From assembly GCA_022828085.1 (NCBI GenBank), contig JAJEIY010000036.1:151783-215782 (forward strand): a stretch of DNA of 64,000 bases. Direction: 5' to 3'. Below, in pieces: positions 1-64,000 of the stretch; position 1 is the stretch's first letter; every line of letters begins with the position of its first letter. The notes beneath the pieces were generated by a model, which worked only from the letters and a program-made list of their open reading frames with translations, made no database searches and was not told where the DNA came from. Both the position numbers and the translations under genes were made by a program. This DNA is from Acidobacteriota bacterium. GTDB taxonomy: Bacteria > Acidobacteriota > Vicinamibacteria > Marinacidobacterales > Marinacidobacteraceae.

Positions 1-305
1 TCGTCCCAGGCCGAGTCGTCGAAGCCGGGCTCGAAGAAGGCGCCGGGCCGGTCGGCGGGCCGGGGGACGAAGTGGAACTTCCAGTCGCCGTTCAGCGAGA
101 TGCGGCGCGGCGAGTCCGCGGGACGGCCGCGGACGGCGGCGTCCGGGTCGGGATAGGGGGTGAAGGAAGCCCGGGGCGGTTCCCGGCCGATCTGGAAGAC
201 CGTGGGGTCCTGCCAGGGGGGCGGCCCCTCGGGTTGCGCGGCGGCGGCCGCCGGGATTCCGAGCGCGAGCGCGGCAAGGGGGAACGCGCAGCGGCCGCGG
301 ATCAT
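1..305 (-). CDS. beta-galactosidase, glycoside hydrolase family 2, N-terminal fragment; gene runs off the left edge
   Basis: My own translation of the minus strand from the ATG at 305..303 gives MIRGRCAFPLAALALGIPAAAAAQPEGPPPWQDPTVFQIGREPPRASFTPYPD...ISLNGDWKFHFVPRP...FEPGFDDSAWD. This has a signal peptide and the canonical GH2 N-terminal sugar-binding motifs (R..F.PY, SLNG.W.F, FDDS.W). The start overlaps the stop of the upstream gene as ATGA at 302..305. Confidence 0.7.
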   Translation of the reverse strand, partial: MIRGRCAFPLAALALGIPAAAAAQPEGPPPWQDPTVFQIGREPPRASFTPYPDPDAAVRGRPADSPRRISLNGDWKFHFVPRPADRPGAFFEPGFDDSAWD

Positions 306-2329
306 TGCGGGAGGGGATCCTCCGGCGCCGCCAGATCGCCGGACTCGATGAACGCCATGACCCCGAAGAGCGCGCCCCAGGAGTGGAAGGGGTCGCTCGA
401 GAGGCGCTCGTCGTCCCCCGTTCCGGTAATCGAGGAGATGTTCTCGCTCACGTAGCCCTTGCGCCGCCACTCCCTGAGAAACATATCGAGAGAACGCGCC
501 GAAAGCTCGGCCGCGGTGGCGCGATCGCCCGCCCGCCGGAGCCCCAGGTAGGTGAGGAAGTTGAGCGGCGGCCAGATGGCGCCCTTCCAGTAGCGCTGGC
601 GGGGGAACGAGGGGTCGTCGCGGGTGGTGGACGGCAATACGAACTCGCCCCAGAACTCCTCCGGATTGAGCAGATGCTCCTGGATGAGCCTGCCGGCGCG
701 CGCTTCGGAGGCCACGCCGGCGAGGAGCGGGTAGAAGAGGGTGGGGGAGCGGCGCTCGGAGGGCCGGCCGAGGTCGGTGCGGTAGTTGAGGTAATAGCCG
801 CGGTCTTCGTCCCAGAGCGCGTCGAGCGCCTCGCTAAAGGCATCCGCCCGGGCTTCGAGTTCCTCCGCCGCGGCGTCGCGTCCCAGGAGCCGCGCCAGTT
901 CGGCAAGGGCCCGGCAGTCGGCGATGTAGAGGCTGGTGAGCCCGACGTCCTGGAGTTCCATGACGTTCCGCTGTCGGTTGAAGGGCACGTCCTCGTACAT
1001 CGGGGAGTCGTCCATGCCGGACTCGTAGCCGGCCGCCGTCTTTGTCCGCACCACGGGCTCGGCGAAGGGGTTTTTCGCTTCGTGGGACCCGTAAGAGAGC
1101 AGGCCGCCGTTGGCGCGGGCCTCCGGCCACCAGCGGTTCCAGGCGAGCAGCGGCTCGAATGCCGCCTCCAGGAGCCAGCGCTCGGGGAAGCGCCGATAGA
1201 CCTCGCGCACCATGATCGCCCCCACCGGCGGCTGGGAGCGGTCCCAGGACTTGCTCCCGTTTCCCCGGTTGTCGTTCGGCAGGAAGCCCTCGGGGGTGTG
1301 GCCCCGGAGGTGTTCGACGATGCCGGCGAGCGCCAGGTCGCGGCCTTCGAGCGCCGCGAGGTAGCCCAGGAAGAAGTTGTCCCAGCCGAAGAGCGCGACG
1401 CCGCCGTACTCACGGTTCCAGAGCCGGCCGACGGTGGGGACCACCCGTTCGTGGCCCGGCTCGTAGACGGTGTTCCAGGCGAAACCGGAGGTCACCGCGA
1501 GCCAGGCTTCCGCGAGTTCCCCGTATGCGGCGGCGCGGGCTTCGAGTTCGGCGCGGCGCGCGTCGAGGATGCGCCGGAGGTCACCGGTCGACTTCGGTTC
1601 CGTCGCGGGGCGTCCGGTGTAGACGCCGACGGGCCCGGTGAGCCGCACCACCCGGTGCGGGGTGAGATCGCCCGCGTAGGGATCGGCCTCCACGGTTCCG
1701 GCGACCCGGACGAGCCGCTCGCCTCCCGGCGTCCGGGCCAGGAGGCCGCCCTGCACGGATTCCACCGCGCCGGGCCGGTTCCAGGCCAGGCCCGCGCTCA
1801 CCACCAGTTCGAACGGCGCGCCGGGATCAGGCTCCGGAGTCACGAGGACCGAGAGTTCGCCATCCTCGCCGTGTCCCGCTTCCACGGTGGCGGTGAGGCC
1901 GCGCCAGGCGATCTCGAGCCGCTGGTAGGACCCGTCCACCGCGCGGATGCCGGGACGGACCCGTTCCGCGCCCTCCTCCCGTTTCCCGATGAGCGCCTCC
2001 GTCAGGTGGTCCTCTTCGAGGTAGCGGTGCCGCTTGAGGCCGAGGTTCACGCCGAGCCCGTCGGGCAGGAGGACGTAGCGCAGCACGCTGCGGCTGTCCC
2101 AGGTGTTCCAGCCGGTCTGGAGGCGCTCCTGGATGGCGTGGTACTCGGGGACGTCCCCGATCGTGGCGTCGTATTCGGCGTACCGGTCCGGCCAGTCGGG
2201 GCTGGCATCACCGGAGGAGTCCGCCGGTGCGGGCTCGGAAGGGGCGCACGCGGCGCCGAGCGCGAGAGCGACCAGGAAGACGGGGAGCCTCGCCGGCACT
2301 CCCTGCGCCGCGGCTATTCCGTCTTCCAA
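302..2329 (-). CDS. six-hairpin (alpha/alpha)6 glycoside hydrolase, GH63-like (YgjK/mannosylglycerate-hydrolase-like), predicted lipoprotein
   Basis: 675-aa ORF. N-terminus LPVFLVALALGAAC is a lipobox-type signal. Long (alpha/alpha)6-barrel-like region with acidic catalytic-type motifs (GWDNFF, YWKGAIWPP). The start may be the TTG at 2329 or the GTG at 2299. Translationally coupled to the GH2 gene. Confidence 0.7.
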   Translation of the reverse strand: MEDGIAAAQGVPARLPVFLVALALGAACAPSEPAPADSSGDASPDWPDRYAEYDATIGDVPEYHAIQERLQTGWNTWDSRSVLRYVLLPDGLGVNLGLKRHRYLEEDHLTEALIGKREEGAERVRPGIRAVDGSYQRLEIAWRGLTATVEAGHGEDGELSVLVTPEPDPGAPFELVVSAGLAWNRPGAVESVQGGLLARTPGGERLVRVAGTVEADPYAGDLTPHRVVRLTGPVGVYTGRPATEPKSTGDLRRILDARRAELEARAAAYGELAEAWLAVTSGFAWNTVYEPGHERVVPTVGRLWNREYGGVALFGWDNFFLGYLAALEGRDLALAGIVEHLRGHTPEGFLPNDNRGNGSKSWDRSQPPVGAIMVREVYRRFPERWLLEAAFEPLLAWNRWWPEARANGGLLSYGSHEAKNPFAEPVVRTKTAAGYESGMDDSPMYEDVPFNRQRNVMELQDVGLTSLYIADCRALAELARLLGRDAAAEELEARADAFSEALDALWDEDRGYYLNYRTDLGRPSERRSPTLFYPLLAGVASEARAGRLIQEHLLNPEEFWGEFVLPSTTRDDPSFPRQRYWKGAIWPPLNFLTYLGLRRAGDRATAAELSARSLDMFLREWRRKGYVSENISSITGTGDDERLSSDPFHSWGALFGVMAFIESGDLAAPEDPLPQ

Positions 2330-3459
2330 AAGGCGATGCCCGAGGCCTGTTTCCCGACTTCGACGACCGCTTCGCGCTCCAGGGATTCGAGGTTGTAGAA
2401 CTCGACGCGCCCGGGTTCGCCGCCGATTTCCTCGACGGTGACGATGGCGAAGCGGCTGTCCGGAGTGATCACCACCCCGTGGGTGATGCGCGCCGAGGCC
2501 GCCACCGAGGCCCGCTCGGTTCCGCTCTCGAGATCCCAGAAGCCGACCGAGTCATTCGTCTTTTCGGTCACCACGAGGTGCCTGCCGTCCGCCGAGACGT
2601 CGACGTTGTAGGGCCCCCGCTGCGTGTGGAACCGGCGCCGGGGCTCCCAGGCCTCGAGGTCCACTTCGAGGACCTGGTTCAACCCCTGGAGCGCGACGTA
2701 GGCGTGTTTGCCGTCGGGAGCCGGCTGGACCCAGGTGGGGCTCGCGGCCGGCCCCCCGCCCATCGCGTGTCCCGCGTGGGGATCGTCCTCCATGACCGCC
2801 TTCGTGGTCTCGTTGTCGCCGGTGAGGCGCATCCGCCGGCTGGCCTGGAACGTCATGGTGTCGATCTCGAACAGCTCGGCGCTCATCATGGCGACCGAGT
2901 AGGCCAGCATCCCGTCGGTGCTCAGCCTCGATCCGTGCGGCATGACGCCCTGCTCGATCTGGGCGATCTCGGTCATCGAGACGGTGTCGATCACCGAGAC
3001 GTTCGAGGGGACGTGGTCGCCGTGCAGGTTGAAGTTCACGACGAACAGGAAGCCGGTCGCCGGGCTGATGTCCATGGTGGCGGGGAAGAGGCCGGCGGTG
3101 GTGTCCGCGACTTCGAGGTCGGTTCCGGTCTCGTACTTGTGGACGGTGCCGTAGGGCATGCCGTGGGCTATGGAGACGTACCAGTGCCGTCCGTCGGGCG
3201 AGACTCGTACGCCGTGCGGTCCCTCGATCTCGTTCGGGAGGATCCCCACGGGGATCCGCCGGAGCAGCTCGCCGCCGTCCGGGCCGAAGCGGACGAGGTC
3301 CACGGTGTCGTCGGACTCGGCCGCCACGTAGGCGAAGTAGTTCTGGTCGGCGCTGGTCTGGGCGGTCGCTGACCCCGCGGCGAAGCAAAGCGCCGCGCAC
3401 AGGGCGGCGGCCAGCCGGCGGGGCGGGGCGTCAGTTCTCATGGATGCGTTTTTCTCCAC
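2314..3459 (-). CDS. YVTN-family beta-propeller repeat protein, secreted
   Basis: 381 aa. Signal peptide (LAAALCAALCFAAGSATA). Repeated ...DG...YV / SPDG.. beta-propeller blades typical of the YncE/YVTN family. GTG start at 3459 or ATG at 3441. Confidence 0.7.
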   Translation of the reverse strand: MEKNASMRTDAPPRRLAAALCAALCFAAGSATAQTSADQNYFAYVAAESDDTVDLVRFGPDGGELLRRIPVGILPNEIEGPHGVRVSPDGRHWYVSIAHGMPYGTVHKYETGTDLEVADTTAGLFPATMDISPATGFLFVVNFNLHGDHVPSNVSVIDTVSMTEIAQIEQGVMPHGSRLSTDGMLAYSVAMMSAELFEIDTMTFQASRRMRLTGDNETTKAVMEDDPHAGHAMGGGPAASPTWVQPAPDGKHAYVALQGLNQVLEVDLEAWEPRRRFHTQRGPYNVDVSADGRHLVVTEKTNDSVGFWDLESGTERASVAASARITHGVVITPDSRFAIVTVEEIGGEPGRVEFYNLESLEREAVVEVGKQASGIAFWKTE

Positions 3460-3539
3460 CGCTCAAGAGGCCCAATGGTACCGGCCGCGCGGTGATGGTG
3501 CTGCCGGAAGGAAACGCCGCCGGCCGGGAGGGCGCCTCC

Positions 3540-3600
3540 GGCTTGGAACGCCGGCCTCCGGCCGGCACCGCGGCGCAGAGCGCCGCGGATAGCGCGATTC
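3540..3600 (+). repeat. intergenic double-hairpin repeat, copy A
   Basis: GGCTTGGAACGCCGGCCTCCGGCCGGCACCGCGGCGCAGAGCGCCGCGG contains two perfect hairpins (GCCGGCC-TCC-GGCCGGC and CCGCGGCGC-AGA-GCGCCGCGG). Near-identical copies occur at 9131-9186, 21163-21215, 25975-26022 and 62062-62110. Confidence 0.6.
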
Positions 3601-3625
3601 CTCGCGCGCAAAGGACTCTCGTCCC

Positions 3626-3853
3626 TCAGCTGCCCAGCTTCTTGTACAGCTCGTCGTACTTCTCGCGACTCTTCCGATAGGCAGCCATGACGTGCGGCCG
3701 GACAAGGCCCCGCTGTCGCTTCTCGACAAGGTCCAGTAGCGCCTCGTCCACGAGCACCGGGAGCCCTAGACCCTCTTTCGCGGCGATCTCGCGGAGCTGC
3801 TCCAGCGTTTCGACGCTGATTTCGAAGGTGATCGCCTGGCGCTTCGACGGCAT
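3626..3853 (-). CDS. ribbon-helix-helix (CopG/antitoxin-like) DNA-binding protein, orphan
   Basis: 75 aa, MPSKRQAITFEISVETLEQLREIAAKEGLGLPVLVDEALLDLVEKRQ... The N-terminal beta-strand plus two helices is the RHH signature. It forms the 3' end of a spurious 783-aa antisense ORF. Visibly lower GC and Lys-rich C-terminus compared with neighbours. Confidence 0.65.
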   Translation of the reverse strand: MPSKRQAITFEISVETLEQLREIAAKEGLGLPVLVDEALLDLVEKRQRGLVRPHVMAAYRKSREKYDELYKKLGS

Positions 3854-3895
3854 GTCCGTTTCTTCCGGGCGGAAGGGGTGGCACGATAAGTCATC

Positions 3896-5842
3896 GTGCC
3901 GCATGCCACTCGGATCCCCGCCCGTGTTTCGTTCCGCCCGAGCCGGTTCGCCCGCTCGCAAGTCCTTTTCCGGGCGCTGGGTTTCGGCGCCCTCGCTCTC
4001 ACGGCCTGTGGCGGCCCCTCCGGGGGTGAAGGTCCGGGTAATGCGCGGGTCCCCCTCACCCTCGAGAACATCTACCGCGATGCCCGGGGCGGCGTCTTCT
4101 TCGCCGCGATCTCGCCCGACGGCCGCTGGGTGGCGGCGGTGGCCGAGAGCGCCGATGGCCGCGGCATCCACGTGCTCGACCTCACCGAGGAACCGCCCGT
4201 CCCGCGCTTCTGGCTGTCCGGAAGCTCCCCGGCCTGGTCGCCGGACAGCCGCCGGATCGCCTTCCTGCGTGACGGGAATCTCTTCCGCGCCCCGGTCGGC
4301 GATCCGGACGCCGTTCAGCTCACCGACGGGCTGGAAGGCGTCCGCGCCCCCGCCTGGTCCCCGGACGGGGGGACCGTGGCCGTGATGGCGAGCGCGAGCG
4401 GCAGCCAGGACGTGTGGCTGGTCCCGGCGTCGGGCGGCGACCCGCGCCAGCTCACCTCGGGCGCCATGACCGCCGACGAGGTGCGGTTTGGAGTTTCCTG
4501 GTCGCCCGACGGCGGGACGGTCGCCTACGTCGGGAACAAGGCGGACTACCGTGCCGACGACGTCTGGATTGCCGATGCCGCGACCGGCGGCGAACGCCGG
4601 CTCACCACTTCGATCCGCGCCATCTCCACGGTCCCCGCGTGGTCTCCCGACGGCGGCCGGCTTGCGGTCCTCGGTGTGAAGAACGAGCAGTACTGGTATC
4701 TCGACATCGCCGATCTCTATCTCCTCGACCCGGCGGGCGGCCCGGAAGAACCGCTCCCCATGTCCTCCTTCACCACTGCCTACCGGTTCCGCCCGTTCTG
4801 GTCCGGTGACGGCGCGCGCCTGTTCTTCACCCACCAGGAGCGCGGCGAACACCACCTGTGGTCGGTTCCCGCGGCGGGCGGCGCGGCCACCCGCCTGACG
4901 AACCTCGGCGGAGTGTTCGGAAGCGTCACCGCGAGCACGGGTGCGGAGCGCTTCGCCTTCGTCCGTTCTTCCGCCACCGAAGGGTCCGATCTCTACACCG
5001 TGCCGGCGTCCGGCGGCCCGGCGGAGCGCTTGACCCAACTTGCGCCCCGCTGGGACGGGGTCCAGTCGCCGCGCGAGATCTCCTACCGCAGCTTCGACGG
5101 CCACTACATCCAGGGGTTCCTCTATCTCCCGCCGGAGGCCGAGGCCGGCGGCGTCTGCCCGGCGCTCGTGCAGGTCCACGGCGGCGGGACGAATTCCTAC
5201 CTGGCGGGCCCCAACCTCGCGGACCAGTACCTCGCTTTCCGGGGCTTCGTCGTGCTTGCCGTGAACTACCGGGGCGGCTCCGGGTTCGGGCGGGAGTTCC
5301 AGGACCTCGGAGACGAGGACTGGCTGAACGAACAGGCCCTCGATCCCGGAGCCGCCGCCGACTGGCTGCGGGAGCAGCCGTACGTGAGCGGCCGGGTCGG
5401 CATCTACGGCTACAGCTACGGCGGCATGCAGAGCATGGCGGCGATCACCCGCACCCCGGACAAGTTCGACGCCGCCGCGCCGATGGCAGGGATCTACTCC
5501 GAGCGGCAGACCTTCGAGCACCAGGACCGGCTGGGCCGGATCTTCACGATCGACGGCCACGGGGGGCTGCCCGAGGAGCGTCCGGACATATACGACAAGA
5601 CGGAGACCCTCGCCCGCATCGGCAACATCACCGCTCCGGTCCTGATCCAGCACGGGGAGCGCGACGTCCGGGCGCCGTTCCTGAACTTCGAGCTCGCGGT
5701 CGCCGCTTTCGAGGAACACGGGATCGAGTACGAAGCCCATACCTATCCCGAGGGACACGGCTTCCGCGACCCCGAGAACCGGATCGCGCTCTACCGCCGG
5801 GTCGAGGAGTTCTTCGGCAAACACCTCGGTGGTTGCCGCTGA
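3896..5842 (+). CDS. S9 family serine peptidase (prolyl oligopeptidase/acylaminoacyl-peptidase type) with N-terminal TolB-like beta-propeller; lipoprotein
   Basis: 648 aa. Signal plus lipobox (ALALTACGG). Repeated WSPDG propeller blades. C-terminal alpha/beta hydrolase with the GYSYGG nucleophile elbow and the D and H of the triad (ERD...GHGF). Confidence 0.9.
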   Translation: MPHATRIPARVSFRPSRFARSQVLFRALGFGALALTACGGPSGGEGPGNARVPLTLENIYRDARGGVFFAAISPDGRWVAAVAESADGRGIHVLDLTEEPPVPRFWLSGSSPAWSPDSRRIAFLRDGNLFRAPVGDPDAVQLTDGLEGVRAPAWSPDGGTVAVMASASGSQDVWLVPASGGDPRQLTSGAMTADEVRFGVSWSPDGGTVAYVGNKADYRADDVWIADAATGGERRLTTSIRAISTVPAWSPDGGRLAVLGVKNEQYWYLDIADLYLLDPAGGPEEPLPMSSFTTAYRFRPFWSGDGARLFFTHQERGEHHLWSVPAAGGAATRLTNLGGVFGSVTASTGAERFAFVRSSATEGSDLYTVPASGGPAERLTQLAPRWDGVQSPREISYRSFDGHYIQGFLYLPPEAEAGGVCPALVQVHGGGTNSYLAGPNLADQYLAFRGFVVLAVNYRGGSGFGREFQDLGDEDWLNEQALDPGAAADWLREQPYVSGRVGIYGYSYGGMQSMAAITRTPDKFDAAAPMAGIYSERQTFEHQDRLGRIFTIDGHGGLPEERPDIYDKTETLARIGNITAPVLIQHGERDVRAPFLNFELAVAAFEEHGIEYEAHTYPEGHGFRDPENRIALYRRVEEFFGKHLGGCR

Positions 5843-5862
5843 GCGGCCGTTCGACCGGGTTC

Positions 5863-5900
5863 GCCGTGGCCGCACGGCCCCGAGTATCGGTATATTGGAA
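5863..5900 (+). terminator. candidate intrinsic terminator downstream of the S9 peptidase gene
   Basis: GCCGTG-GCCG-CACGGC hairpin (5863-5878) followed by a T-containing tract tatcggtatattgg. Confidence 0.3.
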
Positions 5901-5975
5901 ACCGTGCCGCGTGGCGCGACTGGCGATCGCGGAGGCTGAAACCAGGTCTCGCGGGACGTGACGGAGGGGGTTCGC

Positions 5976-7523
5976 ATGAACGAGACGATTCAGGCCATCC
6001 TGCAACGCGTGATGGATGCGGGGATTGACTACGTCCCCACGGTCCTTGGCGCCCTCGGCATCCTGGTGCTGGGCTGGCTCATCGCGCTGGTGTTGCGAAC
6101 GCTGGTCATCCGGGTGCTGCGGCGCACCACGATTGACGATCGGTTGGGCGAGTGGATCACCGGGCGCAAGGACATCGAAGTCGAAAGCGCCGCCGGTTCC
6201 GTCGTGTTCTGGATCGCCATGCTCTTCGTGGTGATGGCCGTGTTCCAGACGCTACGGCTGACGGACCTGGCCGAGCCGCTCAACGTCTTCCTGACCGAAC
6301 TGAGCCTCTTCGCGTCCCGCCTCGGCGGGGCTGCCGCGCTCCTGCTGCTTGCCTGGGCCGTGGCCACCGTGGTGCGCAACGTCCTGTCCGGGATCCTCGG
6401 CCGGGTGGACCTCGACCGCCGGCTCGGCGCCGTCCGCGACGACGGTTCCGTCGCGCCCGCCCTTACCGCGAGCATCAGCCAGGCGGGGTACTGGCTTGTT
6501 TTCCTGCTCTTCCTGCCCGCGGTTCTCGGCGCGCTGGCCCTCGAGGGGCTGCTACAGCCGGTGCAGGCGCTGATCGACGAGTTGCTGGGCTTCTTGCCGA
6601 ACCTGCTCGGCGCCGGCGTCACCCTGGCGATCGGCTGGTTCGTGGCCAGCCTGGTGCGGCGCATAACGGCCAACCTGGGGACCGCTGCCGGCCTCGACCG
6701 CGCCGGAGAGCGCCTCGGCCTGAAGCCCGTTCTGGGCCAGATGAATCTGTCGGCCCTGATCGGCTACGTGGTGTACGGCCTGATCCTGATCCCGGTGCTG
6801 ATCGCGACGCTCAACACTCTCGAGCTCGACGCCGTGACCGCGCCGGCCAGCCAGATGCTGGGGTCCATCCTGGCCGCGATTCCCATGCTGTTCGGCGCCG
6901 TGCTCGTGGTGTTCGTCGCCTACGTGGTGGGACGAGTGTTGGCGAACCTGGTCCAGACAGTGCTGGCTGGCGCCGGCTTCGACAACATTTCGGTGGGACT
7001 GGGTCTGTCTCGCACCCAGTTCGAGGGCCGGAGTCCGTCGCAGATCGCCGGGATGCTGATCCTGGTGACGATCATGCTGCTCGCTTCCATCGAGTCCGCG
7101 AATCTGCTGGGATTCGAGTCCCTGAGCGCCCTGATCCGCGACTTCCTGGTGCTCGGCGGCCGCATCGTTTTCGGGTTGGTGCTGCTGGCGGTCGGGCTGT
7201 TCCTCGCGAAGCTGGCGGCCGGCACCATCGCTGCGAGCGGTCTGCGGCACGGTCCCTGGCTGGCGATGGCGGCCCGCGTTTCGATCCTGGTGCTGTCGGG
7301 GGCGGTGGCGCTTCGTCACATGGGGCTTGCCAACGAGATCATCACCGTCGCCTTCGGCACGCTCTTCGGTGGCGTCGCGGTGGCGGCGGTGCTCGCGTTC
7401 GGCCTCGGTTCACGCCACGTCGCCACCCGGCTGGTGGACGAATGGATGGACCGCTGGAGCGGTACCCGGAACTCGGCGAACGGGCCCCCGGCGAAGGATT
7501 CGGAATCGGCCGAAGGCGCCTGA
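5976..7523 (+). CDS. polytopic membrane protein with conserved TM-helix repeats (MscS-associated TM_helix type) but no MscS channel domain
   Basis: Highly hydrophobic multi-span protein with repeated GxxxG-rich helices. ATG at 5976 is preceded by GGAGGGGG; the track's GTG at 5958 is an alternative start. Confidence 0.65.
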
Positions 7524-7674
7524 CCGGGGCAGCGGCCCGGAGCGGCGGCGGTCTTCAGGGGGAGTCGCGGTCCGGGGGCCGGCGCCCCGCCCATGCGAGC
7601 CCCCCGGGCCGGGAGGGGCGGCGGCGCAGTACGATCCCGCCGCGGCGCGGCCGCCGCGACCAGAGGAGGATCCG

Positions 7675-9063
7675 GTGACGGAGTCGAAGATCAGAATCGA
7701 ACGAGACACCCTCGGGGAGGTGACCGTTCCGGCGGAGCGGCTCTACGGGGCGCAGACCGAGCGCTCCCGGCAGAACTTCCGGATATCCGGCGAGCGGATG
7801 CCCCGGGAAATCGTCTCCGCGCTGGCGCTCGTCAAGAAGGCGGCCGCGCTGGTGAACCGGGACCTCGGCCGGATCTCGGAAGACAAGGCGGACGCCATCG
7901 CGGCGGCGGCCGACGAGGTGCTCGCCGGGGGGCATCCGGACGAGTTCCCCCTCCTCGTCTGGCAGACGGGCAGCGGCACCCAGTCCAACATGAACATGAA
8001 CGAGGTGCTGGCGAACCGGGCGAGCGAGATCCTCGGCGGATCCCGCGGCGAGGGGCGGCTCATCCACCCGAACGACGACGTCAACCGCGGCCAGTCCTCG
8101 AACGACGTGTTCCCCACCGCGATGCACGTAGCGGCGGTGCTGGCGCTCGAGGAGCGGGTCCTCCCCGCGGTGCGCGGGCTGGCGGCGGCGCTCGCCGAAA
8201 GGGCGGAGGCCTTCCACTCGGTGGTGAAGATCGGCCGCACCCATCTCCAGGACGCCACCCCGCTCACCCTCGGCCAGGAGTTCTCGGGCTACGCCGCCCA
8301 ACTGGACCACGGCGCCGCCCGGATCGAAGCTTCGCTACCGCACCTCCGGGAGCTGGCGCTCGGGGGCACCGCGGTGGGGACGGGCCTGAACGCCCACCCC
8401 GAGATGGGGGCGCGGGCCGCGACCTGGCTGACCCGGCTCACCGGCTGCCAGTTCGTGACCGCCCCCAACAAGTTCGAGGCGCTCGCCTCGAAGGACGCCC
8501 TGGTCGCGGGCCACGGCGCGCTGAAGACGGTGGCGGTGTCGCTCCACAAGATCGCGAACGACATCCGCTGGCTGGCCTCCGGCCCGCGCTCCGGGATCGG
8601 GGAGATCCGGATCCCGGCGAATGAACCCGGGAGTTCCATCATGCCGGGCAAGGTAAATCCGACCCAGTCCGAGGCGCTCCTCATGGCGACCGCCCAGGTT
8701 CTCGGGAACGACGTCGCCATCGGGGTCGGTGGGGCGGGGGGTAACTTCGAGTTGAACGTGATGAAGCCGCTGATCGCCCACAATTTCCTCGGAAGCGCGC
8801 GGCTCGTCGCGGACGGCTGCGACAGCTTCCGGGAACGCTGCGTGGTCGGCATCGAGCCGAACGAGGGACGCCTCCGCGAGAACCTGGAGCGCTCGCTCAT
8901 GCTCGTCACCGCGCTGAACCCGCACATCGGGTACGACAACGCGGCGAAGATCGCCAAGAAGGCCTATGCCGACGGGACCTCGCTCCGGGAAGCGGCGCTC
9001 GCGCTGGGCCTGCTCACCGCGGAGCAGTTCGACGCGTGGGTCCGGCCCGACGCGATGGTCTGA
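7675..9063 (+). CDS. fumC: fumarate hydratase class II
   Basis: Full-length match to class II fumarase/aspartase family (GSSxMPxKxN signature [26 protein letters not shown]). GTG start at 7675 preceded by AGGAGGA. The upstream part of the track ORF (7327-7674) is spurious. Confidence 0.93.
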
Positions 9064-9130
9064 CGATCCACACCGGGGTCGGCGCGGTTCTCCGCTGGAG
9101 GCTGCAACCCGCAGGCGCGGCACGGATCAC

Positions 9131-9186
9131 GGGAACGCGCCCTGCGGCGCTCCGCGCCGCGTGCCGGCCTGGAGGCCGGCGTTCCC
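9131..9186 (-). repeat. intergenic double-hairpin repeat, copy C, between convergent fumC and etfA
   Basis: The reverse complement GGGAACGCCGGCCTCCAGGCCGGCACGCGGCGCGGAGCGCCGCAGGGCGCGTTCCC aligns with copy A, and has an outer GGGAACGC/GCGTTCCC stem. Confidence 0.6.
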
Positions 9187-10158
9187 TCACCTGCTGCTGC
9201 GGACCGCCTCCGTGACGAGCGGAATGACCTCCAGCGCGTCGCCGACGATGCCCACGTCGGCCGCGCCGAAGATGGGGGCGTCGGGGTCCTTGTTGATGGC
9301 CACCACGAAGCGGGAGCCGCGCATGCCCACGAGGTGCTGGATGGCGCCGGAGATGGCGCAGGCGACGTAGAGCTTCGGCGACACGGTGGCGCCGCTCGAG
9401 CCGATCTGGAGCTCGTGGGGAAGCCAGCCGGCGTCGGTCACCGCCCGGGAAGCCCCGACCACGCCGCCGAGCGCCGCCGCCAGTTCGCGCACGATGTCGA
9501 GGTTCTCGGGACCGCCGAGGCCGCGGCCGGCCGCCACCACCACGTCCGCCGCCGTCAGGTCCACCCCGCCGGCAGCCGAGTCCCGGATCTCGACGAGGCG
9601 GGAACGCAGGTCGTCCGGGCCCACGGGGGAGGGGAGGATGCGCACCGAGAGCGCCGGCCCCGGTTCCCGGGCCGGAAAGGCCCCGCGTTCCACCGTGACC
9701 ACCGCGGGAAGGCCGGGCGCCGCCACCTCCTGGACGAACTTGCCGAGAAAGGCGGAGCGCCTCGCAACGAGCCCGTCCTCGCGCCAGGAAAGCGCCGACA
9801 CGGCAGTGGCGGCGGCGGTCGAAAGCCGCGCCGCGACCAGCGGCGCCACGTCCCAGCCGACCGGGTCGTGGGGGAGGAGGACGCACTCGGCGCCGCTGGC
9901 CTCCCGGGCGTGCAGCACGGCGGCCGCGAAACCGTCCGCGGTCGGGGCCGCGAGCGCCGGCCCCTCCACCAGCAGGAGTTCTCCCGCCGACAGGACTTCG
10001 CGCAGCCCTTCGGCCTCGCTGGCGTCACCGACCGGAAGGACGGCGCTCACCCCGTCCGGCCCGCCGGCGAGTCGGGAGGCGGCCTCGAGCAGTTCGTAGC
10101 TGGCGTCCGTGATGCCGTTTTCGCTCCGCTCGGCGAGGATCAGGACCCGGCGGCTCAT
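9187..10158 (-). CDS. etfA: electron transfer flavoprotein alpha subunit
   Basis: [10 protein letters not shown]...; C-terminal FAD-binding domain motifs ([19 protein letters not shown]). ATG at 10158 overlaps the etfB stop (ATGA). The track's 510-aa ORF has a spurious N-terminal extension. Confidence 0.9.
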
Positions 10159-10934
10159 GGTGCGTCTCCGGGAAAGGAGATTCCGGCGCCGGTCCGCATC
10201 CGGGGTACGAGCGCCGCCGCCGCCTCCTGGGGTGAACCCGGGAGGATCTCGGCGCTCGCGCCCCGCTCGGGCCTGCCGAGCGTCAGCCGGCGGAGCTCGC
10301 CGCCGTCCGCGGGAGCGGCGAGCTCCACGCGTTCCACCGGCTTGCGCCGCGAGGCCATGATGCCGCGGAGACTCGCGTAGCGCGGGGTATTGATGCCCGT
10401 CTGGACGGCCACCACCGCCGGCAGGCGCAGTTCCACGACGGCGATCCGGCCGCCTTCGAGTTCGCGGTGTACTTCGAGGCGCCCGTCCCGGAAATGCAGT
10501 CCGGTGGCGGCGGAAGCGAACGAGTAGCGGAGCAGGCCCGCCACCAGTCCCCCCACCTGCCCGTGGCCGCTGTCCTCGGCGAGGAGGCCGGCGGTCACCA
10601 CCCCGGCGTCGAGCCCGGATACGGCATCGGCGAGCGCCCGCGCCACGAAGAAGGGATCGGCGAGATGGGCGCGATCGGTGATCAGATGGACCCCGCGGTC
10701 CACTCCCATCGCCAGGCAACTGCGCAGCACCTGGCCGGCGTCGGCCGGGCCGGCGGTCACCGCCACGGTCTCCGCCGCGTGTCCCGCCTCCTTCAGCGCC
10801 AGCGCCGCCTCGACGGCGTAGCGGTCGTAGTCGTTGATGCCGTACCCGAGGCTGGATTCGTCGATCCAGTCGCCCGCCGGGCGAAAGGCGGAGTTCCGGT
10901 CGGGGACCTGCTTCACCAGCGCAACGGCATTCAT
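10155..10934 (-). CDS. etfB: electron transfer flavoprotein beta subunit
   Basis: MNAVALVKQVPD... typical EtfB N-terminus; 259 aa. Confidence 0.9.
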   Translation of the reverse strand: MNAVALVKQVPDRNSAFRPAGDWIDESSLGYGINDYDRYAVEAALALKEAGHAAETVAVTAGPADAGQVLRSCLAMGVDRGVHLITDRAHLADPFFVARALADAVSGLDAGVVTAGLLAEDSGHGQVGGLVAGLLRYSFASAATGLHFRDGRLEVHRELEGGRIAVVELRLPAVVAVQTGINTPRYASLRGIMASRRKPVERVELAAPADGGELRRLTLGRPERGASAEILPGSPQEAAAALVPRMRTGAGISFPGDAP

Positions 10935-10943
10935 TTGAAATCG

Positions 10944-11570
10944 ATGCGTATGATCGCCGCGCTAGCGTCCGGGGGCAAGGTGAGCGGCAAAGTACCGAGA
11001 GGGGCCTTCGTGGTGGGGGGAATCCTTGCGCTCGCGACCGCGCTCGGTCTGCTCGCGGTCGCCGGGAAACCGACCGCGGTCCGGCGGCCGGACCCGGTGG
11101 ACCGGCCGGTACTGCTGATCCCGGACTTCGACAACCGCACCGGCCGCGGGGAGTTTGCCCCCCTCGCGCAAGAACTCACCGAGGCAGTGCGGGCGCGCCT
11201 CGGGGAGGATCCGGACGGCATCTTCGAACTGTCGCCGCGGCGGCTCCGTCCTGCGTTCGGGCCGCGGGAGCGCGAGGAGGGGCTTGTCGGCATCGCCGGC
11301 CGGCTGGGCGCCGACTACGTCCTGGCGGGAAGCCTGGAGTCGGGGCCGGGCGGGGACCTGGCCCCCGGGTCCTCCTGGGAACCTCCGTCCGGCGCCGGCG
11401 AGGGTGACGCCCGAATCCGGCTGGACGTCCTCCTGGTGCGGGATTCCGACCCGCCGTACGTGTTCGCGGAGCGGTTCCCGCTGGGCATTCCAGACGCGGG
11501 CGGCGCCGAGGGGAACGAACTTGCGGATTGGGTTGCGGAGCGCATCGCGCTCTCGCTGATCCGGCCCTGA
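10944..11570 (+). CDS. hypothetical membrane-anchored periplasmic protein (one N-terminal TM; TolB-N/LpoB-like pattern)
   Basis: MRMIAALASGG...; a single TM (FVVGGILALATALGLLAV) then a soluble domain (VLLIPDFDNRTG...LGADYVLAGSLE). This is the 3' part of track ORF 10467-11570, whose 5' part is antisense to etfB. Confidence 0.5.
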   Translation: MRMIAALASGGKVSGKVPRGAFVVGGILALATALGLLAVAGKPTAVRRPDPVDRPVLLIPDFDNRTGRGEFAPLAQELTEAVRARLGEDPDGIFELSPRRLRPAFGPREREEGLVGIAGRLGADYVLAGSLESGPGGDLAPGSSWEPPSGAGEGDARIRLDVLLVRDSDPPYVFAERFPLGIPDAGGAEGNELADWVAERIALSLIRP

Positions 11571-11620
11571 GGTCGCTCCGGCACCGGCAGTGCGGTCCGA
11601 AAACCGCGCGGCCGCCGGGC

Positions 11621-12034
11621 TCAGCCCGTGTGGATCACGAGCGGAACGCCGGTGAGCCCCAGGTGACGATCCGTGGACCAACACCGCTGGATCTTGCGAT
11701 CGGCCATTACCTGAAGCCCTACCGCGTCCGCGAGCGTCAGGTCCTGATCCCGCAACCGGCGAAGTACGGCGCCGCCGTTCTCGATCTCGGCAGCGCCCAC
11801 CGAAAGGATCTGGAGAGGCTCCATCGTGTCGACCATGGCAAGGAATTGCAGCGCTCTGGTGCGGTCGTAGCGGCGTAGGAGCCAGCCGTGGCCTTCTGCG
11901 ACCACGAGGCTCGACGTCAGGAGTCGGGGCGGGCTGGCGAACAGACGGCGGAAGAGGGGATGCCACGTATCGGAGCGGTCGACGAACGCGATGAAGGCCG
12001 ACGTATCCACATAGGCGTCAGCGCCGGCGGCCAT
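11621..12034 (-). CDS. vapC: PIN-domain ribonuclease toxin VapC
   Basis: 137 aa. VDTSAFIAFVDRSD is the N-terminal acidic PIN motif, with further conserved D/E residues downstream. Overlaps the upstream antitoxin gene by 17 nt. Confidence 0.8.
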   Translation of the reverse strand: MAAGADAYVDTSAFIAFVDRSDTWHPLFRRLFASPPRLLTSSLVVAEGHGWLLRRYDRTRALQFLAMVDTMEPLQILSVGAAEIENGGAVLRRLRDQDLTLADAVGLQVMADRKIQRCWSTDRHLGLTGVPLVIHTG

Positions 12035-12242
12035 ATACGACCTCGTCGATCTGCGAGCTCGAATGAGGATCGCCGGTCTCGACCATGCCGGCGTAGCGCA
12101 TCCACGGCTTCGATTCGTCGCTCGGGACGACCGCGCGCAACGATCGTCGCAGCAGCTCGGCCAGGGAAATCCCGAGCTGCGCCGCTTCGCGTTTGGCGGC
12201 TCGGTACTCCGCGTCCGAAAGGCTGATCTGCGTCCGAATCAT
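12018..12242 (-). CDS. vapB: type II antitoxin VapB-like (small DNA-binding protein)
   Basis: 74 aa, MIRTQISLSDAEYRAAKREAAQLGISLAELLRRSL... Small and basic, immediately upstream of and overlapping vapC. Confidence 0.65.
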   Translation of the reverse strand: MIRTQISLSDAEYRAAKREAAQLGISLAELLRRSLRAVVPSDESKPWMRYAGMVETGDPHSSSQIDEVVYGRRR

Positions 12243-12402
12243 GATGGCAGTCTACAACAGAGTGTTATCATCTCCGGTCAGCGGCGATCCGGTCCGTCAT
12301 CGGCCCGAATGGGGCCGGGGGCGGCCGCCACCGTGCCTGGCCGGCCGCGGTCCTGTCTTCTTGCCGATGTCTTCGGTGAGCGCGCTACCGCGCCCGGGCC
12401 GC

Positions 12403-13662
12403 CTACCGCAGCCGGATGGCGTCCCAGGCGTCCCAGGCGGAGGTGTCCGAGAGGATGATCTCGTCGCCCTCGGCGAGCCCGGCCAGCACCTCGATGCGGT
12501 TCACGGAGCCCCGGCCAAGTTCGACCGGCACCCGCTCCGCGGTCTCGCCGTCGGGCGCGATCCGGAAGAGGCCGACGGTGCTCCCCGGCTGGCCATACGC
12601 CGGCCGGCCGACGTGGAGCGTGTCCGGGATCCGGTCGAGTTCGATCGTGCCGTCCACCGAGAGATCCGGCCGGGCGCCGCGGGGCAGCTCGCCGGCGATC
12701 CGGATGTCCACGGCCACCGTTCCCTCGCGCACCGCGGGGTCCACGCGGGAGACGACGCCTTCCACGACCCCGTTCCGGGTGTCCACGAGCGCCGGCTGGC
12801 CGGGTTCGACGTCGCGCGCCTGCGTTTCGGCGATTCGCAGCACCGCCTTGAGTTCGCGCGGATCCGCCACCCGCGCGAGGTTCGCTCCGGGACTCACCTC
12901 CTGGCCGACCTCGACCGGCACTTCCAGGAGGGTCCCGGCGCGTCCGGCCCGGACCGTGAGGGCGGCGAGCTGCCGCCGGCGGAGTTCCAGGACCGCCCGG
13001 TAACGCGCGACGGTCGCTTCCTTGGAGGCGACCTGCGCTTCGCTCGAATCGGCCAGGATGGAGAGGCGCTCTTCCTCGAGGGCATGGCGGGTCTCCAGTT
13101 CCTCGGCGCTCACCTGGCTGCGCCGGTGGATCAGCTCCCCCACCAACCCGGCCTCGAAGAGCTTCCGGTCGGCATCGGCGCGGCGGCGCGCCTGGGACGA
13201 GGAAGCGGCGAGCTGGCCGGCCGCGTTCCGCTGCTCCAGCAGGTCGGAACGCGTCTGGTCGAGCAGGCGCCGGAGTTCCGCCTCCTCGGCGCGGAGCTGG
13301 AGTTCGGCCTCCCGGGTCTGCTGTTCGAGTTCGGGATTCGAGAGGACCAGCAGCACGGTGTCCTCCTCCACCGGGGTCCCGGGGAGCACGCGGCGTTCCT
13401 CGACCCGGCCGCGGGTCTCGGCGGCCAGCCAGCGGATCTGTTCGGGCGGGACCTGGAGGCTGCCCGGTCCCCGGACCTGCCGGACCAGCTCGCCGCGCTC
13501 GACCACGCCCGTCCAGACGACCGAGCGGTCCACTTCGGGCGCGCCGGGAGCGATGCTGCCGAGCAGCAGAAACACCGCCAGCAGCGCGGCGGCGCCGCCG
13601 CCAGCCAGAATCAGGCGCCGGACGCGGCGTTTCCGCTGCCGGTCGGCGATCTGGAAGTCCAC
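12403..13662 (-). CDS. HlyD/EmrA-family membrane fusion protein (periplasmic adaptor subunit)
   Basis: About 419 aa. N-terminal TM (LILAGGGAAALLAVFLLLGSIA), a very long coiled-coil hairpin (NPELEQQTREAELQLRAEEAELRRLL...), then barrel-sandwich and beta-barrel regions. Probable GTG start at 13662, 20 nt downstream of the dctQM stop. It is the 3' portion of a spurious 990-aa ORF. Confidence 0.8.
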   Translation of the reverse strand: MDFQIADRQRKRRVRRLILAGGGAAALLAVFLLLGSIAPGAPEVDRSVVWTGVVERGELVRQVRGPGSLQVPPEQIRWLAAETRGRVEERRVLPGTPVEEDTVLLVLSNPELEQQTREAELQLRAEEAELRRLLDQTRSDLLEQRNAAGQLAASSSQARRRADADRKLFEAGLVGELIHRRSQVSAEELETRHALEEERLSILADSSEAQVASKEATVARYRAVLELRRRQLAALTVRAGRAGTLLEVPVEVGQEVSPGANLARVADPRELKAVLRIAETQARDVEPGQPALVDTRNGVVEGVVSRVDPAVREGTVAVDIRIAGELPRGARPDLSVDGTIELDRIPDTLHVGRPAYGQPGSTVGLFRIAPDGETAERVPVELGRGSVNRIEVLAGLAEGDEIILSDTSAWDAWDAIRLR

Positions 13663-13682
13663 TCCGCCTCCGCCGTCTTCCC

Positions 13683-15569
13683 CTAGTCGAAGAAGAGTCC
13701 CGGCAGCGCCAGGGTCAGGTACGGGATGTAGGTCACGAGCAGCACCGCGCCCGCCCGGATCAGCAGGAACGGCACCGACGCGCGATAGACCTCGCCGAGC
13801 GGCCGCTTGAACCGGTAGGAGGCGAGGAACAGGTTCATGCCCACCGGCGGGGTCAGGTAGCCGAGCTCGAGGTTCGTGAGGAAGATGACTCCGAGGTGCA
13901 GGGGATCGATGCCGAAGGCGAGTCCGAGCGGCGCGACCAGGGGCACCACGACCACGATGGCCGAGTAGATGTCCATCAGGCAGCCGACGATCAGCAGGAA
14001 GATGTTCAGCAGCAACAGGAAGAAGAGCGGGGAGGCCACGAACGACTGCACCCAGTCGATCGCCATCCCCGGGATGTCGGCGAAGATCAGGTAGTTCGTG
14101 AGCCCGAGGGCGGCGCCGAGGATGAGCAGCACGCCGCCGATCAGGGTCACCGCGTTGGCCCCGGTGCGGACCAGGTCCGAGAACGTCTTCCCCTCGCGGT
14201 GGATCACGAACTCGATGAACAGGGCGTAGAGGACGGTGATCGCGGCGGCCTCCACGAGCGTCGCGATGCCGCCGAGCATCACGCCGATGACCACGAAGGG
14301 GATGGACGCCTCCCACTTCGCGGTCCACAGCGCCCGCGCCGCTTCCCCGATCCGGAACGACGAGGTACCTCCCGTGAAGCGTTGGCCCGCGAAGCGCCGG
14401 GTCACCAGGATGGTGAACCCGGCCACCAGCACGATCTGGAGGGCCGAGGGGATCAGTCCGGCCACGAACAGCCGCGGGATGTCCACCTCGGCGACGATCG
14501 CGTAGAGGATGACGGCGACCGAGGGGGGAATGAGGAGGCCGAGCGAGCCCGCCGCGGTCAGGAGCCCGGTCGCGAACCTGGGGCGGTGGCCGTCGGCGAG
14601 CAGCAGGGGGAACATCAGGCCGCCCATCGCCAGGATGGTGACGCCGCTGCCCCCGGTGAAACAGGTGAAGAACGCGGACATCACGATCGCCACCACCGCC
14701 ACCCCGCCCGGCATCCAGCCGAAGACGCCGCGGAAGAGCACCACGAGGCGCTTGGGCGCGCCGCCCTCCGCGAGGATGTAGCCCGCGAGGGTGAAGAGCG
14801 GAATCGTCGGCAGCATGGGCTTCGTGACCATGCTGTAGGCCTCGGCGGGAATCGCCGCGACCGGGTCCCAGTTGCTCCACAGCAGCACCGCGGCAGCGCC
14901 GCCGAGCGCCACGAAGATCGGCGCCCCGAACGCCGCGGCGATCAGGATGAGGGCGAGCAGCGGCCATTCGATGCCGTATCCGGTGAGGTCCCACCCGGTG
15001 AGCCCCTCGTGGAGCAGCAGGGGAACCGCGAGGCCGAGGACCGCGGTCCAGCGGCCCCAGGCGGTCGGGACCCGCCGCCAGAGCCGCCAGGCGATCAGCA
15101 GGAAGCCGACCGGCATGACGGCCACGGCGGCCCAGACCGGGACGCCGAGCGCCAGTTCCCGGCCGCCCTCCCACTCGGCCCGGGTGAGCACCACGCTGGC
15201 GTAGGAGAGCGTGACCGACACCACGACCCCGACCGCGCCCGACAGCGACAGGAGGCGCGGCCTCCAGACCTCGGACACCATGCTCGGGCCGGCGCTCAGC
15301 GAGAGCAGCTCGCCCCGGCGGGACGCCACCGCCGCCCCCAGGAAGGCGACCCAGAGCGTCAGGTGCTGCACCCACATGAACGAGCCCGGGATGCCCGTCG
15401 GATAGACCGGACGGATGAGCGCCTCGGTGATCGGGATCGCCGCCATGAGGACGAGCGCGCCGACGGAGGTCGCGTCCTCGAAGACCGCGAGGCGGCTCCG
15501 GGGCGGAGCGGCTGGCTCCGGGGTCGCGGCGGTCCCGTCCGGGAGGGCCCCTGCGGCGTCCGGACTCAT
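13683..15569 (-). CDS. dctQM: TRAP transporter fused permease (DctQ-DctM fusion, 4TM+12TM)
   Basis: 628 aa, highly hydrophobic. Matches the fused small/large TRAP permease family. Confidence 0.9.
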   Translation of the reverse strand: MSPDAAGALPDGTAATPEPAAPPRSRLAVFEDATSVGALVLMAAIPITEALIRPVYPTGIPGSFMWVQHLTLWVAFLGAAVASRRGELLSLSAGPSMVSEVWRPRLLSLSGAVGVVVSVTLSYASVVLTRAEWEGGRELALGVPVWAAVAVMPVGFLLIAWRLWRRVPTAWGRWTAVLGLAVPLLLHEGLTGWDLTGYGIEWPLLALILIAAAFGAPIFVALGGAAAVLLWSNWDPVAAIPAEAYSMVTKPMLPTIPLFTLAGYILAEGGAPKRLVVLFRGVFGWMPGGVAVVAIVMSAFFTCFTGGSGVTILAMGGLMFPLLLADGHRPRFATGLLTAAGSLGLLIPPSVAVILYAIVAEVDIPRLFVAGLIPSALQIVLVAGFTILVTRRFAGQRFTGGTSSFRIGEAARALWTAKWEASIPFVVIGVMLGGIATLVEAAAITVLYALFIEFVIHREGKTFSDLVRTGANAVTLIGGVLLILGAALGLTNYLIFADIPGMAIDWVQSFVASPLFFLLLLNIFLLIVGCLMDIYSAIVVVVPLVAPLGLAFGIDPLHLGVIFLTNLELGYLTPPVGMNLFLASYRFKRPLGEVYRASVPFLLIRAGAVLLVTYIPYLTLALPGLFFD

Positions 15570-15610
15570 GGTTCCCCGGGGCGGATTGCGCGGGTCAGTC
15601 CGCGGCGGGG

Positions 15611-16636
15611 CTACTCATTGGCGGCCCGGTACTCGTCGCGCAGCCGGATCATGCGGTCGAACACCGGAGGGGAGACGAGCTGCTCCCGGACCAGCGGGAA
15701 GAGCTTCTCCGCGGTCTCCATCCAGGCGCTTTCGAACGCGGAGGAGGCCTCGATCACCTCGAGACCCCGCGACTTCATCGCCGCGAGCGACTTCCGCTCC
15801 TGCTCGCGGTTGGTCTCGCGGAACGATTCCGCCGCCTCGTTGCTCTTGCGGAGCACCACCTCCTGCTGGGACGGGTCGAGCCGTTCCCAACCCTGCTCGT
15901 GCACGATGATGGCGCCCTGCAGCGGCGCCCAGGGGAGGTCGTTCATGAACTTGGCCGAGCGGTAGATCTGGGACCCCTCCGCGAGCACGATCGGCAGCGG
16001 GACGGCCTCGATGAGTCCGGTCTGGAAGCCGCTCACCAGCTCGACCGAACTGATCTGGACCGGGTCGAAGCCCGACCAGCGCAGGAGATCGAGGACCGTC
16101 TGGTCGTTCGAGGCGCCCGCCAGCTTCAGCGCCTGCAGGTCTTCGAGGGTGTTGACGGGGTCGCTCGCGAAGAAGTGGAGCCAGCCCACGTCGGCCCAGG
16201 CGATGACCTGGAACCCGTGCCCGCTCAGCGTTTCGGCGATCGCCGGGTTCATGGCCTCCCGGACGTGGTCCCATTCGGGGTAGTCGCGGAACACCATCGG
16301 GATGGAGAGCGTCCAGGCGCTCGGGTCCAGTTCGGCGAGTCCCACGTTGGAGACCGCGGCCATCTGGACCTGGCCGAGCCGCATCTTGCTGATCATCGCG
16401 GTTTCGTCGCCGGCGGCGCCCCCGGCGATGATGCGGATCCGCACCTCGCCGCCGGTCTCGCGGCCGATCTCGGCGGCCATCTTGTCGAGGATCAGGTGGT
16501 AGGCGGACCCCCGGGGCGCGACGGTCGCGAGGCGCAGGTTGACCCGCGCCTCGGCGGCGGCCGCGGGCAGGACGAGGGCGAGAGCCACGAGCGCGACGCT
16601 CCGGCCAGCCGGAAGGAACTTTCTGACGTTCGGCAT
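15611..16636 (-). CDS. dctP: TRAP transporter substrate-binding protein, DctP family (TatP-like)
   Basis: 341 aa from MPNVRKFLPAGRSVALVALALVLPAAAAEA (signal peptide); DctP-type SBP fold motifs. The upstream part of the track's 496-aa ORF is spurious. Confidence 0.9.
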   Translation of the reverse strand: MPNVRKFLPAGRSVALVALALVLPAAAAEARVNLRLATVAPRGSAYHLILDKMAAEIGRETGGEVRIRIIAGGAAGDETAMISKMRLGQVQMAAVSNVGLAELDPSAWTLSIPMVFRDYPEWDHVREAMNPAIAETLSGHGFQVIAWADVGWLHFFASDPVNTLEDLQALKLAGASNDQTVLDLLRWSGFDPVQISSVELVSGFQTGLIEAVPLPIVLAEGSQIYRSAKFMNDLPWAPLQGAIIVHEQGWERLDPSQQEVVLRKSNEAAESFRETNREQERKSLAAMKSRGLEVIEASSAFESAWMETAEKLFPLVREQLVSPPVFDRMIRLRDEYRAANE

Positions 16637-16656
16637 AAGGGAATTCTCTGCTGTTT

Positions 16657-17598
16657 CTATGGGTTCTGCATGCCGTCGAGGAAATAGTCGTCGACGTTCC
16701 TGAGCAGCCACGCGGCCCGCTCCTGCGCCACCTGGTTCAGGAGACGCGCTCCCGGTTCGCTGTCGATGTCGAAATCGAGCGTCTGCCGCAACAGGGTCTC
16801 GAATTCCTCCCGGTTGCCGCTCGCGACCGATCCCGTCTCGGCCCAGGTGGACCAGAGCACCGGAGCCCGCGCCGGGCCGATCCCGAGCGCGTGCTCGTAG
16901 TACTCGCGTCCCTGGTCGATGGAGCCCCCGATCCGGGACACCTCGTAGATGCTGAGGTAGTCGTAGACCACCCCGTCGTCCACCGTGTCGTCGAGTTCGC
17001 GGGACCGGTTCAGCAGGGCGCCCATCAGGGAGAGGTCCGCGGTGGCCTCGGGATTGTCCGTATCCATCGCGATCCAGGCGCCGAGCGCGGTGCCTGTCCA
17101 CAGCGCCAGGGCGGCGTCGTCGACCTCCAGCTCGGCGGCGGCCGCCTCCGGGTCGCGGCGGAGGCGGGCTTCGATTCCGGGATGGTTCACTTCGAGACCC
17201 CGCATGCCGTAGCCCGTGGCGCGGCGGTAGAGCCGGGCGGCGCGCCGCCGCACGGCCTGCTTCTCCTCGAACTGGGTGAAGTCGAGATCGAAGAGGTCCG
17301 GCTCCACGAAGCCGTAGGCGAAGAGCAGGAAGCCCTTGGTCGCGCTCAACAGCATCTCCCGGTGCTCGGGGCTCGTCTCCAGCATCGTCTCCATGAGCCA
17401 GAGGTTGTTCGCGAGCGGCGCCTTGACGAGGTCGAGGTCATCGTCGGAACGGAGGACGGCCTCGCCCTCGGCGAGCAGTCCCGAAATCGAGTTCACCGCC
17501 ATGTTGGCGACGAGACTGCACCCCGGCAACCACGTCAGCGCGGCGAGAAGGCCGGCAGCCGGACCGAGCCGCATCCTCCCCGCTCCCACGGTCCTCAT
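16657..17598 (-). CDS. tatT: TRAP-transporter-associated TPR lipoprotein (TatT family)
   Basis: 313 aa; lipobox LTWLPGCS; helical TPR-like repeats. Its position immediately upstream of the dctP-dctQM genes matches TPAT (TPR-protein-associated TRAP transporter) organisation. Confidence 0.7.
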   Translation of the reverse strand: MRTVGAGRMRLGPAAGLLAALTWLPGCSLVANMAVNSISGLLAEGEAVLRSDDDLDLVKAPLANNLWLMETMLETSPEHREMLLSATKGFLLFAYGFVEPDLFDLDFTQFEEKQAVRRRAARLYRRATGYGMRGLEVNHPGIEARLRRDPEAAAAELEVDDAALALWTGTALGAWIAMDTDNPEATADLSLMGALLNRSRELDDTVDDGVVYDYLSIYEVSRIGGSIDQGREYYEHALGIGPARAPVLWSTWAETGSVASGNREEFETLLRQTLDFDIDSEPGARLLNQVAQERAAWLLRNVDDYFLDGMQNP

Positions 17599-17680
17599 GA
17601 CGGCGGAAGGTTACTCCGCGGGCGGGTTCCGTCCGGCACGCGGACGCCCGCGCCAGCGAGCGGGTAGCCTTGTTCGCCGC

Positions 17681-18238
17681 ATGCGTTCGAACCCTCCTCC
17701 TTCTCTTGTGCTTCTGGCCGGGTCCGCCCTGGTGTCGCTGGGGCTGACCGTGTCTCCCGCCGCGGGCGCCGCGGGGCCGGCGAACGTCAATTCTGCCTCC
17801 CCGCAGGCTTCCGCCGCCCCGGATCCCATCGTCGGCTCCTGGCGCCCGCGCGAGTACCGCCTCGCGGCCGGAGAGGCGCTTCCGGTGGACGGCCGGATCG
17901 TGTTCCTCGCCCGGAGCGACGACGGCAGGCGCGGCGAGTGGTCCGTGACCTTCTTCGTGACCGGCGCGGACGGCGCCGCGGTCCGCGGGTCGGCCGAGGG
18001 CGGGGAATGGTCGCGCGATGGAAGGTCTCTGGTGCTCACCCACCAGTACCACCTGTCGGCGGGGGACGCCGCCGGGCCGCTCGCGGCGGCCCCGCTCGCG
18101 ATGGCGATGCGTTCGGCCGAGGAAGCGGACACGAACCACCGCGAACCCTGCGAGGTCACGGTGGAGGGCGGCCTGCTGACGCTCTTCTTCCCGAGCGGCA
18201 ACTCGATGACCTTCGAGCGGGTCGAGGGGCTCCGCTAG
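17681..18238 (+). CDS. hypothetical secreted protein (lipocalin-like/DUF)
   Basis: MRSNPPPSLVLLAGSALVSLGLTVSPAAGAA signal; IVGSWRPREYRL... beta-rich. 36 nt upstream of iorA, so possibly co-transcribed. Confidence 0.5.
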   Translation: MRSNPPPSLVLLAGSALVSLGLTVSPAAGAAGPANVNSASPQASAAPDPIVGSWRPREYRLAAGEALPVDGRIVFLARSDDGRRGEWSVTFFVTGADGAAVRGSAEGGEWSRDGRSLVLTHQYHLSAGDAAGPLAAAPLAMAMRSAEEADTNHREPCEVTVEGGLLTLFFPSGNSMTFERVEGLR

Positions 18239-18273
18239 CCAGTAACATCTTCCGCACGGCAGGGGAACCATCG

Positions 18274-18753
18274 ATGCAAGAGACCACGCTCACGGTCAAC
18301 GGCAAGACCCACACGGTCGACGTCGATCCGGCGACGCCGCTGCTCTACGTCCTCCGGAACGATCTGGGGCTGCGGGGGCCGCGCTTCGGCTGCGGCCTCG
18401 CCCAGTGCGGGACGTGCACGGTGCTGATGGACGGGCGCCCGATCCGTTCGTGCATCCTGCCGGTCTCCCGGACCCGGGGCGAGATCACGACCCTGGAGGG
18501 ACTGCCCGAGGACGGAAAGCTGCACCCCGTGCAGCAGGCCTGGATCGACGAGCAGGTGCCGCAGTGCGGGTTCTGCCAGAACGGCCAGATCCTCACCGCC
18601 GCGGCGCTGCTCGACACCAACCCGAACCCGTCCGACGACGAGATCCGCCGGGGCATGAACCCGATCCTCTGCCGCTGCATGACCTACTTCCGGATCCAGT
18701 CGGCGGTGAAGCGCGCCGCGGCCGCCATGGCCGAGACCGAGGCGGACCGATGA
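18274..18753 (+). CDS. iorA: (2Fe-2S)-binding small subunit of molybdenum hydroxylase (isoquinoline 1-oxidoreductase/aldehyde dehydrogenase alpha subunit)
   Basis: 159 aa; two [2Fe-2S] motifs, CGLAQCGTCTV and CGFCQNGQILTA...CRCMTY. Confidence 0.9.
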   Translation: MQETTLTVNGKTHTVDVDPATPLLYVLRNDLGLRGPRFGCGLAQCGTCTVLMDGRPIRSCILPVSRTRGEITTLEGLPEDGKLHPVQQAWIDEQVPQCGFCQNGQILTAAALLDTNPNPSDDEIRRGMNPILCRCMTYFRIQSAVKRAAAAMAETEADR

Positions 18754-21131
18754 GCGGCGGGCGCGACATGAGCGCAATCGACCGCGCCCTCGGGCGCTGG
18801 GAGGGGACCGCTTCCCGGCGCGACTTCCTCAAGTCCTCGGGCCTCTTCGTCTTCGGCCTGAGCGCCCTGGGCGCCGCCGGCGAAGGCCTCGCGGCCCAGC
18901 CCGCGGCCGACGGCCCCTATCCCGATCCCGACTTCCTCCAGCTCGACTCGTGGCTCGTCGTCCACCCGGACGGCAGCGCGACCTTCTACGTCGGCAAGAC
19001 CGACGGCGGCCAGGGGACCGGGACCGCCACCCGGCAGATGATGTGCGACGAGCTCGACCTCGCCTTCGACCGGGCGACGGTGGTCATGGGACGCACCGAC
19101 CTGACCGTGGACCAGGGCGGCTCGGGCGGCTCGGACGCGATCGAGCGCGACGCCATGGTGGGGCGCCGGATCGCGGCGGAGGCCCGGCGGGTGCTGCTGG
19201 AGATGGCGTCCGAGCGCTTCGGCGCGCCGGTGGAGGACCTTCGGGTGAGCGAGGGGGTGATCTCGCGCGCGAGCGATCCCTCGCAGACGGTCACCTACGG
19301 GGAGCTGGTGGGCGGCCGGCGCTTCGACGTCGCGCTGACCGGCGCCAACATCAACCAGACCGCCGGCGTCGCGAGCATCAAGCCGGTGCAGGACCTGAAG
19401 CTGGTCGGCCAGTCGATCCCGCGCTACGACATCCCCGCCAAGGTGGACGGATCGTTCGAGTGGGCCGTCGACGTCAACCTCCCCGGGATGGTCCACGCCC
19501 GGAACGTGCGTCCGCCCTTCGCGGGCGCGACGCTGACCGGCGTCGACGAGTCCTCGGTGAGCGGGATGCCCGGCTTCCTCCGGGTGGTGCGCGAGGGGAA
19601 CTACGTCGCGGTGGTGTGCGAGCGCGAGGAACAGGCGATCGAGGCCGCGGAGGGCCTGGCGGTCACCTGGGAGAAGCCCGCCACGGCGCCGTTCCCGGCA
19701 TCGGACGACCTCTTCGACTACCTGCGGAGCGCGGAGCCGGAGCCGAACCCGGGCGGACGCTGGGCGGCGGAGGTCGAGGGCGATCCCGACGCGGCGCTGG
19801 CGGGCGCCGCGACCGTCGTCGAAGCCGCCTACGACGTTCCCTTCCAGGGACATACGGCGATCGGGCCCGCCCACGCGCTGGCCGATCCTTCGGACGGCCA
19901 GATGACGATCTACACGAACGACATGAAGCCGTACAGCCACCGGACCGGGATCGCCGAATTCCTGGGCATGCCGCCGGAGCGGGTGCGGGTGATCTGGATG
20001 GAGGGCCCGCAGCTCTACGGGCGCACGGCGGCGGACGACGCGGGTTTCGAGGCCGCCTACCTCGCGAAGGAACTGGGGCGCCCCGTCCGGGTCCAGTGGA
20101 TGAGGCACGAGGAGACGGCGTGGGACACCAAGGGTCCCGCCTTCGCCATCGACCTCCGGGGGGGACTCGATGCGGACGGCAGCCTGGTCGCGATGGACTA
20201 TCAGGGCCGGATCGCCAACTACGCGCACGTCGGCTACAACCAGGCCCGGACGGTGCTCATCGCGCAACTGATGGGCCTCCGGCCCGAGCGGCCGGCGCCC
20301 GGGGGCGCCGGCGGGCCGGACGCCATGTACCACGTCCCGCACCGGCGCGAGGAGACGCGCGCGGTCCGCCTCCCGCTGGTCTTCGAGACGCCGCTCCGCA
20401 CCGGGAACCTCCGCGACCCGAACGGCCCGCAGATCACGTTCGCCGCGGAGTCGTTCATCGACGAGCTGGCCGCGGCCGCGGATGCGGACCCGGTGGAGTT
20501 CCGGCTGCGCCTCCTGCGGCGCGCCTCGGACGACGACGAGATCTTCCGCCGGGCGCGCTCGATCGCGGTGGTCGAAGCGGCCGCCAAGGCCTACGGCTGG
20601 GATGCCCGGCCGTCACCCGCCCGAGTGGGCAGCGGGCGTCTGCTCACCGGGCGGGGCATCGCCTACGCCTACCGCGCCCGCACCACCGTCGCCGTGATCG
20701 CCGAAGTCGAGGTGGACCGCGAGACCGGGCAAGTGCGCGTCCCGCGAATGGTGTGCGCCCACGACTGCGGCCTCGTGATCAACCCGGACGGCCTCGAGAA
20801 CACCATCCAGGGGAACCTCCTGCACGGCATCAGCCGGACGCTCTTCGAGGAAGTCCGGTTCGACGGCGAAAAGGTCACGAGCGTCGACTGGCGCACGCAT
20901 CCGACCCTCACCCACCGCGACGCCCCCGAGCGCATCGACATCGTGGTGGTGAACGGCGACCCGAACCCCGACCGCCCGGACCTCAAGCCCTACGGAGCCG
21001 GCGAACCCTCCCACAAGCCCGTCCCCGCGGCCATCGCGAACGCCGTCCACGACGCCACGGGCGTCCGGATGCGCCGCCTCCCGCTCCGCCCGGAACGCGT
21101 CCTCGCGGAGCTGCAAGCCGCCGGGATCTAG
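18750..21131 (+). CDS. iorB: molybdopterin-dependent oxidoreductase large subunit (IorB/aldehyde oxidase-xanthine dehydrogenase family) with Tat signal
   Basis: 793 aa; twin-arginine motif SRRDFLKSSG. Start overlaps the iorA stop (ATGA). Long match to the Moco-binding xanthine dehydrogenase/aldehyde oxidase superfamily. Confidence 0.9.
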   Translation: MSGGRDMSAIDRALGRWEGTASRRDFLKSSGLFVFGLSALGAAGEGLAAQPAADGPYPDPDFLQLDSWLVVHPDGSATFYVGKTDGGQGTGTATRQMMCDELDLAFDRATVVMGRTDLTVDQGGSGGSDAIERDAMVGRRIAAEARRVLLEMASERFGAPVEDLRVSEGVISRASDPSQTVTYGELVGGRRFDVALTGANINQTAGVASIKPVQDLKLVGQSIPRYDIPAKVDGSFEWAVDVNLPGMVHARNVRPPFAGATLTGVDESSVSGMPGFLRVVREGNYVAVVCEREEQAIEAAEGLAVTWEKPATAPFPASDDLFDYLRSAEPEPNPGGRWAAEVEGDPDAALAGAATVVEAAYDVPFQGHTAIGPAHALADPSDGQMTIYTNDMKPYSHRTGIAEFLGMPPERVRVIWMEGPQLYGRTAADDAGFEAAYLAKELGRPVRVQWMRHEETAWDTKGPAFAIDLRGGLDADGSLVAMDYQGRIANYAHVGYNQARTVLIAQLMGLRPERPAPGGAGGPDAMYHVPHRREETRAVRLPLVFETPLRTGNLRDPNGPQITFAAESFIDELAAAADADPVEFRLRLLRRASDDDEIFRRARSIAVVEAAAKAYGWDARPSPARVGSGRLLTGRGIAYAYRARTTVAVIAEVEVDRETGQVRVPRMVCAHDCGLVINPDGLENTIQGNLLHGISRTLFEEVRFDGEKVTSVDWRTHPTLTHRDAPERIDIVVVNGDPNPDRPDLKPYGAGEPSHKPVPAAIANAVHDATGVRMRRLPLRPERVLAELQAAGI

Positions 21132-21162
21132 CCCGCGCAGGGCCCCTCGGCCCTATCGCGCG

Positions 21163-21215
21163 TACGGCTTGGAACGCCGGTCTCCGACCGGCACCGCGGC
21201 CCGCAGGGCCGCGAA
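21163..21215 (+). repeat. intergenic double-hairpin repeat, copy B, between convergent iorB and sulfatase
   Basis: GGCTTGGAACGCCGGTCTCCGACCGGCACCGCGGCCCGCAGGGCCGCG. Both stems are kept by compensatory changes relative to copy A (GCCGGTC/GACCGGC and CGCGGCCC/GGGCCGCG). Confidence 0.6.
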
Positions 21216-21271
21216 ACCGCACACCGCCGACCAGCGACGGGCGCGGCGCGTAGCCCGGAGCGTCCGGACCC

Positions 21272-22654
21272 TCAGCGGTATCCGCGCGCTTCGAGCGCCT
21301 CGCCGAGTTCCGGTGACACGTCCGGACCCGGAGCGCCACCACCCTCGTTCTCCTGCCGCCACGCCACCGTCTGGATCCGCCGTGTCTCCAGTTGCGCCTT
21401 CAGCGGCTCCATCGAAAAGCGCGCCTGCTCATAGACGTTCTCGGCCTCGTTGGGGTCCCGAACGAGGTTGAACAGCGCGAACAGGGGGGCTTCCTGGCCG
21501 GGAACCGGAATGCGCAGCATCCGCAGCCGGCCGTCGTAGACGCCGAAGAGCCCGCGCTCGGACTGCGCGTAGAGACGCCGGTGGGGACGCGGGTCGTCTC
21601 CGAGCAGCGCCGGAACCAGCGACTTGCCGATCGTCCCCAACGGCAGGGTGTCCGCGGGCGGCACGCCGATCAGCTCGAGGGCCGTGGGGCCGACGTCGCC
21701 GAGGCCCACCGCCGATCCGAAACGCGTTTCGGTGGGGACCCGGCTCCCGTCCCCGCCGGGCCAGCCGACCAGCAGCGGCACCTCGAGCGTCTCCCGGAAC
21801 AGGGTGCGCGGGGACTCGAAGGGGGGGCCGTGTTCCCCGAGCGACTCGCCGTGCAACCCGGCCACCACGAACAGCGTCCTGCCTCGCAGCGGACCGGACG
21901 CCACGCTCGCGAGCACGGCGCCGGCCGCGCGGTCCACCGACCGGATGGAGGCGTCGTAGCCGTCCGCCAGCTCCCCGTAGCCGGCGCCGGGAGCGACCGC
22001 CGCGGTCGGCTGGGCCCCGCCCCGGAACCGCGGGCCGGCGGGGGTCATCGTGTCGCTCCGGACGGCGCTCAGGTCCTCTTCCGGCGGCGCGTGCGGCCGG
22101 GCGGGCGCGGCGAAGTGGAGCCAGAGGAACACGGGGGCGGCTTCGGTGGCCGCTCCCAGCGCCTCGATCCCGAAGTCCCGCACGCGACCGGTGGCGGCGG
22201 CCCCGTCGCCCCAGTGCTCGCGGAACTCGTCGAAACCGCTCCCGAAGCCGAGCTCGGCGGCGAGCGCGGGATGACTGACCGCGGCGAGGGTCCGGTAGCC
22301 GTGCTCGCGCAACCGGGCCGCGAGGGTGGCGCCCTCGAGCAGCCGGGCGGGCTCCCCCCGAGTGCTCCGGCTCGGGTCCACCCCGGTGAGAATCGCCGCC
22401 GCGGCGCGCCCGGTCTCGGGCCAGGGGGTCAACGCTTCGAGGAACACCGCCCCCGACGCCCCGAACAGGTCGAGGTTCGGACTGATGTTGCGCGGATAGC
22501 CGTAGATCCCGAGGTGGTCGGCGCGCAGTGAGGAGACGGTGACCAGGACCAGGTTGGAGCGCTCGGTGGGAACCTGCGGCCCCGAATCGCCGCACGCCGC
22601 CGCGGTGAGCGCGGCCAGCGCCGCCGCCGCGAGGCGAACCGGCCAGACGTTCAT
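21272..22654 (-). CDS. sulfatase-like hydrolase/transferase (alkaline phosphatase superfamily), lipoprotein
   Basis: 460 aa from MNVWPVRLAAAALAALTAAACGD (lipobox). LVLVTVSSLRADHLGIYGY metal-binding motif. The start overlaps the tsaE stop (ATGA). Confidence 0.8.
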   Translation of the reverse strand: MNVWPVRLAAAALAALTAAACGDSGPQVPTERSNLVLVTVSSLRADHLGIYGYPRNISPNLDLFGASGAVFLEALTPWPETGRAAAAILTGVDPSRSTRGEPARLLEGATLAARLREHGYRTLAAVSHPALAAELGFGSGFDEFREHWGDGAAATGRVRDFGIEALGAATEAAPVFLWLHFAAPARPHAPPEEDLSAVRSDTMTPAGPRFRGGAQPTAAVAPGAGYGELADGYDASIRSVDRAAGAVLASVASGPLRGRTLFVVAGLHGESLGEHGPPFESPRTLFRETLEVPLLVGWPGGDGSRVPTETRFGSAVGLGDVGPTALELIGVPPADTLPLGTIGKSLVPALLGDDPRPHRRLYAQSERGLFGVYDGRLRMLRIPVPGQEAPLFALFNLVRDPNEAENVYEQARFSMEPLKAQLETRRIQTVAWRQENEGGGAPGPDVSPELGEALEARGYR

Positions 22655-23106
22655 CGACCCTCCGCCCCGGCCCGGATCTCGATACGGCGGGCCCCGTTCG
22701 CTTCCCGAACGAGACGCACCCGCGTCGCGTCCGCCCGCCGGTACGGTCCGAGCCGTTCCGGCCACTCGACGATCACCACCGCATCCTCTTCCTCCATCTC
22801 CTCGATGCCGAGTTCCCGGAGTTCCTCGGGGCGCTCGATCCGGTAGAGGTCCAGGTGGTACACCGGGCGCGCTCCCTCTCCGTAGCGTGACACCAGGGCG
22901 AAGGTCGGACTCGTGACCTGCCGGGGGTCCACGCCGTAGTGCCGCGCGAGCCCCTTGGCGAAGACGGTCTTCCCGGCGCCCAGATCTCCCTCGAGATAGA
23001 AGGCCCGGCAAGCGGGTTCGCGGGCCGCGAGGCGGGCCCCCGCTTCGAGCGTGTCCTCCGGGCTGCGGCTGGCGACGGCGTCCGCCGACGCCGGGGAGGC
23101 CGTCAC
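22651..23106 (-). CDS. tsaE: tRNA threonylcarbamoyladenosine biosynthesis ATPase TsaE
   Basis: 151 aa; Walker A GDLGAGKT; YHLDLYR and EWPE motifs typical of YjeE/TsaE. GTG start. Confidence 0.85.
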   Translation of the reverse strand: MTASPASADAVASRSPEDTLEAGARLAAREPACRAFYLEGDLGAGKTVFAKGLARHYGVDPRQVTSPTFALVSRYGEGARPVYHLDLYRIERPEELRELGIEEMEEEDAVVIVEWPERLGPYRRADATRVRLVREANGARRIEIRAGAEGR

Positions 23107-24686
23107 GGCGACACCTCCCGGCGCAACCGGTGCACCGCCCGGCCCAGGTGGGCGGCCACGCCGGATGCGGTGACCGCGTCTTCCCCGCTGCTCTTGCGGG
23201 CTTCCCCCCCGGCGAGTCCGTGCAGGAACACGCCCGCGGAGAGCGCTTCGAGCGGGGCCAGGCGGCGGGCGAGCAGCGCTCCCACCACTCCGGTGAGGAC
23301 GTCGCCGGAGCCGCCCGCGGCGAGTTCGGGCCCGCCGGAACGGTTCACGAACACGGCGCCGCGCGGGTCGGCGATGAGCGTCCCCGGTCCCTTGAGGGCC
23401 ACCGCGGCTTCGGTTTCCCGGGCGAGGCGCCGGGCCGCCCGCAGGCGGTCTTCCTGAACCTCCGCGCTGGTCAGCCCGAGCAGCCGGGCGGCTTCTCCCG
23501 GATGGGGCGTCAGCGCCAGTCCCGGCCGCTGGGCGAGGCGCGAGGCCCTGTCGGCCCACGCGTTCAGCCCGTCGGCGTCCAGCACGAGCGGCAGCGAGGT
23601 GGTGAGGACGATCCGGCGCACCGCCTCCTTCGTTTCCTCGCCGCTGCCGAGGCCCGGCCCGAGCGCGATCGCATCGCCGGCGAACCGCGCGATCTCCGGT
23701 ACCCCGTCGAGGGACATCTCCCCTTCGCCGGACGCGGGCAGCGGCAGCCGCATCGCCTCCGGAGGCAGCTCCGTCAGCCCGTCGGCCGGGCCCGCAACGG
23801 TCAGCAGACCGACGCCCGCGGACAGGGCGCCCTGCGCCGCGAGCGCCGCAGCGCCGGGCATGCGCCGGGAGCCCGCAACGAGCAGCAGTCGGCCGAGTTG
23901 TCCCTTGTGGACGCCGGGCGCCCGCGCGGGGAAGAAGGGCGCCACCCGGCGTTCGTCGTTGGTCCGGACTCCCGCGGTGCCGGCGTTCAGCCAGACGCGC
24001 GGGATCCCGATCTCCGCGACCCGGATCTCCCCGCAGGCGGCGCTCGCCGGATAGACGAAATGGCAGATCTTCGGCGCGGCGAGCGCCACCGTGAGATCGG
24101 CGCGAAAGCAGAGGTCGGGCGCCGCCCCCGTATCCGCGGAAAGGCCGGTCGGGATGTCCACCGCGATCCGGACCGCGTCCCGGAACCGTCCGACGTGATC
24201 CAGGTCGGCGATCACCCGGGCGGCAAGCCCCCGGAGCGGGCCGGAACTCCCCGTCCCCAGGATCGCGTCCACGATGACCCCGGGGCGGGGGGCGGCGAGG
24301 CCGTCGGGGCCGGTCTGCCGGAGCGCCCATTCCCAGGTGGCTTCGTCCGGGCAGGGCACGACATGGAGGGCAAGTTGCATCGCGGTCTCGTAGTTCGCCT
24401 TCGTTTCTCCGGTGAGCCGTTCCGGGTCGGCCAGCAGCACGGCGGTGCCCCGCAGTCCGCGCGCCGCCAGCGCCCGTAACGCCACCAGGCCGTCGCCCCC
24501 GTTGCCGCCGCGCCCGCAGAGGATGAGGATCCGCCGGCCGCCCGCGCCCGATTCGGCGGCGACGATGTCGGCCACCGCCCGCCCCGCGTTTTCCATCAGG
24601 ACGCGCGCCGGAACCCCGGCCTCCTCGATGGTGTGGCGGTCCGCGTCGCGCATCTGCTGCGCGGTCAGCACGTCCATGGCGTCCAT
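23103..24686 (-). CDS. nnr: bifunctional NAD(P)H-hydrate repair enzyme (epimerase/ADP-dependent dehydratase)
   Basis: 527 aa; N-terminal YjeF-N (LILCGRGGNGGDG) and C-terminal carbohydrate-kinase-like domain (GSGDVLTG). Confidence 0.9.
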   Translation of the reverse strand: MDAMDVLTAQQMRDADRHTIEEAGVPARVLMENAGRAVADIVAAESGAGGRRILILCGRGGNGGDGLVALRALAARGLRGTAVLLADPERLTGETKANYETAMQLALHVVPCPDEATWEWALRQTGPDGLAAPRPGVIVDAILGTGSSGPLRGLAARVIADLDHVGRFRDAVRIAVDIPTGLSADTGAAPDLCFRADLTVALAAPKICHFVYPASAACGEIRVAEIGIPRVWLNAGTAGVRTNDERRVAPFFPARAPGVHKGQLGRLLLVAGSRRMPGAAALAAQGALSAGVGLLTVAGPADGLTELPPEAMRLPLPASGEGEMSLDGVPEIARFAGDAIALGPGLGSGEETKEAVRRIVLTTSLPLVLDADGLNAWADRASRLAQRPGLALTPHPGEAARLLGLTSAEVQEDRLRAARRLARETEAAVALKGPGTLIADPRGAVFVNRSGGPELAAGGSGDVLTGVVGALLARRLAPLEALSAGVFLHGLAGGEARKSSGEDAVTASGVAAHLGRAVHRLRREVSP

Positions 24687-24730
24687 TGTAGGAAAGGGGC
24701 CGGGAGGCGCTCCGCGTACCCTTTTCGCCC

Positions 24731-25681
24731 GTGACGCTCTACTTCCCGGAATCGCTGGTCCGCGAAGCCCTTCCGATGCGGGACGCCCTGGACGCGGTCG
24801 AGGAGGTCTTCCGGGAGCTCGGCGAGGGGGGAGCCCAGAACCGGCCCCGGCAGCGGGTCCGGGTCCCGGGCCGGATGCTGCACACGATGAGCGCCTCGAG
24901 TGCCGCGCTCGGCTACCTGGGGCTCAAGACCTACCTGACGGCCCGGGACGGCATGCGCTTCGTGCTCCTTCTCTTCGACCAGGAGACCGGATCGCTTGCC
25001 GCAATCATGGAAGCCGACGCCCTCGGGCAGATCCGGACCGGCGCCGCCACCGGGGTCGCTGCGGACTACCTGGCCGCTCCCGGCGCGTCCACCGCGGGGA
25101 TCGTGGGGTGCGGAACCCAGGCCGAAACGCAGTTGGAAGCCCTCGCGCTGGTGCGCCCGCTCACCCGGGTGGAGGCGTTTTGCCGCAATCCCGAACGGCG
25201 AGCCCGGTTCGCCCGGAAGATGTCCGGCCGGCTCGGCGTGGAGGTCGTAGCGGCGCCCAGCGGGGAGGCGGCGGTCCGCGGCAAACCCATCGTGATCGCG
25301 GTCACGAATGCCGCCGAGCCGGTCGTCCGGGGCGCGTGGCTCGCCGCGGGCGCCTTCGTGGCGGCGGCGGGAGGAAACTCGCTCGGGCGACGGGAACTCG
25401 ACGGCGCCGCGGTGCGTCACGCCGGCCGCATCGTGGTGGACGACCGGGAGCAGGCACGGATCGAGTGCGGCGATCTGGCGCCGCTCGTCGCCGCCGGGGA
25501 GTTGCGGTGGGACGACCTGGAGACGATCGGCGAGGTGGTGGCGGCCGGAAAGGGGAGCGCGGCGGCAGGGCCGGCGCTGTTCGAGTCCCAGGGAATCGCC
25601 GCCGAGGACATCGCGGCGGCGGCGGTCGTGTACCGGCGCGCGAAGGCCGATGCGACGGCGTTCCCGGCCGGAACGGGATAA
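24731..25681 (+). CDS. ornithine cyclodeaminase/mu-crystallin family protein
   Basis: 316 aa; Rossmann GCGTQA motif and OCD family architecture. GTG start. Confidence 0.85.
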   Translation: MTLYFPESLVREALPMRDALDAVEEVFRELGEGGAQNRPRQRVRVPGRMLHTMSASSAALGYLGLKTYLTARDGMRFVLLLFDQETGSLAAIMEADALGQIRTGAATGVAADYLAAPGASTAGIVGCGTQAETQLEALALVRPLTRVEAFCRNPERRARFARKMSGRLGVEVVAAPSGEAAVRGKPIVIAVTNAAEPVVRGAWLAAGAFVAAAGGNSLGRRELDGAAVRHAGRIVVDDREQARIECGDLAPLVAAGELRWDDLETIGEVVAAGKGSAAAGPALFESQGIAAEDIAAAAVVYRRAKADATAFPAGTG

Positions 25682-25698
25682 GCGGATAGAATCGCCCC

Positions 25699-25926
25699 AT
25701 GACTTCCTTCCTGTGGGTCCCGGTCCTCCTGGTCGGCCCCTTCGGGGCGACCGAACTCCTGATCATCCTGGGGATCGTCATCCTCATCTTCGGGGGTTCG
25801 CGGCTTCCCCAGCTCGGGAAGGGTCTCGGAGCCGGAATTCGGAACTTCCGGAACTCCATGAAGAGCGTCACGAACCCGGATGCCGGTTCCGACGACGACT
25901 CCTCCTCCGACAAGAACGCCGACTGA
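25699..25926 (+). CDS. tatA: twin-arginine translocase subunit TatA/E
   Basis: 75 aa; GPFGATELLIILGIVILIFGGSRLPQLGKGLG is the TatA signature. Confidence 0.85.
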   Translation: MTSFLWVPVLLVGPFGATELLIILGIVILIFGGSRLPQLGKGLGAGIRNFRNSMKSVTNPDAGSDDDSSSDKNAD

Positions 25927-25974
25927 GCGACTGCCGGCGCCGCGTGGGGAGTCCCTCCGGCCGCCGATAGACCG

Positions 25975-26022
25975 CACGGTTTCGCCTCGCTGCGCTCGGC
26001 GATGCCGGCCGGAGGCCGGCGC
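25975..26022 (-). repeat. intergenic double-hairpin repeat, copy D (more diverged), between convergent tatA and the MBL gene
   Basis: CGCTGCGCTCGGCGATGCCGGCCGGAGGCCGGCGCGCCGG contains the GCCGGCC-GGA-GGCCGGC hairpin and a CCGGCG/CGCCGG palindrome. Confidence 0.5.
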
Positions 26023-26027
26023 GCCGG

Positions 26028-27104
26028 CTAGACCACGACCCGCAACCCGTCGTGGGCCCGCTCGAACGCCAGGCCGGTCGCGCCCAGAACGTCCTCGCCG
26101 GTGTGCACCAGGAGCACCCGGCGGGCTGTGATCCGGGACGCCGCCTCCTCCAGCTCCCGATGGGAGGTGTGACCGGGAAGCGCTTCGAGTGACGTGCACT
26201 CGTGGATCAGGAGGTCGGCCGCCGCCGACTCGGCGATCAGTTCGTCGCTGAAGGCGGTGTCGCCCGAATAGACGACGGTCCGGCCGCCGAGGTCCAGCTT
26301 CCACGAAAACGCCCAGGCTTCGGGCTGGTGGCGCGCCGCCAGGGCCCGGGCGAAGCCGCCTTCCAGGGCCGCCGGCAGGCCGATGGTCTCGCCGGGGAGC
26401 GCCTCCGTGATCTCTTCCTCGAACGGGATGGACAGATCGCGGTAGAGGCAATCCCGGAGCGCCGCCAGCCGTTCCCGCGCGCCCGGAGGGGCGATGATCC
26501 GGAGCGGTTCGCTGCGTCCGCTCCGCATCGCGTCGAGTTCGAGAAACGGGACCCCCCCGTAGTGGTCTCCGTGGAAGTGGCTCAGCACCACGGCCCCGAG
26601 ATCGTCGCTCGTGAGCCCCTCGGCGCGGAGGGCGGCGTGGCACCCCGGACCGGCGTCCAGCAGGAGCCCCAGCCGGCTGCCGAGCGCCCGCACGAAGATC
26701 GCGGCCTGGCGCTTCCCGCCGGCGCCGAAGGCGTCGCCCGTCCCGAGAAAGCGCACCTCGACTCCCTCACCGGCGCTCTCGGGTCCGGCCGGCCGGGGAT
26801 CCCGCGCCACCCGCTGGCAGCTCCGGCAGACGAAGGGTCGCCGCCCGTCGCCTTCCGCCTGCGGGTCCAGCGCGCGGTCACAGCGCCGGCAGCACTCCAG
26901 CCGGGGCGGCGGAAGCGCGGCCGCATGCCGTTCGAGCATCTCCGCGACGAACGCCACGATGCGTTCCCGGTCCCCCGCGGCGAAGAGCCGGGAGTCCTCG
27001 AGCGGGTCCTCGTCCGGCCGCGGCCGGGCGCTGAGGCGGACCTCGACGGTCCGGCCGGAACCGTCGTCCTCGTCGGGGTCGGCGAGGATCCGGATTTCGA
27101 GCAA
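26028..27104 (-). CDS. MBL-fold metallo-hydrolase with N-terminal tetracysteine zinc-ribbon domain
   Basis: 358 aa. The N-terminal ~110 aa carries CCRRC...CRSC. The C-terminal HFHGDH motif and downstream His/Asp ligands are typical of the metallo-beta-lactamase fold (RNase Z/Pce-like). Confidence 0.75.
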   Translation of the reverse strand: MLEIRILADPDEDDGSGRTVEVRLSARPRPDEDPLEDSRLFAAGDRERIVAFVAEMLERHAAALPPPRLECCRRCDRALDPQAEGDGRRPFVCRSCQRVARDPRPAGPESAGEGVEVRFLGTGDAFGAGGKRQAAIFVRALGSRLGLLLDAGPGCHAALRAEGLTSDDLGAVVLSHFHGDHYGGVPFLELDAMRSGRSEPLRIIAPPGARERLAALRDCLYRDLSIPFEEEITEALPGETIGLPAALEGGFARALAARHQPEAWAFSWKLDLGGRTVVYSGDTAFSDELIAESAAADLLIHECTSLEALPGHTSHRELEEAASRITARRVLLVHTGEDVLGATGLAFERAHDGLRVVV

Positions 27105-27115
27105 ATTTCCCGCGG

Positions 27116-27958
27116 TCAGCCCCCGGCGCTCGCGGGCAGAAAGGCGAGATCGCGGTCCGGATCGAACGGCGTCGCGAGACCGGCGGGCCGGTAGCCGCGG
27201 AGGTCCACCGCCACCCGGCGGTATCCGAGACCCAGCAGGCGCTCCGCAAGGTGGCCCCCGACCTCCGTGCCGAGGGCGCGGGCAATCTCTCCGGGCGGCA
27301 GCTCGATGCGTGCGAGGTCCCCGTGGTGGCGGACCCGGAAGGCGGAGAAACCGAGCTCCCGGAGCGCCTCTTCACCGGCCTCGACCTGGTTCAGGACCCC
27401 CGCGTCGATCTGGATCGTGCCGGGAACGCGGGAGGCGAGACATGCTGACGCCGGTTCCTCGGCCACCGGCAGGCCCAGTTCGCGGGCCAGCGTCCGGACG
27501 GCCGCCTTGCCGATTCCGGCCTCGAGGAACGGCGAGCGGACGCCGTGGAGCGCCGCCGCGCGCCGTCCCGGGCGGATGTCCCCCACGTCGCCGGCGTTCG
27601 TGCCGTCCAGGACGGCGGCGAAGCCGCGCGCGTCGGCGACCTCCCGCAGCAGGCCGTAGAGCTCGTTCTTGCAGTGGAAGCAGCGATCCGCACCGTTCCG
27701 GCGGTAGTCCGCGGAGGCCAACTCGTCCGTCGCGAGCCACTCATGGGGCATGGGATGGGCGCGGAGGACCGACTCGACGAGCCCCTGCTGATGACGGGAG
27801 AGGCTCGCGCTCACGCCGGTGACCGCCAGGCTGCGCTCCCCGAGCGCCAGGTGGGACAGGACCGCCAGCGTCGCGCTGTCCACCCCGCCGCTGAGCGCCA
27901 CGACCGCCGAGCCCTCCGCCTTGAGAGCGGCCAGCAGGGTGTCCCGCGCCTCAGGCAC
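27116..27958 (-). CDS. LarE-family PP-loop ATP pyrophosphatase (TIGR00268-type; sacrificial sulfur transferase-like)
   Basis: 280 aa. SGGVDS PP-loop, AVLDGTNAGDVGDIRPGRRA, PASACLASRVPGT (cysteine aligned with the LarE sacrificial Cys) and FRVRHHGDLARIELP align with L. plantarum LarE. GTG start at 27958 overlaps moaC. Confidence 0.85.
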   Translation of the reverse strand: MPEARDTLLAALKAEGSAVVALSGGVDSATLAVLSHLALGERSLAVTGVSASLSRHQQGLVESVLRAHPMPHEWLATDELASADYRRNGADRCFHCKNELYGLLREVADARGFAAVLDGTNAGDVGDIRPGRRAAALHGVRSPFLEAGIGKAAVRTLARELGLPVAEEPASACLASRVPGTIQIDAGVLNQVEAGEEALRELGFSAFRVRHHGDLARIELPPGEIARALGTEVGGHLAERLLGLGYRRVAVDLRGYRPAGLATPFDPDRDLAFLPASAGG

Positions 27959-28460
27959 CGTCGGCCCTCCAGTCGCCGCTCGCCCCGCCGCTCTTCTCGA
28001 GGAGGCGGACCGGCCCGATCACCATCGCCCGGTCCGCGGCCTTCAGCATGTCGTAGACCGTGAGGGCAGCCACACAAGCCGCGGTGAGCGCCTCCATCTC
28101 CGCCCCGGTGGAGGCCCGGCAACGGATCCGGGACACGATGCGGACCCCGGTCTCCTCGAACGCCGCCGAGACCTCGGCGTGGTCGAGGGGCAGGGGATGG
28201 CACAGCGGGATCAGGGTGGCGCAGGACTTCGCCGCCTGAATCCCGGCGAGGCGCGCGGTGTCCAGCACGCTGCCCTTGGGTGCGTTCCCGCGGCGCGCCA
28301 TCTCGAGCGCCTCCTCCGAGACCTTCACGAAGGCTTCGGCGGCGGCTTCGCGCGCGGTGACGGGTTTGGCTCCCACGTCCACCATGCGCGCGCTTCCCCC
28401 GGAATCCACATGGCTGAGGGGCGCCGCGGACGCCGCGCGCTCAGAACCGCCGGAACTCAT
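27951..28460 (-). CDS. moaC: cyclic pyranopterin monophosphate synthase MoaC
   Basis: LSHVDSGGSARMVDVGAKPVTAREA...CHPLPL MoaC signature. Possibly starts a few codons downstream of the ATG at 28460, which overlaps the moeA stop (ATGA). Confidence 0.9.
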   Translation of the reverse strand: MSSGGSERAASAAPLSHVDSGGSARMVDVGAKPVTAREAAAEAFVKVSEEALEMARRGNAPKGSVLDTARLAGIQAAKSCATLIPLCHPLPLDHAEVSAAFEETGVRIVSRIRCRASTGAEMEALTAACVAALTVYDMLKAADRAMVIGPVRLLEKSGGASGDWRADGA

Positions 28461-29722
28461 CGGCGGGGATCATGCCACCCGGCCCCGGCGTCCGGAAACC
28501 CGGGGAGCGGTTGCGCTTCGACGCTCGCTCCGGCGGGCATCGCCTCCGTGTCCTCCGGCACGATCACGAGGGCGTTGGCGAGCGCCACCGCCGCGATGTC
28601 GCCCGATCCCTGGGAGCGGATCGGCCGCGCCGTCAGGGTCCCGTCGTCCGCGACCCCCACCCGGGCGGGCAGGAAGGCGCGCCGCGGTCCGCTCCCCCTG
28701 ACCGGGGCGAGCAGGCGCACCGATGGGCGCGGCGGCCTCGCATCGGCGACCCCCTGCATCGCGTCGAGGGCCGGACGGGCGAAGACTTCGAAGGTGGTGA
28801 GCGCCGAAACCGGATTGCCGGGCAGGCCGAAGACGAGGACCGGAGGGGCGTCCCCGGTGATCCCGAAGACGAAAGGCTTGCCGGGACGGATGGCGACCGC
28901 GGTCACCAGGAGCCGGACCCCGGCCCGTTCGAGCACCGGCTCGACGTAGTCGTAGCGCCCCATGGACACGCCGCCGCTGATGAAGAGCACGTCCGCGGCG
29001 AGGCCGGAAGCAACTGTCGCGGCAAGGTGGTCGGGATCATCGGCGGCGAACCCCAACCGCCGGACCGGGAGTCCCAGGGCGCGGCAGCGGGCGGCGATCA
29101 GGTGGCTGTTCGCGTCCCGGATTTCCGCGGGCCGCGGTCTGGCGGTCCGCGGATGCCGGAGTTCGTCGCCCGTGGAGAACACGGCGATCCGGGGCCGCCG
29201 GGCGACCTCCACCCGGACCTTGCCGACGGTGGCGAGGAGCCCCACGGCCGCCGGCGAAACCCGGACGCCGGCCTTGAGGAGCTTCGCACCCCGCAGAACC
29301 TCGGCGCCCCGGGCGGTGACCCGGTTCCCCGGCTCGACGGCGGGCGGCGTCCTTCCCGGAGCCGGCCACACGACGAAGTCGCCGTCGCGAACGGTGTCCT
29401 CCACCATGATGGCGGCGTCCGCGCCCTCCGGCAGCGGGGCGCCCGTCATGATGGCCGCCGCTTCTCCCGGGCCCAACCGGACCTTCGGCATCGTCCCCGC
29501 GGGGATGTGGTCGACGACCCGCAGCCGGCCGCCGCCCGCGAGGCAGGCGGCGCGGACGGCGTAACCGTCCACCGCCGAGCGGTGGAAGGGGGGCAGGTCC
29601 CGGTCCGCGAAGACGTCCTCCCGGAGCACCCGCCCCCGGGCCGCTCCGAGCCCGACCGTCTCGGCCGGCAGGCGCGGAGCCCGTTCGAGGATCCGGCGGA
29701 GCGCTTCCTCGACCGAAATCAA
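28457..29722 (-). CDS. moeA: molybdopterin molybdotransferase MoeA
   Basis: 421 aa; MoeA N/linker/MoCF-binding/C domains (FSTGDEL, SGGVSMG). Confidence 0.9.
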   Translation of the reverse strand: MISVEEALRRILERAPRLPAETVGLGAARGRVLREDVFADRDLPPFHRSAVDGYAVRAACLAGGGRLRVVDHIPAGTMPKVRLGPGEAAAIMTGAPLPEGADAAIMVEDTVRDGDFVVWPAPGRTPPAVEPGNRVTARGAEVLRGAKLLKAGVRVSPAAVGLLATVGKVRVEVARRPRIAVFSTGDELRHPRTARPRPAEIRDANSHLIAARCRALGLPVRRLGFAADDPDHLAATVASGLAADVLFISGGVSMGRYDYVEPVLERAGVRLLVTAVAIRPGKPFVFGITGDAPPVLVFGLPGNPVSALTTFEVFARPALDAMQGVADARPPRPSVRLLAPVRGSGPRRAFLPARVGVADDGTLTARPIRSQGSGDIAAVALANALVIVPEDTEAMPAGASVEAQPLPGFPDAGAGWHDPRR

Positions 29723-29744
29723 GGATGTCTCGGGATCCCGGCGG

Positions 29745-30092
29745 TCAGGCGTCCGTCGTGAAGCTGGCGACCGCCTGATCTTCGGTCTCGAACACCTCGA
29801 ACAACGGCAGCACCCGGGCGACGTTCATCACGTGAACGACGCGCTCCCGCGGGTGGAGGGCCTTGAGGGCGCCGCCCGCGCGGGCGACGCGCCGGGCGGC
29901 CGCGACGAGTTCGCCGAGGCCCGCGCTGTCGATCGCGCTGACCCCGCTGAGATCGACGACGATTCGGGTGCGGCCCGAGTCGAGGAGCACGTCCACGGCC
30001 TCCCTAAGCTCCTGGTCACCGTGGCCGTCCACCAGGCGGCCGTTCAATTGCAGCAACGAGACGCCGCCCCGTTCCCTCAGGTCAAGTTGCAT
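29745..30092 (-). CDS. STAS-domain anti-sigma-factor antagonist (SpoIIAA-like)
   Basis: 115 aa; ...VVDLSGVSAIDSAGLGELV... is the STAS signature with a conserved Ser. Confidence 0.8.
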   Translation of the reverse strand: MQLDLRERGGVSLLQLNGRLVDGHGDQELREAVDVLLDSGRTRIVVDLSGVSAIDSAGLGELVAAARRVARAGGALKALHPRERVVHVMNVARVLPLFEVFETEDQAVASFTTDA

Positions 30093-30096
30093 CGGG

Positions 30097-31998
30097 CTAC
30101 CCGATCAGGTCGTTGAGCGCCTGGCGGTCGATACGGATCTCGTAGCGCTCGCCCGCGGCCCCGACGAACGCGGCCCAGATCCGCTGTTTCTTCTCTTCGG
30201 CCATCTGCGCCCGGAACGGCTCCTGCTGCTCTTCGAACGTCGCCTCGGCGAAACCCTCTTTTCCGTTGATCCGGATGACGGCGTAGCCGCGGTCCGCCTC
30301 CAGCGGGCCGACGAGGTCTCCGACCTCGGCGCCGAAGACCGTCTCCTCGTGGTCGGGGAGCATTCCGGCGATCCCGAGCGGACTGCCGCGGAACCAGCGA
30401 TCCAGGGGCGTGGGATCGGTTTCGACGGTCCGGCCGCCGGCGACCCGGTCCCGAAGCGCCTGTCCGGCCTCCTCAGCCAGGGAACGGGCCCGCTCTTCCT
30501 CGAGTTCGGCAATCACCTGCTCGCGAATGTCCTCGAACTCGGGGACGTGGGGCGGCCGTTCCTCGAGGACTTCCACGAATCCGTAGCCGGTCGGCAGCCG
30601 GACCGGGCCGCCCACCGCTCCGATTTCGAGTTCGAAGGCGAGCGTGGAGAGTGCCGCCGACCCGGCCCCGGCAACCGATTCCCCGGCGGCGAAGAAGTCC
30701 GATTCCTGCGGGATCAGCAGCGGGTGGTCGCGGGTCAGTTCGTCCAGCGAATCGGCGCCCGCGACGAGCCCCTCCAGTTCGAGGGCCCGCTCGGTGAGGA
30801 GATCGCCGGCCTTTCCCTGCCGCAGGCGGCTTTCGATCTCGCCCTCCACTTCGCTCAACTCCCGGGTCTCCGCGGGTTGGCGGCTGTCGAGCCGCACCAC
30901 GTGCCAGCCGTAGTCGGTGCGGACGGGATCGCTGATCTCGCCCGGCATCATGCTGAAGACCGCTTCCGAGAACTCGGGCACCATTTCCTCCGGGCCGAAG
31001 ACGCCGAGGGCTCCCCCCGCTTCCCGGGTCGCTTCGTCAGCGGAATAGGTCCGCGCGAGTTCCGCGAAGTCTTCGCCGGTGCGCGCCCGCTCGGCGAGCC
31101 GGGACGCGAGGGTGCGGGTGGCGTCCTCATCGCTTTCCGTCTCCGCCTGCAGCAGGATGTGACTGGCTTCCGCCTGCTCCCCCGTCTGGTACTGGAACAG
31201 GTTGCGGTTGTAGTAGCGCTGGATCTCGCGCTGCCGGACCGAGACCTCCTCGGCGAGGATCTGCTCGGAGAGCGTCAGGTAGCGGATCCGCCGCTGCTCC
31301 GGGACCTCGAACGCCGCCGGTTCCGCCTCGTATCGCTCGCGCGCCTCCGCCTCGGTGACCTCCACGTCGCCGCGCCGGCTGTCTACGGTCAGGAACCAGA
31401 CGTCGAGCGAGGCGCTCTCGTTGCGGCGCCGGTATTCCTCCCTCAGTTCCAGGTCGGACACGTGCGGTGACTCGGTGACCAGCGACCGGAGCTTCTCGGT
31501 CATCAGGTCGGACCGCACGGAATCCTCGAAGTCCCGCGGGTTCAGCCGGGCGGCGCGCAGCATGGCGAGATAGGCGTCCCGGCCGATGAAGACCCCGTTC
31601 TCCTGAAAGGTGGGAGAGGTGGCGATGCTGGTTCCGACTTCGGCGTTGGTGACCTCGATTCCGAGACGTTCCGCTTCCCGGACCAGCACCTGGCTGCGCA
31701 CGAGCTCGCCCACGACCTGCTCCGGAATGCCGAGTTGACGGGCCAGGGCGGGAGAGAAGTCGCCGCCGCTCTGTTCCTGGTACATGCGCGCGACGTTCCG
31801 ATACCGGTCCAGGAAGGTCGATGCCGGGATCGCCTCGCCATCTACCCAGGCGACGCCGCGGCGCATCGCGGCAGTGGCCGGGTCTCCCATGAAGTCCGGG
31901 AAATAGAGGGCGACGAACGCCAGGATGACCAGAGCGAGCAGGCCGGCGCCGACGAACCAGCCGACCGACCGGCGGTCGCGGAAATACTCAAGGATCAT
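30097..31998 (-). CDS. ppiD: peptidyl-prolyl cis-trans isomerase D (SurA-N domain + parvulin), membrane-anchored periplasmic chaperone
   Basis: 633 aa; N-terminal TM, SurA-like N domain, parvulin PPIase core (GWHVVRL). Confidence 0.85.
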   Translation of the reverse strand: MILEYFRDRRSVGWFVGAGLLALVILAFVALYFPDFMGDPATAAMRRGVAWVDGEAIPASTFLDRYRNVARMYQEQSGGDFSPALARQLGIPEQVVGELVRSQVLVREAERLGIEVTNAEVGTSIATSPTFQENGVFIGRDAYLAMLRAARLNPRDFEDSVRSDLMTEKLRSLVTESPHVSDLELREEYRRRNESASLDVWFLTVDSRRGDVEVTEAEARERYEAEPAAFEVPEQRRIRYLTLSEQILAEEVSVRQREIQRYYNRNLFQYQTGEQAEASHILLQAETESDEDATRTLASRLAERARTGEDFAELARTYSADEATREAGGALGVFGPEEMVPEFSEAVFSMMPGEISDPVRTDYGWHVVRLDSRQPAETRELSEVEGEIESRLRQGKAGDLLTERALELEGLVAGADSLDELTRDHPLLIPQESDFFAAGESVAGAGSAALSTLAFELEIGAVGGPVRLPTGYGFVEVLEERPPHVPEFEDIREQVIAELEEERARSLAEEAGQALRDRVAGGRTVETDPTPLDRWFRGSPLGIAGMLPDHEETVFGAEVGDLVGPLEADRGYAVIRINGKEGFAEATFEEQQEPFRAQMAEEKKQRIWAAFVGAAGERYEIRIDRQALNDLIG

Positions 31999-32165
31999 GG
32001 CAACCGGCCATGGTACCGCCGAGGGCTGCCGGCCGGCAAACCCGGACGAGAAAACGCACGGCTTGAGACTGTCACGATCGCGGTTTCACTGGTACTCTCT
32101 CGCCGCATTTCCCGTCCCGGTCTTCCTGAAATCCTCGACCCAGTGCCGCTACCCGGCCTCGCCTG

Positions 32166-33194
32166 ATGCTCAAATACCTACTCAGTCTCTTCTCGGTTGA
32201 TCTCGCGGTAGATCTCGGGACCGCCAACACCCTCATCTATACCCAGGATTCGGGCATCATCCTCCGCGAGCCGTCGGTGGTGGCCATGAACACGGTCACC
32301 AAGCGGGTGGAGGCGGTCGGGGCCGAGGCGTACGACATGGTCGGCAAGACCCCCGACCACATCAAGGCGATCCGTCCGATGCAGGACGGGGTGATCGCCG
32401 ATTTCGAGGCGGCGGAGCGGATGATCAGCCACTTCGTCCAGAAGGCGTTGGGACGGCGGCGCTGGGCGGCGCCCCGGATGGTGGTCGGCGTGCCTCTCAG
32501 GATCACCCCCGTGGAGCGGCGCGCGGTCCGCGACAGCGTCCTCCGGGCGCGGGCCAGCGAGGTGTTCCTGGTCCAACAGCCGATCGCGGCCGCCATCGGC
32601 GCGGGACTCGACGTCACCACTCCGATCGGCTGCTGCGTGGTGGATATCGGCGGGGGCACGACCGACATCGCGGTCATCTCGCTCTCGGGGATCGCGGCCG
32701 GCACGTCGGTGCGCGCCGCGGGCGACATGTTCACGCAGGGGATCATCGAACACCTGCGGCGGGCCCATGGACTGCTGGTCGGCGAGCGGACGGGCGAGCG
32801 GATCAAGATGGCGCTCGGGAGCGCCCGGCCCGGAATGCAGGCGCGCAGCATGGAAATCCGCGGGCGGGACCTGTCGCGGATGTCCCCGGCCACGCTGACG
32901 GTGACCGATCAGGACATCCGGGAGGGTCTGAGCGGTCCGCTGCACCAGCTTCTCACCGCCGTGGCGAACGTGCTCGAGAAGGTGGAACCCGAACTTTCCG
33001 CGGACCTGGTGGAAAACGGGATTCTGCTGACGGGCGGCGGCGCGCTCCTCGAGGGGTTGCCGGAGCTGCTCGCCGACGAGACGAACCTGGCGGTCAAGGT
33101 GGCCGAGCACCCGCTCGACTGCGTCGTGAACGGGGCCGGCGTCATGCTGGAGCGCATGGACCTGCTCCAGCAGGTCTCCCGGCACGACGCCTGA
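32166..33194 (+). CDS. mreB: rod shape-determining protein MreB
   Basis: 342 aa; actin-fold motifs DLGTANT, VVDIGGGTTDIAV. Confidence 0.95.
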   Translation: MLKYLLSLFSVDLAVDLGTANTLIYTQDSGIILREPSVVAMNTVTKRVEAVGAEAYDMVGKTPDHIKAIRPMQDGVIADFEAAERMISHFVQKALGRRRWAAPRMVVGVPLRITPVERRAVRDSVLRARASEVFLVQQPIAAAIGAGLDVTTPIGCCVVDIGGGTTDIAVISLSGIAAGTSVRAAGDMFTQGIIEHLRRAHGLLVGERTGERIKMALGSARPGMQARSMEIRGRDLSRMSPATLTVTDQDIREGLSGPLHQLLTAVANVLEKVEPELSADLVENGILLTGGGALLEGLPELLADETNLAVKVAEHPLDCVVNGAGVMLERMDLLQQVSRHDA

Positions 33195-33264
33195 GCCCGG
33201 CGGGCTAACCTAGTTTCAACGATGCAATCACCAAGGCCGGCCTGAAGGAGGAAAGCAGCCACCG

Positions 33265-34101
33265 GTGCCCGGGAAACGTGGCCACGGAATCCTCCTGGGG
33301 ATCGTGTTGGCCGCCAACTTCCTGGGACTGACCTTTCAGGTGCGGAGCGGGATCGGCGTTCCGATTCGGGACGGCCTGGCCGCCGTCTTCGGCGGGGGCC
33401 AGAGTTTCGTGGTCAACTCGACGCGCGCGGTGTCGTCGTGGGCGGAGACCGTGGGAGATGCGCACGAGATGCGGCTGGCCCGCGACGCGTTGCGCGACCG
33501 GGTGGCCCGGCTGGAGTGGGAACTGACCGTCCAGCGGGGGATGCTCGAGCGGGCGCGCGGGTTCACAAGCCTGGATGCCGCGGCCATGGACCTGGGCGAG
33601 CCGGTTTCCGGCGAGGTCGTCGGTGTCAGCGCATCGCCGCTGGATCGCACCGTCACCGTGAACCGCGGCAGCCGGCACGGCATCGAGCGCGATGCGCCGG
33701 TGATGGCCGCCAGCGGGCTCGTGGGGCGGATCGTGGCGGTCGGGCCCGGGGTCAGCCAGGTCGAGCTGCTGTCGGCTTCGACCGCGGCCGTCGCCGTCAT
33801 CACATCCTCCAGTCGCACCCGCGGAGTGGTCCGGGCCGCCGCGGCGGAGGACGGCGCGAGGGGCTACGAACTGCATTTCGTGCCGGTAGGACAGGCGATC
33901 GCCATCGGCGAAGAGGTGATTTCGAGCGGGCTCGATCAGCTGTATCCCAAGGGGCTCCTGGTGGGGCGGGTGGCGGCGGTCCATGAGGGCGCCGGTCTGC
34001 TCCTCGCAATCGCCGTCGAGCCGGCCGTGGATTTCAACACCCTCGAACGGGTGTTCGTGCTGCCGCGCCAGGCCGATTTCGGGCTGGCCCCCGAGCCCTG
34101 A
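33265..34101 (+). CDS. mreC: rod shape-determining protein MreC
   Basis: 278 aa; N-terminal TM, coiled coil and beta domains. Position between mreB and mreD. GTG start with AAGGAGGA upstream. Confidence 0.85.
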   Translation: MPGKRGHGILLGIVLAANFLGLTFQVRSGIGVPIRDGLAAVFGGGQSFVVNSTRAVSSWAETVGDAHEMRLARDALRDRVARLEWELTVQRGMLERARGFTSLDAAAMDLGEPVSGEVVGVSASPLDRTVTVNRGSRHGIERDAPVMAASGLVGRIVAVGPGVSQVELLSASTAAVAVITSSSRTRGVVRAAAAEDGARGYELHFVPVGQAIAIGEEVISSGLDQLYPKGLLVGRVAAVHEGAGLLLAIAVEPAVDFNTLERVFVLPRQADFGLAPEP

Positions 34102-34110
34102 CGCCGCGCC

Positions 34111-34596
34111 ATGAGCTATGCGCGAGCCGCCGTCGCGGTGGTTGCCGCCTTTCTGCTCCAGACCGCGGTACTGCCGCTCACCGTGGGCGAAGGGGTGACG
34201 CCGGATTTCCTGCTCGCCACCGCCGCGGCGGTGGCGCTGCTCGCGGGGACCGGTCCGGCCATCGGATTTGGTCTCGCGACGGGGCTCTTGCAGGATTCGT
34301 TCTCAGGTGGTCTTCTCGGCATGAATGGTTTTTCGAAGCCCCTGGTCGTCTTCCTGGCGGCGCGCGGACGCGAGCACCCTCCGCTGGACACGCGGGCGGG
34401 GATTCCGCTGCTGCTTGTGTTTGCCGCCGCCGCCGATCTGGCGATTCTCTGGGCCCTTGGCGAAGTCGCCGGATTCACCGCGATTCCCGCCCGGGAACTG
34501 GGGGCGGCCGCCTACGGCATCCCCATCACGGTGATCTACGGACTTCTGGTGGTCCGGTTCCTCAAGCCCCGGCCGGCGGGGTACGGGGCGCCATGA
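34111..34596 (+). CDS. mreD: rod shape-determining protein MreD
   Basis: 161 aa polytopic membrane protein in the mreBCD position. Confidence 0.75.
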   Translation: MSYARAAVAVVAAFLLQTAVLPLTVGEGVTPDFLLATAAAVALLAGTGPAIGFGLATGLLQDSFSGGLLGMNGFSKPLVVFLAARGREHPPLDTRAGIPLLLVFAAAADLAILWALGEVAGFTAIPARELGAAAYGIPITVIYGLLVVRFLKPRPAGYGAP

Positions 34597-34615
34597 GGCG
34601 CTTGCCGGGCGCATC

Positions 34616-36391
34616 GTGATCCACGCCGAGTACCTCGCCCGTATCCGCCGGCGGCTGACGCTGGCGCGCTACCCGCTCTGGGCATTCGTCATCCTGTTGA
34701 CCGTCCGCTTCTGGCAGCTCCAGATCGTGCGGGGCGAGGAGTTCAGCAGTCTCGCCCGGGACAACTATCTCCAGACCGAACGTCACCGCGCTCCCCGGGG
34801 ACTGGTCGTCGACCGGGGTGGGCAGGTCCTCGCCCGGAGCGAGCCGTCGTTCACCCTGCTTGCCGACCAGGCCGGACTCCGCCAGCTCGAGGACCTGGGG
34901 CTTCTCGCGGTGGAGGACGAGGAGCGTGCCGGGCTGGAGGCGCGGGCGGCCCGCGGCCCGGCTGTGGTGCGCTCCGGGATTCCGTTCGCCGAAGCGGCCT
35001 TCTTCGAAGCGCGCCGGCGGGAACTTCCGGGCGTCCGGGTCGAGTTCGTGCCGGCGCGGGACTACCCGCTCGGTCAGGCCACCGCCCACCTCCTCGGGTA
35101 CGTCGGCGAGGTCACCATGGCGCAGTTGCTGCTCGAGGAGTTCGTCACCGCGGCCTCGGGAGATCTGGTCGGGCAGGACGGGATCGAGCGGGTCTACAAC
35201 CAGACCCTGGTCGGTTCCGACGGGTTCCTGGACCGGGTGGTGGACAGCCGCCAGCGCGTCCTGGTCTCCGGCGGGCTCCGCCGGACGGAACCGGTACGCG
35301 GCGAGACGCTGCAGCTGAGCATCGTCGGCGCGCTCCAGGAGGCGGCGCATCGCGCGTTCGAGGATCAGCGCGGAGCCTTCGTGGCTCTCGACGTCAGGAC
35401 CGGCGCGGTGCTCGGCCTGGGCAGTTATCCGGCAGAGAATCCGGAGGAGTTTCGCGGCGACGCCGGAAAGTTCCGGGCCATGCTTGCCGACCCGGCGACT
35501 CCCCTGCTGAACCGGGCCGTGCAGGGCCGGTATCCGCCCGGTTCGGCCTTCAAGCTGGTCACCGCGGCGGCGGGGCTGGCCGAGGGGGTGGTGGGGCCCG
35601 AAACCCGCATCACCTGCAACGGCCGGGCCCGGGTGGCGGGTCGGACCTTCCACTGCCACCGCACTGAGGGTCACGGCTCCCTGACGCTCCGCGAAGCCAT
35701 CTCGAAGTCGTGCAACGTCTTTTTCTATCGTCTGTCGGAGGCTCTGGACGTGGACGTCATCGCCTCCTACGCGCGGGCCTTCGGCCTCGGCGCGCCGACC
35801 GGCGTGGACCTCCGGAACGAATCCAGTGGCGTCGTCCCGACCCGCGAATGGAAACGCCGGGTCACGGGAGAGCGCTGGTACGCGAGCGAGACGGCCTCGG
35901 TTTCCGTCGGCCAGGGAGCCGTCACCGTGACCCCGATCCAGATGGCCCGGCTGGCGGCGGCGTTCGCCTCGGGGGGGAACATCCCCACGCCGAGACTGGT
36001 GGGCACGGAACCCGGGGGACTGGTGGGCGGCATCCTGCCCGAATACTTCGAATTGATCCGCGACGGGATGCGGGACGCGGTGGTGTCGGGGACGGCGTGG
36101 CGGGCCCGGATGCCCATTCGGGAAGTCGCGGGAAAAACGGGAACGGCCCAGGTGGCGAGCGCGAACGTGGTGGCCGCCAACAACGAGGACCGGCCGTACG
36201 AGCTGCGCACCCACGCCTGGTTCGTCGGGTTCGCGCCGTTCGACGACCCGGAAATCGCGGTCGCCGTGGTGGTCGAACACGGAGGGGCCGGAGGCGCCGC
36301 GGCGGCGCCGATCGGGGGAGAGATTCTGCGGACCTTCTTCGAGGACTCACCCGAGGCCCGAGTGGCCGGCGGGGGAGCGGTGGACGAGTGA
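34616..36391 (+). CDS. mrdA: penicillin-binding protein 2 (peptidoglycan D,D-transpeptidase)
   Basis: 591 aa; SxxK (SAFK), SxN (SKSCN) and KTGT transpeptidase motifs. Confidence 0.92.
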   Translation: MIHAEYLARIRRRLTLARYPLWAFVILLTVRFWQLQIVRGEEFSSLARDNYLQTERHRAPRGLVVDRGGQVLARSEPSFTLLADQAGLRQLEDLGLLAVEDEERAGLEARAARGPAVVRSGIPFAEAAFFEARRRELPGVRVEFVPARDYPLGQATAHLLGYVGEVTMAQLLLEEFVTAASGDLVGQDGIERVYNQTLVGSDGFLDRVVDSRQRVLVSGGLRRTEPVRGETLQLSIVGALQEAAHRAFEDQRGAFVALDVRTGAVLGLGSYPAENPEEFRGDAGKFRAMLADPATPLLNRAVQGRYPPGSAFKLVTAAAGLAEGVVGPETRITCNGRARVAGRTFHCHRTEGHGSLTLREAISKSCNVFFYRLSEALDVDVIASYARAFGLGAPTGVDLRNESSGVVPTREWKRRVTGERWYASETASVSVGQGAVTVTPIQMARLAAAFASGGNIPTPRLVGTEPGGLVGGILPEYFELIRDGMRDAVVSGTAWRARMPIREVAGKTGTAQVASANVVAANNEDRPYELRTHAWFVGFAPFDDPEIAVAVVVEHGGAGGAAAAPIGGEILRTFFEDSPEARVAGGGAVDE

Positions 36392-36404
36392 GTCGTTACG
36401 CGCC

Positions 36405-37508
36405 ATGGAACTGAGAGCCCGCGAGGGGGTGGACCGGGTGCTGCTGGTCTCGGTGGGGCTCCTCGTCCTGATTGCGCTGCTGCTGCTGGAGAGCGCCCTG
36501 CGGGGCGTCGATTCGGGGGCCACCCTCAGTGCGCATGTCATCCGGCTGGGGCTTGCTCTCGGGGTCGGGGTGGCCGCGTACCACATGGATCACCGCCGCC
36601 TGGCTCGCCTGTCCCCGGCGCTGTTCCTGGTGGCGCTCGGCCTCAGCGCGATTGCCATCACCTCCGGCGCCGTTCGGGCGGGAACGCGCCGGTGGCTCGA
36701 GGTGGGCACCCTGACGGTGCAACCCGGCGAGCTGGCGAAGATCTCCCTGGTGCTCCTGTTGGCCCACCTGATCGCCCGCTCCCGGCACGAGCCGCTGAGC
36801 CGCCGCGCCACGGTCGGCTGGATCGCGGCGTCCGGCGCCCTCGTGCTGGCGGTGGCGGCGCAGCCCGATCTGGGGAGCGCGGCGATCCTGTTCGGCATCG
36901 GGGTCGGGATGGTGTTCTTCAGCGGCGTGACGATCTCCCGCAAGTGGATGCTGGCCGCCGGCGGCAGCGCCGTCATGGCCCTGCCGCTGATCTGGGTGTT
37001 CGGCCTGCGTGACTACCAGCGAACCCGGATCCTCTCGTTCCTGAATCCGGAGAGCGATCCTCTGGGGGCGGGGTATCAGACGTTGCAGGCTTCCATCGCG
37101 GTCGGTTCCGGCGGCCTCTTCGGTACCGGGTGGCTTCAGGGGCCGCAGACCAGCCTCCAGTTTCTCCCGGCTCCTCACACCGACTTCGTCTTCGCGGTGC
37201 TTGCCGAGGAGTTCGGGTTCCTGGGCGTGGTGGCCGTGCTCGCGCTCTACCTGGTCCTGGGCCTGCGTCTCCTGCAGATCGCGGTGGAAGCGGTCGAGAA
37301 CAAGGATCCGACCGGCGCCTTCATGGTGGGCGGCTTCTTTCTCATGCTCCATCTCCAGGCGCTCTACAACATCGCGATGGTGGCGGGGATCGTCCCCATC
37401 AAGGGGTTCCCCCTGCCGTTCATGAGTTACGGAGGGAACTCGCTGCTGATCGCCGCGGCGGCCATCGGGTTGGCCGCCTCCGTGCGCCGCCGCAACTTCC
37501 TCACCTGA
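36405..37508 (+). CDS. rodA: SEDS peptidoglycan glycosyltransferase RodA
   Basis: 367 aa polytopic; SEDS signatures (PHTDFVF, FMSYGGNSLL). Confidence 0.92.
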   Translation: MELRAREGVDRVLLVSVGLLVLIALLLLESALRGVDSGATLSAHVIRLGLALGVGVAAYHMDHRRLARLSPALFLVALGLSAIAITSGAVRAGTRRWLEVGTLTVQPGELAKISLVLLLAHLIARSRHEPLSRRATVGWIAASGALVLAVAAQPDLGSAAILFGIGVGMVFFSGVTISRKWMLAAGGSAVMALPLIWVFGLRDYQRTRILSFLNPESDPLGAGYQTLQASIAVGSGGLFGTGWLQGPQTSLQFLPAPHTDFVFAVLAEEFGFLGVVAVLALYLVLGLRLLQIAVEAVENKDPTGAFMVGGFFLMLHLQALYNIAMVAGIVPIKGFPLPFMSYGGNSLLIAAAAIGLAASVRRRNFLT

Positions 37509-37586
37509 CCCTTCGGGGGAGCGGGCGCCGGGATCCTTCCGTGCTACGGTTTCGGCGAACTCCCCGCCGCGTATTCCTGTAGTTCC

Positions 37587-39194
37587 GTGTATCGAGAGCT
37601 GATCGTCACCAGCCTTCCGGGGGAGACCCGAATGGCCCTCCTCGAGGACGGCGTGGTGGTCGAACTTGGTGTAGAACACCGCTCCGAGCAGAGCGTGCTG
37701 CACGGGATCTACCGGGGGCGCGTTCAGCGGGTGGTGCCCAGCACGCAGGCGGCCTTCCTGGACATCGGCCTGCACCGGAACGCGTTCCTGCAGATCGACC
37801 AGGTTCCCCGGGGGGCGCTCGATGCCTGGCGGGAGGAAGGCCGGGTGCCCTCAGCCGACAAGGGCGGAGCCCCGAACGGAGGCGGGTCGGGAGAGCCCGG
37901 GCTCCGGCTGGAGAACCTGCTGCGCGCCGGACAGCCCGTACTGGTGCAGGTCGTCCGTGAGCCCTTGGGGCCGAAGGGCTACAAGGTCAGTTGCGACCTC
38001 AATCTCCAGGGGCGTTTCTTTGATTTTCGGCCCCTGGCGCCCACCGGCGTCATCACCTCGCGGGCCACCGCGGGACCCCGGGAACAGCTCCGCATCGCGG
38101 CGCTGGTCGAGCGCCGGAGCACGCTGAAAGGTGAGTGGGTAGCGCGCTCCACCGCGGAGCAACGCGATGAGGAGACGCTCTCGGCGGACATCACGCGCCT
38201 CGAAGCCGATTGGGCCGAGATCCGGAAAGAGAGTCTCTCGGGTCCGCCCGCGTGTCTCCGGGCCGAGGTGCCGATGGTGTTCCGTTACATCCGCGACGTG
38301 CTCTCGTCGGGATTCAGCGTCATCCGGGTCGACAGCGAAACTCTCTACGGGCGGATGGTGAACTTCATCCGCCAGTTCCTTCCCGGAATGGAGCACAAGG
38401 TTCGGCTCTACTCGCGGAACTATCCGATCCTGGAGGAATACGGCGTCGAGGTGGCCTTCGAGCAGGCGACCCGGCGCCGCGTGCGGCTCCCCTCGGGTGG
38501 ATCGATCATCATTGATCAGACCGAGGCGCTGGTGGCGGTGGACGTGAACACCGGCAGCTTCACCGGAGACACGGGAGAGCGCGACGAGACGAACACCGTC
38601 ACCAATCTCGAGGCGGCGGTGGAGACCGCGCGCCAGCTCCGGTTGCGCGGACTCGGCGGGATCATCGTGATCGATTTCATCGACATGAAGGAGGGCCGGA
38701 ACCGGGATCGCGTCTTCCGGGCGCTGCAGGCCGAACTTCGCCGGGATCCTGCGTTTACCCGGGTCGCCCCGCCCGAATCGCGGGCCGGGCTCGTCATCGT
38801 TACCCGGAAACGGGAACGCCCCTCGCTCGAGTCCGCGCTCCTGGCTTCCTGTCCGGCGTGCCGGGGGTCCGGCCGGGTGCGGTCCCTGGGCGCCGTTTGC
38901 CAGGACGTGCTGGTACGGGCCCAGAAGAAGTCGGGGGAGTTCACCACCGGGCTCGTGATTCGCGCCGCGCCCTCCGTGGCGTCGGCCATTCGCCGGTCCG
39001 CCGTCCTGCCGGAGATCCGGACGGTAGTGGCTGGGCCGGTGGAGATCGAGGACGCTCCAGCGCTCCCGGAACCGCAGTTCGAACTCGTTCCGGGGCCGGC
39101 AGTTCACGATGGCGACGGCGAGACACGGTCCGACGCCGCGCGGGAGTTCCTCCCGGACCCGGCCGTTCGGGAGCCGAGCCTGGAGTCCGCGTGA
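37587..39194 (+). CDS. rng: ribonuclease G/E family (Rng/CafA)
   Basis: 535 aa; S1 domain, catalytic DNase-I-like region (AVDVNTG) and zinc-link CPACRGSG. Confidence 0.9.
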   Translation: MYRELIVTSLPGETRMALLEDGVVVELGVEHRSEQSVLHGIYRGRVQRVVPSTQAAFLDIGLHRNAFLQIDQVPRGALDAWREEGRVPSADKGGAPNGGGSGEPGLRLENLLRAGQPVLVQVVREPLGPKGYKVSCDLNLQGRFFDFRPLAPTGVITSRATAGPREQLRIAALVERRSTLKGEWVARSTAEQRDEETLSADITRLEADWAEIRKESLSGPPACLRAEVPMVFRYIRDVLSSGFSVIRVDSETLYGRMVNFIRQFLPGMEHKVRLYSRNYPILEEYGVEVAFEQATRRRVRLPSGGSIIIDQTEALVAVDVNTGSFTGDTGERDETNTVTNLEAAVETARQLRLRGLGGIIVIDFIDMKEGRNRDRVFRALQAELRRDPAFTRVAPPESRAGLVIVTRKRERPSLESALLASCPACRGSGRVRSLGAVCQDVLVRAQKKSGEFTTGLVIRAAPSVASAIRRSAVLPEIRTVVAGPVEIEDAPALPEPQFELVPGPAVHDGDGETRSDAAREFLPDPAVREPSLESA

Positions 39195-39646
39195 GCCGGG
39201 AAAGCCGGCCCGTGACGGTTCGGCTCGACGTCGAGACCCGAATCGAATGGGTTGAAGTCGTGCTCGGAGTCTTCGAGCGTCATTGCGCCCAGTGCGGCTA
39301 TGGGGCGGATGCCACGCACTGGATGGGGGCGGCGGTCCGGGAAGCCGTCACGAACGGGATGCGGCATGGGAACCGCATGGATCCCGGGAAACGCCTGCGG
39401 GTCGAGATTGAAACCCGCGACAGCGATGGCGGCGGTCCTGCCGTCGAGGTCGCGGTGGAGGACGAGGGAGAGGGTTTCGACACCGCGGAGGTGCCGGACC
39501 CGCTGCTGGAGGACAACCTGCTCAAGGACAGCGGGCGCGGCATCTTCTTCATGCGTCAGTTCATGGACGGGGTGACCTGGACCCGGACCGACCGCGGGGG
39601 AACGCGCGTGGTGCTGGTCCAGCGGCAGGTGCCCGGCTCACCGTGA
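39191..39646 (+). CDS. GHKL-ATPase anti-sigma regulatory factor (RsbW/SpoIIAB-like serine kinase)
   Basis: About 151 aa; HATPase_c N-box (EAVTNGMRHG) and G-boxes (DEGEGF, GRGIFFM). GTG start overlaps the rng stop. Confidence 0.7.
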   Translation: MSRESRPVTVRLDVETRIEWVEVVLGVFERHCAQCGYGADATHWMGAAVREAVTNGMRHGNRMDPGKRLRVEIETRDSDGGGPAVEVAVEDEGEGFDTAEVPDPLLEDNLLKDSGRGIFFMRQFMDGVTWTRTDRGGTRVVLVQRQVPGSP

Positions 39647-40482
39647 GAAGCGCCGCCGGCCGGGCCTGCGTCGAAGCGGCGGAAGCCGGAGCCGGCATCG
39701 TTCGGAGGGCCCACCGCGCCCGCGCGGAGCGGGCCTTCGGAGTCGATCTCAAGGGACCCATCGACCTGGTGACGGCGGTGGACCACGCCGCCGAGACCGC
39801 GATCGTCGAGTGCCTGCAGCGGCTGCAGCCTTCGGTGCCCATCCTGGCGGAGGAGCGCGGAATGGTCGGCGGTTCGAAGGCCGGGTGCCGCTTCATCGTC
39901 GATCCGCTGGACGGAACCACCAACTTCGCCCACGGGTTTCCGGTGTTTGCCGTGTCCATCGGCTACGAGGAGGACGGGGAAGTCGTCGCCGGGGCGGTGC
40001 TCGATCCCCTTCGGGAAGAACTGTTCACCGCGGAGGTGGGCGGCGGAGCGCACCTGAACGGCGTTCCGATTCGCGTCTCGCCGACGGCGGAGATGCAACA
40101 CGCCCTGCTTGCCACCGGGTTTCCCTATTCCCGCGAGGCGATGGATCGGGCGCTGGATCTGTTCGTTCGCATCATGCGGCGCGTGCGGGCGGTGCGCCGC
40201 GCCGGCTCGGCCGCGCTGGATCTGTGCTGCGTGGCCGCGGGACGCCTCGACGCGTTCTGGGAGGAGACGCTCCGAGCCTGGGACACCGCCGCCGGGGAAG
40301 TGATCGTGCGGGAGGCCGGCGGGCTCGTCTCGGACTTTGACGGTGGACCGTTCTCGAACGGCGGCCCGAACATCGCGGTGTCGAACGGGGCGCTGCATCC
40401 GGCCCTGCTGGAGATCCTCGCCGAAGCGAGGGCCGGCGGGCGCCCGGAAGCGAGCGTCGTGTCGTCGGGTTCCGGCCGCTAG
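39643..40482 (+). CDS. suhB: inositol monophosphatase family protein (SuhB-like)
   Basis: 279 aa; motifs VDPLDGTTNF and WDTAAG. Confidence 0.85.
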   Translation: MRSAAGRACVEAAEAGAGIVRRAHRARAERAFGVDLKGPIDLVTAVDHAAETAIVECLQRLQPSVPILAEERGMVGGSKAGCRFIVDPLDGTTNFAHGFPVFAVSIGYEEDGEVVAGAVLDPLREELFTAEVGGGAHLNGVPIRVSPTAEMQHALLATGFPYSREAMDRALDLFVRIMRRVRAVRRAGSAALDLCCVAAGRLDAFWEETLRAWDTAAGEVIVREAGGLVSDFDGGPFSNGGPNIAVSNGALHPALLEILAEARAGGRPEASVVSSGSGR

Positions 40483-40485
40483 CCG

Positions 40486-41244
40486 TCAGAAGCGGACGCG
40501 AAGGCCGAAGAGCGCGCCGGTGCGCGCCACCCCGAGGTCCCCGAAGTCCGAGAAACCGTCGCGGTGCCGGCCCTCGCCACGGGAGTAGCGGAACTCACCG
40601 AAGACATCCAGCCGCCGCCCGAAGGGCATCCGGATCACCGCGAAGTCGAAACCCGCGCCGGCGAAGAATCCCGTGAAGGAAGATCGGTCTTCGAGTTCGT
40701 CGTAGTAGATGTCGAAGTTCTCGAAGTTCACGAATTCGCCCTGTTCCGAGTACTTGTAAATCGTCCGGGCCAGGCCGAACACGACGTAAGGATTCCCTCG
40801 CCCTTGCTGAAAGGGGCGGATGCGGACGCCGAGCGTGTAGTCGGTCAGGCTGAGCAACGCCGAGTGATCGATCTCGGACCCGTCCTCGTAGACCAGGTCC
40901 AGGTAGCTTCCCCGGGTCTCCGCCTGGCCGGTATCGAACCCGACGAGGATCTCCAGCATGGGAAGCAGCGCGTAGTCCAGTTCGAACCCGAGACGCCCGG
41001 ATCGGAAATCGTCCTCCGTGAGGCCGAACTCCGCCTCGTTGGCGTCAAAGAGCCGACTGTCGATCCGGAGCGCGCGGAACCCGCCGAACGCCGAGAAACC
41101 GTAGCGGGGCCGCGCGCCGGCGGACGGCGACCGGTCGGGGTCCCGGCTGCCGCGCGGGGGCTGCGCCTCCTCTTCGGCCACGGCGGTGGTCGCGAGGCAC
41201 GCGGCCGCAATGAGACAGGTCAGGCTTCGGCCGAAGCGGGTCAT
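40486..41244 (-). CDS. outer-membrane beta-barrel protein (OMP_b-brl type), paralog 1
   Basis: 252 aa from MTRFGRSLTCLIAAACLATTAVA (signal peptide); alternating amphipathic beta strands; C-terminal ...LFGLRVRF with aromatic last residue. Confidence 0.65.
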   Translation of the reverse strand: MTRFGRSLTCLIAAACLATTAVAEEEAQPPRGSRDPDRSPSAGARPRYGFSAFGGFRALRIDSRLFDANEAEFGLTEDDFRSGRLGFELDYALLPMLEILVGFDTGQAETRGSYLDLVYEDGSEIDHSALLSLTDYTLGVRIRPFQQGRGNPYVVFGLARTIYKYSEQGEFVNFENFDIYYDELEDRSSFTGFFAGAGFDFAVIRMPFGRRLDVFGEFRYSRGEGRHRDGFSDFGDLGVARTGALFGLRVRF

Positions 41245-41315
41245 GGTGAGGTTCCTGCTGGCGGCGCCGATTGCGCCTACGCCAGCGCTGTCCGGTTGCC
41301 CCGGGTCAAGGAGCG

Positions 41316-42077
41316 CTACCACCGGACCCGTATGCCGAAGAGGCCGCCCGACCGGTCCAGCCTGAGGTCGCCGAAGCCGTCGAATCCCTCCGTGTGCCGG
41401 CCCTGGGACCGGACGTAGCGGAACTCGCCGAAGAGATCGAGGCTGCCGGCTTCACGAAACCGCACGACGGCCACGTCGGCGCCCGCGCCGGCGAAGAAAC
41501 CGGGCAGGAACGACGTCTCCTCGAACACGTCGTAGTAGATGTCCGCGGTCTCGAAGTCCACGAAATCGCCGATTTCCGTGTACCGGTAGTAGGCCCCGGC
41601 AAGACCGCCGACCAGGTAGGGGCGCACCCGCGCCGCGCCGCCGAGCAGCCGCAGCCGCAAGCCGAGGCTCAGGTCGGTCACGGCCAGACGCGCCGAGTGT
41701 TCGATCTCTCCTCCGTCGTCGTACACGAGGTCGAGGTAGGACCCATAGGTCTCAGCGTTTCCGTTGTCGATGCCGATCGAGATGTCTACCCGGGGAAGGA
41801 CGGCGAAGTCGAACTCGAAGCCGAAGCTGCCGGTCCGGAAGTCGTCATCGGTGATCCCGAAGTCGAACTCGTTCGCGGCGAAGAGATCGCTCGTCACGTT
41901 CAGCACGCGGAATCCGCCATAGCTCGAAAAGGCGTAGCGGGCCTCGCGCACGCTTCGTTGCGAGGCATCCGGATAGGGCCCCCGGCGCGGGGGTTGCCCG
42001 GACTCCGCTGCCGCCGTGGCGGTGGCCAGGCAGGCCGTTGCCAGCAGGGTCGTCAGGATGTGCCGCGTGCGGGTCAT
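41316..42077 (-). CDS. outer-membrane beta-barrel protein, paralog 2 (tandem duplicate)
   Basis: 253 aa from MTRTRHILTTLLATACLATATAAA; roughly half its residues are identical to paralog 1 over the whole length (e.g. GSYLDLVYDDG.EI.HSA, FTGFFAGAG.D.AV.R); ends ...LFGIRVRW. Confidence 0.65.
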   Translation of the reverse strand: MTRTRHILTTLLATACLATATAAAESGQPPRRGPYPDASQRSVREARYAFSSYGGFRVLNVTSDLFAANEFDFGITDDDFRTGSFGFEFDFAVLPRVDISIGIDNGNAETYGSYLDLVYDDGGEIEHSARLAVTDLSLGLRLRLLGGAARVRPYLVGGLAGAYYRYTEIGDFVDFETADIYYDVFEETSFLPGFFAGAGADVAVVRFREAGSLDLFGEFRYVRSQGRHTEGFDGFGDLRLDRSGGLFGIRVRW

Positions 42078-42268
42078 GGCGAGCTCCTTTCCAGGTGTCG
42101 GGTTGCGCTGGATCACGTTTCCGCAATGCCTGTGCCACGGCCGGCGCGGCTCGCTCGCCGTCAGCGCCGCGGCCGGCCGACCGCTCGCCCGCGGAACGCG
42201 GCCCGTCGGCCCGCGTTATATTCGTTTCCCGATGCTCTAGCGGGACCCGTCCAAGGAGGCCACCGTTC

Positions 42269-43837
<1,569 letters not shown>

Positions 43838-44035
43838 GACTCCCGCGGGACGCGTTTCCTACCGATTTGTAACATTCCGGACGGACCAGGGCCGCTACCC
43901 TCCGCCGGCAGTGTCTGCCGCACTGCCGCTCCGCGCTCAGTCATCCATGACGAAGCGAAATGCCGGTGCGGCGCCTTCCGGTTGCCCCGAGGATTTGCTG
44001 CCTGACCCCGCGCCGGGGACCTGTCGAGGGACGGC

Positions 44036-45205
44036 ATGATGGAACCCGGACGCGAACCCGGCGGGAGCCGGTTTGCCCAGTTGCCGCGCTTCGCGGGACT
44101 GATTCTGCTGTTCGTCCTCTTCCTGGGGGCGATCGACGGCTTGGGGGAGGGATTCAAGGGTCTCGGTTCCGGGCTCCTCGACGGCTTCTTCCAGGCTTCG
44201 GCGAACCCCTTCGTGGGACTCATCATCGGAATCCTGGCCACGACGCTGGTCCAGAGTTCCTCGGTCACCAGTTCGCTCATCGTGGGACTGGTCGCCGCCC
44301 CGGAGTCCCCGCTGCCGTTCGAACACGCCATCCCCATGGTGATGGGCGCCAACATCGGGACGACGGTCACCAACTCGATCGCCGCCCTCGGACACCTCCG
44401 GGACGGGAAGGAACTGCGGCGGGCCTTCGAGGTGGCCACCTGCCACGACATGTTCAACCTGATCGCGGTGGCCATCCTCCTGCCGCTCGAAATCGCCACC
44501 GGGTTCCTGGCGCGCCTCTCCGGCGTGATTGCCGGACAGTTCGGTGGTCTGCTCGGGACCGGCATCGACTACGAGAGTCCCCTCAAGGGCATCATCGAGC
44601 TGGTCCCCATGCCGATCCAGTGGTTCGCCGGCATCGTGACCGGCTCCGGCGAGGCGGCTGCCGCGCTCCTGGCCGTCGTATCGGTGGTGCTGCTGGTGGT
44701 CGCCCTCGGCCTGCTCGTCCGTACCCTGAAGAGCCTCTCCGCGGGCCGGGGCGAGGCTGCCCTCCACCGGGTGCTCGGCCGTCACGCGCTCCTGGCCATG
44801 GGAGCGGGGGCCGTGGTCACCGTGCTCGTCCAGTCCAGCTCGATCACCACGTCGATGCTGGTCCCGCTTGCCGGCGCCGGGCTCCTGCTCCTCGACGACG
44901 CCTTTCCGGTCACCCTCGGGGCGAACGTGGGAACGACGGTCACGGCGTTCCTTGCCGCCCTCGCGGTTTCCGGCGCCAACGCCCACTGGGGATTCCAGTT
45001 GGCGGTCGTCCACCTCCTGTTCAACCTGGTCGGGATCCTGATGGTCTACCCCGTCTCCCGGATCCGGCAGATCCCGCTGGCGGCGGCGCGCCGACTCGCG
45101 GACATCGCGGTGGCGAACCGGAGTCTGGCGATCGGCTACGTGATCGCAGTGTTCTACGGAATCCCGGCGCTGCTCCTGGTGATCAGCCGGGCGCTCGGTT
45201 TCTGA
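44036..45205 (+). CDS. Na+/phosphate cotransporter family protein (NptA/PF02690)
   Basis: 389 aa polytopic; duplicated LVQSSS(V/I)T signature motifs. Confidence 0.85.
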   Translation: MMEPGREPGGSRFAQLPRFAGLILLFVLFLGAIDGLGEGFKGLGSGLLDGFFQASANPFVGLIIGILATTLVQSSSVTSSLIVGLVAAPESPLPFEHAIPMVMGANIGTTVTNSIAALGHLRDGKELRRAFEVATCHDMFNLIAVAILLPLEIATGFLARLSGVIAGQFGGLLGTGIDYESPLKGIIELVPMPIQWFAGIVTGSGEAAAALLAVVSVVLLVVALGLLVRTLKSLSAGRGEAALHRVLGRHALLAMGAGAVVTVLVQSSSITTSMLVPLAGAGLLLLDDAFPVTLGANVGTTVTAFLAALAVSGANAHWGFQLAVVHLLFNLVGILMVYPVSRIRQIPLAAARRLADIAVANRSLAIGYVIAVFYGIPALLLVISRALGF

Positions 45206-45274
45206 GCCGACGGTCCGGCGGGAAGGTAGAGGCGGCGCGGGCAGATCCCCACCCAATCCGGGGTCGTGCCCGGC

Positions 45275-47101
45275 GCCCGTGACCCGAATCACTTCGGCAA
45301 CCGTGGTCTCGCCTTCCAGGAGAAGCCGCACTGCTGCCTGGCGGAGGCTGAGAACTCCCTGGCGGCGCGCGGAGCGGGCGAGGTCCTCCGTCGCGCAACC
45401 CGCCAGGACTTCGGCGGCTGCCCGGGTGTCGATGGGCAGGATCTCGAAGACGGCCCGGCGCCCCTGGTAGCCGGTGTCGCGGCAGCGCGCACAGCCGGCG
45501 CCCCAGCGGACCGGTCGGCCGGCTGCCGCGGAGGCTGAAAGGGTCTCCGCCTCGCCGGCCGAGACCGTGGTCTTGCGACTGCAGCCGCGGCAGATGGTGC
45601 GGACGAGCCGCTGGGCGACGACACCCACCAGTGTCGAGCCGATCAGGAAGCGCGGCACTCCAAGATCGGCAAGCCGCGTGATCGCGCCGGGAGCGTCGTT
45701 GGTGTGGAGCGTGGAGAGGACGAGGTGTCCGGTGAGGGCCGCCTGCACCGCCATTTCGGCCGTTTCGGCATCCCGGATCTCTCCCACCATGAGGATGTCC
45801 GGATCCTGGCGGAGCACGCTGCGAATCGCCGCGGCGAACGAGAAACGGATGCGGGGATTGACCTGTACCTGGCTGAGCGGCGGGAAGACCAGTTCCACCG
45901 GATCCTCGATCGTCACGACGTTCACCTCGGGCGTCGCGATGTGACGAAGCACCGAGTAGAGCGTGGTGGTCTTGCCGCTGCCGGTGGGGCCGGTGACCAG
46001 GACCAGTCCTTCCCGGCGGCTCAGCATCTGGCGGAGCCGCCGCTCCTCGTCCCCGGCCAGCCGGAGCTGTTCGAGCGACGAGACGAGGGCCGCGGGATCG
46101 AACACCCGCAGCACCGCCTTTTCGCCGAACACGGTGGGCAGGGTCGAAACCCGCAGCTCGATCTCCTTTCCCGATTCGATGCGCTTGATGCGACCGTCCT
46201 GGGGACGGCGTTTCTCGGCGATGTCGAGCCCGCTGAGCATCTTGAGGCGGCTGACGACGGCCTGGTACACGATGCGGGGGAAGGTGTGCATGGTCCGCAG
46301 GACGCCGTCCACCCGGAAGCGGACGACGGCGTGGTCCCGCTTGGGTTCGAGGTGGATGTCCGAAGCGCGGTGCTCGAACGCCTGGTGGAGGATGCTGTCG
46401 AGAGCGGCAACCACCGGGCGGGTCGTGGGCTCGAGGTCGCCGGCGGCCTCCGACTCCGAAACGAACTCCTGGTCCCCCGCGGGTGGGTTCGCGCGCTCGC
46501 CGTGGTCGTGGGTCAACTCGGTCTCCGCGGCGCGCAGGGACGTCCGCAGGTTGTAGAGGCTGCCGTTGATCCCTTCGATGTCGGAACGCGTCGCGACCAC
46601 GACCTTCACCCGAACCCCCAGGTATCGCTCGAGGTCCGCGATGGCCCCGCGGTCGAAGGGATTGGCGACCGCCACCGTCAGGGTGTCCGCGTCCCTGGCG
46701 AGGGCGCAGATGGTGTGCCGGCGGGCGAACGGCGCCGGCAGGGCGCCGGTCACTACTTCCGGGTTGAGTTCCAGCGGGTTGATCACCCGGAAGGGGAGTC
46801 CGGCGTCCAGCGCGACTGCCTGCGCGATGTCCTCTTCCGGGAGGATCCCCCCGGCCACTAGGGCGGCCTCGTGCTGCGGCGGAGGCAGCCGCCCGACAGC
46901 CGCGGCGCGGCCGGCCTCGGCGGCGGGGATGCGCCCCTGGCGGCGTAGCAGCGCCAGCAGGCCGGGAATCGGGTTCGGGACGGCGCGCGGAACCCCGGGC
47001 GCCGGGGTCTGCGGGGCGTCCCCGGGGTCGCGATGGACGGGGCCTCCGGCGGCACGGGGGGACACCGCCGCCGGCTCCGGGGCCTCTTCTGGATGCAACA
47101 T
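45275..47101 (-). CDS. GspE/PilB-family type II secretion/type IV pilus assembly ATPase; 3' end undefined because there is no in-frame stop before 43937
   Basis: N-terminal T2SSE_N domain; Walker A GPTGSGKTTTL; Asp and His boxes; tetracysteine CRGC...CARC; C-terminal TTVAEVIRVTG. ATG at 47101 is preceded by GGAGAGG; the track start at 47116 is a TTG. The ORF continues 1.3 kb past the conserved C-terminus, antisense to nptA. Confidence 0.8.
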
Positions 47102-47224
47102 GGAAAACCTCTCCAAGTCCTTAGACGCAGATCGGCCCGAAACTTTCCCGTTCCGGAGCGCAATGTGGAAAAGTCGAAGCGAAGCGCGCCTGCCGGCGGC
47201 GTCCGGAAGGGCCGGGCTCCGGTG

Positions 47225-47230
47225 TAGAAT
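47225..47230 (+). promoter_or_regulatory. possible -10 element (TAGAAT) for tRNA-Val
   Basis: TAGAAT lies 16 nt upstream of the mature tRNA 5' end. No convincing -35. Weak. Confidence 0.2.
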
Positions 47231-47246
47231 CGCGCCCCTCTCGGAC

Positions 47247-47321
47247 AGGCGCGTAGCTCAGGGGGAGAGCGCTACCTTGACGCGGTAGAAGTCGGCGGTT
47301 CAAATCCGCCCGCGCCTACCA
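47247..47321 (+). tRNA. tRNA-Val (anticodon GAC), CCA encoded
   Basis: Manual fold: acceptor AGGCGCG/CGCGCCT, D-arm GCTC-AGGGGGA-GAGC, anticodon arm CTACC-TTGACGC-GGTAG, T-arm GGCGG-TTCAAAT-CCGCC, discriminator A, CCA. Confidence 0.9.
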
Positions 47322-47441
47322 TTCCTCCGTTCGCGGGACCCCGCGGTTTCGAGTACGAGCCCGCCCCGGCTGCCGCACGCCACTGCCGGGCGGCGCCCGC
47401 CGGGTGTTGTGCGGCGCCCCCGGCCGGGATAAAAAGACAGC

Positions 47442-49343
47442 GTGCCTGCTTCCATCCGACTACGCCTTCCTGACGGGGGCGAGGTGCAACTCCCGGCGGG
47501 AGCGCCGCTTTCCGGGGTGGCCCCGGCTGCGGCGGTCGCCGCCACCGTCGACGGGCGGGAGGTGGACCTCGCCCACTGCCCCGACGCGGATGCCGAGGTG
47601 CGGTTCCTGACCCCGAAGGACTCTGACGGGCTCCACGTGTTTCGGCACAGTTCGGCCCACCTGCTGGCCGCCGCCGTCAAGGACCTGTTCCCGGACGCCC
47701 GCTACGGGATCGGCCCCCCGATCGAGGACGGCTTCTTCTACGACTTCCAGGTCGAGGAGCCCTTCACTCCCGAGGATCTCGAGCGCATCGAGGCGCGGAT
47801 GCGCGAGCTCGTGAAGGCGCGGGTGCCCTTCGAGCGCGAGATCCTCGACAAGGACGATGCCCTGCGGATCTTCGAAGATCAGGGCGAACTCCTGAAGGTG
47901 GAGCTGGTCCGCGAGAAGGGGGGCCAGCGGGTTTCCTGCTACCGGGTGGGGAGCTTCTTCGACTTCTGCGAGGGCCCCCACGTGCCGCACACCGGGGTGA
48001 TTCGGGCGCTCAAGGTGCTCTCGAGTTCCAACGCCTACTGGAAGGGGGACGCGCGGGGCATCCCCATGCAGCGGATCTACGCGACGAGCTTTACCGACCG
48101 GAAGGCGATGGCGGCCCATCTCTCCCGTCTCGAGGAGGCGAAGCGGCGCGACCACCGGCGGATCGGCCGCGAGCAGCGGCTCTTCCTGATCCTTCCGGAG
48201 GCCCCGGGGCAGGTGTTCTGGCTGCCCGCGGGGATGGGGGTGGTGAATCGGCTGCTCGATTCCATGCGGGAAAAGCTGGACCGCCGGTCCTACCAGGAAA
48301 TCCGGACTCCCCTGATCCTGAACGAGTCCGTCTGGGCCCGCAGCGGCCATCTCGACCACTACCGGGACAACATGTTCTTCATCGAGTCGGACGAGAACCG
48401 CTTCGGCGTCAAGCCCATGAACTGCCCCGGCGCGGCGCTGGTCTATCGATCCGACATCCGTTCCTACCGGGACCTGCCGCTCCGGCTCTCGGAATTCGGC
48501 CACTGCCACCGGTTCGAGCCCTCGGGCGTTCTCTCCGGGCTGACCCGGGTACGGGCCTTCACCCAGGATGACGCGCACGTCTACTGCCGCCTCGATCAGG
48601 TCAAGGCGGAGGTCCGCGATCTCGTGGACCTGGTGAAGGAGGTCTACGGCGAGTTCGGCTTCGAGGACATCCAGATCGAACTCTCGACCCGTCCCGAAAA
48701 GTCGGTGGGGAGTCCCGAGACCTGGGAACAGGCGGAAACGGCTCTCGCGGAAGCCCTCGCCGAATCCGGAGACAACTGGGTGGTGAATCCCGGAGACGGC
48801 GCGTTCTACGGTCCGAAGATCGACTTCCACGTCCGTGACGCGCTCCGCCGCAGCCACCAGTGCGCGACCATCCAGCTGGACTTTTCGCAGGCGCCGGCCT
48901 TCGATCTGAACTACGCGACGGAAGACGGCGGGCGGGAGCGCCCGGTCGTGATTCACCGGGCGATCCTCGGCTCCGTGGAGCGCTTCTTCGCCCTCCTCCT
49001 CGAGCACACCGGCGGGGCTCTCCCGGTCTGGATCGCTCCGCTACAGGCCGTGTTGATCCCCATCGCCGACCGGCACCAGGCGCACGCGGCGGAAGTGGCT
49101 GCCGCCCTCCGGGAGCGGGGCTTCCGGATCTCGGTCGACGACCGCCGGGAAAAGATGGGCTACAAGATTCGCGAGGCGGAAGTGGGGCGGGTTCCGTTCA
49201 TGGTGGTGCTCGGGGACCGGGAGGTGGAAGAAGGCACCCTCGCCGTGCGTACCCGGGGCCGGCGGGGCCAGGAAACCATGACGGCCGCCGCGCTCGTTGA
49301 ACGTCTCGACGAACTCACGCGAAGCCGGTCGCTCACCCCGTGA
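47442..49343 (+). CDS. thrS: threonine--tRNA ligase
   Basis: 633 aa; TGS domain, second additional domain, class II core motifs and anticodon-binding domain. Aligns along its full length with E. coli ThrS. Confidence 0.95.
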   Translation: MPASIRLRLPDGGEVQLPAGAPLSGVAPAAAVAATVDGREVDLAHCPDADAEVRFLTPKDSDGLHVFRHSSAHLLAAAVKDLFPDARYGIGPPIEDGFFYDFQVEEPFTPEDLERIEARMRELVKARVPFEREILDKDDALRIFEDQGELLKVELVREKGGQRVSCYRVGSFFDFCEGPHVPHTGVIRALKVLSSSNAYWKGDARGIPMQRIYATSFTDRKAMAAHLSRLEEAKRRDHRRIGREQRLFLILPEAPGQVFWLPAGMGVVNRLLDSMREKLDRRSYQEIRTPLILNESVWARSGHLDHYRDNMFFIESDENRFGVKPMNCPGAALVYRSDIRSYRDLPLRLSEFGHCHRFEPSGVLSGLTRVRAFTQDDAHVYCRLDQVKAEVRDLVDLVKEVYGEFGFEDIQIELSTRPEKSVGSPETWEQAETALAEALAESGDNWVVNPGDGAFYGPKIDFHVRDALRRSHQCATIQLDFSQAPAFDLNYATEDGGRERPVVIHRAILGSVERFFALLLEHTGGALPVWIAPLQAVLIPIADRHQAHAAEVAAALRERGFRISVDDRREKMGYKIREAEVGRVPFMVVLGDREVEEGTLAVRTRGRRGQETMTAAALVERLDELTRSRSLTP

Positions 49344-49451
49344 AGGACCTGGCAGCCTGTGGCAAAACCCCGGCGCGCGTGGACGGTCGCTGGCGAACCG
49401 GACCCGAAGTGGCGATAATCCGCCGACCCGCTCGCGGTGCGGAGGTGATCC

Positions 49452-50066
49452 ATCGATAGTTCTCTCAGGGTAAACGACCGAATACGAGCTCCCATCGTCC
49501 TGGTCATCGGCGAGGACGGCGAGAAACTTGGCGACTTCGCCCTGATGGATGCCCGGCGGCTGGCCGCCGACCGGGGACTCGATCTCGTCGAGATCGTGCC
49601 GAACCGGATCCCTCCGGTCTGCAAGATCATGAACTACGGCCGGTTCGTGTATCAGCAGAGCAAGAAATCCCAGGATTCCAAAAGACACCAGAAACAGAAC
49701 CAGGTCAAGGAGGTCAAGTTCCGCATCATCATCGGACAGCACGACCGCGCCACGAAGATGAAGCAGATTGAGCGTTTCCTCCATGAAGGTCACAAGGTCA
49801 AGGCCACGATCTGGTTCAAGCGGGCGCGGGAGCGGAGCCGCCGGGAACTGGGGGACCGCATCCTTGACGAGGTCACCGAGCAGCTCGCCGAGATCGCCAC
49901 GGTCGAATCCCGGTCGAGCGTGGTCGGCAACCAGATGAGCATGATCCTCGCTCCCAGCCGCCGTCTGCTCGAAGCGCTCAGGACCGAACGCGCCGGAAAA
50001 GCGGGGCCGGAGGACAACGCGCACGCGCCCCGCGTCCGTCGCGCCCAGCGCGCCGAAACCGGCTGA
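49452..50066 (+). CDS. infC: translation initiation factor IF-3, non-AUG (AUC) start
   Basis: Conserved N-terminal block [21 protein letters not shown] lies upstream of the first in-frame ATG (49545). An in-frame TGA at 49446-49448 limits the start to 49449-49470. GGAGG (49441-45) followed by ATC at 49452 fits the known AUU/AUC autoregulated infC start. Confidence 0.85.
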
Positions 50067-50094
50067 ACCACACCACGCTGTCAGGAAGCCCATC

Positions 50095-50289
50095 ATGAAA
50101 CTCAAGATGAAGACCCACCGCGGGGCCGCAAAGCGGTTCCGCAAGACCGCCAGCGGCCGGGTGCGCCGCCGCTGCGCCTACCACAGCCACATTCTTACCA
50201 AGAAGTCCGCGAAGCGTCGCCGCCGCCTGCGCAGCGGGGCCTGGGTATTCGAGGGCGAAGCGAAGATGATCGCGCGGATCATCGGTTAG
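50095..50289 (+). CDS. rpmI: 50S ribosomal protein L35
   Basis: 64 aa, [21 protein letters not shown].... Confidence 0.9.
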
Positions 50290-50339
50290 ACAGCCGGAGT
50301 TCGTTCCGCCACCGCGCACAGAGAGTTGGAGAAGACACG

Positions 50340-50714
50340 ATGTCCCGAGTGAAACGCGGGACCCACCGGCGGGACCGGCGCCGGCGGGTTCTCAAACAGA
50401 CCCGAGGCTACCGCGGGATGCGCGGCAAGCTCTATCGGCACGCGATGCAGGCGCTCGATCGCGCCCTTTCGTATGCCTACCGCGACCGGCGCACCCGGAA
50501 GCGTGATTTCCGCCGCCTCTGGGTCACCCGCATCAGCGCCGCGAGCCGGGAGCGGGGGCTCCCGTACGCCCAGTTCGCGCACGGCCTGTCGCTCGCGGGC
50601 GTGGGGGTGAACCGGAAACAACTGGCGGAACTGGCGGTGCACGATCCGGGAGCGTTCGACTGTCTGGTGGACCGGGCGAGGGAGGCGCTCTCGGCCGGGT
50701 CCAGTTCCGAGTAG
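50340..50714 (+). CDS. rplT: 50S ribosomal protein L20
   Basis: MSRVKRGTHRRDRRRRVLKQTRGYRG... canonical L20. Confidence 0.93.
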   Translation: MSRVKRGTHRRDRRRRVLKQTRGYRGMRGKLYRHAMQALDRALSYAYRDRRTRKRDFRRLWVTRISAASRERGLPYAQFAHGLSLAGVGVNRKQLAELAVHDPGAFDCLVDRAREALSAGSSSE

Positions 50715-50722
50715 GCGCGTCC

Positions 50723-51004
50723 GTGTCCGATCCCGCCGCCGCCGTTCGGGGACTGCTGGAGGACGTCGAGCGGGCGGAATCCGCGTTCGAGCGGGTGAGC
50801 GGGCGGATCGCCGAGGCGACGGACGCGAGCGTTCGCGAGGCCCGGCGGGAGCGGGACGACCTCAGGGAAGGGGAGCAGGAGGCCAGAACCCGCGCGGAGC
50901 GGGCCGAGCGGGCCGCCGCGATCCTTCGTGACGAACGCGAGGTGATCCGGAAGGCGCTGCGTGCCGTCACCCAGGGGGATGGCGCCGGCGCGGAGCGGCA
51001 ATGA
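50723..51004 (+). CDS. hypothetical coiled-coil protein (possible ZapB-like partner)
   Basis: 93 aa, Glu/Arg-rich heptad-like sequence. GTG start 8 nt after rplT. Overlaps the zapA start (ATGA). Confidence 0.4.
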   Translation: MSDPAAAVRGLLEDVERAESAFERVSGRIAEATDASVREARRERDDLREGEQEARTRAERAERAAAILRDEREVIRKALRAVTQGDGAGAERQ

Positions 51005-51312
51005 GCGAGACCGTCGAAGTCGAGGTTGCCGGACGTTCGTACCGGTTGCGCTCGGACGAGGGGGGCGCCGACCTCGCGGCGGTCGCCCGGCTCGTGAACG
51101 AACGCATCGGGGAGATCCTGGAGGCGGCGCCGCACCTCGAAAAGGAGGAGGTCGCGATCCTGGCGGCGCTCAACATGGGGGATGAACTGCTGCGGCAGCG
51201 AGCGGCCGGCGAAGCCGGGCCGGCGGAGATCGAGGAGGCGGTGGCTGCCGTGCGGGGCCGGCTCGCCGAACTCGTCCGGCGGATGGAACAGGCGACCGCT
51301 TCTCCGGACTGA
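51001..51312 (+). CDS. zapA: cell division protein ZapA
   Basis: 103 aa; VEVEVAGRSYRLRSDEG... matches the ZapA family. Confidence 0.7.
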   Translation: MSETVEVEVAGRSYRLRSDEGGADLAAVARLVNERIGEILEAAPHLEKEEVAILAALNMGDELLRQRAAGEAGPAEIEEAVAAVRGRLAELVRRMEQATASPD

Positions 51313-51321
51313 CGCCGTTCG

Positions 51322-52434
51322 GTGGCGGGTGCCGGCTCGCGGCCCGTGGACAAGGCAACACGCACCGCCGCGACGGGAGAGGCGGGCAGTCCCGGAGACC
51401 GGTCAGCGGGCGTGGATCCGTTTCCGGCGCCGGCCACCGGCGAGGACCGGTTGCTCCGGCGCATCCTGGATGTTCTTCCGGTGCTTCCGGGAGGGAGTGG
51501 AGAGGGAGTTCCCCACCTGATCCTGGGACCGGGGGATGACGCCGCAGCCTTTGCCTGGCCGGGCGGCGGCACGCTCCTGCTGACGACGGACGCGGCCGAG
51601 GAAGGCGTCCACTTCGACCGCCGTCTTCATCCGCCGCGCGCCATCGGGCGCCGGGCCGTTGCCGCCGCGGTGAGCGACATCGCGGCGATGGGCGGCCGTC
51701 CCGCCGGCACGCTCATCTCTCTCGTGGCTCCCCCTGCCGAGGAGACGGCCGCGGCGCGGATCGCCGAGGCGGCGGCTGAGCGGGCCGCGGAGTTGGGAGC
51801 GCCGCTGGTGGGAGGGAACATCGCCGCCGGCGAACGGATCGGGCTCCACGTCGCGGTCGCCGGCTCCGGCACTCCAGGCGTCCCGCTTCTCCGGCGCTGC
51901 CGGGCGAAACCGGGGGACGGGCTCTTCGTCACCGGAAGCCTGGGCGGAGCGGCACTGGGCCTGTCCCTGTTGCGGCGGCGGGAGGCAGGGAAGACGATCC
52001 CCTTCGATCCGGAAGAGGAGGCGCTGGTGGCCCGGCAACTGGATCCGGCTCCCCGCCTGGAGGCGGGCGCGGCCCTCGCGGGCGCGGCGCACGCCGGGAT
52101 GGATATCTCGGACGGGTTGGCCCTCGATCTCCACCGCCTGGCCGCCGCCAGTGGCGTCGGGGCGTCGCTCGAGGAGGCCCGGGTCCCGCTCGCCGGCAAG
52201 GGCGCCGGAGCTCTCGAGGCGGCTCTCTTCGGGGGCGAGGACTACGAACTCCTGATCGCGGGGCCGGCGCAGCAGGTGCGCGCCGCGGCGGCAAGAGTGG
52301 CAGTTCCGCTGACCCGGGTGGGACGCGTCACGGGCGCGGACGAGGGCATCCGGATCGAGCGCGCGGACGGCGCGACCGAGCCGCTGCCGCGCCGCGGCTG
52401 GGACTCGTGGACCGCCGGGCGGAGTCCGGAATAG
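51322..52434 (+). CDS. thiL: thiamine-monophosphate kinase
   Basis: AIR-synthase-related fold (GDDAA, DISDGL). The start is uncertain: GTG at 51322 or GTG at 51412. Confidence 0.8.
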   Translation: MAGAGSRPVDKATRTAATGEAGSPGDRSAGVDPFPAPATGEDRLLRRILDVLPVLPGGSGEGVPHLILGPGDDAAAFAWPGGGTLLLTTDAAEEGVHFDRRLHPPRAIGRRAVAAAVSDIAAMGGRPAGTLISLVAPPAEETAAARIAEAAAERAAELGAPLVGGNIAAGERIGLHVAVAGSGTPGVPLLRRCRAKPGDGLFVTGSLGGAALGLSLLRRREAGKTIPFDPEEEALVARQLDPAPRLEAGAALAGAAHAGMDISDGLALDLHRLAAASGVGASLEEARVPLAGKGAGALEAALFGGEDYELLIAGPAQQVRAAAARVAVPLTRVGRVTGADEGIRIERADGATEPLPRRGWDSWTAGRSPE

Positions 52435-52436
52435 CT

Positions 52437-53846
52437 CTAAGCGGCCAGGGCAGCGCCCGCCGAAAGCAGCGCCGCCTCCTGCCAGGGAGGCGCCATCAAC
52501 TCGACGCCGAACGGCAGGCCGTCCCGCTCGCCGGCGGGGATCGCGAGTGCGGGAAGTCCGGCCAGGGAAGCCAGGATGGTGAACCGGTCCCCGTCGTAGT
52601 CCTGGCCCGCCTCGACGGGATCGGACAGGTGCCGGGGCGCCGTCCGCGCGATGGGGATCAACAGGAACTCTCCCCGGTCGAAGTGGCCGAGCAGCCGGTC
52701 CCGGATCGCCTTCCTCGCCGCGGTGGCCGCCGCGTAGACGGCATCCCGGTAGCCCTGCGAGAGAACCGTGGTCCCCAGCAGGATCCGCAGGCGCACCTCG
52801 TCTCCGAATCCGGCGGTCCGGCTGGCGCGTATCGCGGCGGCGAGGGTTCCGTCACCCTCCGCGCGGCTGCCGTAGCGCATGCCGTCGAAGCGGGCGAGGT
52901 TCGAACTGGCTTCCGCGCAGGCCAGGACGTAGTAGGCGGAGATGGTCGTGACCGCTTCCGGCAGACGGAACCGGCGGATCGTCGATCCTCCCGCTTCGAA
53001 CCGGCGAAGCACCCGGTGGAACGCCGTCCGCGAGGGGGAGTCCAGGATCGCGACGTCCTCGTCGCTGCACGCCACGACGGTGCCGGGAAAGGTGGGGCGG
53101 GTGGCGGCCGCCGCGAAGTCCGGCACCTCCCGATCGGCGCTCGTCGCATCACGGGGGTCGGCTCCGGAGATGACCGAAAGAACCCGGCCGATATCTCCGG
53201 GATGCGCCGCGAGGCAGCCGACCTGATCGAACGAGGACGCGTAAGCGGTGATCCCGAAACGGGAGACGCGCCCGTAGGTGGGACGGATCCCGAAGATGCC
53301 GGTGTGCGCCGCCGGGAGGCGGACCGAGCCCCCGGTATCGGTTCCGAGGGCTACCGGGACCGCACCGGAGGCGACGGCCGCCGCCGGACCTCCCGACGAC
53401 CCGCCGACGATGCGCTCGGGATCCGCCGGGTTCCGGGTCGGGCCCCGGAACCCGCTCGTGGTGGCGGAACCCATGCCGAACTCGTCGAGGTTCGTGGTGC
53501 CGAGAATCACCGCGCCGGCCCGCCGGAGCCGTTCCACCACGGTGGCGTCGTAGGGTGCCCGGTAGTTGCCGAGCACCGCGGACCCGGAGGTCGACGGCAA
53601 CCCGCGGACCGCGATGTTGTCCTTCACCGCGACCGGGAGTCCGAAGAGCGGTCCCCGGGCGGCCGGTGGCTGCTGCGCGAGGCGCCGGGCGGTCGTCGTA
53701 GCGCCCTCCCGGTCGAGGTGCAGGAACGCGTGGATACGCCGGTCGACTGCTTCGGCGTGGTCGAGCGCGGCCGCGGTCGCCCCTGGCAGGTCGCGGCCGC
53801 CGGACGGCAGCGGGAACCCGGACGGGTCTTCCCCGGCGGGCGTCAC
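52437..53846 (-). CDS. gatA: Asp-tRNA(Asn)/Glu-tRNA(Gln) amidotransferase subunit A (amidase signature family)
   Basis: 469 aa; amidase signature GGSSGGPAAAVA, catalytic K (VKDN) and Ser-cisSer. The overlapping gatC upstream supports the GatA assignment. Confidence 0.85.
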   Translation of the reverse strand: MTPAGEDPSGFPLPSGGRDLPGATAAALDHAEAVDRRIHAFLHLDREGATTTARRLAQQPPAARGPLFGLPVAVKDNIAVRGLPSTSGSAVLGNYRAPYDATVVERLRRAGAVILGTTNLDEFGMGSATTSGFRGPTRNPADPERIVGGSSGGPAAAVASGAVPVALGTDTGGSVRLPAAHTGIFGIRPTYGRVSRFGITAYASSFDQVGCLAAHPGDIGRVLSVISGADPRDATSADREVPDFAAAATRPTFPGTVVACSDEDVAILDSPSRTAFHRVLRRFEAGGSTIRRFRLPEAVTTISAYYVLACAEASSNLARFDGMRYGSRAEGDGTLAAAIRASRTAGFGDEVRLRILLGTTVLSQGYRDAVYAAATAARKAIRDRLLGHFDRGEFLLIPIARTAPRHLSDPVEAGQDYDGDRFTILASLAGLPALAIPAGERDGLPFGVELMAPPWQEAALLSAGAALAA

Positions 53847-54160
53847 GACCCGCCTCCGAGCACCCGCGGAACCTGAACGAAACGCTCGCCGCGCTCGGGA
53901 GCGAGTTCGAACGCCTTGCCGTCCGGGAAACCGCCTTGCGGCTCGTCGGGACGGAGCGGACAGGCGGCACCCTCGCCGGAAGATCCTCCGGGTTGCGCTT
54001 CGGGCTCGGTTCTGGCGGTCTCCACGACCCGCGACGTGTACGTCCCGAGCACCTTGCGGGCGGCCAGCAGGTTGCGTGTCCGCGTTTCTCCCTCGGGAGG
54101 CGCGACCGACGCTAGGGCCGCGATGCGGAAGAACTCGTCGCTCTTGATGCCGTCCGCCAC
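53843..54160 (-). CDS. gatC: Asp-tRNA(Asn)/Glu-tRNA(Gln) amidotransferase subunit C
   Basis: My own translation: VADGIKSDEFFRIAALASVAPPEGETRTRNLLAARKVLGTYTSRVVETARTEPEAQPG...LRPDEP.... Stop overlaps the gatA GTG (GTGA). Start is GTG 54160 or TTG 54172. It is the 3' end of a spurious 667-aa ORF. Confidence 0.6.
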   Translation of the reverse strand: MADGIKSDEFFRIAALASVAPPEGETRTRNLLAARKVLGTYTSRVVETARTEPEAQPGGSSGEGAACPLRPDEPQGGFPDGKAFELAPERGERFVQVPRVLGGGS

Positions 54161-54205
54161 CCGGTGCCCCAATGATCCAGTGCGGCCGCGAGTATAGTCG
54201 GGCCG

Positions 54206-55546
54206 GTGCGGCGTCCCGGCGGTAACTCCAGCGCCCTGAACCCTGCGGGCGCCCTGCTCCTGACCGCGATCTGGGCGTGCGGGGGCGGCCCCGCGCCGCC
54301 TCCGGGAGCGGACTTCGCGGCCGAGTCCTTCGTGTTCCCGGCCGAGTTCGAACCGCACCGTGCCCTCTGGATGGCGTGGCCGACCTACGAGAACAAGCGG
54401 GGGCTGCCGACGGAGCCGCTCCTCATCGAGATCATCCGCGCCACGGAGGGCAGGGTGGCCATCGAACTGCTGGCCCAGGATGACGGCGAAGCGGCTGCCA
54501 TCCGCGAGCGCTTTCGCCGCGAGGGGGTTCCGGACGGCCACGTGACCGTCCACGCCGTGCCGCACGGCGACATCTGGATGCGGGATATGGGACCGATCTT
54601 CGTGCGGGGTAACCGGGGCGGTCTCCGAATTGTCGATTTCGGATTCAACATGTGGGGTTACGAGTCTCCGGACAGCCCCAACTCCCGGCTTGAAGAAGCG
54701 GTGGACCGCCAGGTCGCGGAGCTGCTCGGCCTGGAGGTGGAAAAGTCGACGCTGATCAGCGAGGGCGGCTCCCGCGAGTTCAACGGCAGGGGCGTGATGA
54801 TCGCCGTGGAGGCGGTGGAGTTGCAGCGCAACCCGGGATGGACGCTCGAAGCCATGGATGAGGAGTTCCGGCGTACCCTGGGAGTCTCCAAGGTCATCTG
54901 GCTCGCCGAAGGCATGGCCGAGGATGAACTCACGTTCCGGGGACGGCTCCCCGGCGGCGTCTACACCGTCATCACCACGGGCGGGCACGTGGACGAGTTC
55001 GCCCGGTTCGCGGACCCGGAGACCATCCTGCTCGCGGAAATCACCGAAGAAGAGCGCCGCACGGACCCGATCGCGGCGATCAGCCACGAACGGTTGGAGG
55101 AGAGTTTCCGGAGGCTGAGCGCCGCGACGGACCAGGACGGGAGTCCCTTCCGTATCGTGCGCGTGCCCGCGCCGGATTCGCTCTTCGACACGATGCGGGC
55201 CGGAGACGGGGTGTTCGACTACATCCAGCCGCTCGAATACGAGGACGGATCCTCGATCGCGCCGGACGACGAGATCAAGGTGGTCGCGGCGGCGAGCTAT
55301 CTGAACTTCCAGGTGACCAACGGCCTCGTGCTGGCCCAGAAGTACTGGAAGCCCGGCATGCCGGAGAGCCTGAGGGAAAAGGACGAACGCGCGCTCGCCA
55401 TCCTCGGTGAGGTGTTCCCGGGCCGCGAAGTGCTGCCCCTCGACGCGATGGCGGTGAACCTCGGCGGCGGCGGAATTCACTGCGTTCTCCAACAGGAACC
55501 GGAACGCGTCGGAGCGCCGGCCTCCGGCCGGCATCGCCGACCGTAG
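54206..55546 (+). CDS. aguA: agmatine deiminase family protein (Porphyromonas-type peptidyl-arginine deiminase fold) with N-terminal signal peptide
   Basis: 446 aa; core FPAEFEPHRALWMAWP...GGGIHCVLQQ (catalytic Cys) matches the AguA family; about 35-aa cleavable N-terminal extension (LLLTAIWACGGG). Confidence 0.85.
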   Translation: MRRPGGNSSALNPAGALLLTAIWACGGGPAPPPGADFAAESFVFPAEFEPHRALWMAWPTYENKRGLPTEPLLIEIIRATEGRVAIELLAQDDGEAAAIRERFRREGVPDGHVTVHAVPHGDIWMRDMGPIFVRGNRGGLRIVDFGFNMWGYESPDSPNSRLEEAVDRQVAELLGLEVEKSTLISEGGSREFNGRGVMIAVEAVELQRNPGWTLEAMDEEFRRTLGVSKVIWLAEGMAEDELTFRGRLPGGVYTVITTGGHVDEFARFADPETILLAEITEEERRTDPIAAISHERLEESFRRLSAATDQDGSPFRIVRVPAPDSLFDTMRAGDGVFDYIQPLEYEDGSSIAPDDEIKVVAAASYLNFQVTNGLVLAQKYWKPGMPESLREKDERALAILGEVFPGREVLPLDAMAVNLGGGGIHCVLQQEPERVGAPASGRHRRP

Positions 55547-55604
55547 GGAGGCGAGACGCCGGCGTGAGCAGCGGTAGCGAACGCCCGCCGAGAGTCCTCG
55601 GCGC

Positions 55605-56984
55605 GTGAGCGGCGCGGAGGGTTGGGGCGCGCTCAGCCTGATTCCCACCCTCGCGGTGCTGGGGCTCGCGGTATGGACCCGCCGGCCTCTGGAAGCCCTG
55701 ATCTTCGGATCGCTGCTCGGCCACCTGATGCTCTCGCGGGGGGGCTTTGTGGGAGCGTTCCTCGAGAACGCCCAGTCGGTGATGGCCGAGCCGGCGAGCG
55801 TCTGGGTGGTCCTGGTGGTGATGCTCTTCGGAGCTCTCATCGGCATCCTGGCCCGCGCCGGAGGGTCGAGAGCGTTCGGCGAGGCGCTCTCCCGGCGGCT
55901 TCGGACCCGGCGTGGCGTCCTGCTGGGCGCCTTCGGTCTTGGCGTCGTGACCTTCGTCGACGACTACCTGAACGCGCTGGCGGTCGGGGCGGCGTTTCGG
56001 GGCGCGGCGGACCGGATCGGCATCTCGCGGGCCCGCCTCGCCTACGTGGTGGACAGCACGGCGGCGCCCATCTGCGTGCTGGTTCCCGCTTCGACCTGGA
56101 CGGTTTTCATCGCCGGGCTTTTCGAGGCGAACGGACTTGCCGAAGCAGGTGGGGGCATCGGTCTCTATGTCTCCCTGATCCCGTATCTCCTCTATCCGTG
56201 GTTCGCGATCCTGTTGGTGTTCGCGGTGATCCTGGGGGCGGTCCGCGATCTCGGGCCGATGGCGGACGCCGAGCGCCGACTCCGTTCGGGAGCGACTCCG
56301 GTGACCGCGGCCCTCGACGAGAGCCTCGAACCGGCGACGACCCAGGCGCCGGCGCGTCCCGGCCTTCGCACCCCGGCCTTCCTGGTCCCGATCCTGGTCC
56401 TGCCGGCGGCCACCCTGGCGCTCGGCGGGGACGCGCTCTTCGGCGTGGTGGCGGCTTTGGGAGTTGCCCTGGCGCTGACGGCGCTCGTGCGGCCGGCGGG
56501 CGGCCTGGGACCCGTCGCCGACGGCGCGTTCCTCGGCATGGAAAAGATGGTCTATCCCCTGGGGATCGTGCTCGTCTCCTTCATCCTGCGGGACGTGAAC
56601 GCGGCACTCGGGCTGACCCAATTCGTCATCGGGAGCGTGCAACCGATCGCGAGCGCCTGGATGCTGCCGGCGCTCGTGTTCGTGACTCTGTCGGGAGTGG
56701 CGTTCGCCACCGGGTCGTTCTGGGGGGCCTACACGGTCAGCATGCCGGTCGTCGTCGGGCTCGCTGCCGAGTTGGGGGCTCCGCTGCTGCTGACGCTCGG
56801 AGCGCTGGTTTCGGCGGGCGCCTTCGGCTCCCACGCCTGCTTCTACGGTGACGCCACGGTGCTCGCCGCGCGGAGCGCCGGGTGTTCGATCATGGAGCAC
56901 GTCAGGACGCAGTTCCCCTACGCCCTCATCGGCGCCGGAGCCGCACTCGCCGGTTTCGTGCTGCTCGGCCTGGTGGCCGGGTAG
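55605..56984 (+). CDS. nhaC: Na+/H+ antiporter NhaC family
   Basis: 459 aa polytopic, NhaC-type. Confidence 0.75.
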   Translation: MSGAEGWGALSLIPTLAVLGLAVWTRRPLEALIFGSLLGHLMLSRGGFVGAFLENAQSVMAEPASVWVVLVVMLFGALIGILARAGGSRAFGEALSRRLRTRRGVLLGAFGLGVVTFVDDYLNALAVGAAFRGAADRIGISRARLAYVVDSTAAPICVLVPASTWTVFIAGLFEANGLAEAGGGIGLYVSLIPYLLYPWFAILLVFAVILGAVRDLGPMADAERRLRSGATPVTAALDESLEPATTQAPARPGLRTPAFLVPILVLPAATLALGGDALFGVVAALGVALALTALVRPAGGLGPVADGAFLGMEKMVYPLGIVLVSFILRDVNAALGLTQFVIGSVQPIASAWMLPALVFVTLSGVAFATGSFWGAYTVSMPVVVGLAAELGAPLLLTLGALVSAGAFGSHACFYGDATVLAARSAGCSIMEHVRTQFPYALIGAGAALAGFVLLGLVAG

Positions 56985-57063
56985 CGGGTGCAGTCCGGGG
57001 GTCGGCGATCGAAGCGTGCTCCCGGGCTATTGCCGGAGTGCCCGATGAGGGCAGAATTGGCCC

Positions 57064-57951
57064 ATGCAGGCTGACCGGGAATCGGGCGGGCGCGCCCGGC
57101 TTGCCCTGATCCAGCGGGCGATCGAGCCCGAGCGGGATGCCGCCCACCGGGGCGCCGTGGAGGCCGTCCGCGCCGCGGCGGCCGGCGGCGCGCAGATCGT
57201 CGCTCTGCCCGAGCTGTACGACCTCCCGTACTTCCCGCGGCAGGTGGCGGTGGAAGGTTGGCGGCTGGCGGAGCGGCAGCCGTCGGACCGGGTTCGGGAA
57301 CTGGGCCGGCTCGCCGCCGAGCTCGGCATCGTGCTGGTCGTACCGGTCTTCGAGGAAGCGGCCCCCGGGGTGCTCTTCAACGCCGCGGTGCTCTACGACG
57401 CCGACGGCAGGCAACTGGGCCTCTACCGCAAGAACCACATTCCGGACGGGCCCGGCTACCACGAGAAGTACTACTTCACGCCCGGCGATACCGGTTATCC
57501 CGTGTGGGAAACGGCGTTCGGCCGGGTCGGGGTGGGGGTCTGCTGGGACTCATGGTTCCCCGAGACGGCGCGCCTCCTCGCGCTTGGCGGCGCCGACCTG
57601 CTGCTCTTCCCCACCGCGATCGGCAGCGAGCCGGATCGTCCGGGCTATTCGTCGGAGGATGCCTGGCGGACGGTCATGCGCGGTCACGCCATCGCGAACG
57701 GCGTCTTCGTCGGAGCCCCCAACCGGGTGGGGGTCGAGGGTCCCATGACCTACTACGGCGGAAGCTTCGTGTGCGACCCCTTCGGCGAGGTGGTCGCCCG
57801 CGCCGGCACGGATCCCGACATCGTGTTCGCCGATCTCGACTTCGGCAGGAATCGGGAACTGCGGGAACTGCTCCAGTTCTTCCGGGACCGGCGGACGGAC
57901 ACCTACGGCGGACTGCTGCGGGTCTCGCCCGGCCCCGGGAAAGCGCGTTAG
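57064..57951 (+). CDS. aguB: N-carbamoylputrescine amidase (carbon-nitrogen hydrolase family)
   Basis: 295 aa; nitrilase-superfamily E-K-C triad context (VCWDSWFPE) and high similarity to AguB/CPA. Confidence 0.85.
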   Translation: MQADRESGGRARLALIQRAIEPERDAAHRGAVEAVRAAAAGGAQIVALPELYDLPYFPRQVAVEGWRLAERQPSDRVRELGRLAAELGIVLVVPVFEEAAPGVLFNAAVLYDADGRQLGLYRKNHIPDGPGYHEKYYFTPGDTGYPVWETAFGRVGVGVCWDSWFPETARLLALGGADLLLFPTAIGSEPDRPGYSSEDAWRTVMRGHAIANGVFVGAPNRVGVEGPMTYYGGSFVCDPFGEVVARAGTDPDIVFADLDFGRNRELRELLQFFRDRRTDTYGGLLRVSPGPGKAR

Positions 57952-57957
57952 CCAGCC

Positions 57958-58683
57958 GTGGACAACGCGCGCGTCCGCGAGCAGGTCTTCCTGACCCTCG
58001 CCGCGGTCTTCATTGCGGCGCTGATCGCCTGCAACCTGATCTTCCGGAAGTTCTTCGTGTGGGAGATTCCCGCCCTCGGCCTGATCGGCCTGAGCCCGCA
58101 GATGGAACTCTCGGTGGGGATCCTGGCGTATCCGGTCACCTTCATCTGCACGGACGTCCTGTCGGAGTTCTACGGCCGCCGGCGGGTGAGCCAACTGGTG
58201 ACCGCCGGATTCTTCGCCAGCGTGTTCGTGGTGGGACTGGTGATGCTCTCCAACTGGCTGCCCGCGGCGAGCTGGAGCGCCGTGGACGACCCGACGTTCG
58301 ATCTGGTCTTCGGGATTCAGGGGGTTGCGGTCACGGCTTCCATGTGCGCCTACCTGGGTGCGCAGTACCTCGACATCCGGCTCTTCCACTACTGGAAGCG
58401 AAGGACGGCGGGACGCCATCTGTGGCTTCGGAACAACGCCTCCACGTTCACCTCGCAACTCGTGGACACGATCCTCGTGACCACCATCCTCGCTTTGCTC
58501 GGGGCAAGCGAGATCACCCCGGAGCGGCTCCCGATCCTGATCGCCAACGGTGTGGTCTTCAAGTGGTTCGTCGCCGTCGTCGACACCCCGCTCGTCTACG
58601 GGGCGGTGTGGTTCATGAGAAACCGGCTCGGCATCGAGGAAGCTCCGGCGGACGAGACGCGGGCGCGAACCGGGACCCGCTGA
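57958..58683 (+). CDS. yhhQ: queuosine precursor transporter (YhhQ/VUT family, DUF165)
   Basis: 241 aa, 6 TM; conserved TFICTDVLSEFYG and NWL motifs. Confidence 0.8.
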   Translation: MDNARVREQVFLTLAAVFIAALIACNLIFRKFFVWEIPALGLIGLSPQMELSVGILAYPVTFICTDVLSEFYGRRRVSQLVTAGFFASVFVVGLVMLSNWLPAASWSAVDDPTFDLVFGIQGVAVTASMCAYLGAQYLDIRLFHYWKRRTAGRHLWLRNNASTFTSQLVDTILVTTILALLGASEITPERLPILIANGVVFKWFVAVVDTPLVYGAVWFMRNRLGIEEAPADETRARTGTR

Positions 58684-58693
58684 CGGCCGCCTC

Positions 58694-58716
58694 CGGGCGG
58701 GGCCGCCGCGCCCGGG
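58694..58716. terminator. GC hairpin between convergent yhhQ and alaS
   Basis: CCGGGCG-(9 nt)-CGCCCGG inverted repeat in the 35-nt gap. Confidence 0.3.
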
Positions 58717-58718
58717 GG

Positions 58719-61390
<2,672 letters not shown>

Positions 61391-61394
<4 letters not shown>

Positions 61395-61945
61395 GTCCCG
61401 AGTTCCGGGTGGCGCTCTGGTTCGAGCGGTCGTTCGTCCGAGAGCACCGCATGGCGGGCGGCCTCGCCGGAGTAGCCCCGCGCGACCAGCCGCCGGAACA
61501 GGCGCGCGGCCTCCTTCCGCCGCTCCGCCGGCGATGTCGAACCATCCCGCCCGCCATCGCGGGAAACGGCCGGGGCCGGTTGCAGCCGCCGGAGCGCGAT
61601 CACGGCGCGCTCATCCTCCGCGCCTTCGGGGAACTCCGCCCGGATGGCTTCGAGCGCCAGCGCGTCGGGAATCCGCCGCCGCCTCAGGTGCGCCCGGACC
61701 TTGAGCGGGCCCTGGTGTCTGGTACGAGCCTGGGTCCGGGCGACCGCCTCGGCCAGCGAGCGGTCATCGAGATAGCGGCGTTCGCGCAGCCGGGAGATGG
61801 TCTCCTCGACCTCGGGTTCGCCGAACTCGCGCGCCAGGAGCTTCATCCGGACCTCTCCCTCGCTGAGATCCCGCCGCGCCAGCAGACCGATGGCGGCGCC
61901 CCACGCCGTGGCTCGACGGGGGGAGGAGTGCGCGGCTCGGGACAT
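61391..61945 (-). CDS. recX: regulatory protein RecX
   Basis: Three-helix-repeat RecX fold upstream of alaS, in the conserved recX-alaS arrangement. Start ATG at 61945 (MSRAAHSS...). Confidence 0.75.
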
Positions 61946-62061
61946 GGGCGGGAGAGTAACGCGGGGCTTTTCCACAGAGCGCGGGCAAACGTCGCGAGGC
62001 TACGCCAGACCGGCGCTCCCGTTGTCGGAGCGGCCGTCAGGGTGCATGGCGAAGCGTCGTG

Positions 62062-62110
62062 CGAGGGCCCGCGGCCGGCGCGTGCCGGCCTGGAGACCGG
62101 CGTTTCCGGG
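62062..62110 (-). repeat. intergenic double-hairpin repeat, copy E
   Basis: GGGCCCGCGGCCGGCGCGTGCCGGCCTGGAGACCGGCGTTTCC; compare copy C, GCGTGCCGGCCTGGAGGCCGGCGTTCCC. Confidence 0.55.
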
Positions 62111-62129
62111 GAGTCTGCGGCTGAGACTC

Positions 62130-63059
62130 CTAAGCGCCGCAGTGTGCGCAGTGCGTTGCGTCCGGATGACGCCGCCGGCCACAGTTCCAGCAGGTGCGCG
62201 GAGGCCGCTCCGCCTCCCGGATTCGATCCATGACCGCCCTTCGTTCTTCGGGCGGAGGGCCGAACGAGGCCAGCTCGCGAAGGTCGCTGAGCATGCTCTC
62301 GGCGTTGGGGTAGCGGTTCGAGACCCGCGGCGCGAGCGCCTTCGCGACCACCGCGTCGAGATCCGTCGAGACCGACGGGACCTGCCGCCGGGGATGCTCG
62401 TTGCCGCCCGCCTCGACGAGCGCCCGCTGCCGCTCCGGATCGGAATCCTGATAGGGAAGGCTGCCCGTGAGCATCTGGTAGAGCACCACGCCGACCCCAT
62501 ACACGTCGGAGGCAAAGACCGCCTCCGCGTGGAACTGCTCGGGCGCCAGGTAGTAGGGATTGCCGATCCAGCGCGCCCCGTGTTCGGCGACGTGGACTGT
62601 CCGGGCCATCCCGAAGTCCGTGATCTTGGCGACGTCCCCCGAGAGCAGGATGTTGTCGGCGCTGATGTCGCCGTGGAGCAGCTTGCGATCGTGGGCATGG
62701 GCGAGGCCGCTCAGCACCTGACGGGCGATTCGCGCGGAGGCGGCCGCCGAGAGCGGAGCTTCGCCGTCCAGACGCCGCGCCAGTGACGTCCCCTTCACCC
62801 ATTCCATGACCAGGAACAGCGTCTCCTCGTGCTCGTCGCAGGCGATCAGGCGCACGATGTTCGGATGTTCGAGCGTGGCCAGCAGGCGCGATTCCCGGAG
62901 GATCGCTTCCCTTCCGGCAGGGGATTGGTCGTGGGGAACCTTGATGGCCCGGGGCTGTTCCAGGAACATGTCCCGGACCAGATAGACGGCCCCGAAGGTC
63001 CCCCGGCCGATGCTCTTCTGGATCTCGTAGTTCCCGATCCGCTGTCCGAGCAGAAACAT
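62130..63059 (-). CDS. serine/threonine protein kinase with C-terminal zinc-ribbon
   Basis: 309 aa; Hanks motifs GRGTFGAV, AIK, HGDISADNILL, DFG, APE; C-terminus CWNCGRRRHPDATHCAHCG. Confidence 0.85.
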   Translation of the reverse strand: MFLLGQRIGNYEIQKSIGRGTFGAVYLVRDMFLEQPRAIKVPHDQSPAGREAILRESRLLATLEHPNIVRLIACDEHEETLFLVMEWVKGTSLARRLDGEAPLSAAASARIARQVLSGLAHAHDRKLLHGDISADNILLSGDVAKITDFGMARTVHVAEHGARWIGNPYYLAPEQFHAEAVFASDVYGVGVVLYQMLTGSLPYQDSDPERQRALVEAGGNEHPRRQVPSVSTDLDAVVAKALAPRVSNRYPNAESMLSDLRELASFGPPPEERRAVMDRIREAERPPRTCWNCGRRRHPDATHCAHCGA

Positions 63060-63070
63060 CGGTTTCGATG

Positions 63071-63790
63071 CTACCCCGCCGGCCGGAGCAGAAGGGCGGC
63101 CGCCACCACCGCGGCGGTGCCGGTGCGCAGGATCCGTTCACCGAGGTCGAGACGGCGGAATCCGTGGCGATGGGCGTCCTCGAGTTCCCTGGCGGAGAAC
63201 CCGCCTTCGGGCCCCACGGCAAGGACGCGTCCGGTGACCGGCTGGGGACCGGGAGCGCCGGGACGGACCGTCTGCGCTGTCCGCGGTGAGGCGATCCAGC
63301 GATCGGTGGCCAGCTCCCCGCGGGTCCAGACCTCGAACGGGACCGGCGCGGCCACCGTGGGCACGGTGGCGCGTCCCGACTGACGCGTCCCGGACAGCGC
63401 TGCCGCGCGCCACCGGGTGAGGCGGACGGCGGTCGCGCGTCCCTCCGAACGCTCGCTGGTCAGCGGCACGATCGTGTCGGCGCCGATCTCGGCGAGCTGG
63501 CGAACGATGGCGGTCAGGCCGTCTCCCTTGGGGATGGCCACGCCGACCGCGAGGCGAATCCCGGGTTCCCGCCCGGGGAGGGCCATGCCGCGCTCCACCA
63601 GGGAGTGCGCGTCGCCGTCCACCCCTACGACGCGGGCCGAAAACGCGTTGCCGGCGCCGTCGAAAACCTCGATCTCCGCACCCGGACCAAGACGCAGCAC
63701 CCGTAGCAGACGGTGCGTTTCCGCCGCGTCAAGGCGCAGGTTGCGGCGACGCGCCGCCTGTGGCGCGAAGAACCGGCGAGCGGCGCCCAT
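63071..63790 (-). CDS. rsmE: 16S rRNA (uracil1498-N3)-methyltransferase
   Basis: 239 aa; PUA-like N-terminus and SPOUT C-terminus (GPEGGFS). Confidence 0.85.
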   Translation of the reverse strand: MGAARRFFAPQAARRRNLRLDAAETHRLLRVLRLGPGAEIEVFDGAGNAFSARVVGVDGDAHSLVERGMALPGREPGIRLAVGVAIPKGDGLTAIVRQLAEIGADTIVPLTSERSEGRATAVRLTRWRAAALSGTRQSGRATVPTVAAPVPFEVWTRGELATDRWIASPRTAQTVRPGAPGPQPVTGRVLAVGPEGGFSARELEDAHRHGFRRLDLGERILRTGTAAVVAAALLLRPAG

Positions 63791-63792
63791 CG

Positions 63793-64000
63793 TCAGCCAG
63801 CGGAAACTTCCGCCCGATCCCGGCCCCCGAGCGGCGCCCGGCGCTCCAGGGCGGCGGCCGCCCAGGTGTCGGTTTCAGGCGACTCGGGAAGCTCCAGCCG
63901 GATTTCCACGGTCCGGAGCTCTTCTCGGGGAAACGCGCCAAGGACGCGGGGCGCCTCCCGGTGGAGAAAGCCGGAGACGAGGATCCGTCCCCCCGGCCGT
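63793..64000 (-). CDS. prmA: ribosomal protein L11 methyltransferase, C-terminal fragment (runs off the right edge)
   Basis: My own translation ...RPGGRILVSGFLHREAPRVLGAFPREELRTVEI... resembles the PrmA C-terminus (LKPGG.L.LSGIL...). Position upstream of rsmE is conserved. Confidence 0.55.
   Translation of the reverse strand, partial: RPGGRILVSGFLHREAPRVLGAFPREELRTVEIRLELPESPETDTWAAAALERRAPLGGRDRAEVSAG

Follow-up and report, generated by a model that had tools for sequence, protein, structure and literature searches.

Gene organisation of the locus

The window, the whole 64-kb stretch of DNA that was analysed, contains four genes of the same direction on the minus strand, tatT, dctP, dctQM and a membrane-fusion protein (MFP) gene, as established by GC3 frame analysis and translations. 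The features of the locus are the following:

[quoted passage not shown]
15611..16636, minus strand: dctP, periplasmic solute-binding TRAP subunit, 341 aa, signal peptide (PF03480, NF037995)
13683..15569, minus strand: dctQM, small and large TRAP permease fused, 628 aa (PF04290 and PF06808, TIGR00786)
13663..13682, minus strand: dctQM-MFP spacer, 20 nt, GGAGG ribosome-binding site (sequence read directly)
12403..13662, minus strand: MFP gene, predicted MacA-like periplasmic adaptor, 419 aa, GTG start (HlyD_3 and HlyD_D23, TIGR01730, AF2, Foldseek, phmmer)
11621..12242, minus strand: putative vapBC-like pair, RHH antitoxin 12018-12242 and PIN toxin 11621-12034 (Pfam)
10968..11567, plus strand: gene of a membrane-anchored protein of ~200 aa, conserved, convergent, of no known family; synteny anchor between the MFP module and ETF
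10155-10934, minus strand: etfB, electron-transfer flavoprotein (ETF) (PF01012/PF00766 for the pair, 9187..10934)
9187-10158, minus strand: etfA, electron-transfer flavoprotein (PF01012/PF00766 for the pair); synteny anchor of TPAT-MFP loci

The intergenic gaps are short, with 20 nt between tatT and dctP and 41 nt between dctP and dctQM. At the last junction, read directly, the TAG stop of dctQM is followed by 20 nt including GGAGG and then by the GTG start of the MFP, and this spacer is too short for a promoter or a terminator. DctP (PF03480) and DctQ/DctM (PF04290, PF06808) adjoin TatT, and the gene spacing predicts a single transcription unit. The tight co-directional tatT-dctP-dctQM-MFP set of the original prediction, with the MFP gene 20 nt 3' of dctQM, is confirmed by the GC3 frames, the translations and Pfam.

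The next genes after the MFP had been proposed to be vapBC, and the pair is plausible: the PIN gene was found with an E value of 1e-8 and the RHH ORF weakly, at E 0.003, below the Pfam cutoff. It occupies a variable spot where relatives have ABC-FtsX genes. The vapBC-like region is missing from the related loci L167, L172 and L173 and lies elsewhere and inverted in L168, in which the spot 3' of the MFP holds an SbcCD-like pair and a PIN gene; the spot is a variable region taking insertions. The convergent gene beyond it (10968-11567) encodes a protein with no Pfam match, showing on tblastn 60% identity to a 201-aa gene of L001 and 31% to a 165-aa gene of L003, and has counterparts in L001, L003, L084, L085, L167, L168, L170 and L173.

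The TRAP genes encode a TPAT-type importer

TatT matches PF16811 over profile positions 2-263 of 263 (E 9.5e-60), so that a PF16811 lipoprotein stands together with TRAP genes as in a TPAT, and alignment A2 shows no variation at its lipobox Cys27. Its nearest solved relative is Treponema pallidum Tp0956 (3U64, E 8e-22), although at low identity, while Es_TatT of Enhygromyxa salina (8G52) is matched with an E value of 6.5e-6. DctP is recognised by PF03480 (E 1e-40) and NF037995 (254 bits), with Tp0957 TatP(T) among its PDB matches (E 6e-20), and DctQM carries both the DctQ (PF04290) and the DctM (PF06808) domains (TIGR00786, 315 bits). The T. pallidum TPAT, Tp0956-Tp0958 (TatT, TatP(T), TatQ-M), has the same gene set of a TatT lipoprotein, a DctP-family protein and a fused DctQ-M, and the order T-P-QM is that of 80 other TPAT loci, drawn from Acidobacteriota, Gemmatimonadota, Desulfobacterota and Verrucomicrobiota. 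The TRAP genes of the window are an ordinary TPAT-type importer. TatT proteins bind long-chain fatty acids, ligands that need help across the periplasm, and the physical TatT-TatP interaction together with a hydrophobic (long-chain fatty acid) ligand is known only for Tp0956/Tp0957 and Es_TatT (PMC11713862). By homology to Tp0956 and Es_TatT, the ligands imported by the window TPAT are most likely long-chain fatty acids or hydrophobic molecules resembling them.

Compared with the T. pallidum TPAT and Es_TatT, the window adds a fourth gene, that of the MacA-like adaptor, translationally coupled to dctQM. An MFP as TPAT component finds no mention in the TPAT literature consulted for this comparison, and none of the 80 other TPAT loci carries a member of the window MFP's family within 10 kb. 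TPATs therefore work without one, and the MFP is no general TPAT component; as a conserved partner of TatT-TRAP loci at large, it did not withstand the neighbourhood survey. In the same survey an FtsX permease lies within 10 kb in 4 of the 80 loci, and acyl-CoA-synthetase-like genes adjoin 8 of 62 other TPAT loci.

The MFP resembles MacA

The Pfam search on the domain architecture of the MFP returned HlyD_3 and HlyD_D23. Its score against the RND-type MFP model TIGR01730 is marginal (98.5 bits, cutoff 94.9), and neither the 64-kb window nor any of the related loci inspected has an RND gene. The AF2 model (pLDDT 88.6) shows a helix at residues 3-35, a hairpin at 110-170 and 176-233 and beta domains at 236-418, and thus a MacA-type fold with the four domains of an adaptor (alpha-hairpin, lipoyl, beta-barrel and membrane-proximal) and an N-terminal TM anchor. 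The same domains, anchor included, are found in Escherichia coli MacA of MacAB-TolC (PDB 5NIK, 9QGY, 3FPP). MacA chains in MacAB-TolC are also the best Foldseek matches of the model (E 1e-20 to 3e-22, 21% identity), EmrA ranking below both MacA and AcrA, and MacA is the best phmmer match (E 2e-8). EmrA/EmrK and HlyD identities were rejected on TIGR00998 (27 bits, cutoff 391) and PRK03598 (20 bits against 393), and also on the full membrane-proximal domain of the model. Hence, of the predicted HlyD/EmrA-type adaptor the HlyD_3/HlyD_D23 assignment stands, but its nearest relative is MacA and not EmrA or HlyD; by both predicted fold and sequence the MFP is MacA-like. The coiled-coil hairpin, thought to be very long, is long but not extreme in the model, with two helices of ~60 residues each, or ~90 Å at 1.5 Å per residue. 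At its tip, where an outer-membrane factor of the TolC family would dock, alignment A4 judged by eye shows no conservation of the RLS-type motif's arginine.

Unlike that of MacA, the MFP gene forms part of a TRAP operon, and in contrast to MacAB-TolC neither a MacB-type ATPase/permease nor TolC is encoded near it.

Pump genes are absent from the window and present beside family members

No ABC, FtsX, RND, MFS or OEP/TolC gene was found in the 64-kb window by Pfam on essentially all called genes, and tblastn gave no match there to a MacB-type ATPase and permease; a co-encoded MacB-type ABC transporter (NBD and FtsX/MacB_PCD), as expected beside a MacA-type adaptor, is lacking within these 64 kb. 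The absence of an ABC, RND or MFS partner near the MFP, as originally noted, thus extends across the whole window.

The family of the MFP (46-60% identity) gives a different picture. A MacB-type ABC ATPase follows the MFP in 75/75 loci with readable downstream DNA among L086-L166, these ATPases being 70-96% identical to that of L003, and most of the 75 loci carry one to five duplicated FtsX/MacB_PCD permeases. The window MFP belongs to the adaptor family of these acidobacterial MFP-ABC-duplicated-FtsX clusters, whereas its own locus is without the ATPase and permease genes. In place of the fused MacB of E. coli, its relatives have a separate ATPase and a duplicated FtsX permease of about 800 aa; these permeases probably belong to TIGR03434, the family of duplicated orphan permeases known as 'ADOP'.

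A series of locus states in relatives

The window clade comprises nine loci with TatT-DctP-DctQM-MFP, whose MFPs are 64-97% identical. Within this lineage the linkage of TRAP and MFP genes is thus no coincidence, the neighbourhood survey finding the operonic arrangement real and conserved. The loci can be arranged in a graded series: MFP-ABC-FtsX without TRAP genes (L086); TPAT followed by MFP-ABC-FtsX (L003, L087 and L088, with ETF next in L003 and L087); TPAT, MFP-ABC and ETF (L085); and TPAT-MFP with no adjoining pump gene (the window, L167, L168, L172, L173, L001/L002, L084 and L170), followed by ETF except in L172 and the short contig L002. The dctQM-MFP spacer measures -1 to 51 nt in the nine ABC-less loci versus 181-459 nt in the four that carry an ABC gene, and the MFPs without ABC form a single clade on an NJ tree of unrooted quality. 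In the sister lineage (L003 and L087) the TPAT, a spacer and the MFP-ABC-FtsX module of the acidobacterial clusters occupy the same syntenic position ahead of ETF, which argues that the orphan MFP arose through pump-gene loss, the direction (loss and not gain) resting on parsimony and this tree.

Selection on the MFP

The dN/dS of the MFP is 0.095 between the window and L167 and 0.081 between the window and L168, at dS of 0.2-0.7, and is the lowest in the operon, TatT, DctP and DctQM showing 0.14-0.22 for the same two pairs. Strong purifying selection acts on the MFP, which is not decaying. Furthermore, of 131 family-conserved residues, defined by at least 90% conservation among 81 ABC-linked homologues, it keeps 105 (80%), the membrane-proximal domain included, and only three clade-specific shifts, all conservative, are seen. 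Nothing in the residue conservation hence points to a change of partner.

One 2.1-Mb contig bears two copies, the TPAT-linked L173 (85% identical to the window MFP) and L169 (83%), the latter inside an MFP'-ABC-MFP-ankyrin-FtsX operon. The same arrangement is present in an independent assembly, L171, so that in L169 and L171 a window-type paralogue is co-encoded with a MacB-type transporter. The window and L169 are homologous at the DNA level from 23 nt before the MFP start to the MFP stop.

Origin and role of the lone adaptor

We consider it fairly probable that the locus encodes a TPAT importer and, on the same transcript, a MacA-like adaptor that is functional; this adaptor would serve a MacB-type pump encoded elsewhere and would have been stranded by pump-gene loss. 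The ancestor, of an acidobacterial, Vicinamibacteria-like lineage, would have had a separate MFP-ABC-FtsX exporter module of MacAB type between the TPAT operon and ETF. The permease gene would have been lost first from the locus and the ATPase gene after it, and the dctQM-MFP spacer would have contracted from about 200-450 nt to no more than 50 nt. This would make the MFP the 3'-terminal gene of the TPAT operon, transcribed and translated with the rest of it. The adaptor would keep the role of MacA as a hexameric periplasmic funnel on a pump of ATPase and duplicated FtsX permease elsewhere in the genome, probably joining an outer-membrane channel, and its co-expression with the TPAT would reflect regulation or genomic history and not a physical TRAP-MFP complex.

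A comparable neighbourhood may exist in T. pallidum, where the tp0959-0972 operon contains the genes of MacB, of an MFP and of four OMFs, and where TP0965, its single MacA-like adaptor, has been proposed to serve two pumps (PMC8407342). The locus tags of the TPAT genes, tp0956-0958, immediately precede those of this operon; going by these numbers, from which adjacency is deduced, T. pallidum would be a second, independent TPAT/MacB-MFP juxtaposition. As with the window MFP, the pump partner of TP0965 need not adjoin it, and TPAT and MacAB-type module share a neighbourhood (PMC8407342), but T. pallidum has MacB genes and four OMFs in the adaptor's own operon, and the two adaptors are likened here by their context.

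Several observations speak against pump-gene loss with a distant partner, beyond its reliance on parsimony and the tree. The 64 kb contain no pump gene, selection constrains the MFP more tightly than the TPAT genes, the MFP stays at the operon's 3' end across 64-97% identity, the contracted spacer shows it integrated into the TPAT transcription unit, and the TPAT-linked copy is kept despite a second one in a MacB operon, which a TPAT-specific role would also fit. All of these would suit co-option of the MFP by the TPAT after ABC loss. The MFP, DctQM, TatT and DctP would then make up an assembly across the periplasm, a conduit for a hydrophobic ligand linking the outer membrane with the TRAP permease. 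The help that TatT-bound long-chain fatty acids need through the periplasm (PMC11713862) and, by analogy, the T. pallidum TPAT numbered beside a MacB/MFP/OMF operon (PMC8407342) point the same way. However, such an assembly appears distinctly improbable, and the original proposal of the MFP as a TRAP partner is not supported: the family is otherwise always ABC-linked (75/75), the sister lineage has MFP-ABC-FtsX, the MFP is found in 0/80 other TPATs, 80% of the conserved residues are kept with three conservative shifts, and a window-type MFP occurs in a MacB-type operon too. A TRAP-adaptor pairing was not found in the literature. TRAP permeases are elevator-type importers, and we know of no periplasmic docking domain on them for adaptors.

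The MFP could, conversely, be a non-functional relic of an ABC-FtsX deletion, transcribed by read-through and heading for decay, its TPAT linkage being meaningless. The graded loss of FtsX and then ABC agrees with this, as does the insertion-prone spot 3' of the MFP (vapBC in the window, the SbcCD-like pair and PIN gene in L168), but a relic is hardly credible given the intact reading frame of 418-419 aa in 9/9 TPAT-linked loci, the good Shine-Dalgarno ahead of the start, the retained residues and the confident AF2 model, and it is contradicted by the selection analysis. Somewhat less remote, though still rather unlikely, is a functional coupling of the TPAT and a MacAB-type module which do not form one machine, for instance fatty-acid import balanced by MacB-type lipid/lipopeptide export under common regulation, with the MFP kept in the operon so that any expression of the importer also yields the adaptor. 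Two deep sister lineages both keep the juxtaposition, with an identical gene order ahead of ETF, the T. pallidum neighbourhood is comparable (PMC8407342), and ETF beside the locus and the acyl-CoA-synthetase-like neighbours of other TPATs point to lipid metabolism; yet the neighbourhood is seen only in this lineage and, by locus numbering, in T. pallidum, and other TPAT loci seldom have an FtsX permease (4/80) and never a family MFP within 10 kb.

A lone MFP at a TPAT locus is no proof of a new TRAP-plus-adaptor machine; here it most likely remains from a MacAB-type ABC efflux pump that was encoded next to the TPAT and has lost its other genes from this spot.

Organisation of the TPAT-MFP operon

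Because the window has a G+C content of ~ 71%, genes were called with third-position GC and a codon-usage score and checked by translation. Translation and Pfam confirmed the four co-directional genes of the original prediction, TatT-DctP-DctQM-MFP, together with the HlyD domain architecture of the adaptor (membrane-fusion protein, MFP):

16657-17598, minus strand: TatT (PF16811, E 9.5e-60), lipobox LPGC
15611-16636, minus strand: DctP (PF03480, E 1e-40)
13683-15569, minus strand: fused DctQM (PF04290 and PF06808)
12403-13662, minus strand: MFP, 419 aa (HlyD_3 and HlyD_D23; TIGR01730, 98.5 bits, barely above the 94.9-bit cutoff)

[quoted passage not shown] Long-chain fatty acids are ligands of the TatT proteins from T. 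pallidum and Enhygromyxa (PMC11713862). Between the dctQM stop codon TAG and the GTG start of the MFP lie 20 nt that include GGAGG; this start is confirmed by the homologues, as these begin MDF... A scan for promoters and terminators inside the operon gave nothing over background.

The MFP is followed by an ORF with a weak ribbon-helix-helix match and by a PIN gene, the two resembling vapBC. Beyond this pair are a conserved gene convergent with the MFP (10968-11567, plus strand), which encodes a ~ 200-aa membrane-anchored protein without family assignment and is present in all TPAT-MFP-ETF loci, and the electron-transfer flavoprotein genes etfB and etfA (ETF), with a fumarase and no permease directly after etfA. 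Divergent from tatT, a gene at 17708-18238 (plus strand) encodes a ~ 176-aa secreted protein, 55% identical to its counterpart in the related locus L001; neither this product nor that of 10968-11567 matches Pfam or NCBIfam. Elsewhere in the window, the ~ 2.3 kb at 45206-47516 hold no confidently called gene, and the longest ORFs there (45704-46861 and 46566-47288, both plus strand) have no Pfam match.

The expectation that no ABC, RND or MFS partner lies nearby held across the whole 64 kb. Indeed, Pfam searches of essentially all other called genes revealed no ABC, FtsX, RND, MFS or TolC-family gene, and tblastn with MacB-type ATPase and permease sequences gave no match within the window.

The adaptor is MacA-like

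The AlphaFold2 model of the MFP (mean pLDDT 88.6, 44 homologues used) displays an N-terminal transmembrane helix at residues 3-35, a hairpin of two ~ 60-residue helices (110-170 and 176-233) and beta-rich lipoyl, barrel and membrane-proximal domains. When this model was compared with the PDB using Foldseek, the top matches were MacA in MacAB-TolC (9QGY_G, 2.8e-22; 5NIK_D, 1.5e-20), with AcrA, MexA and EmrA ranked below. Furthermore, E. coli MacA is the sole solved sequence relative of note (E 2e-8), and the MFP scores far under the cutoffs of the EmrA and HlyD equivalog models. For these reasons the adaptor is designated MacA-like, and its initial description as HlyD/EmrA-type was abandoned. 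As modelled, it has the structure that defines a MacA-type MFP, but the adjacent MacB belonging to that type has no match in the window. Viewed by eye, the hairpin tip offered no clear sign for or against docking to an outer-membrane factor (OMF); the arginine of the RLS-type motif is not conserved in the alignment.

The protein database contains many homologues of ~ 419 aa, 58-97% identical and annotated as acidobacterial or Vicinamibacteria adaptors. A metagenome scan yielded 80 MFP loci at 46-60% identity, which with locus L086 makes 81. An ABC ATPase follows the MFP in all 75 loci with readable downstream DNA, and these ATPases are 70-96% identical to that of L003, our reference; in most of these loci one to five duplicated ~ 800-aa permeases with MacB_PCD and FtsX domains come after the MFP as well. 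In the remaining 6 of the 81 loci, which gave no ABC match, the DNA ends within ~ 260 nt of the MFP. Given this 75/75 linkage, the MFP family is assigned as adaptor to a MacB-type ABC exporter. Many acidobacterial MFP-ABC loci (L095, L100, L135, L142, L153, L155, L156 and others) have three to five paralogous, duplicated ~ 800-aa FtsX permeases arrayed in tandem behind one adaptor and one ATPase, which suggests that a single adaptor/ATPase pair serves many permeases there.

A graded series of related loci

Relatives of the window's locus range from ABC-linked MFPs without TRAP genes to the pump-less arrangement seen here.

Loci carrying the MFP, with identity of the MFP to that of the window
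L086 (58%): MFP-ABC-FtsX-ABC, without TRAP
L003, L087, L088 (~ 59%): TatT-DctP-DctQM, 181-459-nt spacer, MFP-ABC-FtsX (duplicated)
L085 (59%): as L003, without the permease
L084, L170 (64%); L001, L002 (71%); L172 (78%); L173 (85%); L168 (90%); L167 (97%); window: TatT-DctP-DctQM, spacer of -1 to 51 nt, MFP, no pump gene

In L003 and L087 the small convergent gene and ETF come after FtsX, while the short contig L088 stops within the FtsX gene. The convergent gene and ETF also lie downstream in all pump-less loci except the short contig L002 and L172, where unrelated genes follow the MFP. All pump-less MFPs fall into one clade on a neighbour-joining tree. Moreover, the ABC-carrying and pump-less lineages share YjeF-TsaE-sulfatase upstream and the small gene with ETF downstream, and this flanking synteny ties them together. 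The most parsimonious history starts with a MacAB-type module situated beside the TPAT; the module would then have lost its permease and afterwards its ATPase, and the adaptor gene would have been pulled into the TPAT operon.

The stretch between the MFP and the ~ 200-aa gene is variable. It carries vapBC in the window (11568-12402), no called gene in the 97% relative L167 (11261-11708), and an SbcCD-like AAA_23/metallophosphatase pair with a PIN gene in L168 (11330-16701), where the window's vapBC region also occurs at 84% identity in inverted orientation. A duplicated FtsX/MacB_PCD permease stands right after etfA in L173 (17881-20313) and L168 (19735-21108); the two are 85% identical to each other and 32% to the L003 permease.

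The stranded adaptor is under strong constraint

By the Nei-Gojobori method, comparison of the window with L167 (dS 0.21) gave dN/dS values of 0.095 for the MFP, 0.18 for TatT, 0.14 for DctP, 0.15 for DctQM and 0.09 for ETF-beta; with L168 (dS 0.70) the values were 0.081, 0.22, 0.20, 0.17 and 0.07, respectively. The frame is intact, at 418-419 aa, in 9/9 TPAT-linked copies of the MFP. A dead or decaying relic is essentially ruled out by these ratios (0.081-0.095) and intact frames; judged by its sequence, the stranded adaptor is still alive.

Among the 81 ABC-linked homologues, 131 positions are at least 90% conserved, and the pump-less clade retains 105 of them. Its specific shifts number three only and are conservative (I3F, D52G, V402I). 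Conservation remains highest in the two domains that touch the pump in MacA, namely the membrane-proximal and the barrel domain. The MFPs of the window and of L003 are 58% identical, as against 50-53% for ETF, TatT and DctP, so pump loss was not followed by faster evolution of the MFP. Accelerated evolution or a switch of partner following the loss was thus sought and not found, on the grounds of these identities and the three conservative shifts.

A paralogue in a MacB-type operon

L169 and L171, which come from independent assemblies, each hold a window-type MFP (82-83% identity) without neighbouring TRAP genes. There it forms part of an operon composed of a 417-aa adaptor (MFP'), ABC, MFP, ankyrin-repeat protein(s) and a duplicated FtsX of ~ 810 aa (L169:7962-14811; L171:7977-14824). 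Two adaptors and ankyrin-repeat proteins within one MacB-type operon are unusual, and a sigma-70 family gene follows. At the DNA level, the window and L169 are homologous from 23 nt before the MFP start up to the MFP stop, an interval that takes in the dctQM stop codon and the spacer with the ribosome-binding site. A regular TPAT-MFP-ETF locus, L173, is found on the 2.1-Mb contig of L169 as well; its MFP shares 85% identity with that of the window and 79% with the L169 paralogue. Recruitment of a copy by a MacB-type pump makes it evident that the adaptor is compatible with pumps of this kind; since the TPAT-linked copy was kept beside the paralogue, the two copies may not be redundant.

TPAT loci in other phyla

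A scan with a TatT alignment, taking one genome per species, gave 80 TatT loci from several Acidobacteriota classes, Gemmatimonadota, Desulfobacterota and Verrucomicrobiota, nearly all with the order TatT-DctP-DctQM. The query was a tight alignment of 8 sequences and the sampled TatTs are just 33-43% identical to the window's, hence spirochaetes fall outside the survey. A window-like MFP was found in 0/80 loci, whether by tblastn or with an HMM of the family run against all six-frame ORFs over 10 kb on each side. Likewise, Pfam showed no recurrent HlyD family among the 117 genes directly downstream of DctQM in 62 loci, families being reported when matched by at least two members, such that a single stray HlyD may escape. 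Across these 80 loci the idea of an MFP conserved at TatT-TRAP loci elsewhere therefore fails, the MFP is ruled out as a general TPAT component, and TPATs in general manage without an adaptor. The genes recurrent after DctQM in the 62 loci encode AMP-binding, acyl-CoA-synthetase-like proteins (8 loci) and PTA_PTB/DRTGG/AAA_26 phosphotransacetylase-like proteins (8 loci). Together with ETF beside the window's TPAT, these acyl-enzyme genes fit the uptake and activation of fatty acids or acyl groups.

Function of the TPAT-linked adaptor

We consider it probable that the locus encodes an ordinary TPAT importer, the operon of which also expresses a functional MacA-like adaptor serving a MacB-type pump encoded elsewhere; dispersed FtsX permeases are present in relatives, for instance after ETF in L173 and L168. 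A looser pairing, where lipid import and MacB-type export share regulation but form no single machine, seems rather unlikely. The original prediction of an adaptor working with the TRAP system itself would imply capture after pump loss, and the adaptor could then act as a periplasmic funnel from an outer-membrane channel or TatT to DctQM in long-chain fatty-acid uptake. The tight, conserved coupling, the strong constraint on the MFP and the retention of the TPAT-linked copy alongside its paralogue argue for such a machine, but the 80 TPAT loci without adaptor, the ABC linkage of the whole MFP family and the unchanged interface residues argue against it, and we regard it as unlikely.

The neighbourhood of tp0956-0958 and tp0959-0972 in T. 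pallidum is a further point in favour of a TRAP-MFP machine. The tp0959-0972 operon comprises MacB (TP0962-64), the MFP TP0965 and four TolC-like OMFs (PMC8407342). By locus-tag order the TPAT genes tp0956-0958 directly precede it, an adjacency on which PMC8407342 is silent. Going by this secondary source and the tag order, T. pallidum would be a second TPAT/MacAB-type neighbourhood, in an unrelated phylum. Our literature search found no paper that places an MFP within the operon of a TRAP transporter or TPAT, and nothing relevant on TatT/TRAP pairing with MFPs or on orphan adaptors. The parts are of known kinds and the operon arrangement is undescribed.

The locus is of interest mainly because it shows operon remodelling so cleanly and offers a well-defined setting for testing the minority hypothesis of a TRAP-MFP partnership, for which the clade of nine or more genomes with the fused operon supplies defined candidates. 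On our favoured reading it also cautions that adjacency alone is a poor ground for inferring partnership. The poorly understood TPATs gain context, with ETF here and acyl-CoA-synthetase-like genes in other phyla consistent with fatty-acid uptake. Should the adaptor work with the TRAP system, it would be part of the first adaptor-assisted, envelope-spanning secondary importer, would overturn the exporter-only view of membrane-fusion proteins and would open a path through the periplasm for hydrophobic ligands taken up by TRAP transporters. If, as we favour, it serves a pump encoded elsewhere, then the adaptor of a tripartite pump has outlasted the adjacent pump genes under strong selection and has been absorbed by the operon of an unrelated importer.

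Follow-up and report, generated by a model that had tools for sequence, protein, structure and literature searches.

A clade-wide antisense extension of an orphan GspE/PilB-family ATPase gene across the Na/Pi cotransporter gene nptA in Acidobacteriota

In a 64-kb stretch of Acidobacteriota DNA (the window), the gene of a GspE/PilB-family ATPase has no stop codon after its conserved C-terminus and reads on antisense through the complete, convergent nptA gene, and the same architecture is present in all related loci that were compared. An earlier note on this DNA had considered a genuine extension unlikely; the comparison of related sequences points the other way, as the avoidance of stop-creating codons, linker indels that preserve the frame and a conserved terminal heptapeptide indicate that the antisense frame is being maintained. 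Judged on this comparative evidence, the ATPase tail is somewhat more probably than otherwise a selected, translated and overprinted C-terminal extension that is kept open by purifying selection. More tentatively, we propose that both strands of nptA may have coded for selected proteins since before an order- or family-level radiation, the antisense product being a functional disordered tail with a docking tip that was born by deletion.

Anatomy of the locus

The features of the locus are as follows.

42038..43837, plus strand: HtrA/DegP-like serine protease gene (Pfam Trypsin_2 and two PDZ domains), upstream of nptA on the same strand
43937..43939, minus strand: TGA that terminates the 1059-aa ORF, 100 nt downstream of the stop of htrA, which is on the opposite strand
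43940..43960, minus strand: C-terminal heptapeptide F-R-F-V-M-D-D (TTT CGC TTC GTC ATG GAT GAC)
43961..44035, minus strand: variable segment past the start codon of nptA, antisense to its 5' leader
44036..45205, plus strand: nptA, Na/Pi cotransporter family, 389 aa (PF02690, E=2.5e-37; NCBIfam Na_Pi_symport)
44036..45205, minus strand: antisense tail, 390 codons, in frame -1 to nptA (frame relation from coordinates)
45206..45274, minus strand: linker of 69 nt from the ATPase end to the nptA stop, overlapping no gene and encoding AGHDPGLGGDLPAPPLPSRRTVG
45275..47116, minus strand: GspE/PilB-family ATPase portion with MshEN N-domain, T2SSE ATPase domain and a CxxC...CxxC motif, ending ...TTVAEVIRVTG
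47247..47321, plus strand: tRNA-Val (GAC), divergent from the ATPase gene (ARAGORN; Rfam tRNA, 66.7 bits)
47442-49343: thrS, after tRNA-Val (ORF listing)

The ORF listing of the window contains a minus-strand ORF of 1059 aa with a TTG start (43937-47116), and its frame is free of stops from 47260 to 43939, in agreement with the earlier note. The ORF consists of a complete MshEN and T2SSE ATPase followed by 445 extra codons, 390 of which (389 codons and the stop) are the codon-aligned antisense, in frame -1, of nptA, giving an overlap of 1170 nt. The start of the ATPase is uncertain and may be the TTG at 47116 or an ATG five codons later, as in P0001.

The MshEN domain was matched by Pfam at residues 106-189 (E=1e-17) and T2SSE (PF00437) at residues 233-611 (E=6.5e-121; 403.9 bits vs a gathering cut-off of 24.9), the latter match spanning profile positions 6-370 of 370. 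The Walker A, Walker B/Asp box and His box are intact (GPTGSGKTTTLY, DPDILMVGEIRD and TGHLVLSTLHTND, respectively). Most of their positions are invariant in an alignment of 47 sequences, in which the Walker A region, the His box and other motifs of the catalytic domain form invariant columns, and the amino-acid divergence of the ATPase is far below the divergence at 4-fold sites. The invariant catalytic motifs and the low amino-acid divergence indicate that the ATPase part is functional. Its best NCBIfam matches were TfpB (577.8 bits, cut-off 850), GspE (512.6, cut-off 630) and PilB (497, cut-off 676). Falling below every NCBIfam equivalog cut-off, it is classed by these profiles as a member of the T2SSE family and is not assignable as a GspE, PilB or TfpB orthologue. 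As previously suspected, the ATPase appears to be an orphan: a Pfam search of the ~40 window ORFs revealed no T2SS or T4P partner genes (platform GspF/PilC, pilin, secretin), and no platform, pilin or secretin genes were found within 6-8 kb on either side in 12 related loci. Flanking tRNA-Val and thrS genes were confirmed by ARAGORN and the ORF listing.

The conserved ...EVIRVTG finishes at base 45275. Homologues had been expected to end within ~5 residues of this point, and outgroup ATPases indeed stop 2-3 residues past RVT[GS] (RVTSQ*, RVTGRG*, RVTGGR*, RVTSH*). Here, the linker contains no stop in any minus-strand frame, and the other two minus frames reach their first stops past RVTG at 45185 and 45156, which leaves ~90 nt without a stop in any of these frames, somewhat more than the ~70 nt first noticed. 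The tail that follows, estimated before at ~440 codons, is acidic and poor in hydrophobic residues (net charge -40, 14% hydrophobic), and its D/E/R/H/G composition matches that obtained when a membrane-protein gene is read in antisense.

That nptA is genuine was borne out by PF02690 (128.4 bits vs a gathering cut-off of 29.1, in two matched stretches), by NCBIfam Na_Pi_symport (129 bits vs a cut-off of 50) and by the two QSSS motifs of the translation, LVQSSSVTSS and LVQSSSITTS. Its GC content at codon positions 1, 2 and 3 is 0.69, 0.46 and 0.89, and NptA is 67-99% identical across the clade (up to 100% among the 24 loci described below). Taken on these comparisons, nptA is a genuine gene under purifying selection. 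Upstream of it, the synteny of htrA is kept in most related loci; the true htrA start is probably later than 42038. In 12 related loci whose annotation was looked up, nptA was not called once (0/12), while the NCBI pipeline annotates both the ATPase and nptA, fully overlapped, in some MAGs, the nptA product being named Na/Pi cotransporter family protein in some of them. Some gene callers thus drop nptA in these genomes, and the phosphate-uptake potential of the clade as well as protein lengths may be misreported.

Searches for regulatory elements gave little. Rfam searches of the whole window, and of 43700-45400 under permissive settings, returned nothing beyond the tRNA and a hammerhead hit below threshold, and a scan of 43600-47500 for sigma-70 promoters and intrinsic terminators found none. 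When the 60 nt past the ORF stop were folded for 16 lineages, no significant or conserved hairpin was detected (z from -1.3 to +1.5). The overlap prolongs the ATPase ORF that lies upstream of it, and a start and promoter of its own, as for a separate overlapping gene, were not found.

Conservation and stop avoidance across the clade

Related loci were fetched via GTDB genomes, by exact-protein look-ups (including circular long-read contigs) and by nptA-based metagenome retrieval. All 24 of them, closed and circular long-read chromosomes included, share the stop-less architecture. At the protein level (cluster sources included NCBI, ENA, JGI and Logan), ~55 of the best 60 of 8000 scored clusters have ~970-1110 aa with 86-100% query coverage and 56-98% identity; for P0052 the best local alignment covers only 54%. 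The clusters reach down to ~56% identity overall and 69% in the ATPase domain. The records are labelled Acidobacteriota or Vicinamibacteria, and the clade comprises marine and sponge-associated Acidobacteriota.

These comparisons bear directly on the two explanations that the earlier note had offered, namely that an error of assembly or sequencing removed the stop or that a recent mutation did so, the latter being taken here as strain-specific. Apart from the oddity of the ORF itself, only a few frameshifted database versions (P0044, P0059, P0060) speak for such an origin. The same architecture in 24 independently assembled loci, short-read as well as closed long-read, with 67-100% NptA identity, and in ~55 protein clusters argues against an error, and a recent stop loss is at odds with lineages that share the architecture while their synonymous sites are saturated and their NptA and ATPase domain are only ~67-70% identical. 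We regard this reading, to which we assign a negligible probability, as already refuted by the comparative data.

In the outgroup locus L100, the order is nptA, a PhoU-like gene (NCBIfam phoU, E=7.5e-21) and a convergent ATPase gene ending in RVTSH*. This order of ATPase stop, phoU-like gene and nptA suggests that the fusion was created by a deletion.

In frame -1, codon position 2 of the tail faces codon position 2 of nptA, and therefore stops in the tail can arise only from TTA, CTA and TCA sense codons of nptA. For this 70%-GC genome alone, 1.08 stop-creating codons are expected in 389 (P0=0.34); the -1 frame is stop-free in 12 of 34 other window genes, and the 64 kb contain 102 ORFs of at least 250 aa. 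In a single genome, the open antisense frame is unremarkable and explained by codon usage. Likewise, stops are rare in the other two frames of the short linker and terminal segments of this GC-rich DNA, and for this reason the absence of stops there is uninformative on its own.

Across lineages, the openness of the frame exceeds what the codon usage of nptA would explain, which argues that the ORF is not a mere shadow. TTA, CTA and TCA codons are absent from nptA in 24/24 loci; eight control genes of the same loci have 1.0-2.2 of them per 1000 codons, an HtrA control that was out of frame being disregarded. Over nine lineages with saturated 4-fold sites, 0 were observed vs ~8 to 20 expected. 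Taking nine as the number of independent lineages, which is a judgement, the most conservative null, based on control genes of the same genomes, gives 7.95 expected and P=3.5e-4, and a GC3-matched null based on 77 non-overlapped outgroup nptA homologues gives ~16-20 expected and P of ~1e-7 to 1e-9. In outgroup nptA genes of equal GC3, the mean number of such codons is 0.9-2.6. Within nptA itself, CTA and TCA are 0/726, yet CTT and TCT are used at 5-7% and A-ending codons occur in other 4-fold families.

The segments outside nptA keep the frame as well. The linker measures 12, 24, 42, 63, 66, 69, 72, 78 or 159 nt in the 24 related loci, and all nine lengths are multiples of 3. Beyond nptA, the variable segment differs in sequence and length between lineages but is always in frame with the terminal motif, which was found at 11 different distances from the nptA start; the ORF end lies 21-141 nt beyond the position equivalent to nptA residue 1.

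Tail, terminal peptide and competing explanations

No match to the 445-aa tail was found in Pfam, NCBIfam or PDB sequences. Among 1.84 billion representatives it matched only clade members, fragments and weak hits, the last of which are probably miscalled nptA shadows. The tail is predicted to be disordered, since AF2 modelling of the full ORF gave a pLDDT below 50 and no fold for residues 622-1059; the input was a shallow alignment of 47 sequences, and parts of the ATPase were poorly modelled as well. Residue-level constraint on the tail, sought through nptA 4-fold sites in sliding windows among deep lineages, was absent, these sites being as saturated at deep divergence as those of control genes (0.514 vs 0.52). 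The choice of C3 or G3 at Leu, Val and other nptA codons did not clearly differ from control genes, and selection on tail composition by this route is not indicated by the codon data. In close pairs, the synonymous divergence of nptA is ~40% below that of the ATPase domain, ThrS and RNaseG, with infC similar to nptA; this lower divergence could reflect recombination.

The tip lies outside nptA, and the ORF nearly always ends there: F-R-F-V-M-D-D or the short form F[RE]F[DE][DE] terminates 51/60 of the best protein clusters. Exceptions are P0027/P0058, P0034 and P0044, which either have no tip or carry a frameshift within the overlap, and P0028 and P0043, which extend ~20 codons beyond the motif. 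Variation within the tip follows the codon, with diversities of 0.095, 0.229 and 0.515 at positions 1, 2 and 3 (permutation P=0.001). It is mainly found at third positions, with all four CGN codons for Arg, synonymous Phe, Val and Asp codons and D/E swaps. The stop directly after the tip is fixed in position and is TGA, TAG or TAA depending on the lineage; conservation drops sharply there, and the 21 nt past the stop are unconserved. The 3-periodic variation equally fits a frame on the nptA strand with coinciding wobble positions, xSS[M/I][T/S][K/N]R. An upstream ORF on that strand (MTKR...) was rejected, as its ATG is present in only 9/16 lineages and neither a conserved continuation nor a conserved stop was seen. 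An ancestral DNA element upstream of nptA was rejected too, since 76 outgroup upstream regions match the tip no better than shuffles. Neither the window nor 13 related loci yielded another protein that shares the motif at its C-terminus.

Combining these observations, we infer the following course of events. In a deep marine and sponge-associated Acidobacteriota clade, an orphan MshEN/GspE-type ATPase gene would have lost its stop, most likely through a deletion that took the stop together with the phoU-like gene between the convergent ATPase and nptA genes. The deletion would have joined the ATPase frame to the codon-aligned antisense frame (-1) of nptA, which high-G+C codon usage leaves almost stop-free, and purifying selection may have held this frame open afterwards. 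The putative product of ~1000-1060 aa would consist of the ATPase, a variable Gly/Pro/Ala/Arg linker, ~390 overprinted residues, the variable segment and the tip. The overprinted part would be acidic, disordered and free in sequence apart from what nptA dictates, and the conserved tip, F-R-F-V-M-D-D-COOH, would be hydrophobic-acidic. The disordered tail might serve as a tether or spacer that presents the tip as a docking or regulatory peptide.

A selected peptide is not the only way to account for a maintained frame. Selection might act on the transit of ribosomes, translation shielding the ATPase transcript from Rho-dependent termination, while antisense transcription over the whole nptA unit, as far as its 5' end, would couple the expression of the ATPase and nptA through transcriptional interference or antisense RNA in an excludon-like manner; in that case, what is conserved as the tip would belong, as DNA or RNA, to the nptA promoter or leader. 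Such a role, which we consider unlikely, would suit an ORF that always ends 21-141 nt past the nptA start and covers the whole nptA coding region, a tail interior free of residue-level constraint, the lack of an intrinsic terminator between the genes or past the stop, the coincidence of the fusion with the loss of a PhoU-like regulator gene beside nptA, and a motif that sits upstream of nptA and is clade-specific like the htrA-nptA junction. However, the variation of the motif has a period of 3 in the frame of the ORF and its conservation ends exactly at the stop, neither of which a promoter or operator predicts, and no promoter-like site or Rfam element was found at the motif. Rather unlikely, in our view, is a neutral by-product, in which an old stop loss exposed a GC-driven shadow ORF that persists through codon bias and shared ancestry, the extension being tolerated junk, or the mRNA ending early and the product being rescued or degraded. 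The many stop-free -1 frames and long ORFs of the window, the P0 of 0.34 for nptA, the frameshifted versions in some assemblies and a tail that lacks homologues outside the clade, a predicted fold and interior constraint all agree with it. Against it stand the frames that are open over nine or more saturated lineages (P from 3.5e-4 to 1e-9 depending on the null), the stop-creating codons of outgroup nptA genes at the same GC3, the nine linker lengths that are all in frame and a conserved tip outside nptA that varies in coding fashion.

It is also conceivable, if very improbable, that a separate antisense gene with its own start inside nptA ends at FRFVMDD and is joined in frame by ATPase read-through. 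The tip does behave as a protein C-terminus, and embedded frame -1 genes with their own starts have been reported in Pseudomonas aeruginosa (PMC8850804). However, a conserved internal start was not observed, stop avoidance spans all 389 nptA codons, and every lineage keeps the linker between ATPase and nptA in frame, something that a separate gene further downstream would not call for.

Relation to known systems

If the selected, overprinted extension of the ATPase is real, dual coding might link the ATPase functionally to phosphate uptake, and the fusion of a conserved gene to the antisense of a convergent neighbour by deletion would be a route to protein novelty. To our knowledge, accepted long antisense genes of bacteria are few, young and species-restricted, and the reality of such ORFs is disputed; the present region, if true, would exceed all antisense dual-coding regions that we know of from bacteria in length and in the age of its conservation. 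Nothing comparable emerged when the literature was searched for stop-loss extensions that run over convergent genes. The locus offers many independent lineages in which a complete 1.2-kb antisense overlap is open, in frame and ends in a conserved peptide, and this makes the question of antisense genes testable.

Like GspE, PilB and MshE ATPases with an MshEN domain, the protein described here has the full domain set and invariant catalytic motifs in residues 1-614. Known members of that family and the nearest outgroups end 2-3 residues after RVT[GS], whereas 445 more codons follow here, and the present gene is without partner genes within 64 kb.

A functional analogy is provided by bacterial SSB, in which an intrinsically disordered linker connects a folded core to a C-terminal tip that is conserved and acidic-hydrophobic. 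The extended ATPase would resemble it in having a folded oligomeric domain, a long disordered segment that is poorly conserved and variable in length, and a short hydrophobic/acidic tip that is conserved; the two are unrelated in sequence, and in contrast to SSB the tail is ~440 aa long and encoded antisense to another gene. Long antisense transcripts of the excludon type, between convergent or divergent genes, have been described in Listeria. The transcript of one gene would here, too, span the whole neighbour in antisense and could couple the expression of both, but excludon antisense RNAs are long untranslated regions, whereas this ORF is kept stop-free.

The closest precedents are olg1 and olg2 of Pseudomonas aeruginosa, frame -1 ORFs that directly overlap their mother genes in antisense, by 957 and 1536 nt, and whose function was argued partly from stop-codon depletion relative to synonymous-codon expectation (Kreitmeier et al., 2022, iScience, PMC8850804). 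They are embedded, have their own starts and promoters, are confined to roughly one species and are supported by RNA-seq, Ribo-seq and mass spectrometry (PMC8850804). The present case shares with them a long frame -1 antisense ORF, a GC-rich bacterium and the argument from stop depletion. It differs in that the overlap extends an old, conserved ATPase gene at its 3' end, takes in the partner gene completely, is common to lineages saturated at synonymous sites, is described here from sequence comparison and shows no reduced synonymous variation in deep comparisons.

Shadow ORFs in frame -1 of GC-rich genomes are non-functional by-products of codon usage. They have the frame and the cause of openness, the rarity of TTA, CTA and TCA codons, in common with the extension of the ATPase, and the window is full of them. 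However, shadow ORFs are not expected to be open across saturated lineages, to have in-frame flanks or to end in a conserved peptide, and the overlap at nptA has all three.

The ATPase frame across nptA and its distribution

The ATPase reading frame was found as the earlier note had described it, running antisense through the Na/Pi cotransporter gene nptA, and no stop occurs in this frame from 47260 to 43939. The two overlapping features are:

43937..47116, minus strand: GspE/PilB-family ATPase ORF, 1059 aa, TTG start
44036..45205, plus strand: nptA, Na/Pi cotransporter (PF02690, E=2.5e-37; NCBIfam Na_Pi_symport, above the cut-off; two QSSS motifs)

The ATPase ORF contains an MshEN domain at residues 106-189 (E=1e-17) and a T2SSE domain at residues 233-611 (E=6.5e-121). 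The last base of the conserved ...TTVAEVIRVTG is 45275, and the final 445 residues, here called the tail, have no match in Pfam, NCBIfam or PDB sequences. The plus-strand ORF is a genuine Na/Pi cotransporter gene, with a GC content of 0.69/0.46/0.89 at codon positions 1/2/3. According to the coordinates, the tail is in the codon-aligned antisense frame (-1) of nptA, with each of its codons reverse-complementary to a single codon of nptA; stops in the tail can therefore arise only from TTA, CTA or TCA codons of nptA.

The window has a G+C content of ~70% and holds 102 ORFs of at least 250 aa, shadow ORFs being abundant. A 389-codon gene is expected to carry 1.08 stop-creating codons at window background (P0=0.34), and the -1 frame is stop-free in 12 of 34 other genes, so that, with the native stop gone, a 1.3-kb read-through is unsurprising in this single genome. 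Gene picking by GC3 only was unreliable in this genome, the real frame often being beaten by -1 shadow frames (high GC1) or by wobble-opposite-wobble frames (GC2 > GC1).

When the whole ORF was searched against databases, the 60 best clusters (from NCBI, ENA, JGI and Logan assemblies) included ~55 of roughly 970-1110 aa with 56-98% identity and, in all but one of them, 86-100% query coverage. The exceptions in the top 60 were one ORF truncated at a contig end and several frameshifted within the ATPase or the overlap (P0027/P0058, P0034, P0044, P0059, P0060), through either long-read errors or genuine loss. The next-best homologues are proteins of ~590 aa with ~56% identity in the ATPase that end in RVTSQ, RVTGRG or RVTGGR followed by a stop. 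Clade DNA was obtained from GTDB species genomes (L001-L011), from exact-protein look-ups, several of them on circular 3-4 Mb contigs built from long reads, and from a metagenome scan seeded with NptA alone. The ATPase ORF spans the entire nptA gene in all 24 clade loci. Sponges hosting MAGs of this clade include Aplysina aerophoba, Rhopaloeides odorabile and Geodia barretti. Synteny is largely kept: 23 of the 24 loci carry the protease gene htrA on the far side of nptA, and thrS/tRNA lie upstream of the ATPase gene in most. At L170 (9198-14700), the region beyond nptA is rearranged, and an 870-aa ORF with no Pfam match and IS-element genes (IstB_IS21, Transposase_mut) occupy the usual place of htrA; the overlap and the C-terminal motif are intact despite this rearrangement.

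Two explanations proposed earlier did not withstand this comparison. With the same architecture at every clade locus, circular long-read contigs included, and in ~55 clusters, the probability of an assembly or sequencing error is negligible. A recent stop-loss mutation is contradicted by the divergence of the lineages sharing the overlap, whose identity falls to 69% in the ATPase domain and 67% in NptA and whose four-fold sites are saturated between main lineages (0.44-0.55, equal to control genes).

Tail, linker and codon usage of nptA

In composition the tail has D+E at 22%, R at 12%, G at 14% and H at 6%, with hydrophobic residues at 14% and a net charge of -40. For residues 622-1059, AF2 gave pLDDT <50 and no secondary structure; the input alignment of 47 sequences was shallow, and the model was poor in parts of the ATPase as well. 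Comparison of the tail with a library of 1.84 billion representatives yielded only clade members, fragments and weak hits, the last probably being nptA shadows. No constraint beyond that imposed by nptA was detected in the tail interior; synonymous divergence of nptA is lower in close pairs, but that of infC is equally low.

The linker, which separates the RVTG end of the ATPase from the nptA stop and overlaps no gene, has nine lengths among the 24 loci (12, 24, 42, 63, 66, 69, 72, 78 and 159 nt), each a multiple of 3. In one lineage (P0052; L169, 6001-9183) the final ATPase residues and the linker are duplicated in tandem and in frame; EVVRVTGAGKDPGA... occurs twice in P0052, and the L169 linker is 159 nt long.

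TTA, CTA and TCA codons are absent from nptA in 24 of 24 loci (none among the 6824 codons of the first 18 loci), while eight control genes of the same loci contain 1.0-2.2 per 1000 codons (membrane protein RodA, 1.6). From the Leu- and Ser-specific rates of the controls, the nptA genes of nine saturated lineages should together contain 7.95 such codons (P=3.5e-4). As an outgroup control we used 77 nptA homologues with 51-59% identity, across which no ATPase ORF runs. These carry on average 2.59 stop-creating codons at GC3 0.80-0.875 (zero in 1 of 22) and 0.86 at GC3 0.875-0.94 (zero in 5 of 14). Over the nine lineages, Poisson regression on the outgroup genes gives 20 expected codons (P about 1e-9) and their empirical GC3 bins about 16 (P about 1e-7). 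Within clade nptA, CTA and TCA together account for 0 of 726 codons, with CTT and TCT at 5-7%, and A-ending codons are present in other four-fold families.

The C-terminal tip and adjacent DNA

Past the position that corresponds to nptA residue 1, the ORF continues for 21-141 nt, always in frame, and closes with F-R-F-V-M-D-D or a close variant (FRFVIED, FRFEMDE, FRFEWEA, FEFED). This tip ends 51 of 60 clusters; two extend ~20 codons further and one lineage (P0027/P0058) ends otherwise. The Geodia barretti-associated lineage has ...PTPEDWEGG in place of the FRF motif, and in P0034 the motif DNA is translated in a shifted frame, giving SVSKWT. Over the seven tip codons of twelve deep lineages, diversity at positions 1/2/3 is 0.095/0.229/0.515 (permutation P=0.001), and all four CGN codons are used for the tip arginine. 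The following stop is TGA, TAG or TAA at a constant position, and the 21 nt beyond it are unconserved (0.62-0.69). The motif was not found upstream of outgroup nptA genes, and no other ORF in the sequences compared ends with it.

The periodicity of the tip would also fit a frame on the nptA strand with coinciding wobble positions, xSS[M/I][T/S][K/N]R. In this frame an ATG is present in 9 of 16 lineages, and neither start, continuation nor stop is conserved. Further features around the tip in the window are:

43947-44039, plus strand: short ORF of 30 aa (MTKRNAGAAPSG...), whose ATG falls within the tip motif read in reverse complement
43867-43880, plus strand: TTGTAACATTCCGG, 30 nt past the htrA stop

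Conservation of the short ORF ends after MT[KN]R; it may represent an nptA leader peptide or have arisen by chance. TTGTAACATTCCGG, as its reverse complement CCGGAATGTTACAA, is kept in close relatives, L084 and L087 and partly in L007, amid variable intergenic DNA, and is followed after 24 nt by a TACCCT/TACGCT-like hexamer. Scans around the junctions revealed neither an intrinsic terminator nor a promoter-like site, an Rfam element or a significant hairpin.

Origin and interpretation of the overlap

A different arrangement is found on an outgroup metagenome contig (L100, 61% G+C; 4001-7705):

4001-5164: nptA
5180-5890: PhoU-like gene, 236 aa (NCBIfam phoU, E=7.5e-21)
beyond the PhoU-like gene, convergent: ATPase, 596 aa, ending normally in RVTSH; 24 nt separate its stop from that of the PhoU-like gene

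The PhoU-like gene is absent from every clade locus. In a second outgroup (L012), the ATPase stop is also normal and no nptA gene lies downstream. The clade layout is most simply explained, we infer, by a deletion of the phoU-like gene together with the ATPase stop.

The ATPase scores below every NCBIfam equivalog cut-off. It had been called an orphan, and this was borne out, no type II secretion or type IV pilus partner gene being found among ~40 window ORFs scanned with Pfam or in the flanks of related loci. Elsewhere, the window holds a TRAP-type transporter cluster (13686-17610, minus strand: fused DctQ-DctM membrane protein of 643 aa, DctP-family solute-binding protein, TAtT T-component), adjoined by an HlyD-like protein at 12406-13683.

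On the sequence comparisons, the tail is somewhat more probably than otherwise a selected, translated and overprinted C-terminal extension, in which the disordered segment would act as a tether and the tip at its end as the functional element. That the overlap is a neutral by-product seems unlikely: an out-of-frame indel in the linker would merely end the protein 30-40 codons on and ought to be tolerated were the tail junk, yet all nine linker lengths are in frame. A doubtful alternative is that selection favours the transit of ribosomes, or antisense transcription, across nptA; a separate embedded gene is very improbable.

Stored gene calls for 12 exact-protein look-up loci (L080-L087, L168-L172) include the ~1000-aa ORF and omit nptA, while NCBI annotation of some MAGs lists both as completely overlapped. 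Annotation may in this way overlook phosphate transport in the clade.

The closest published parallel to the overlap is olg1/olg2 of Pseudomonas aeruginosa, species-restricted genes with expression evidence that overlap their partners by 957 and 1536 nt in frame -1 (PMC8850804), the frame also used by the ATPase tail. Unlike olg1/olg2, the tail extends a conserved gene at its 3' end and covers the whole of its partner; the ATPase-nptA overlap is also conserved far more deeply.
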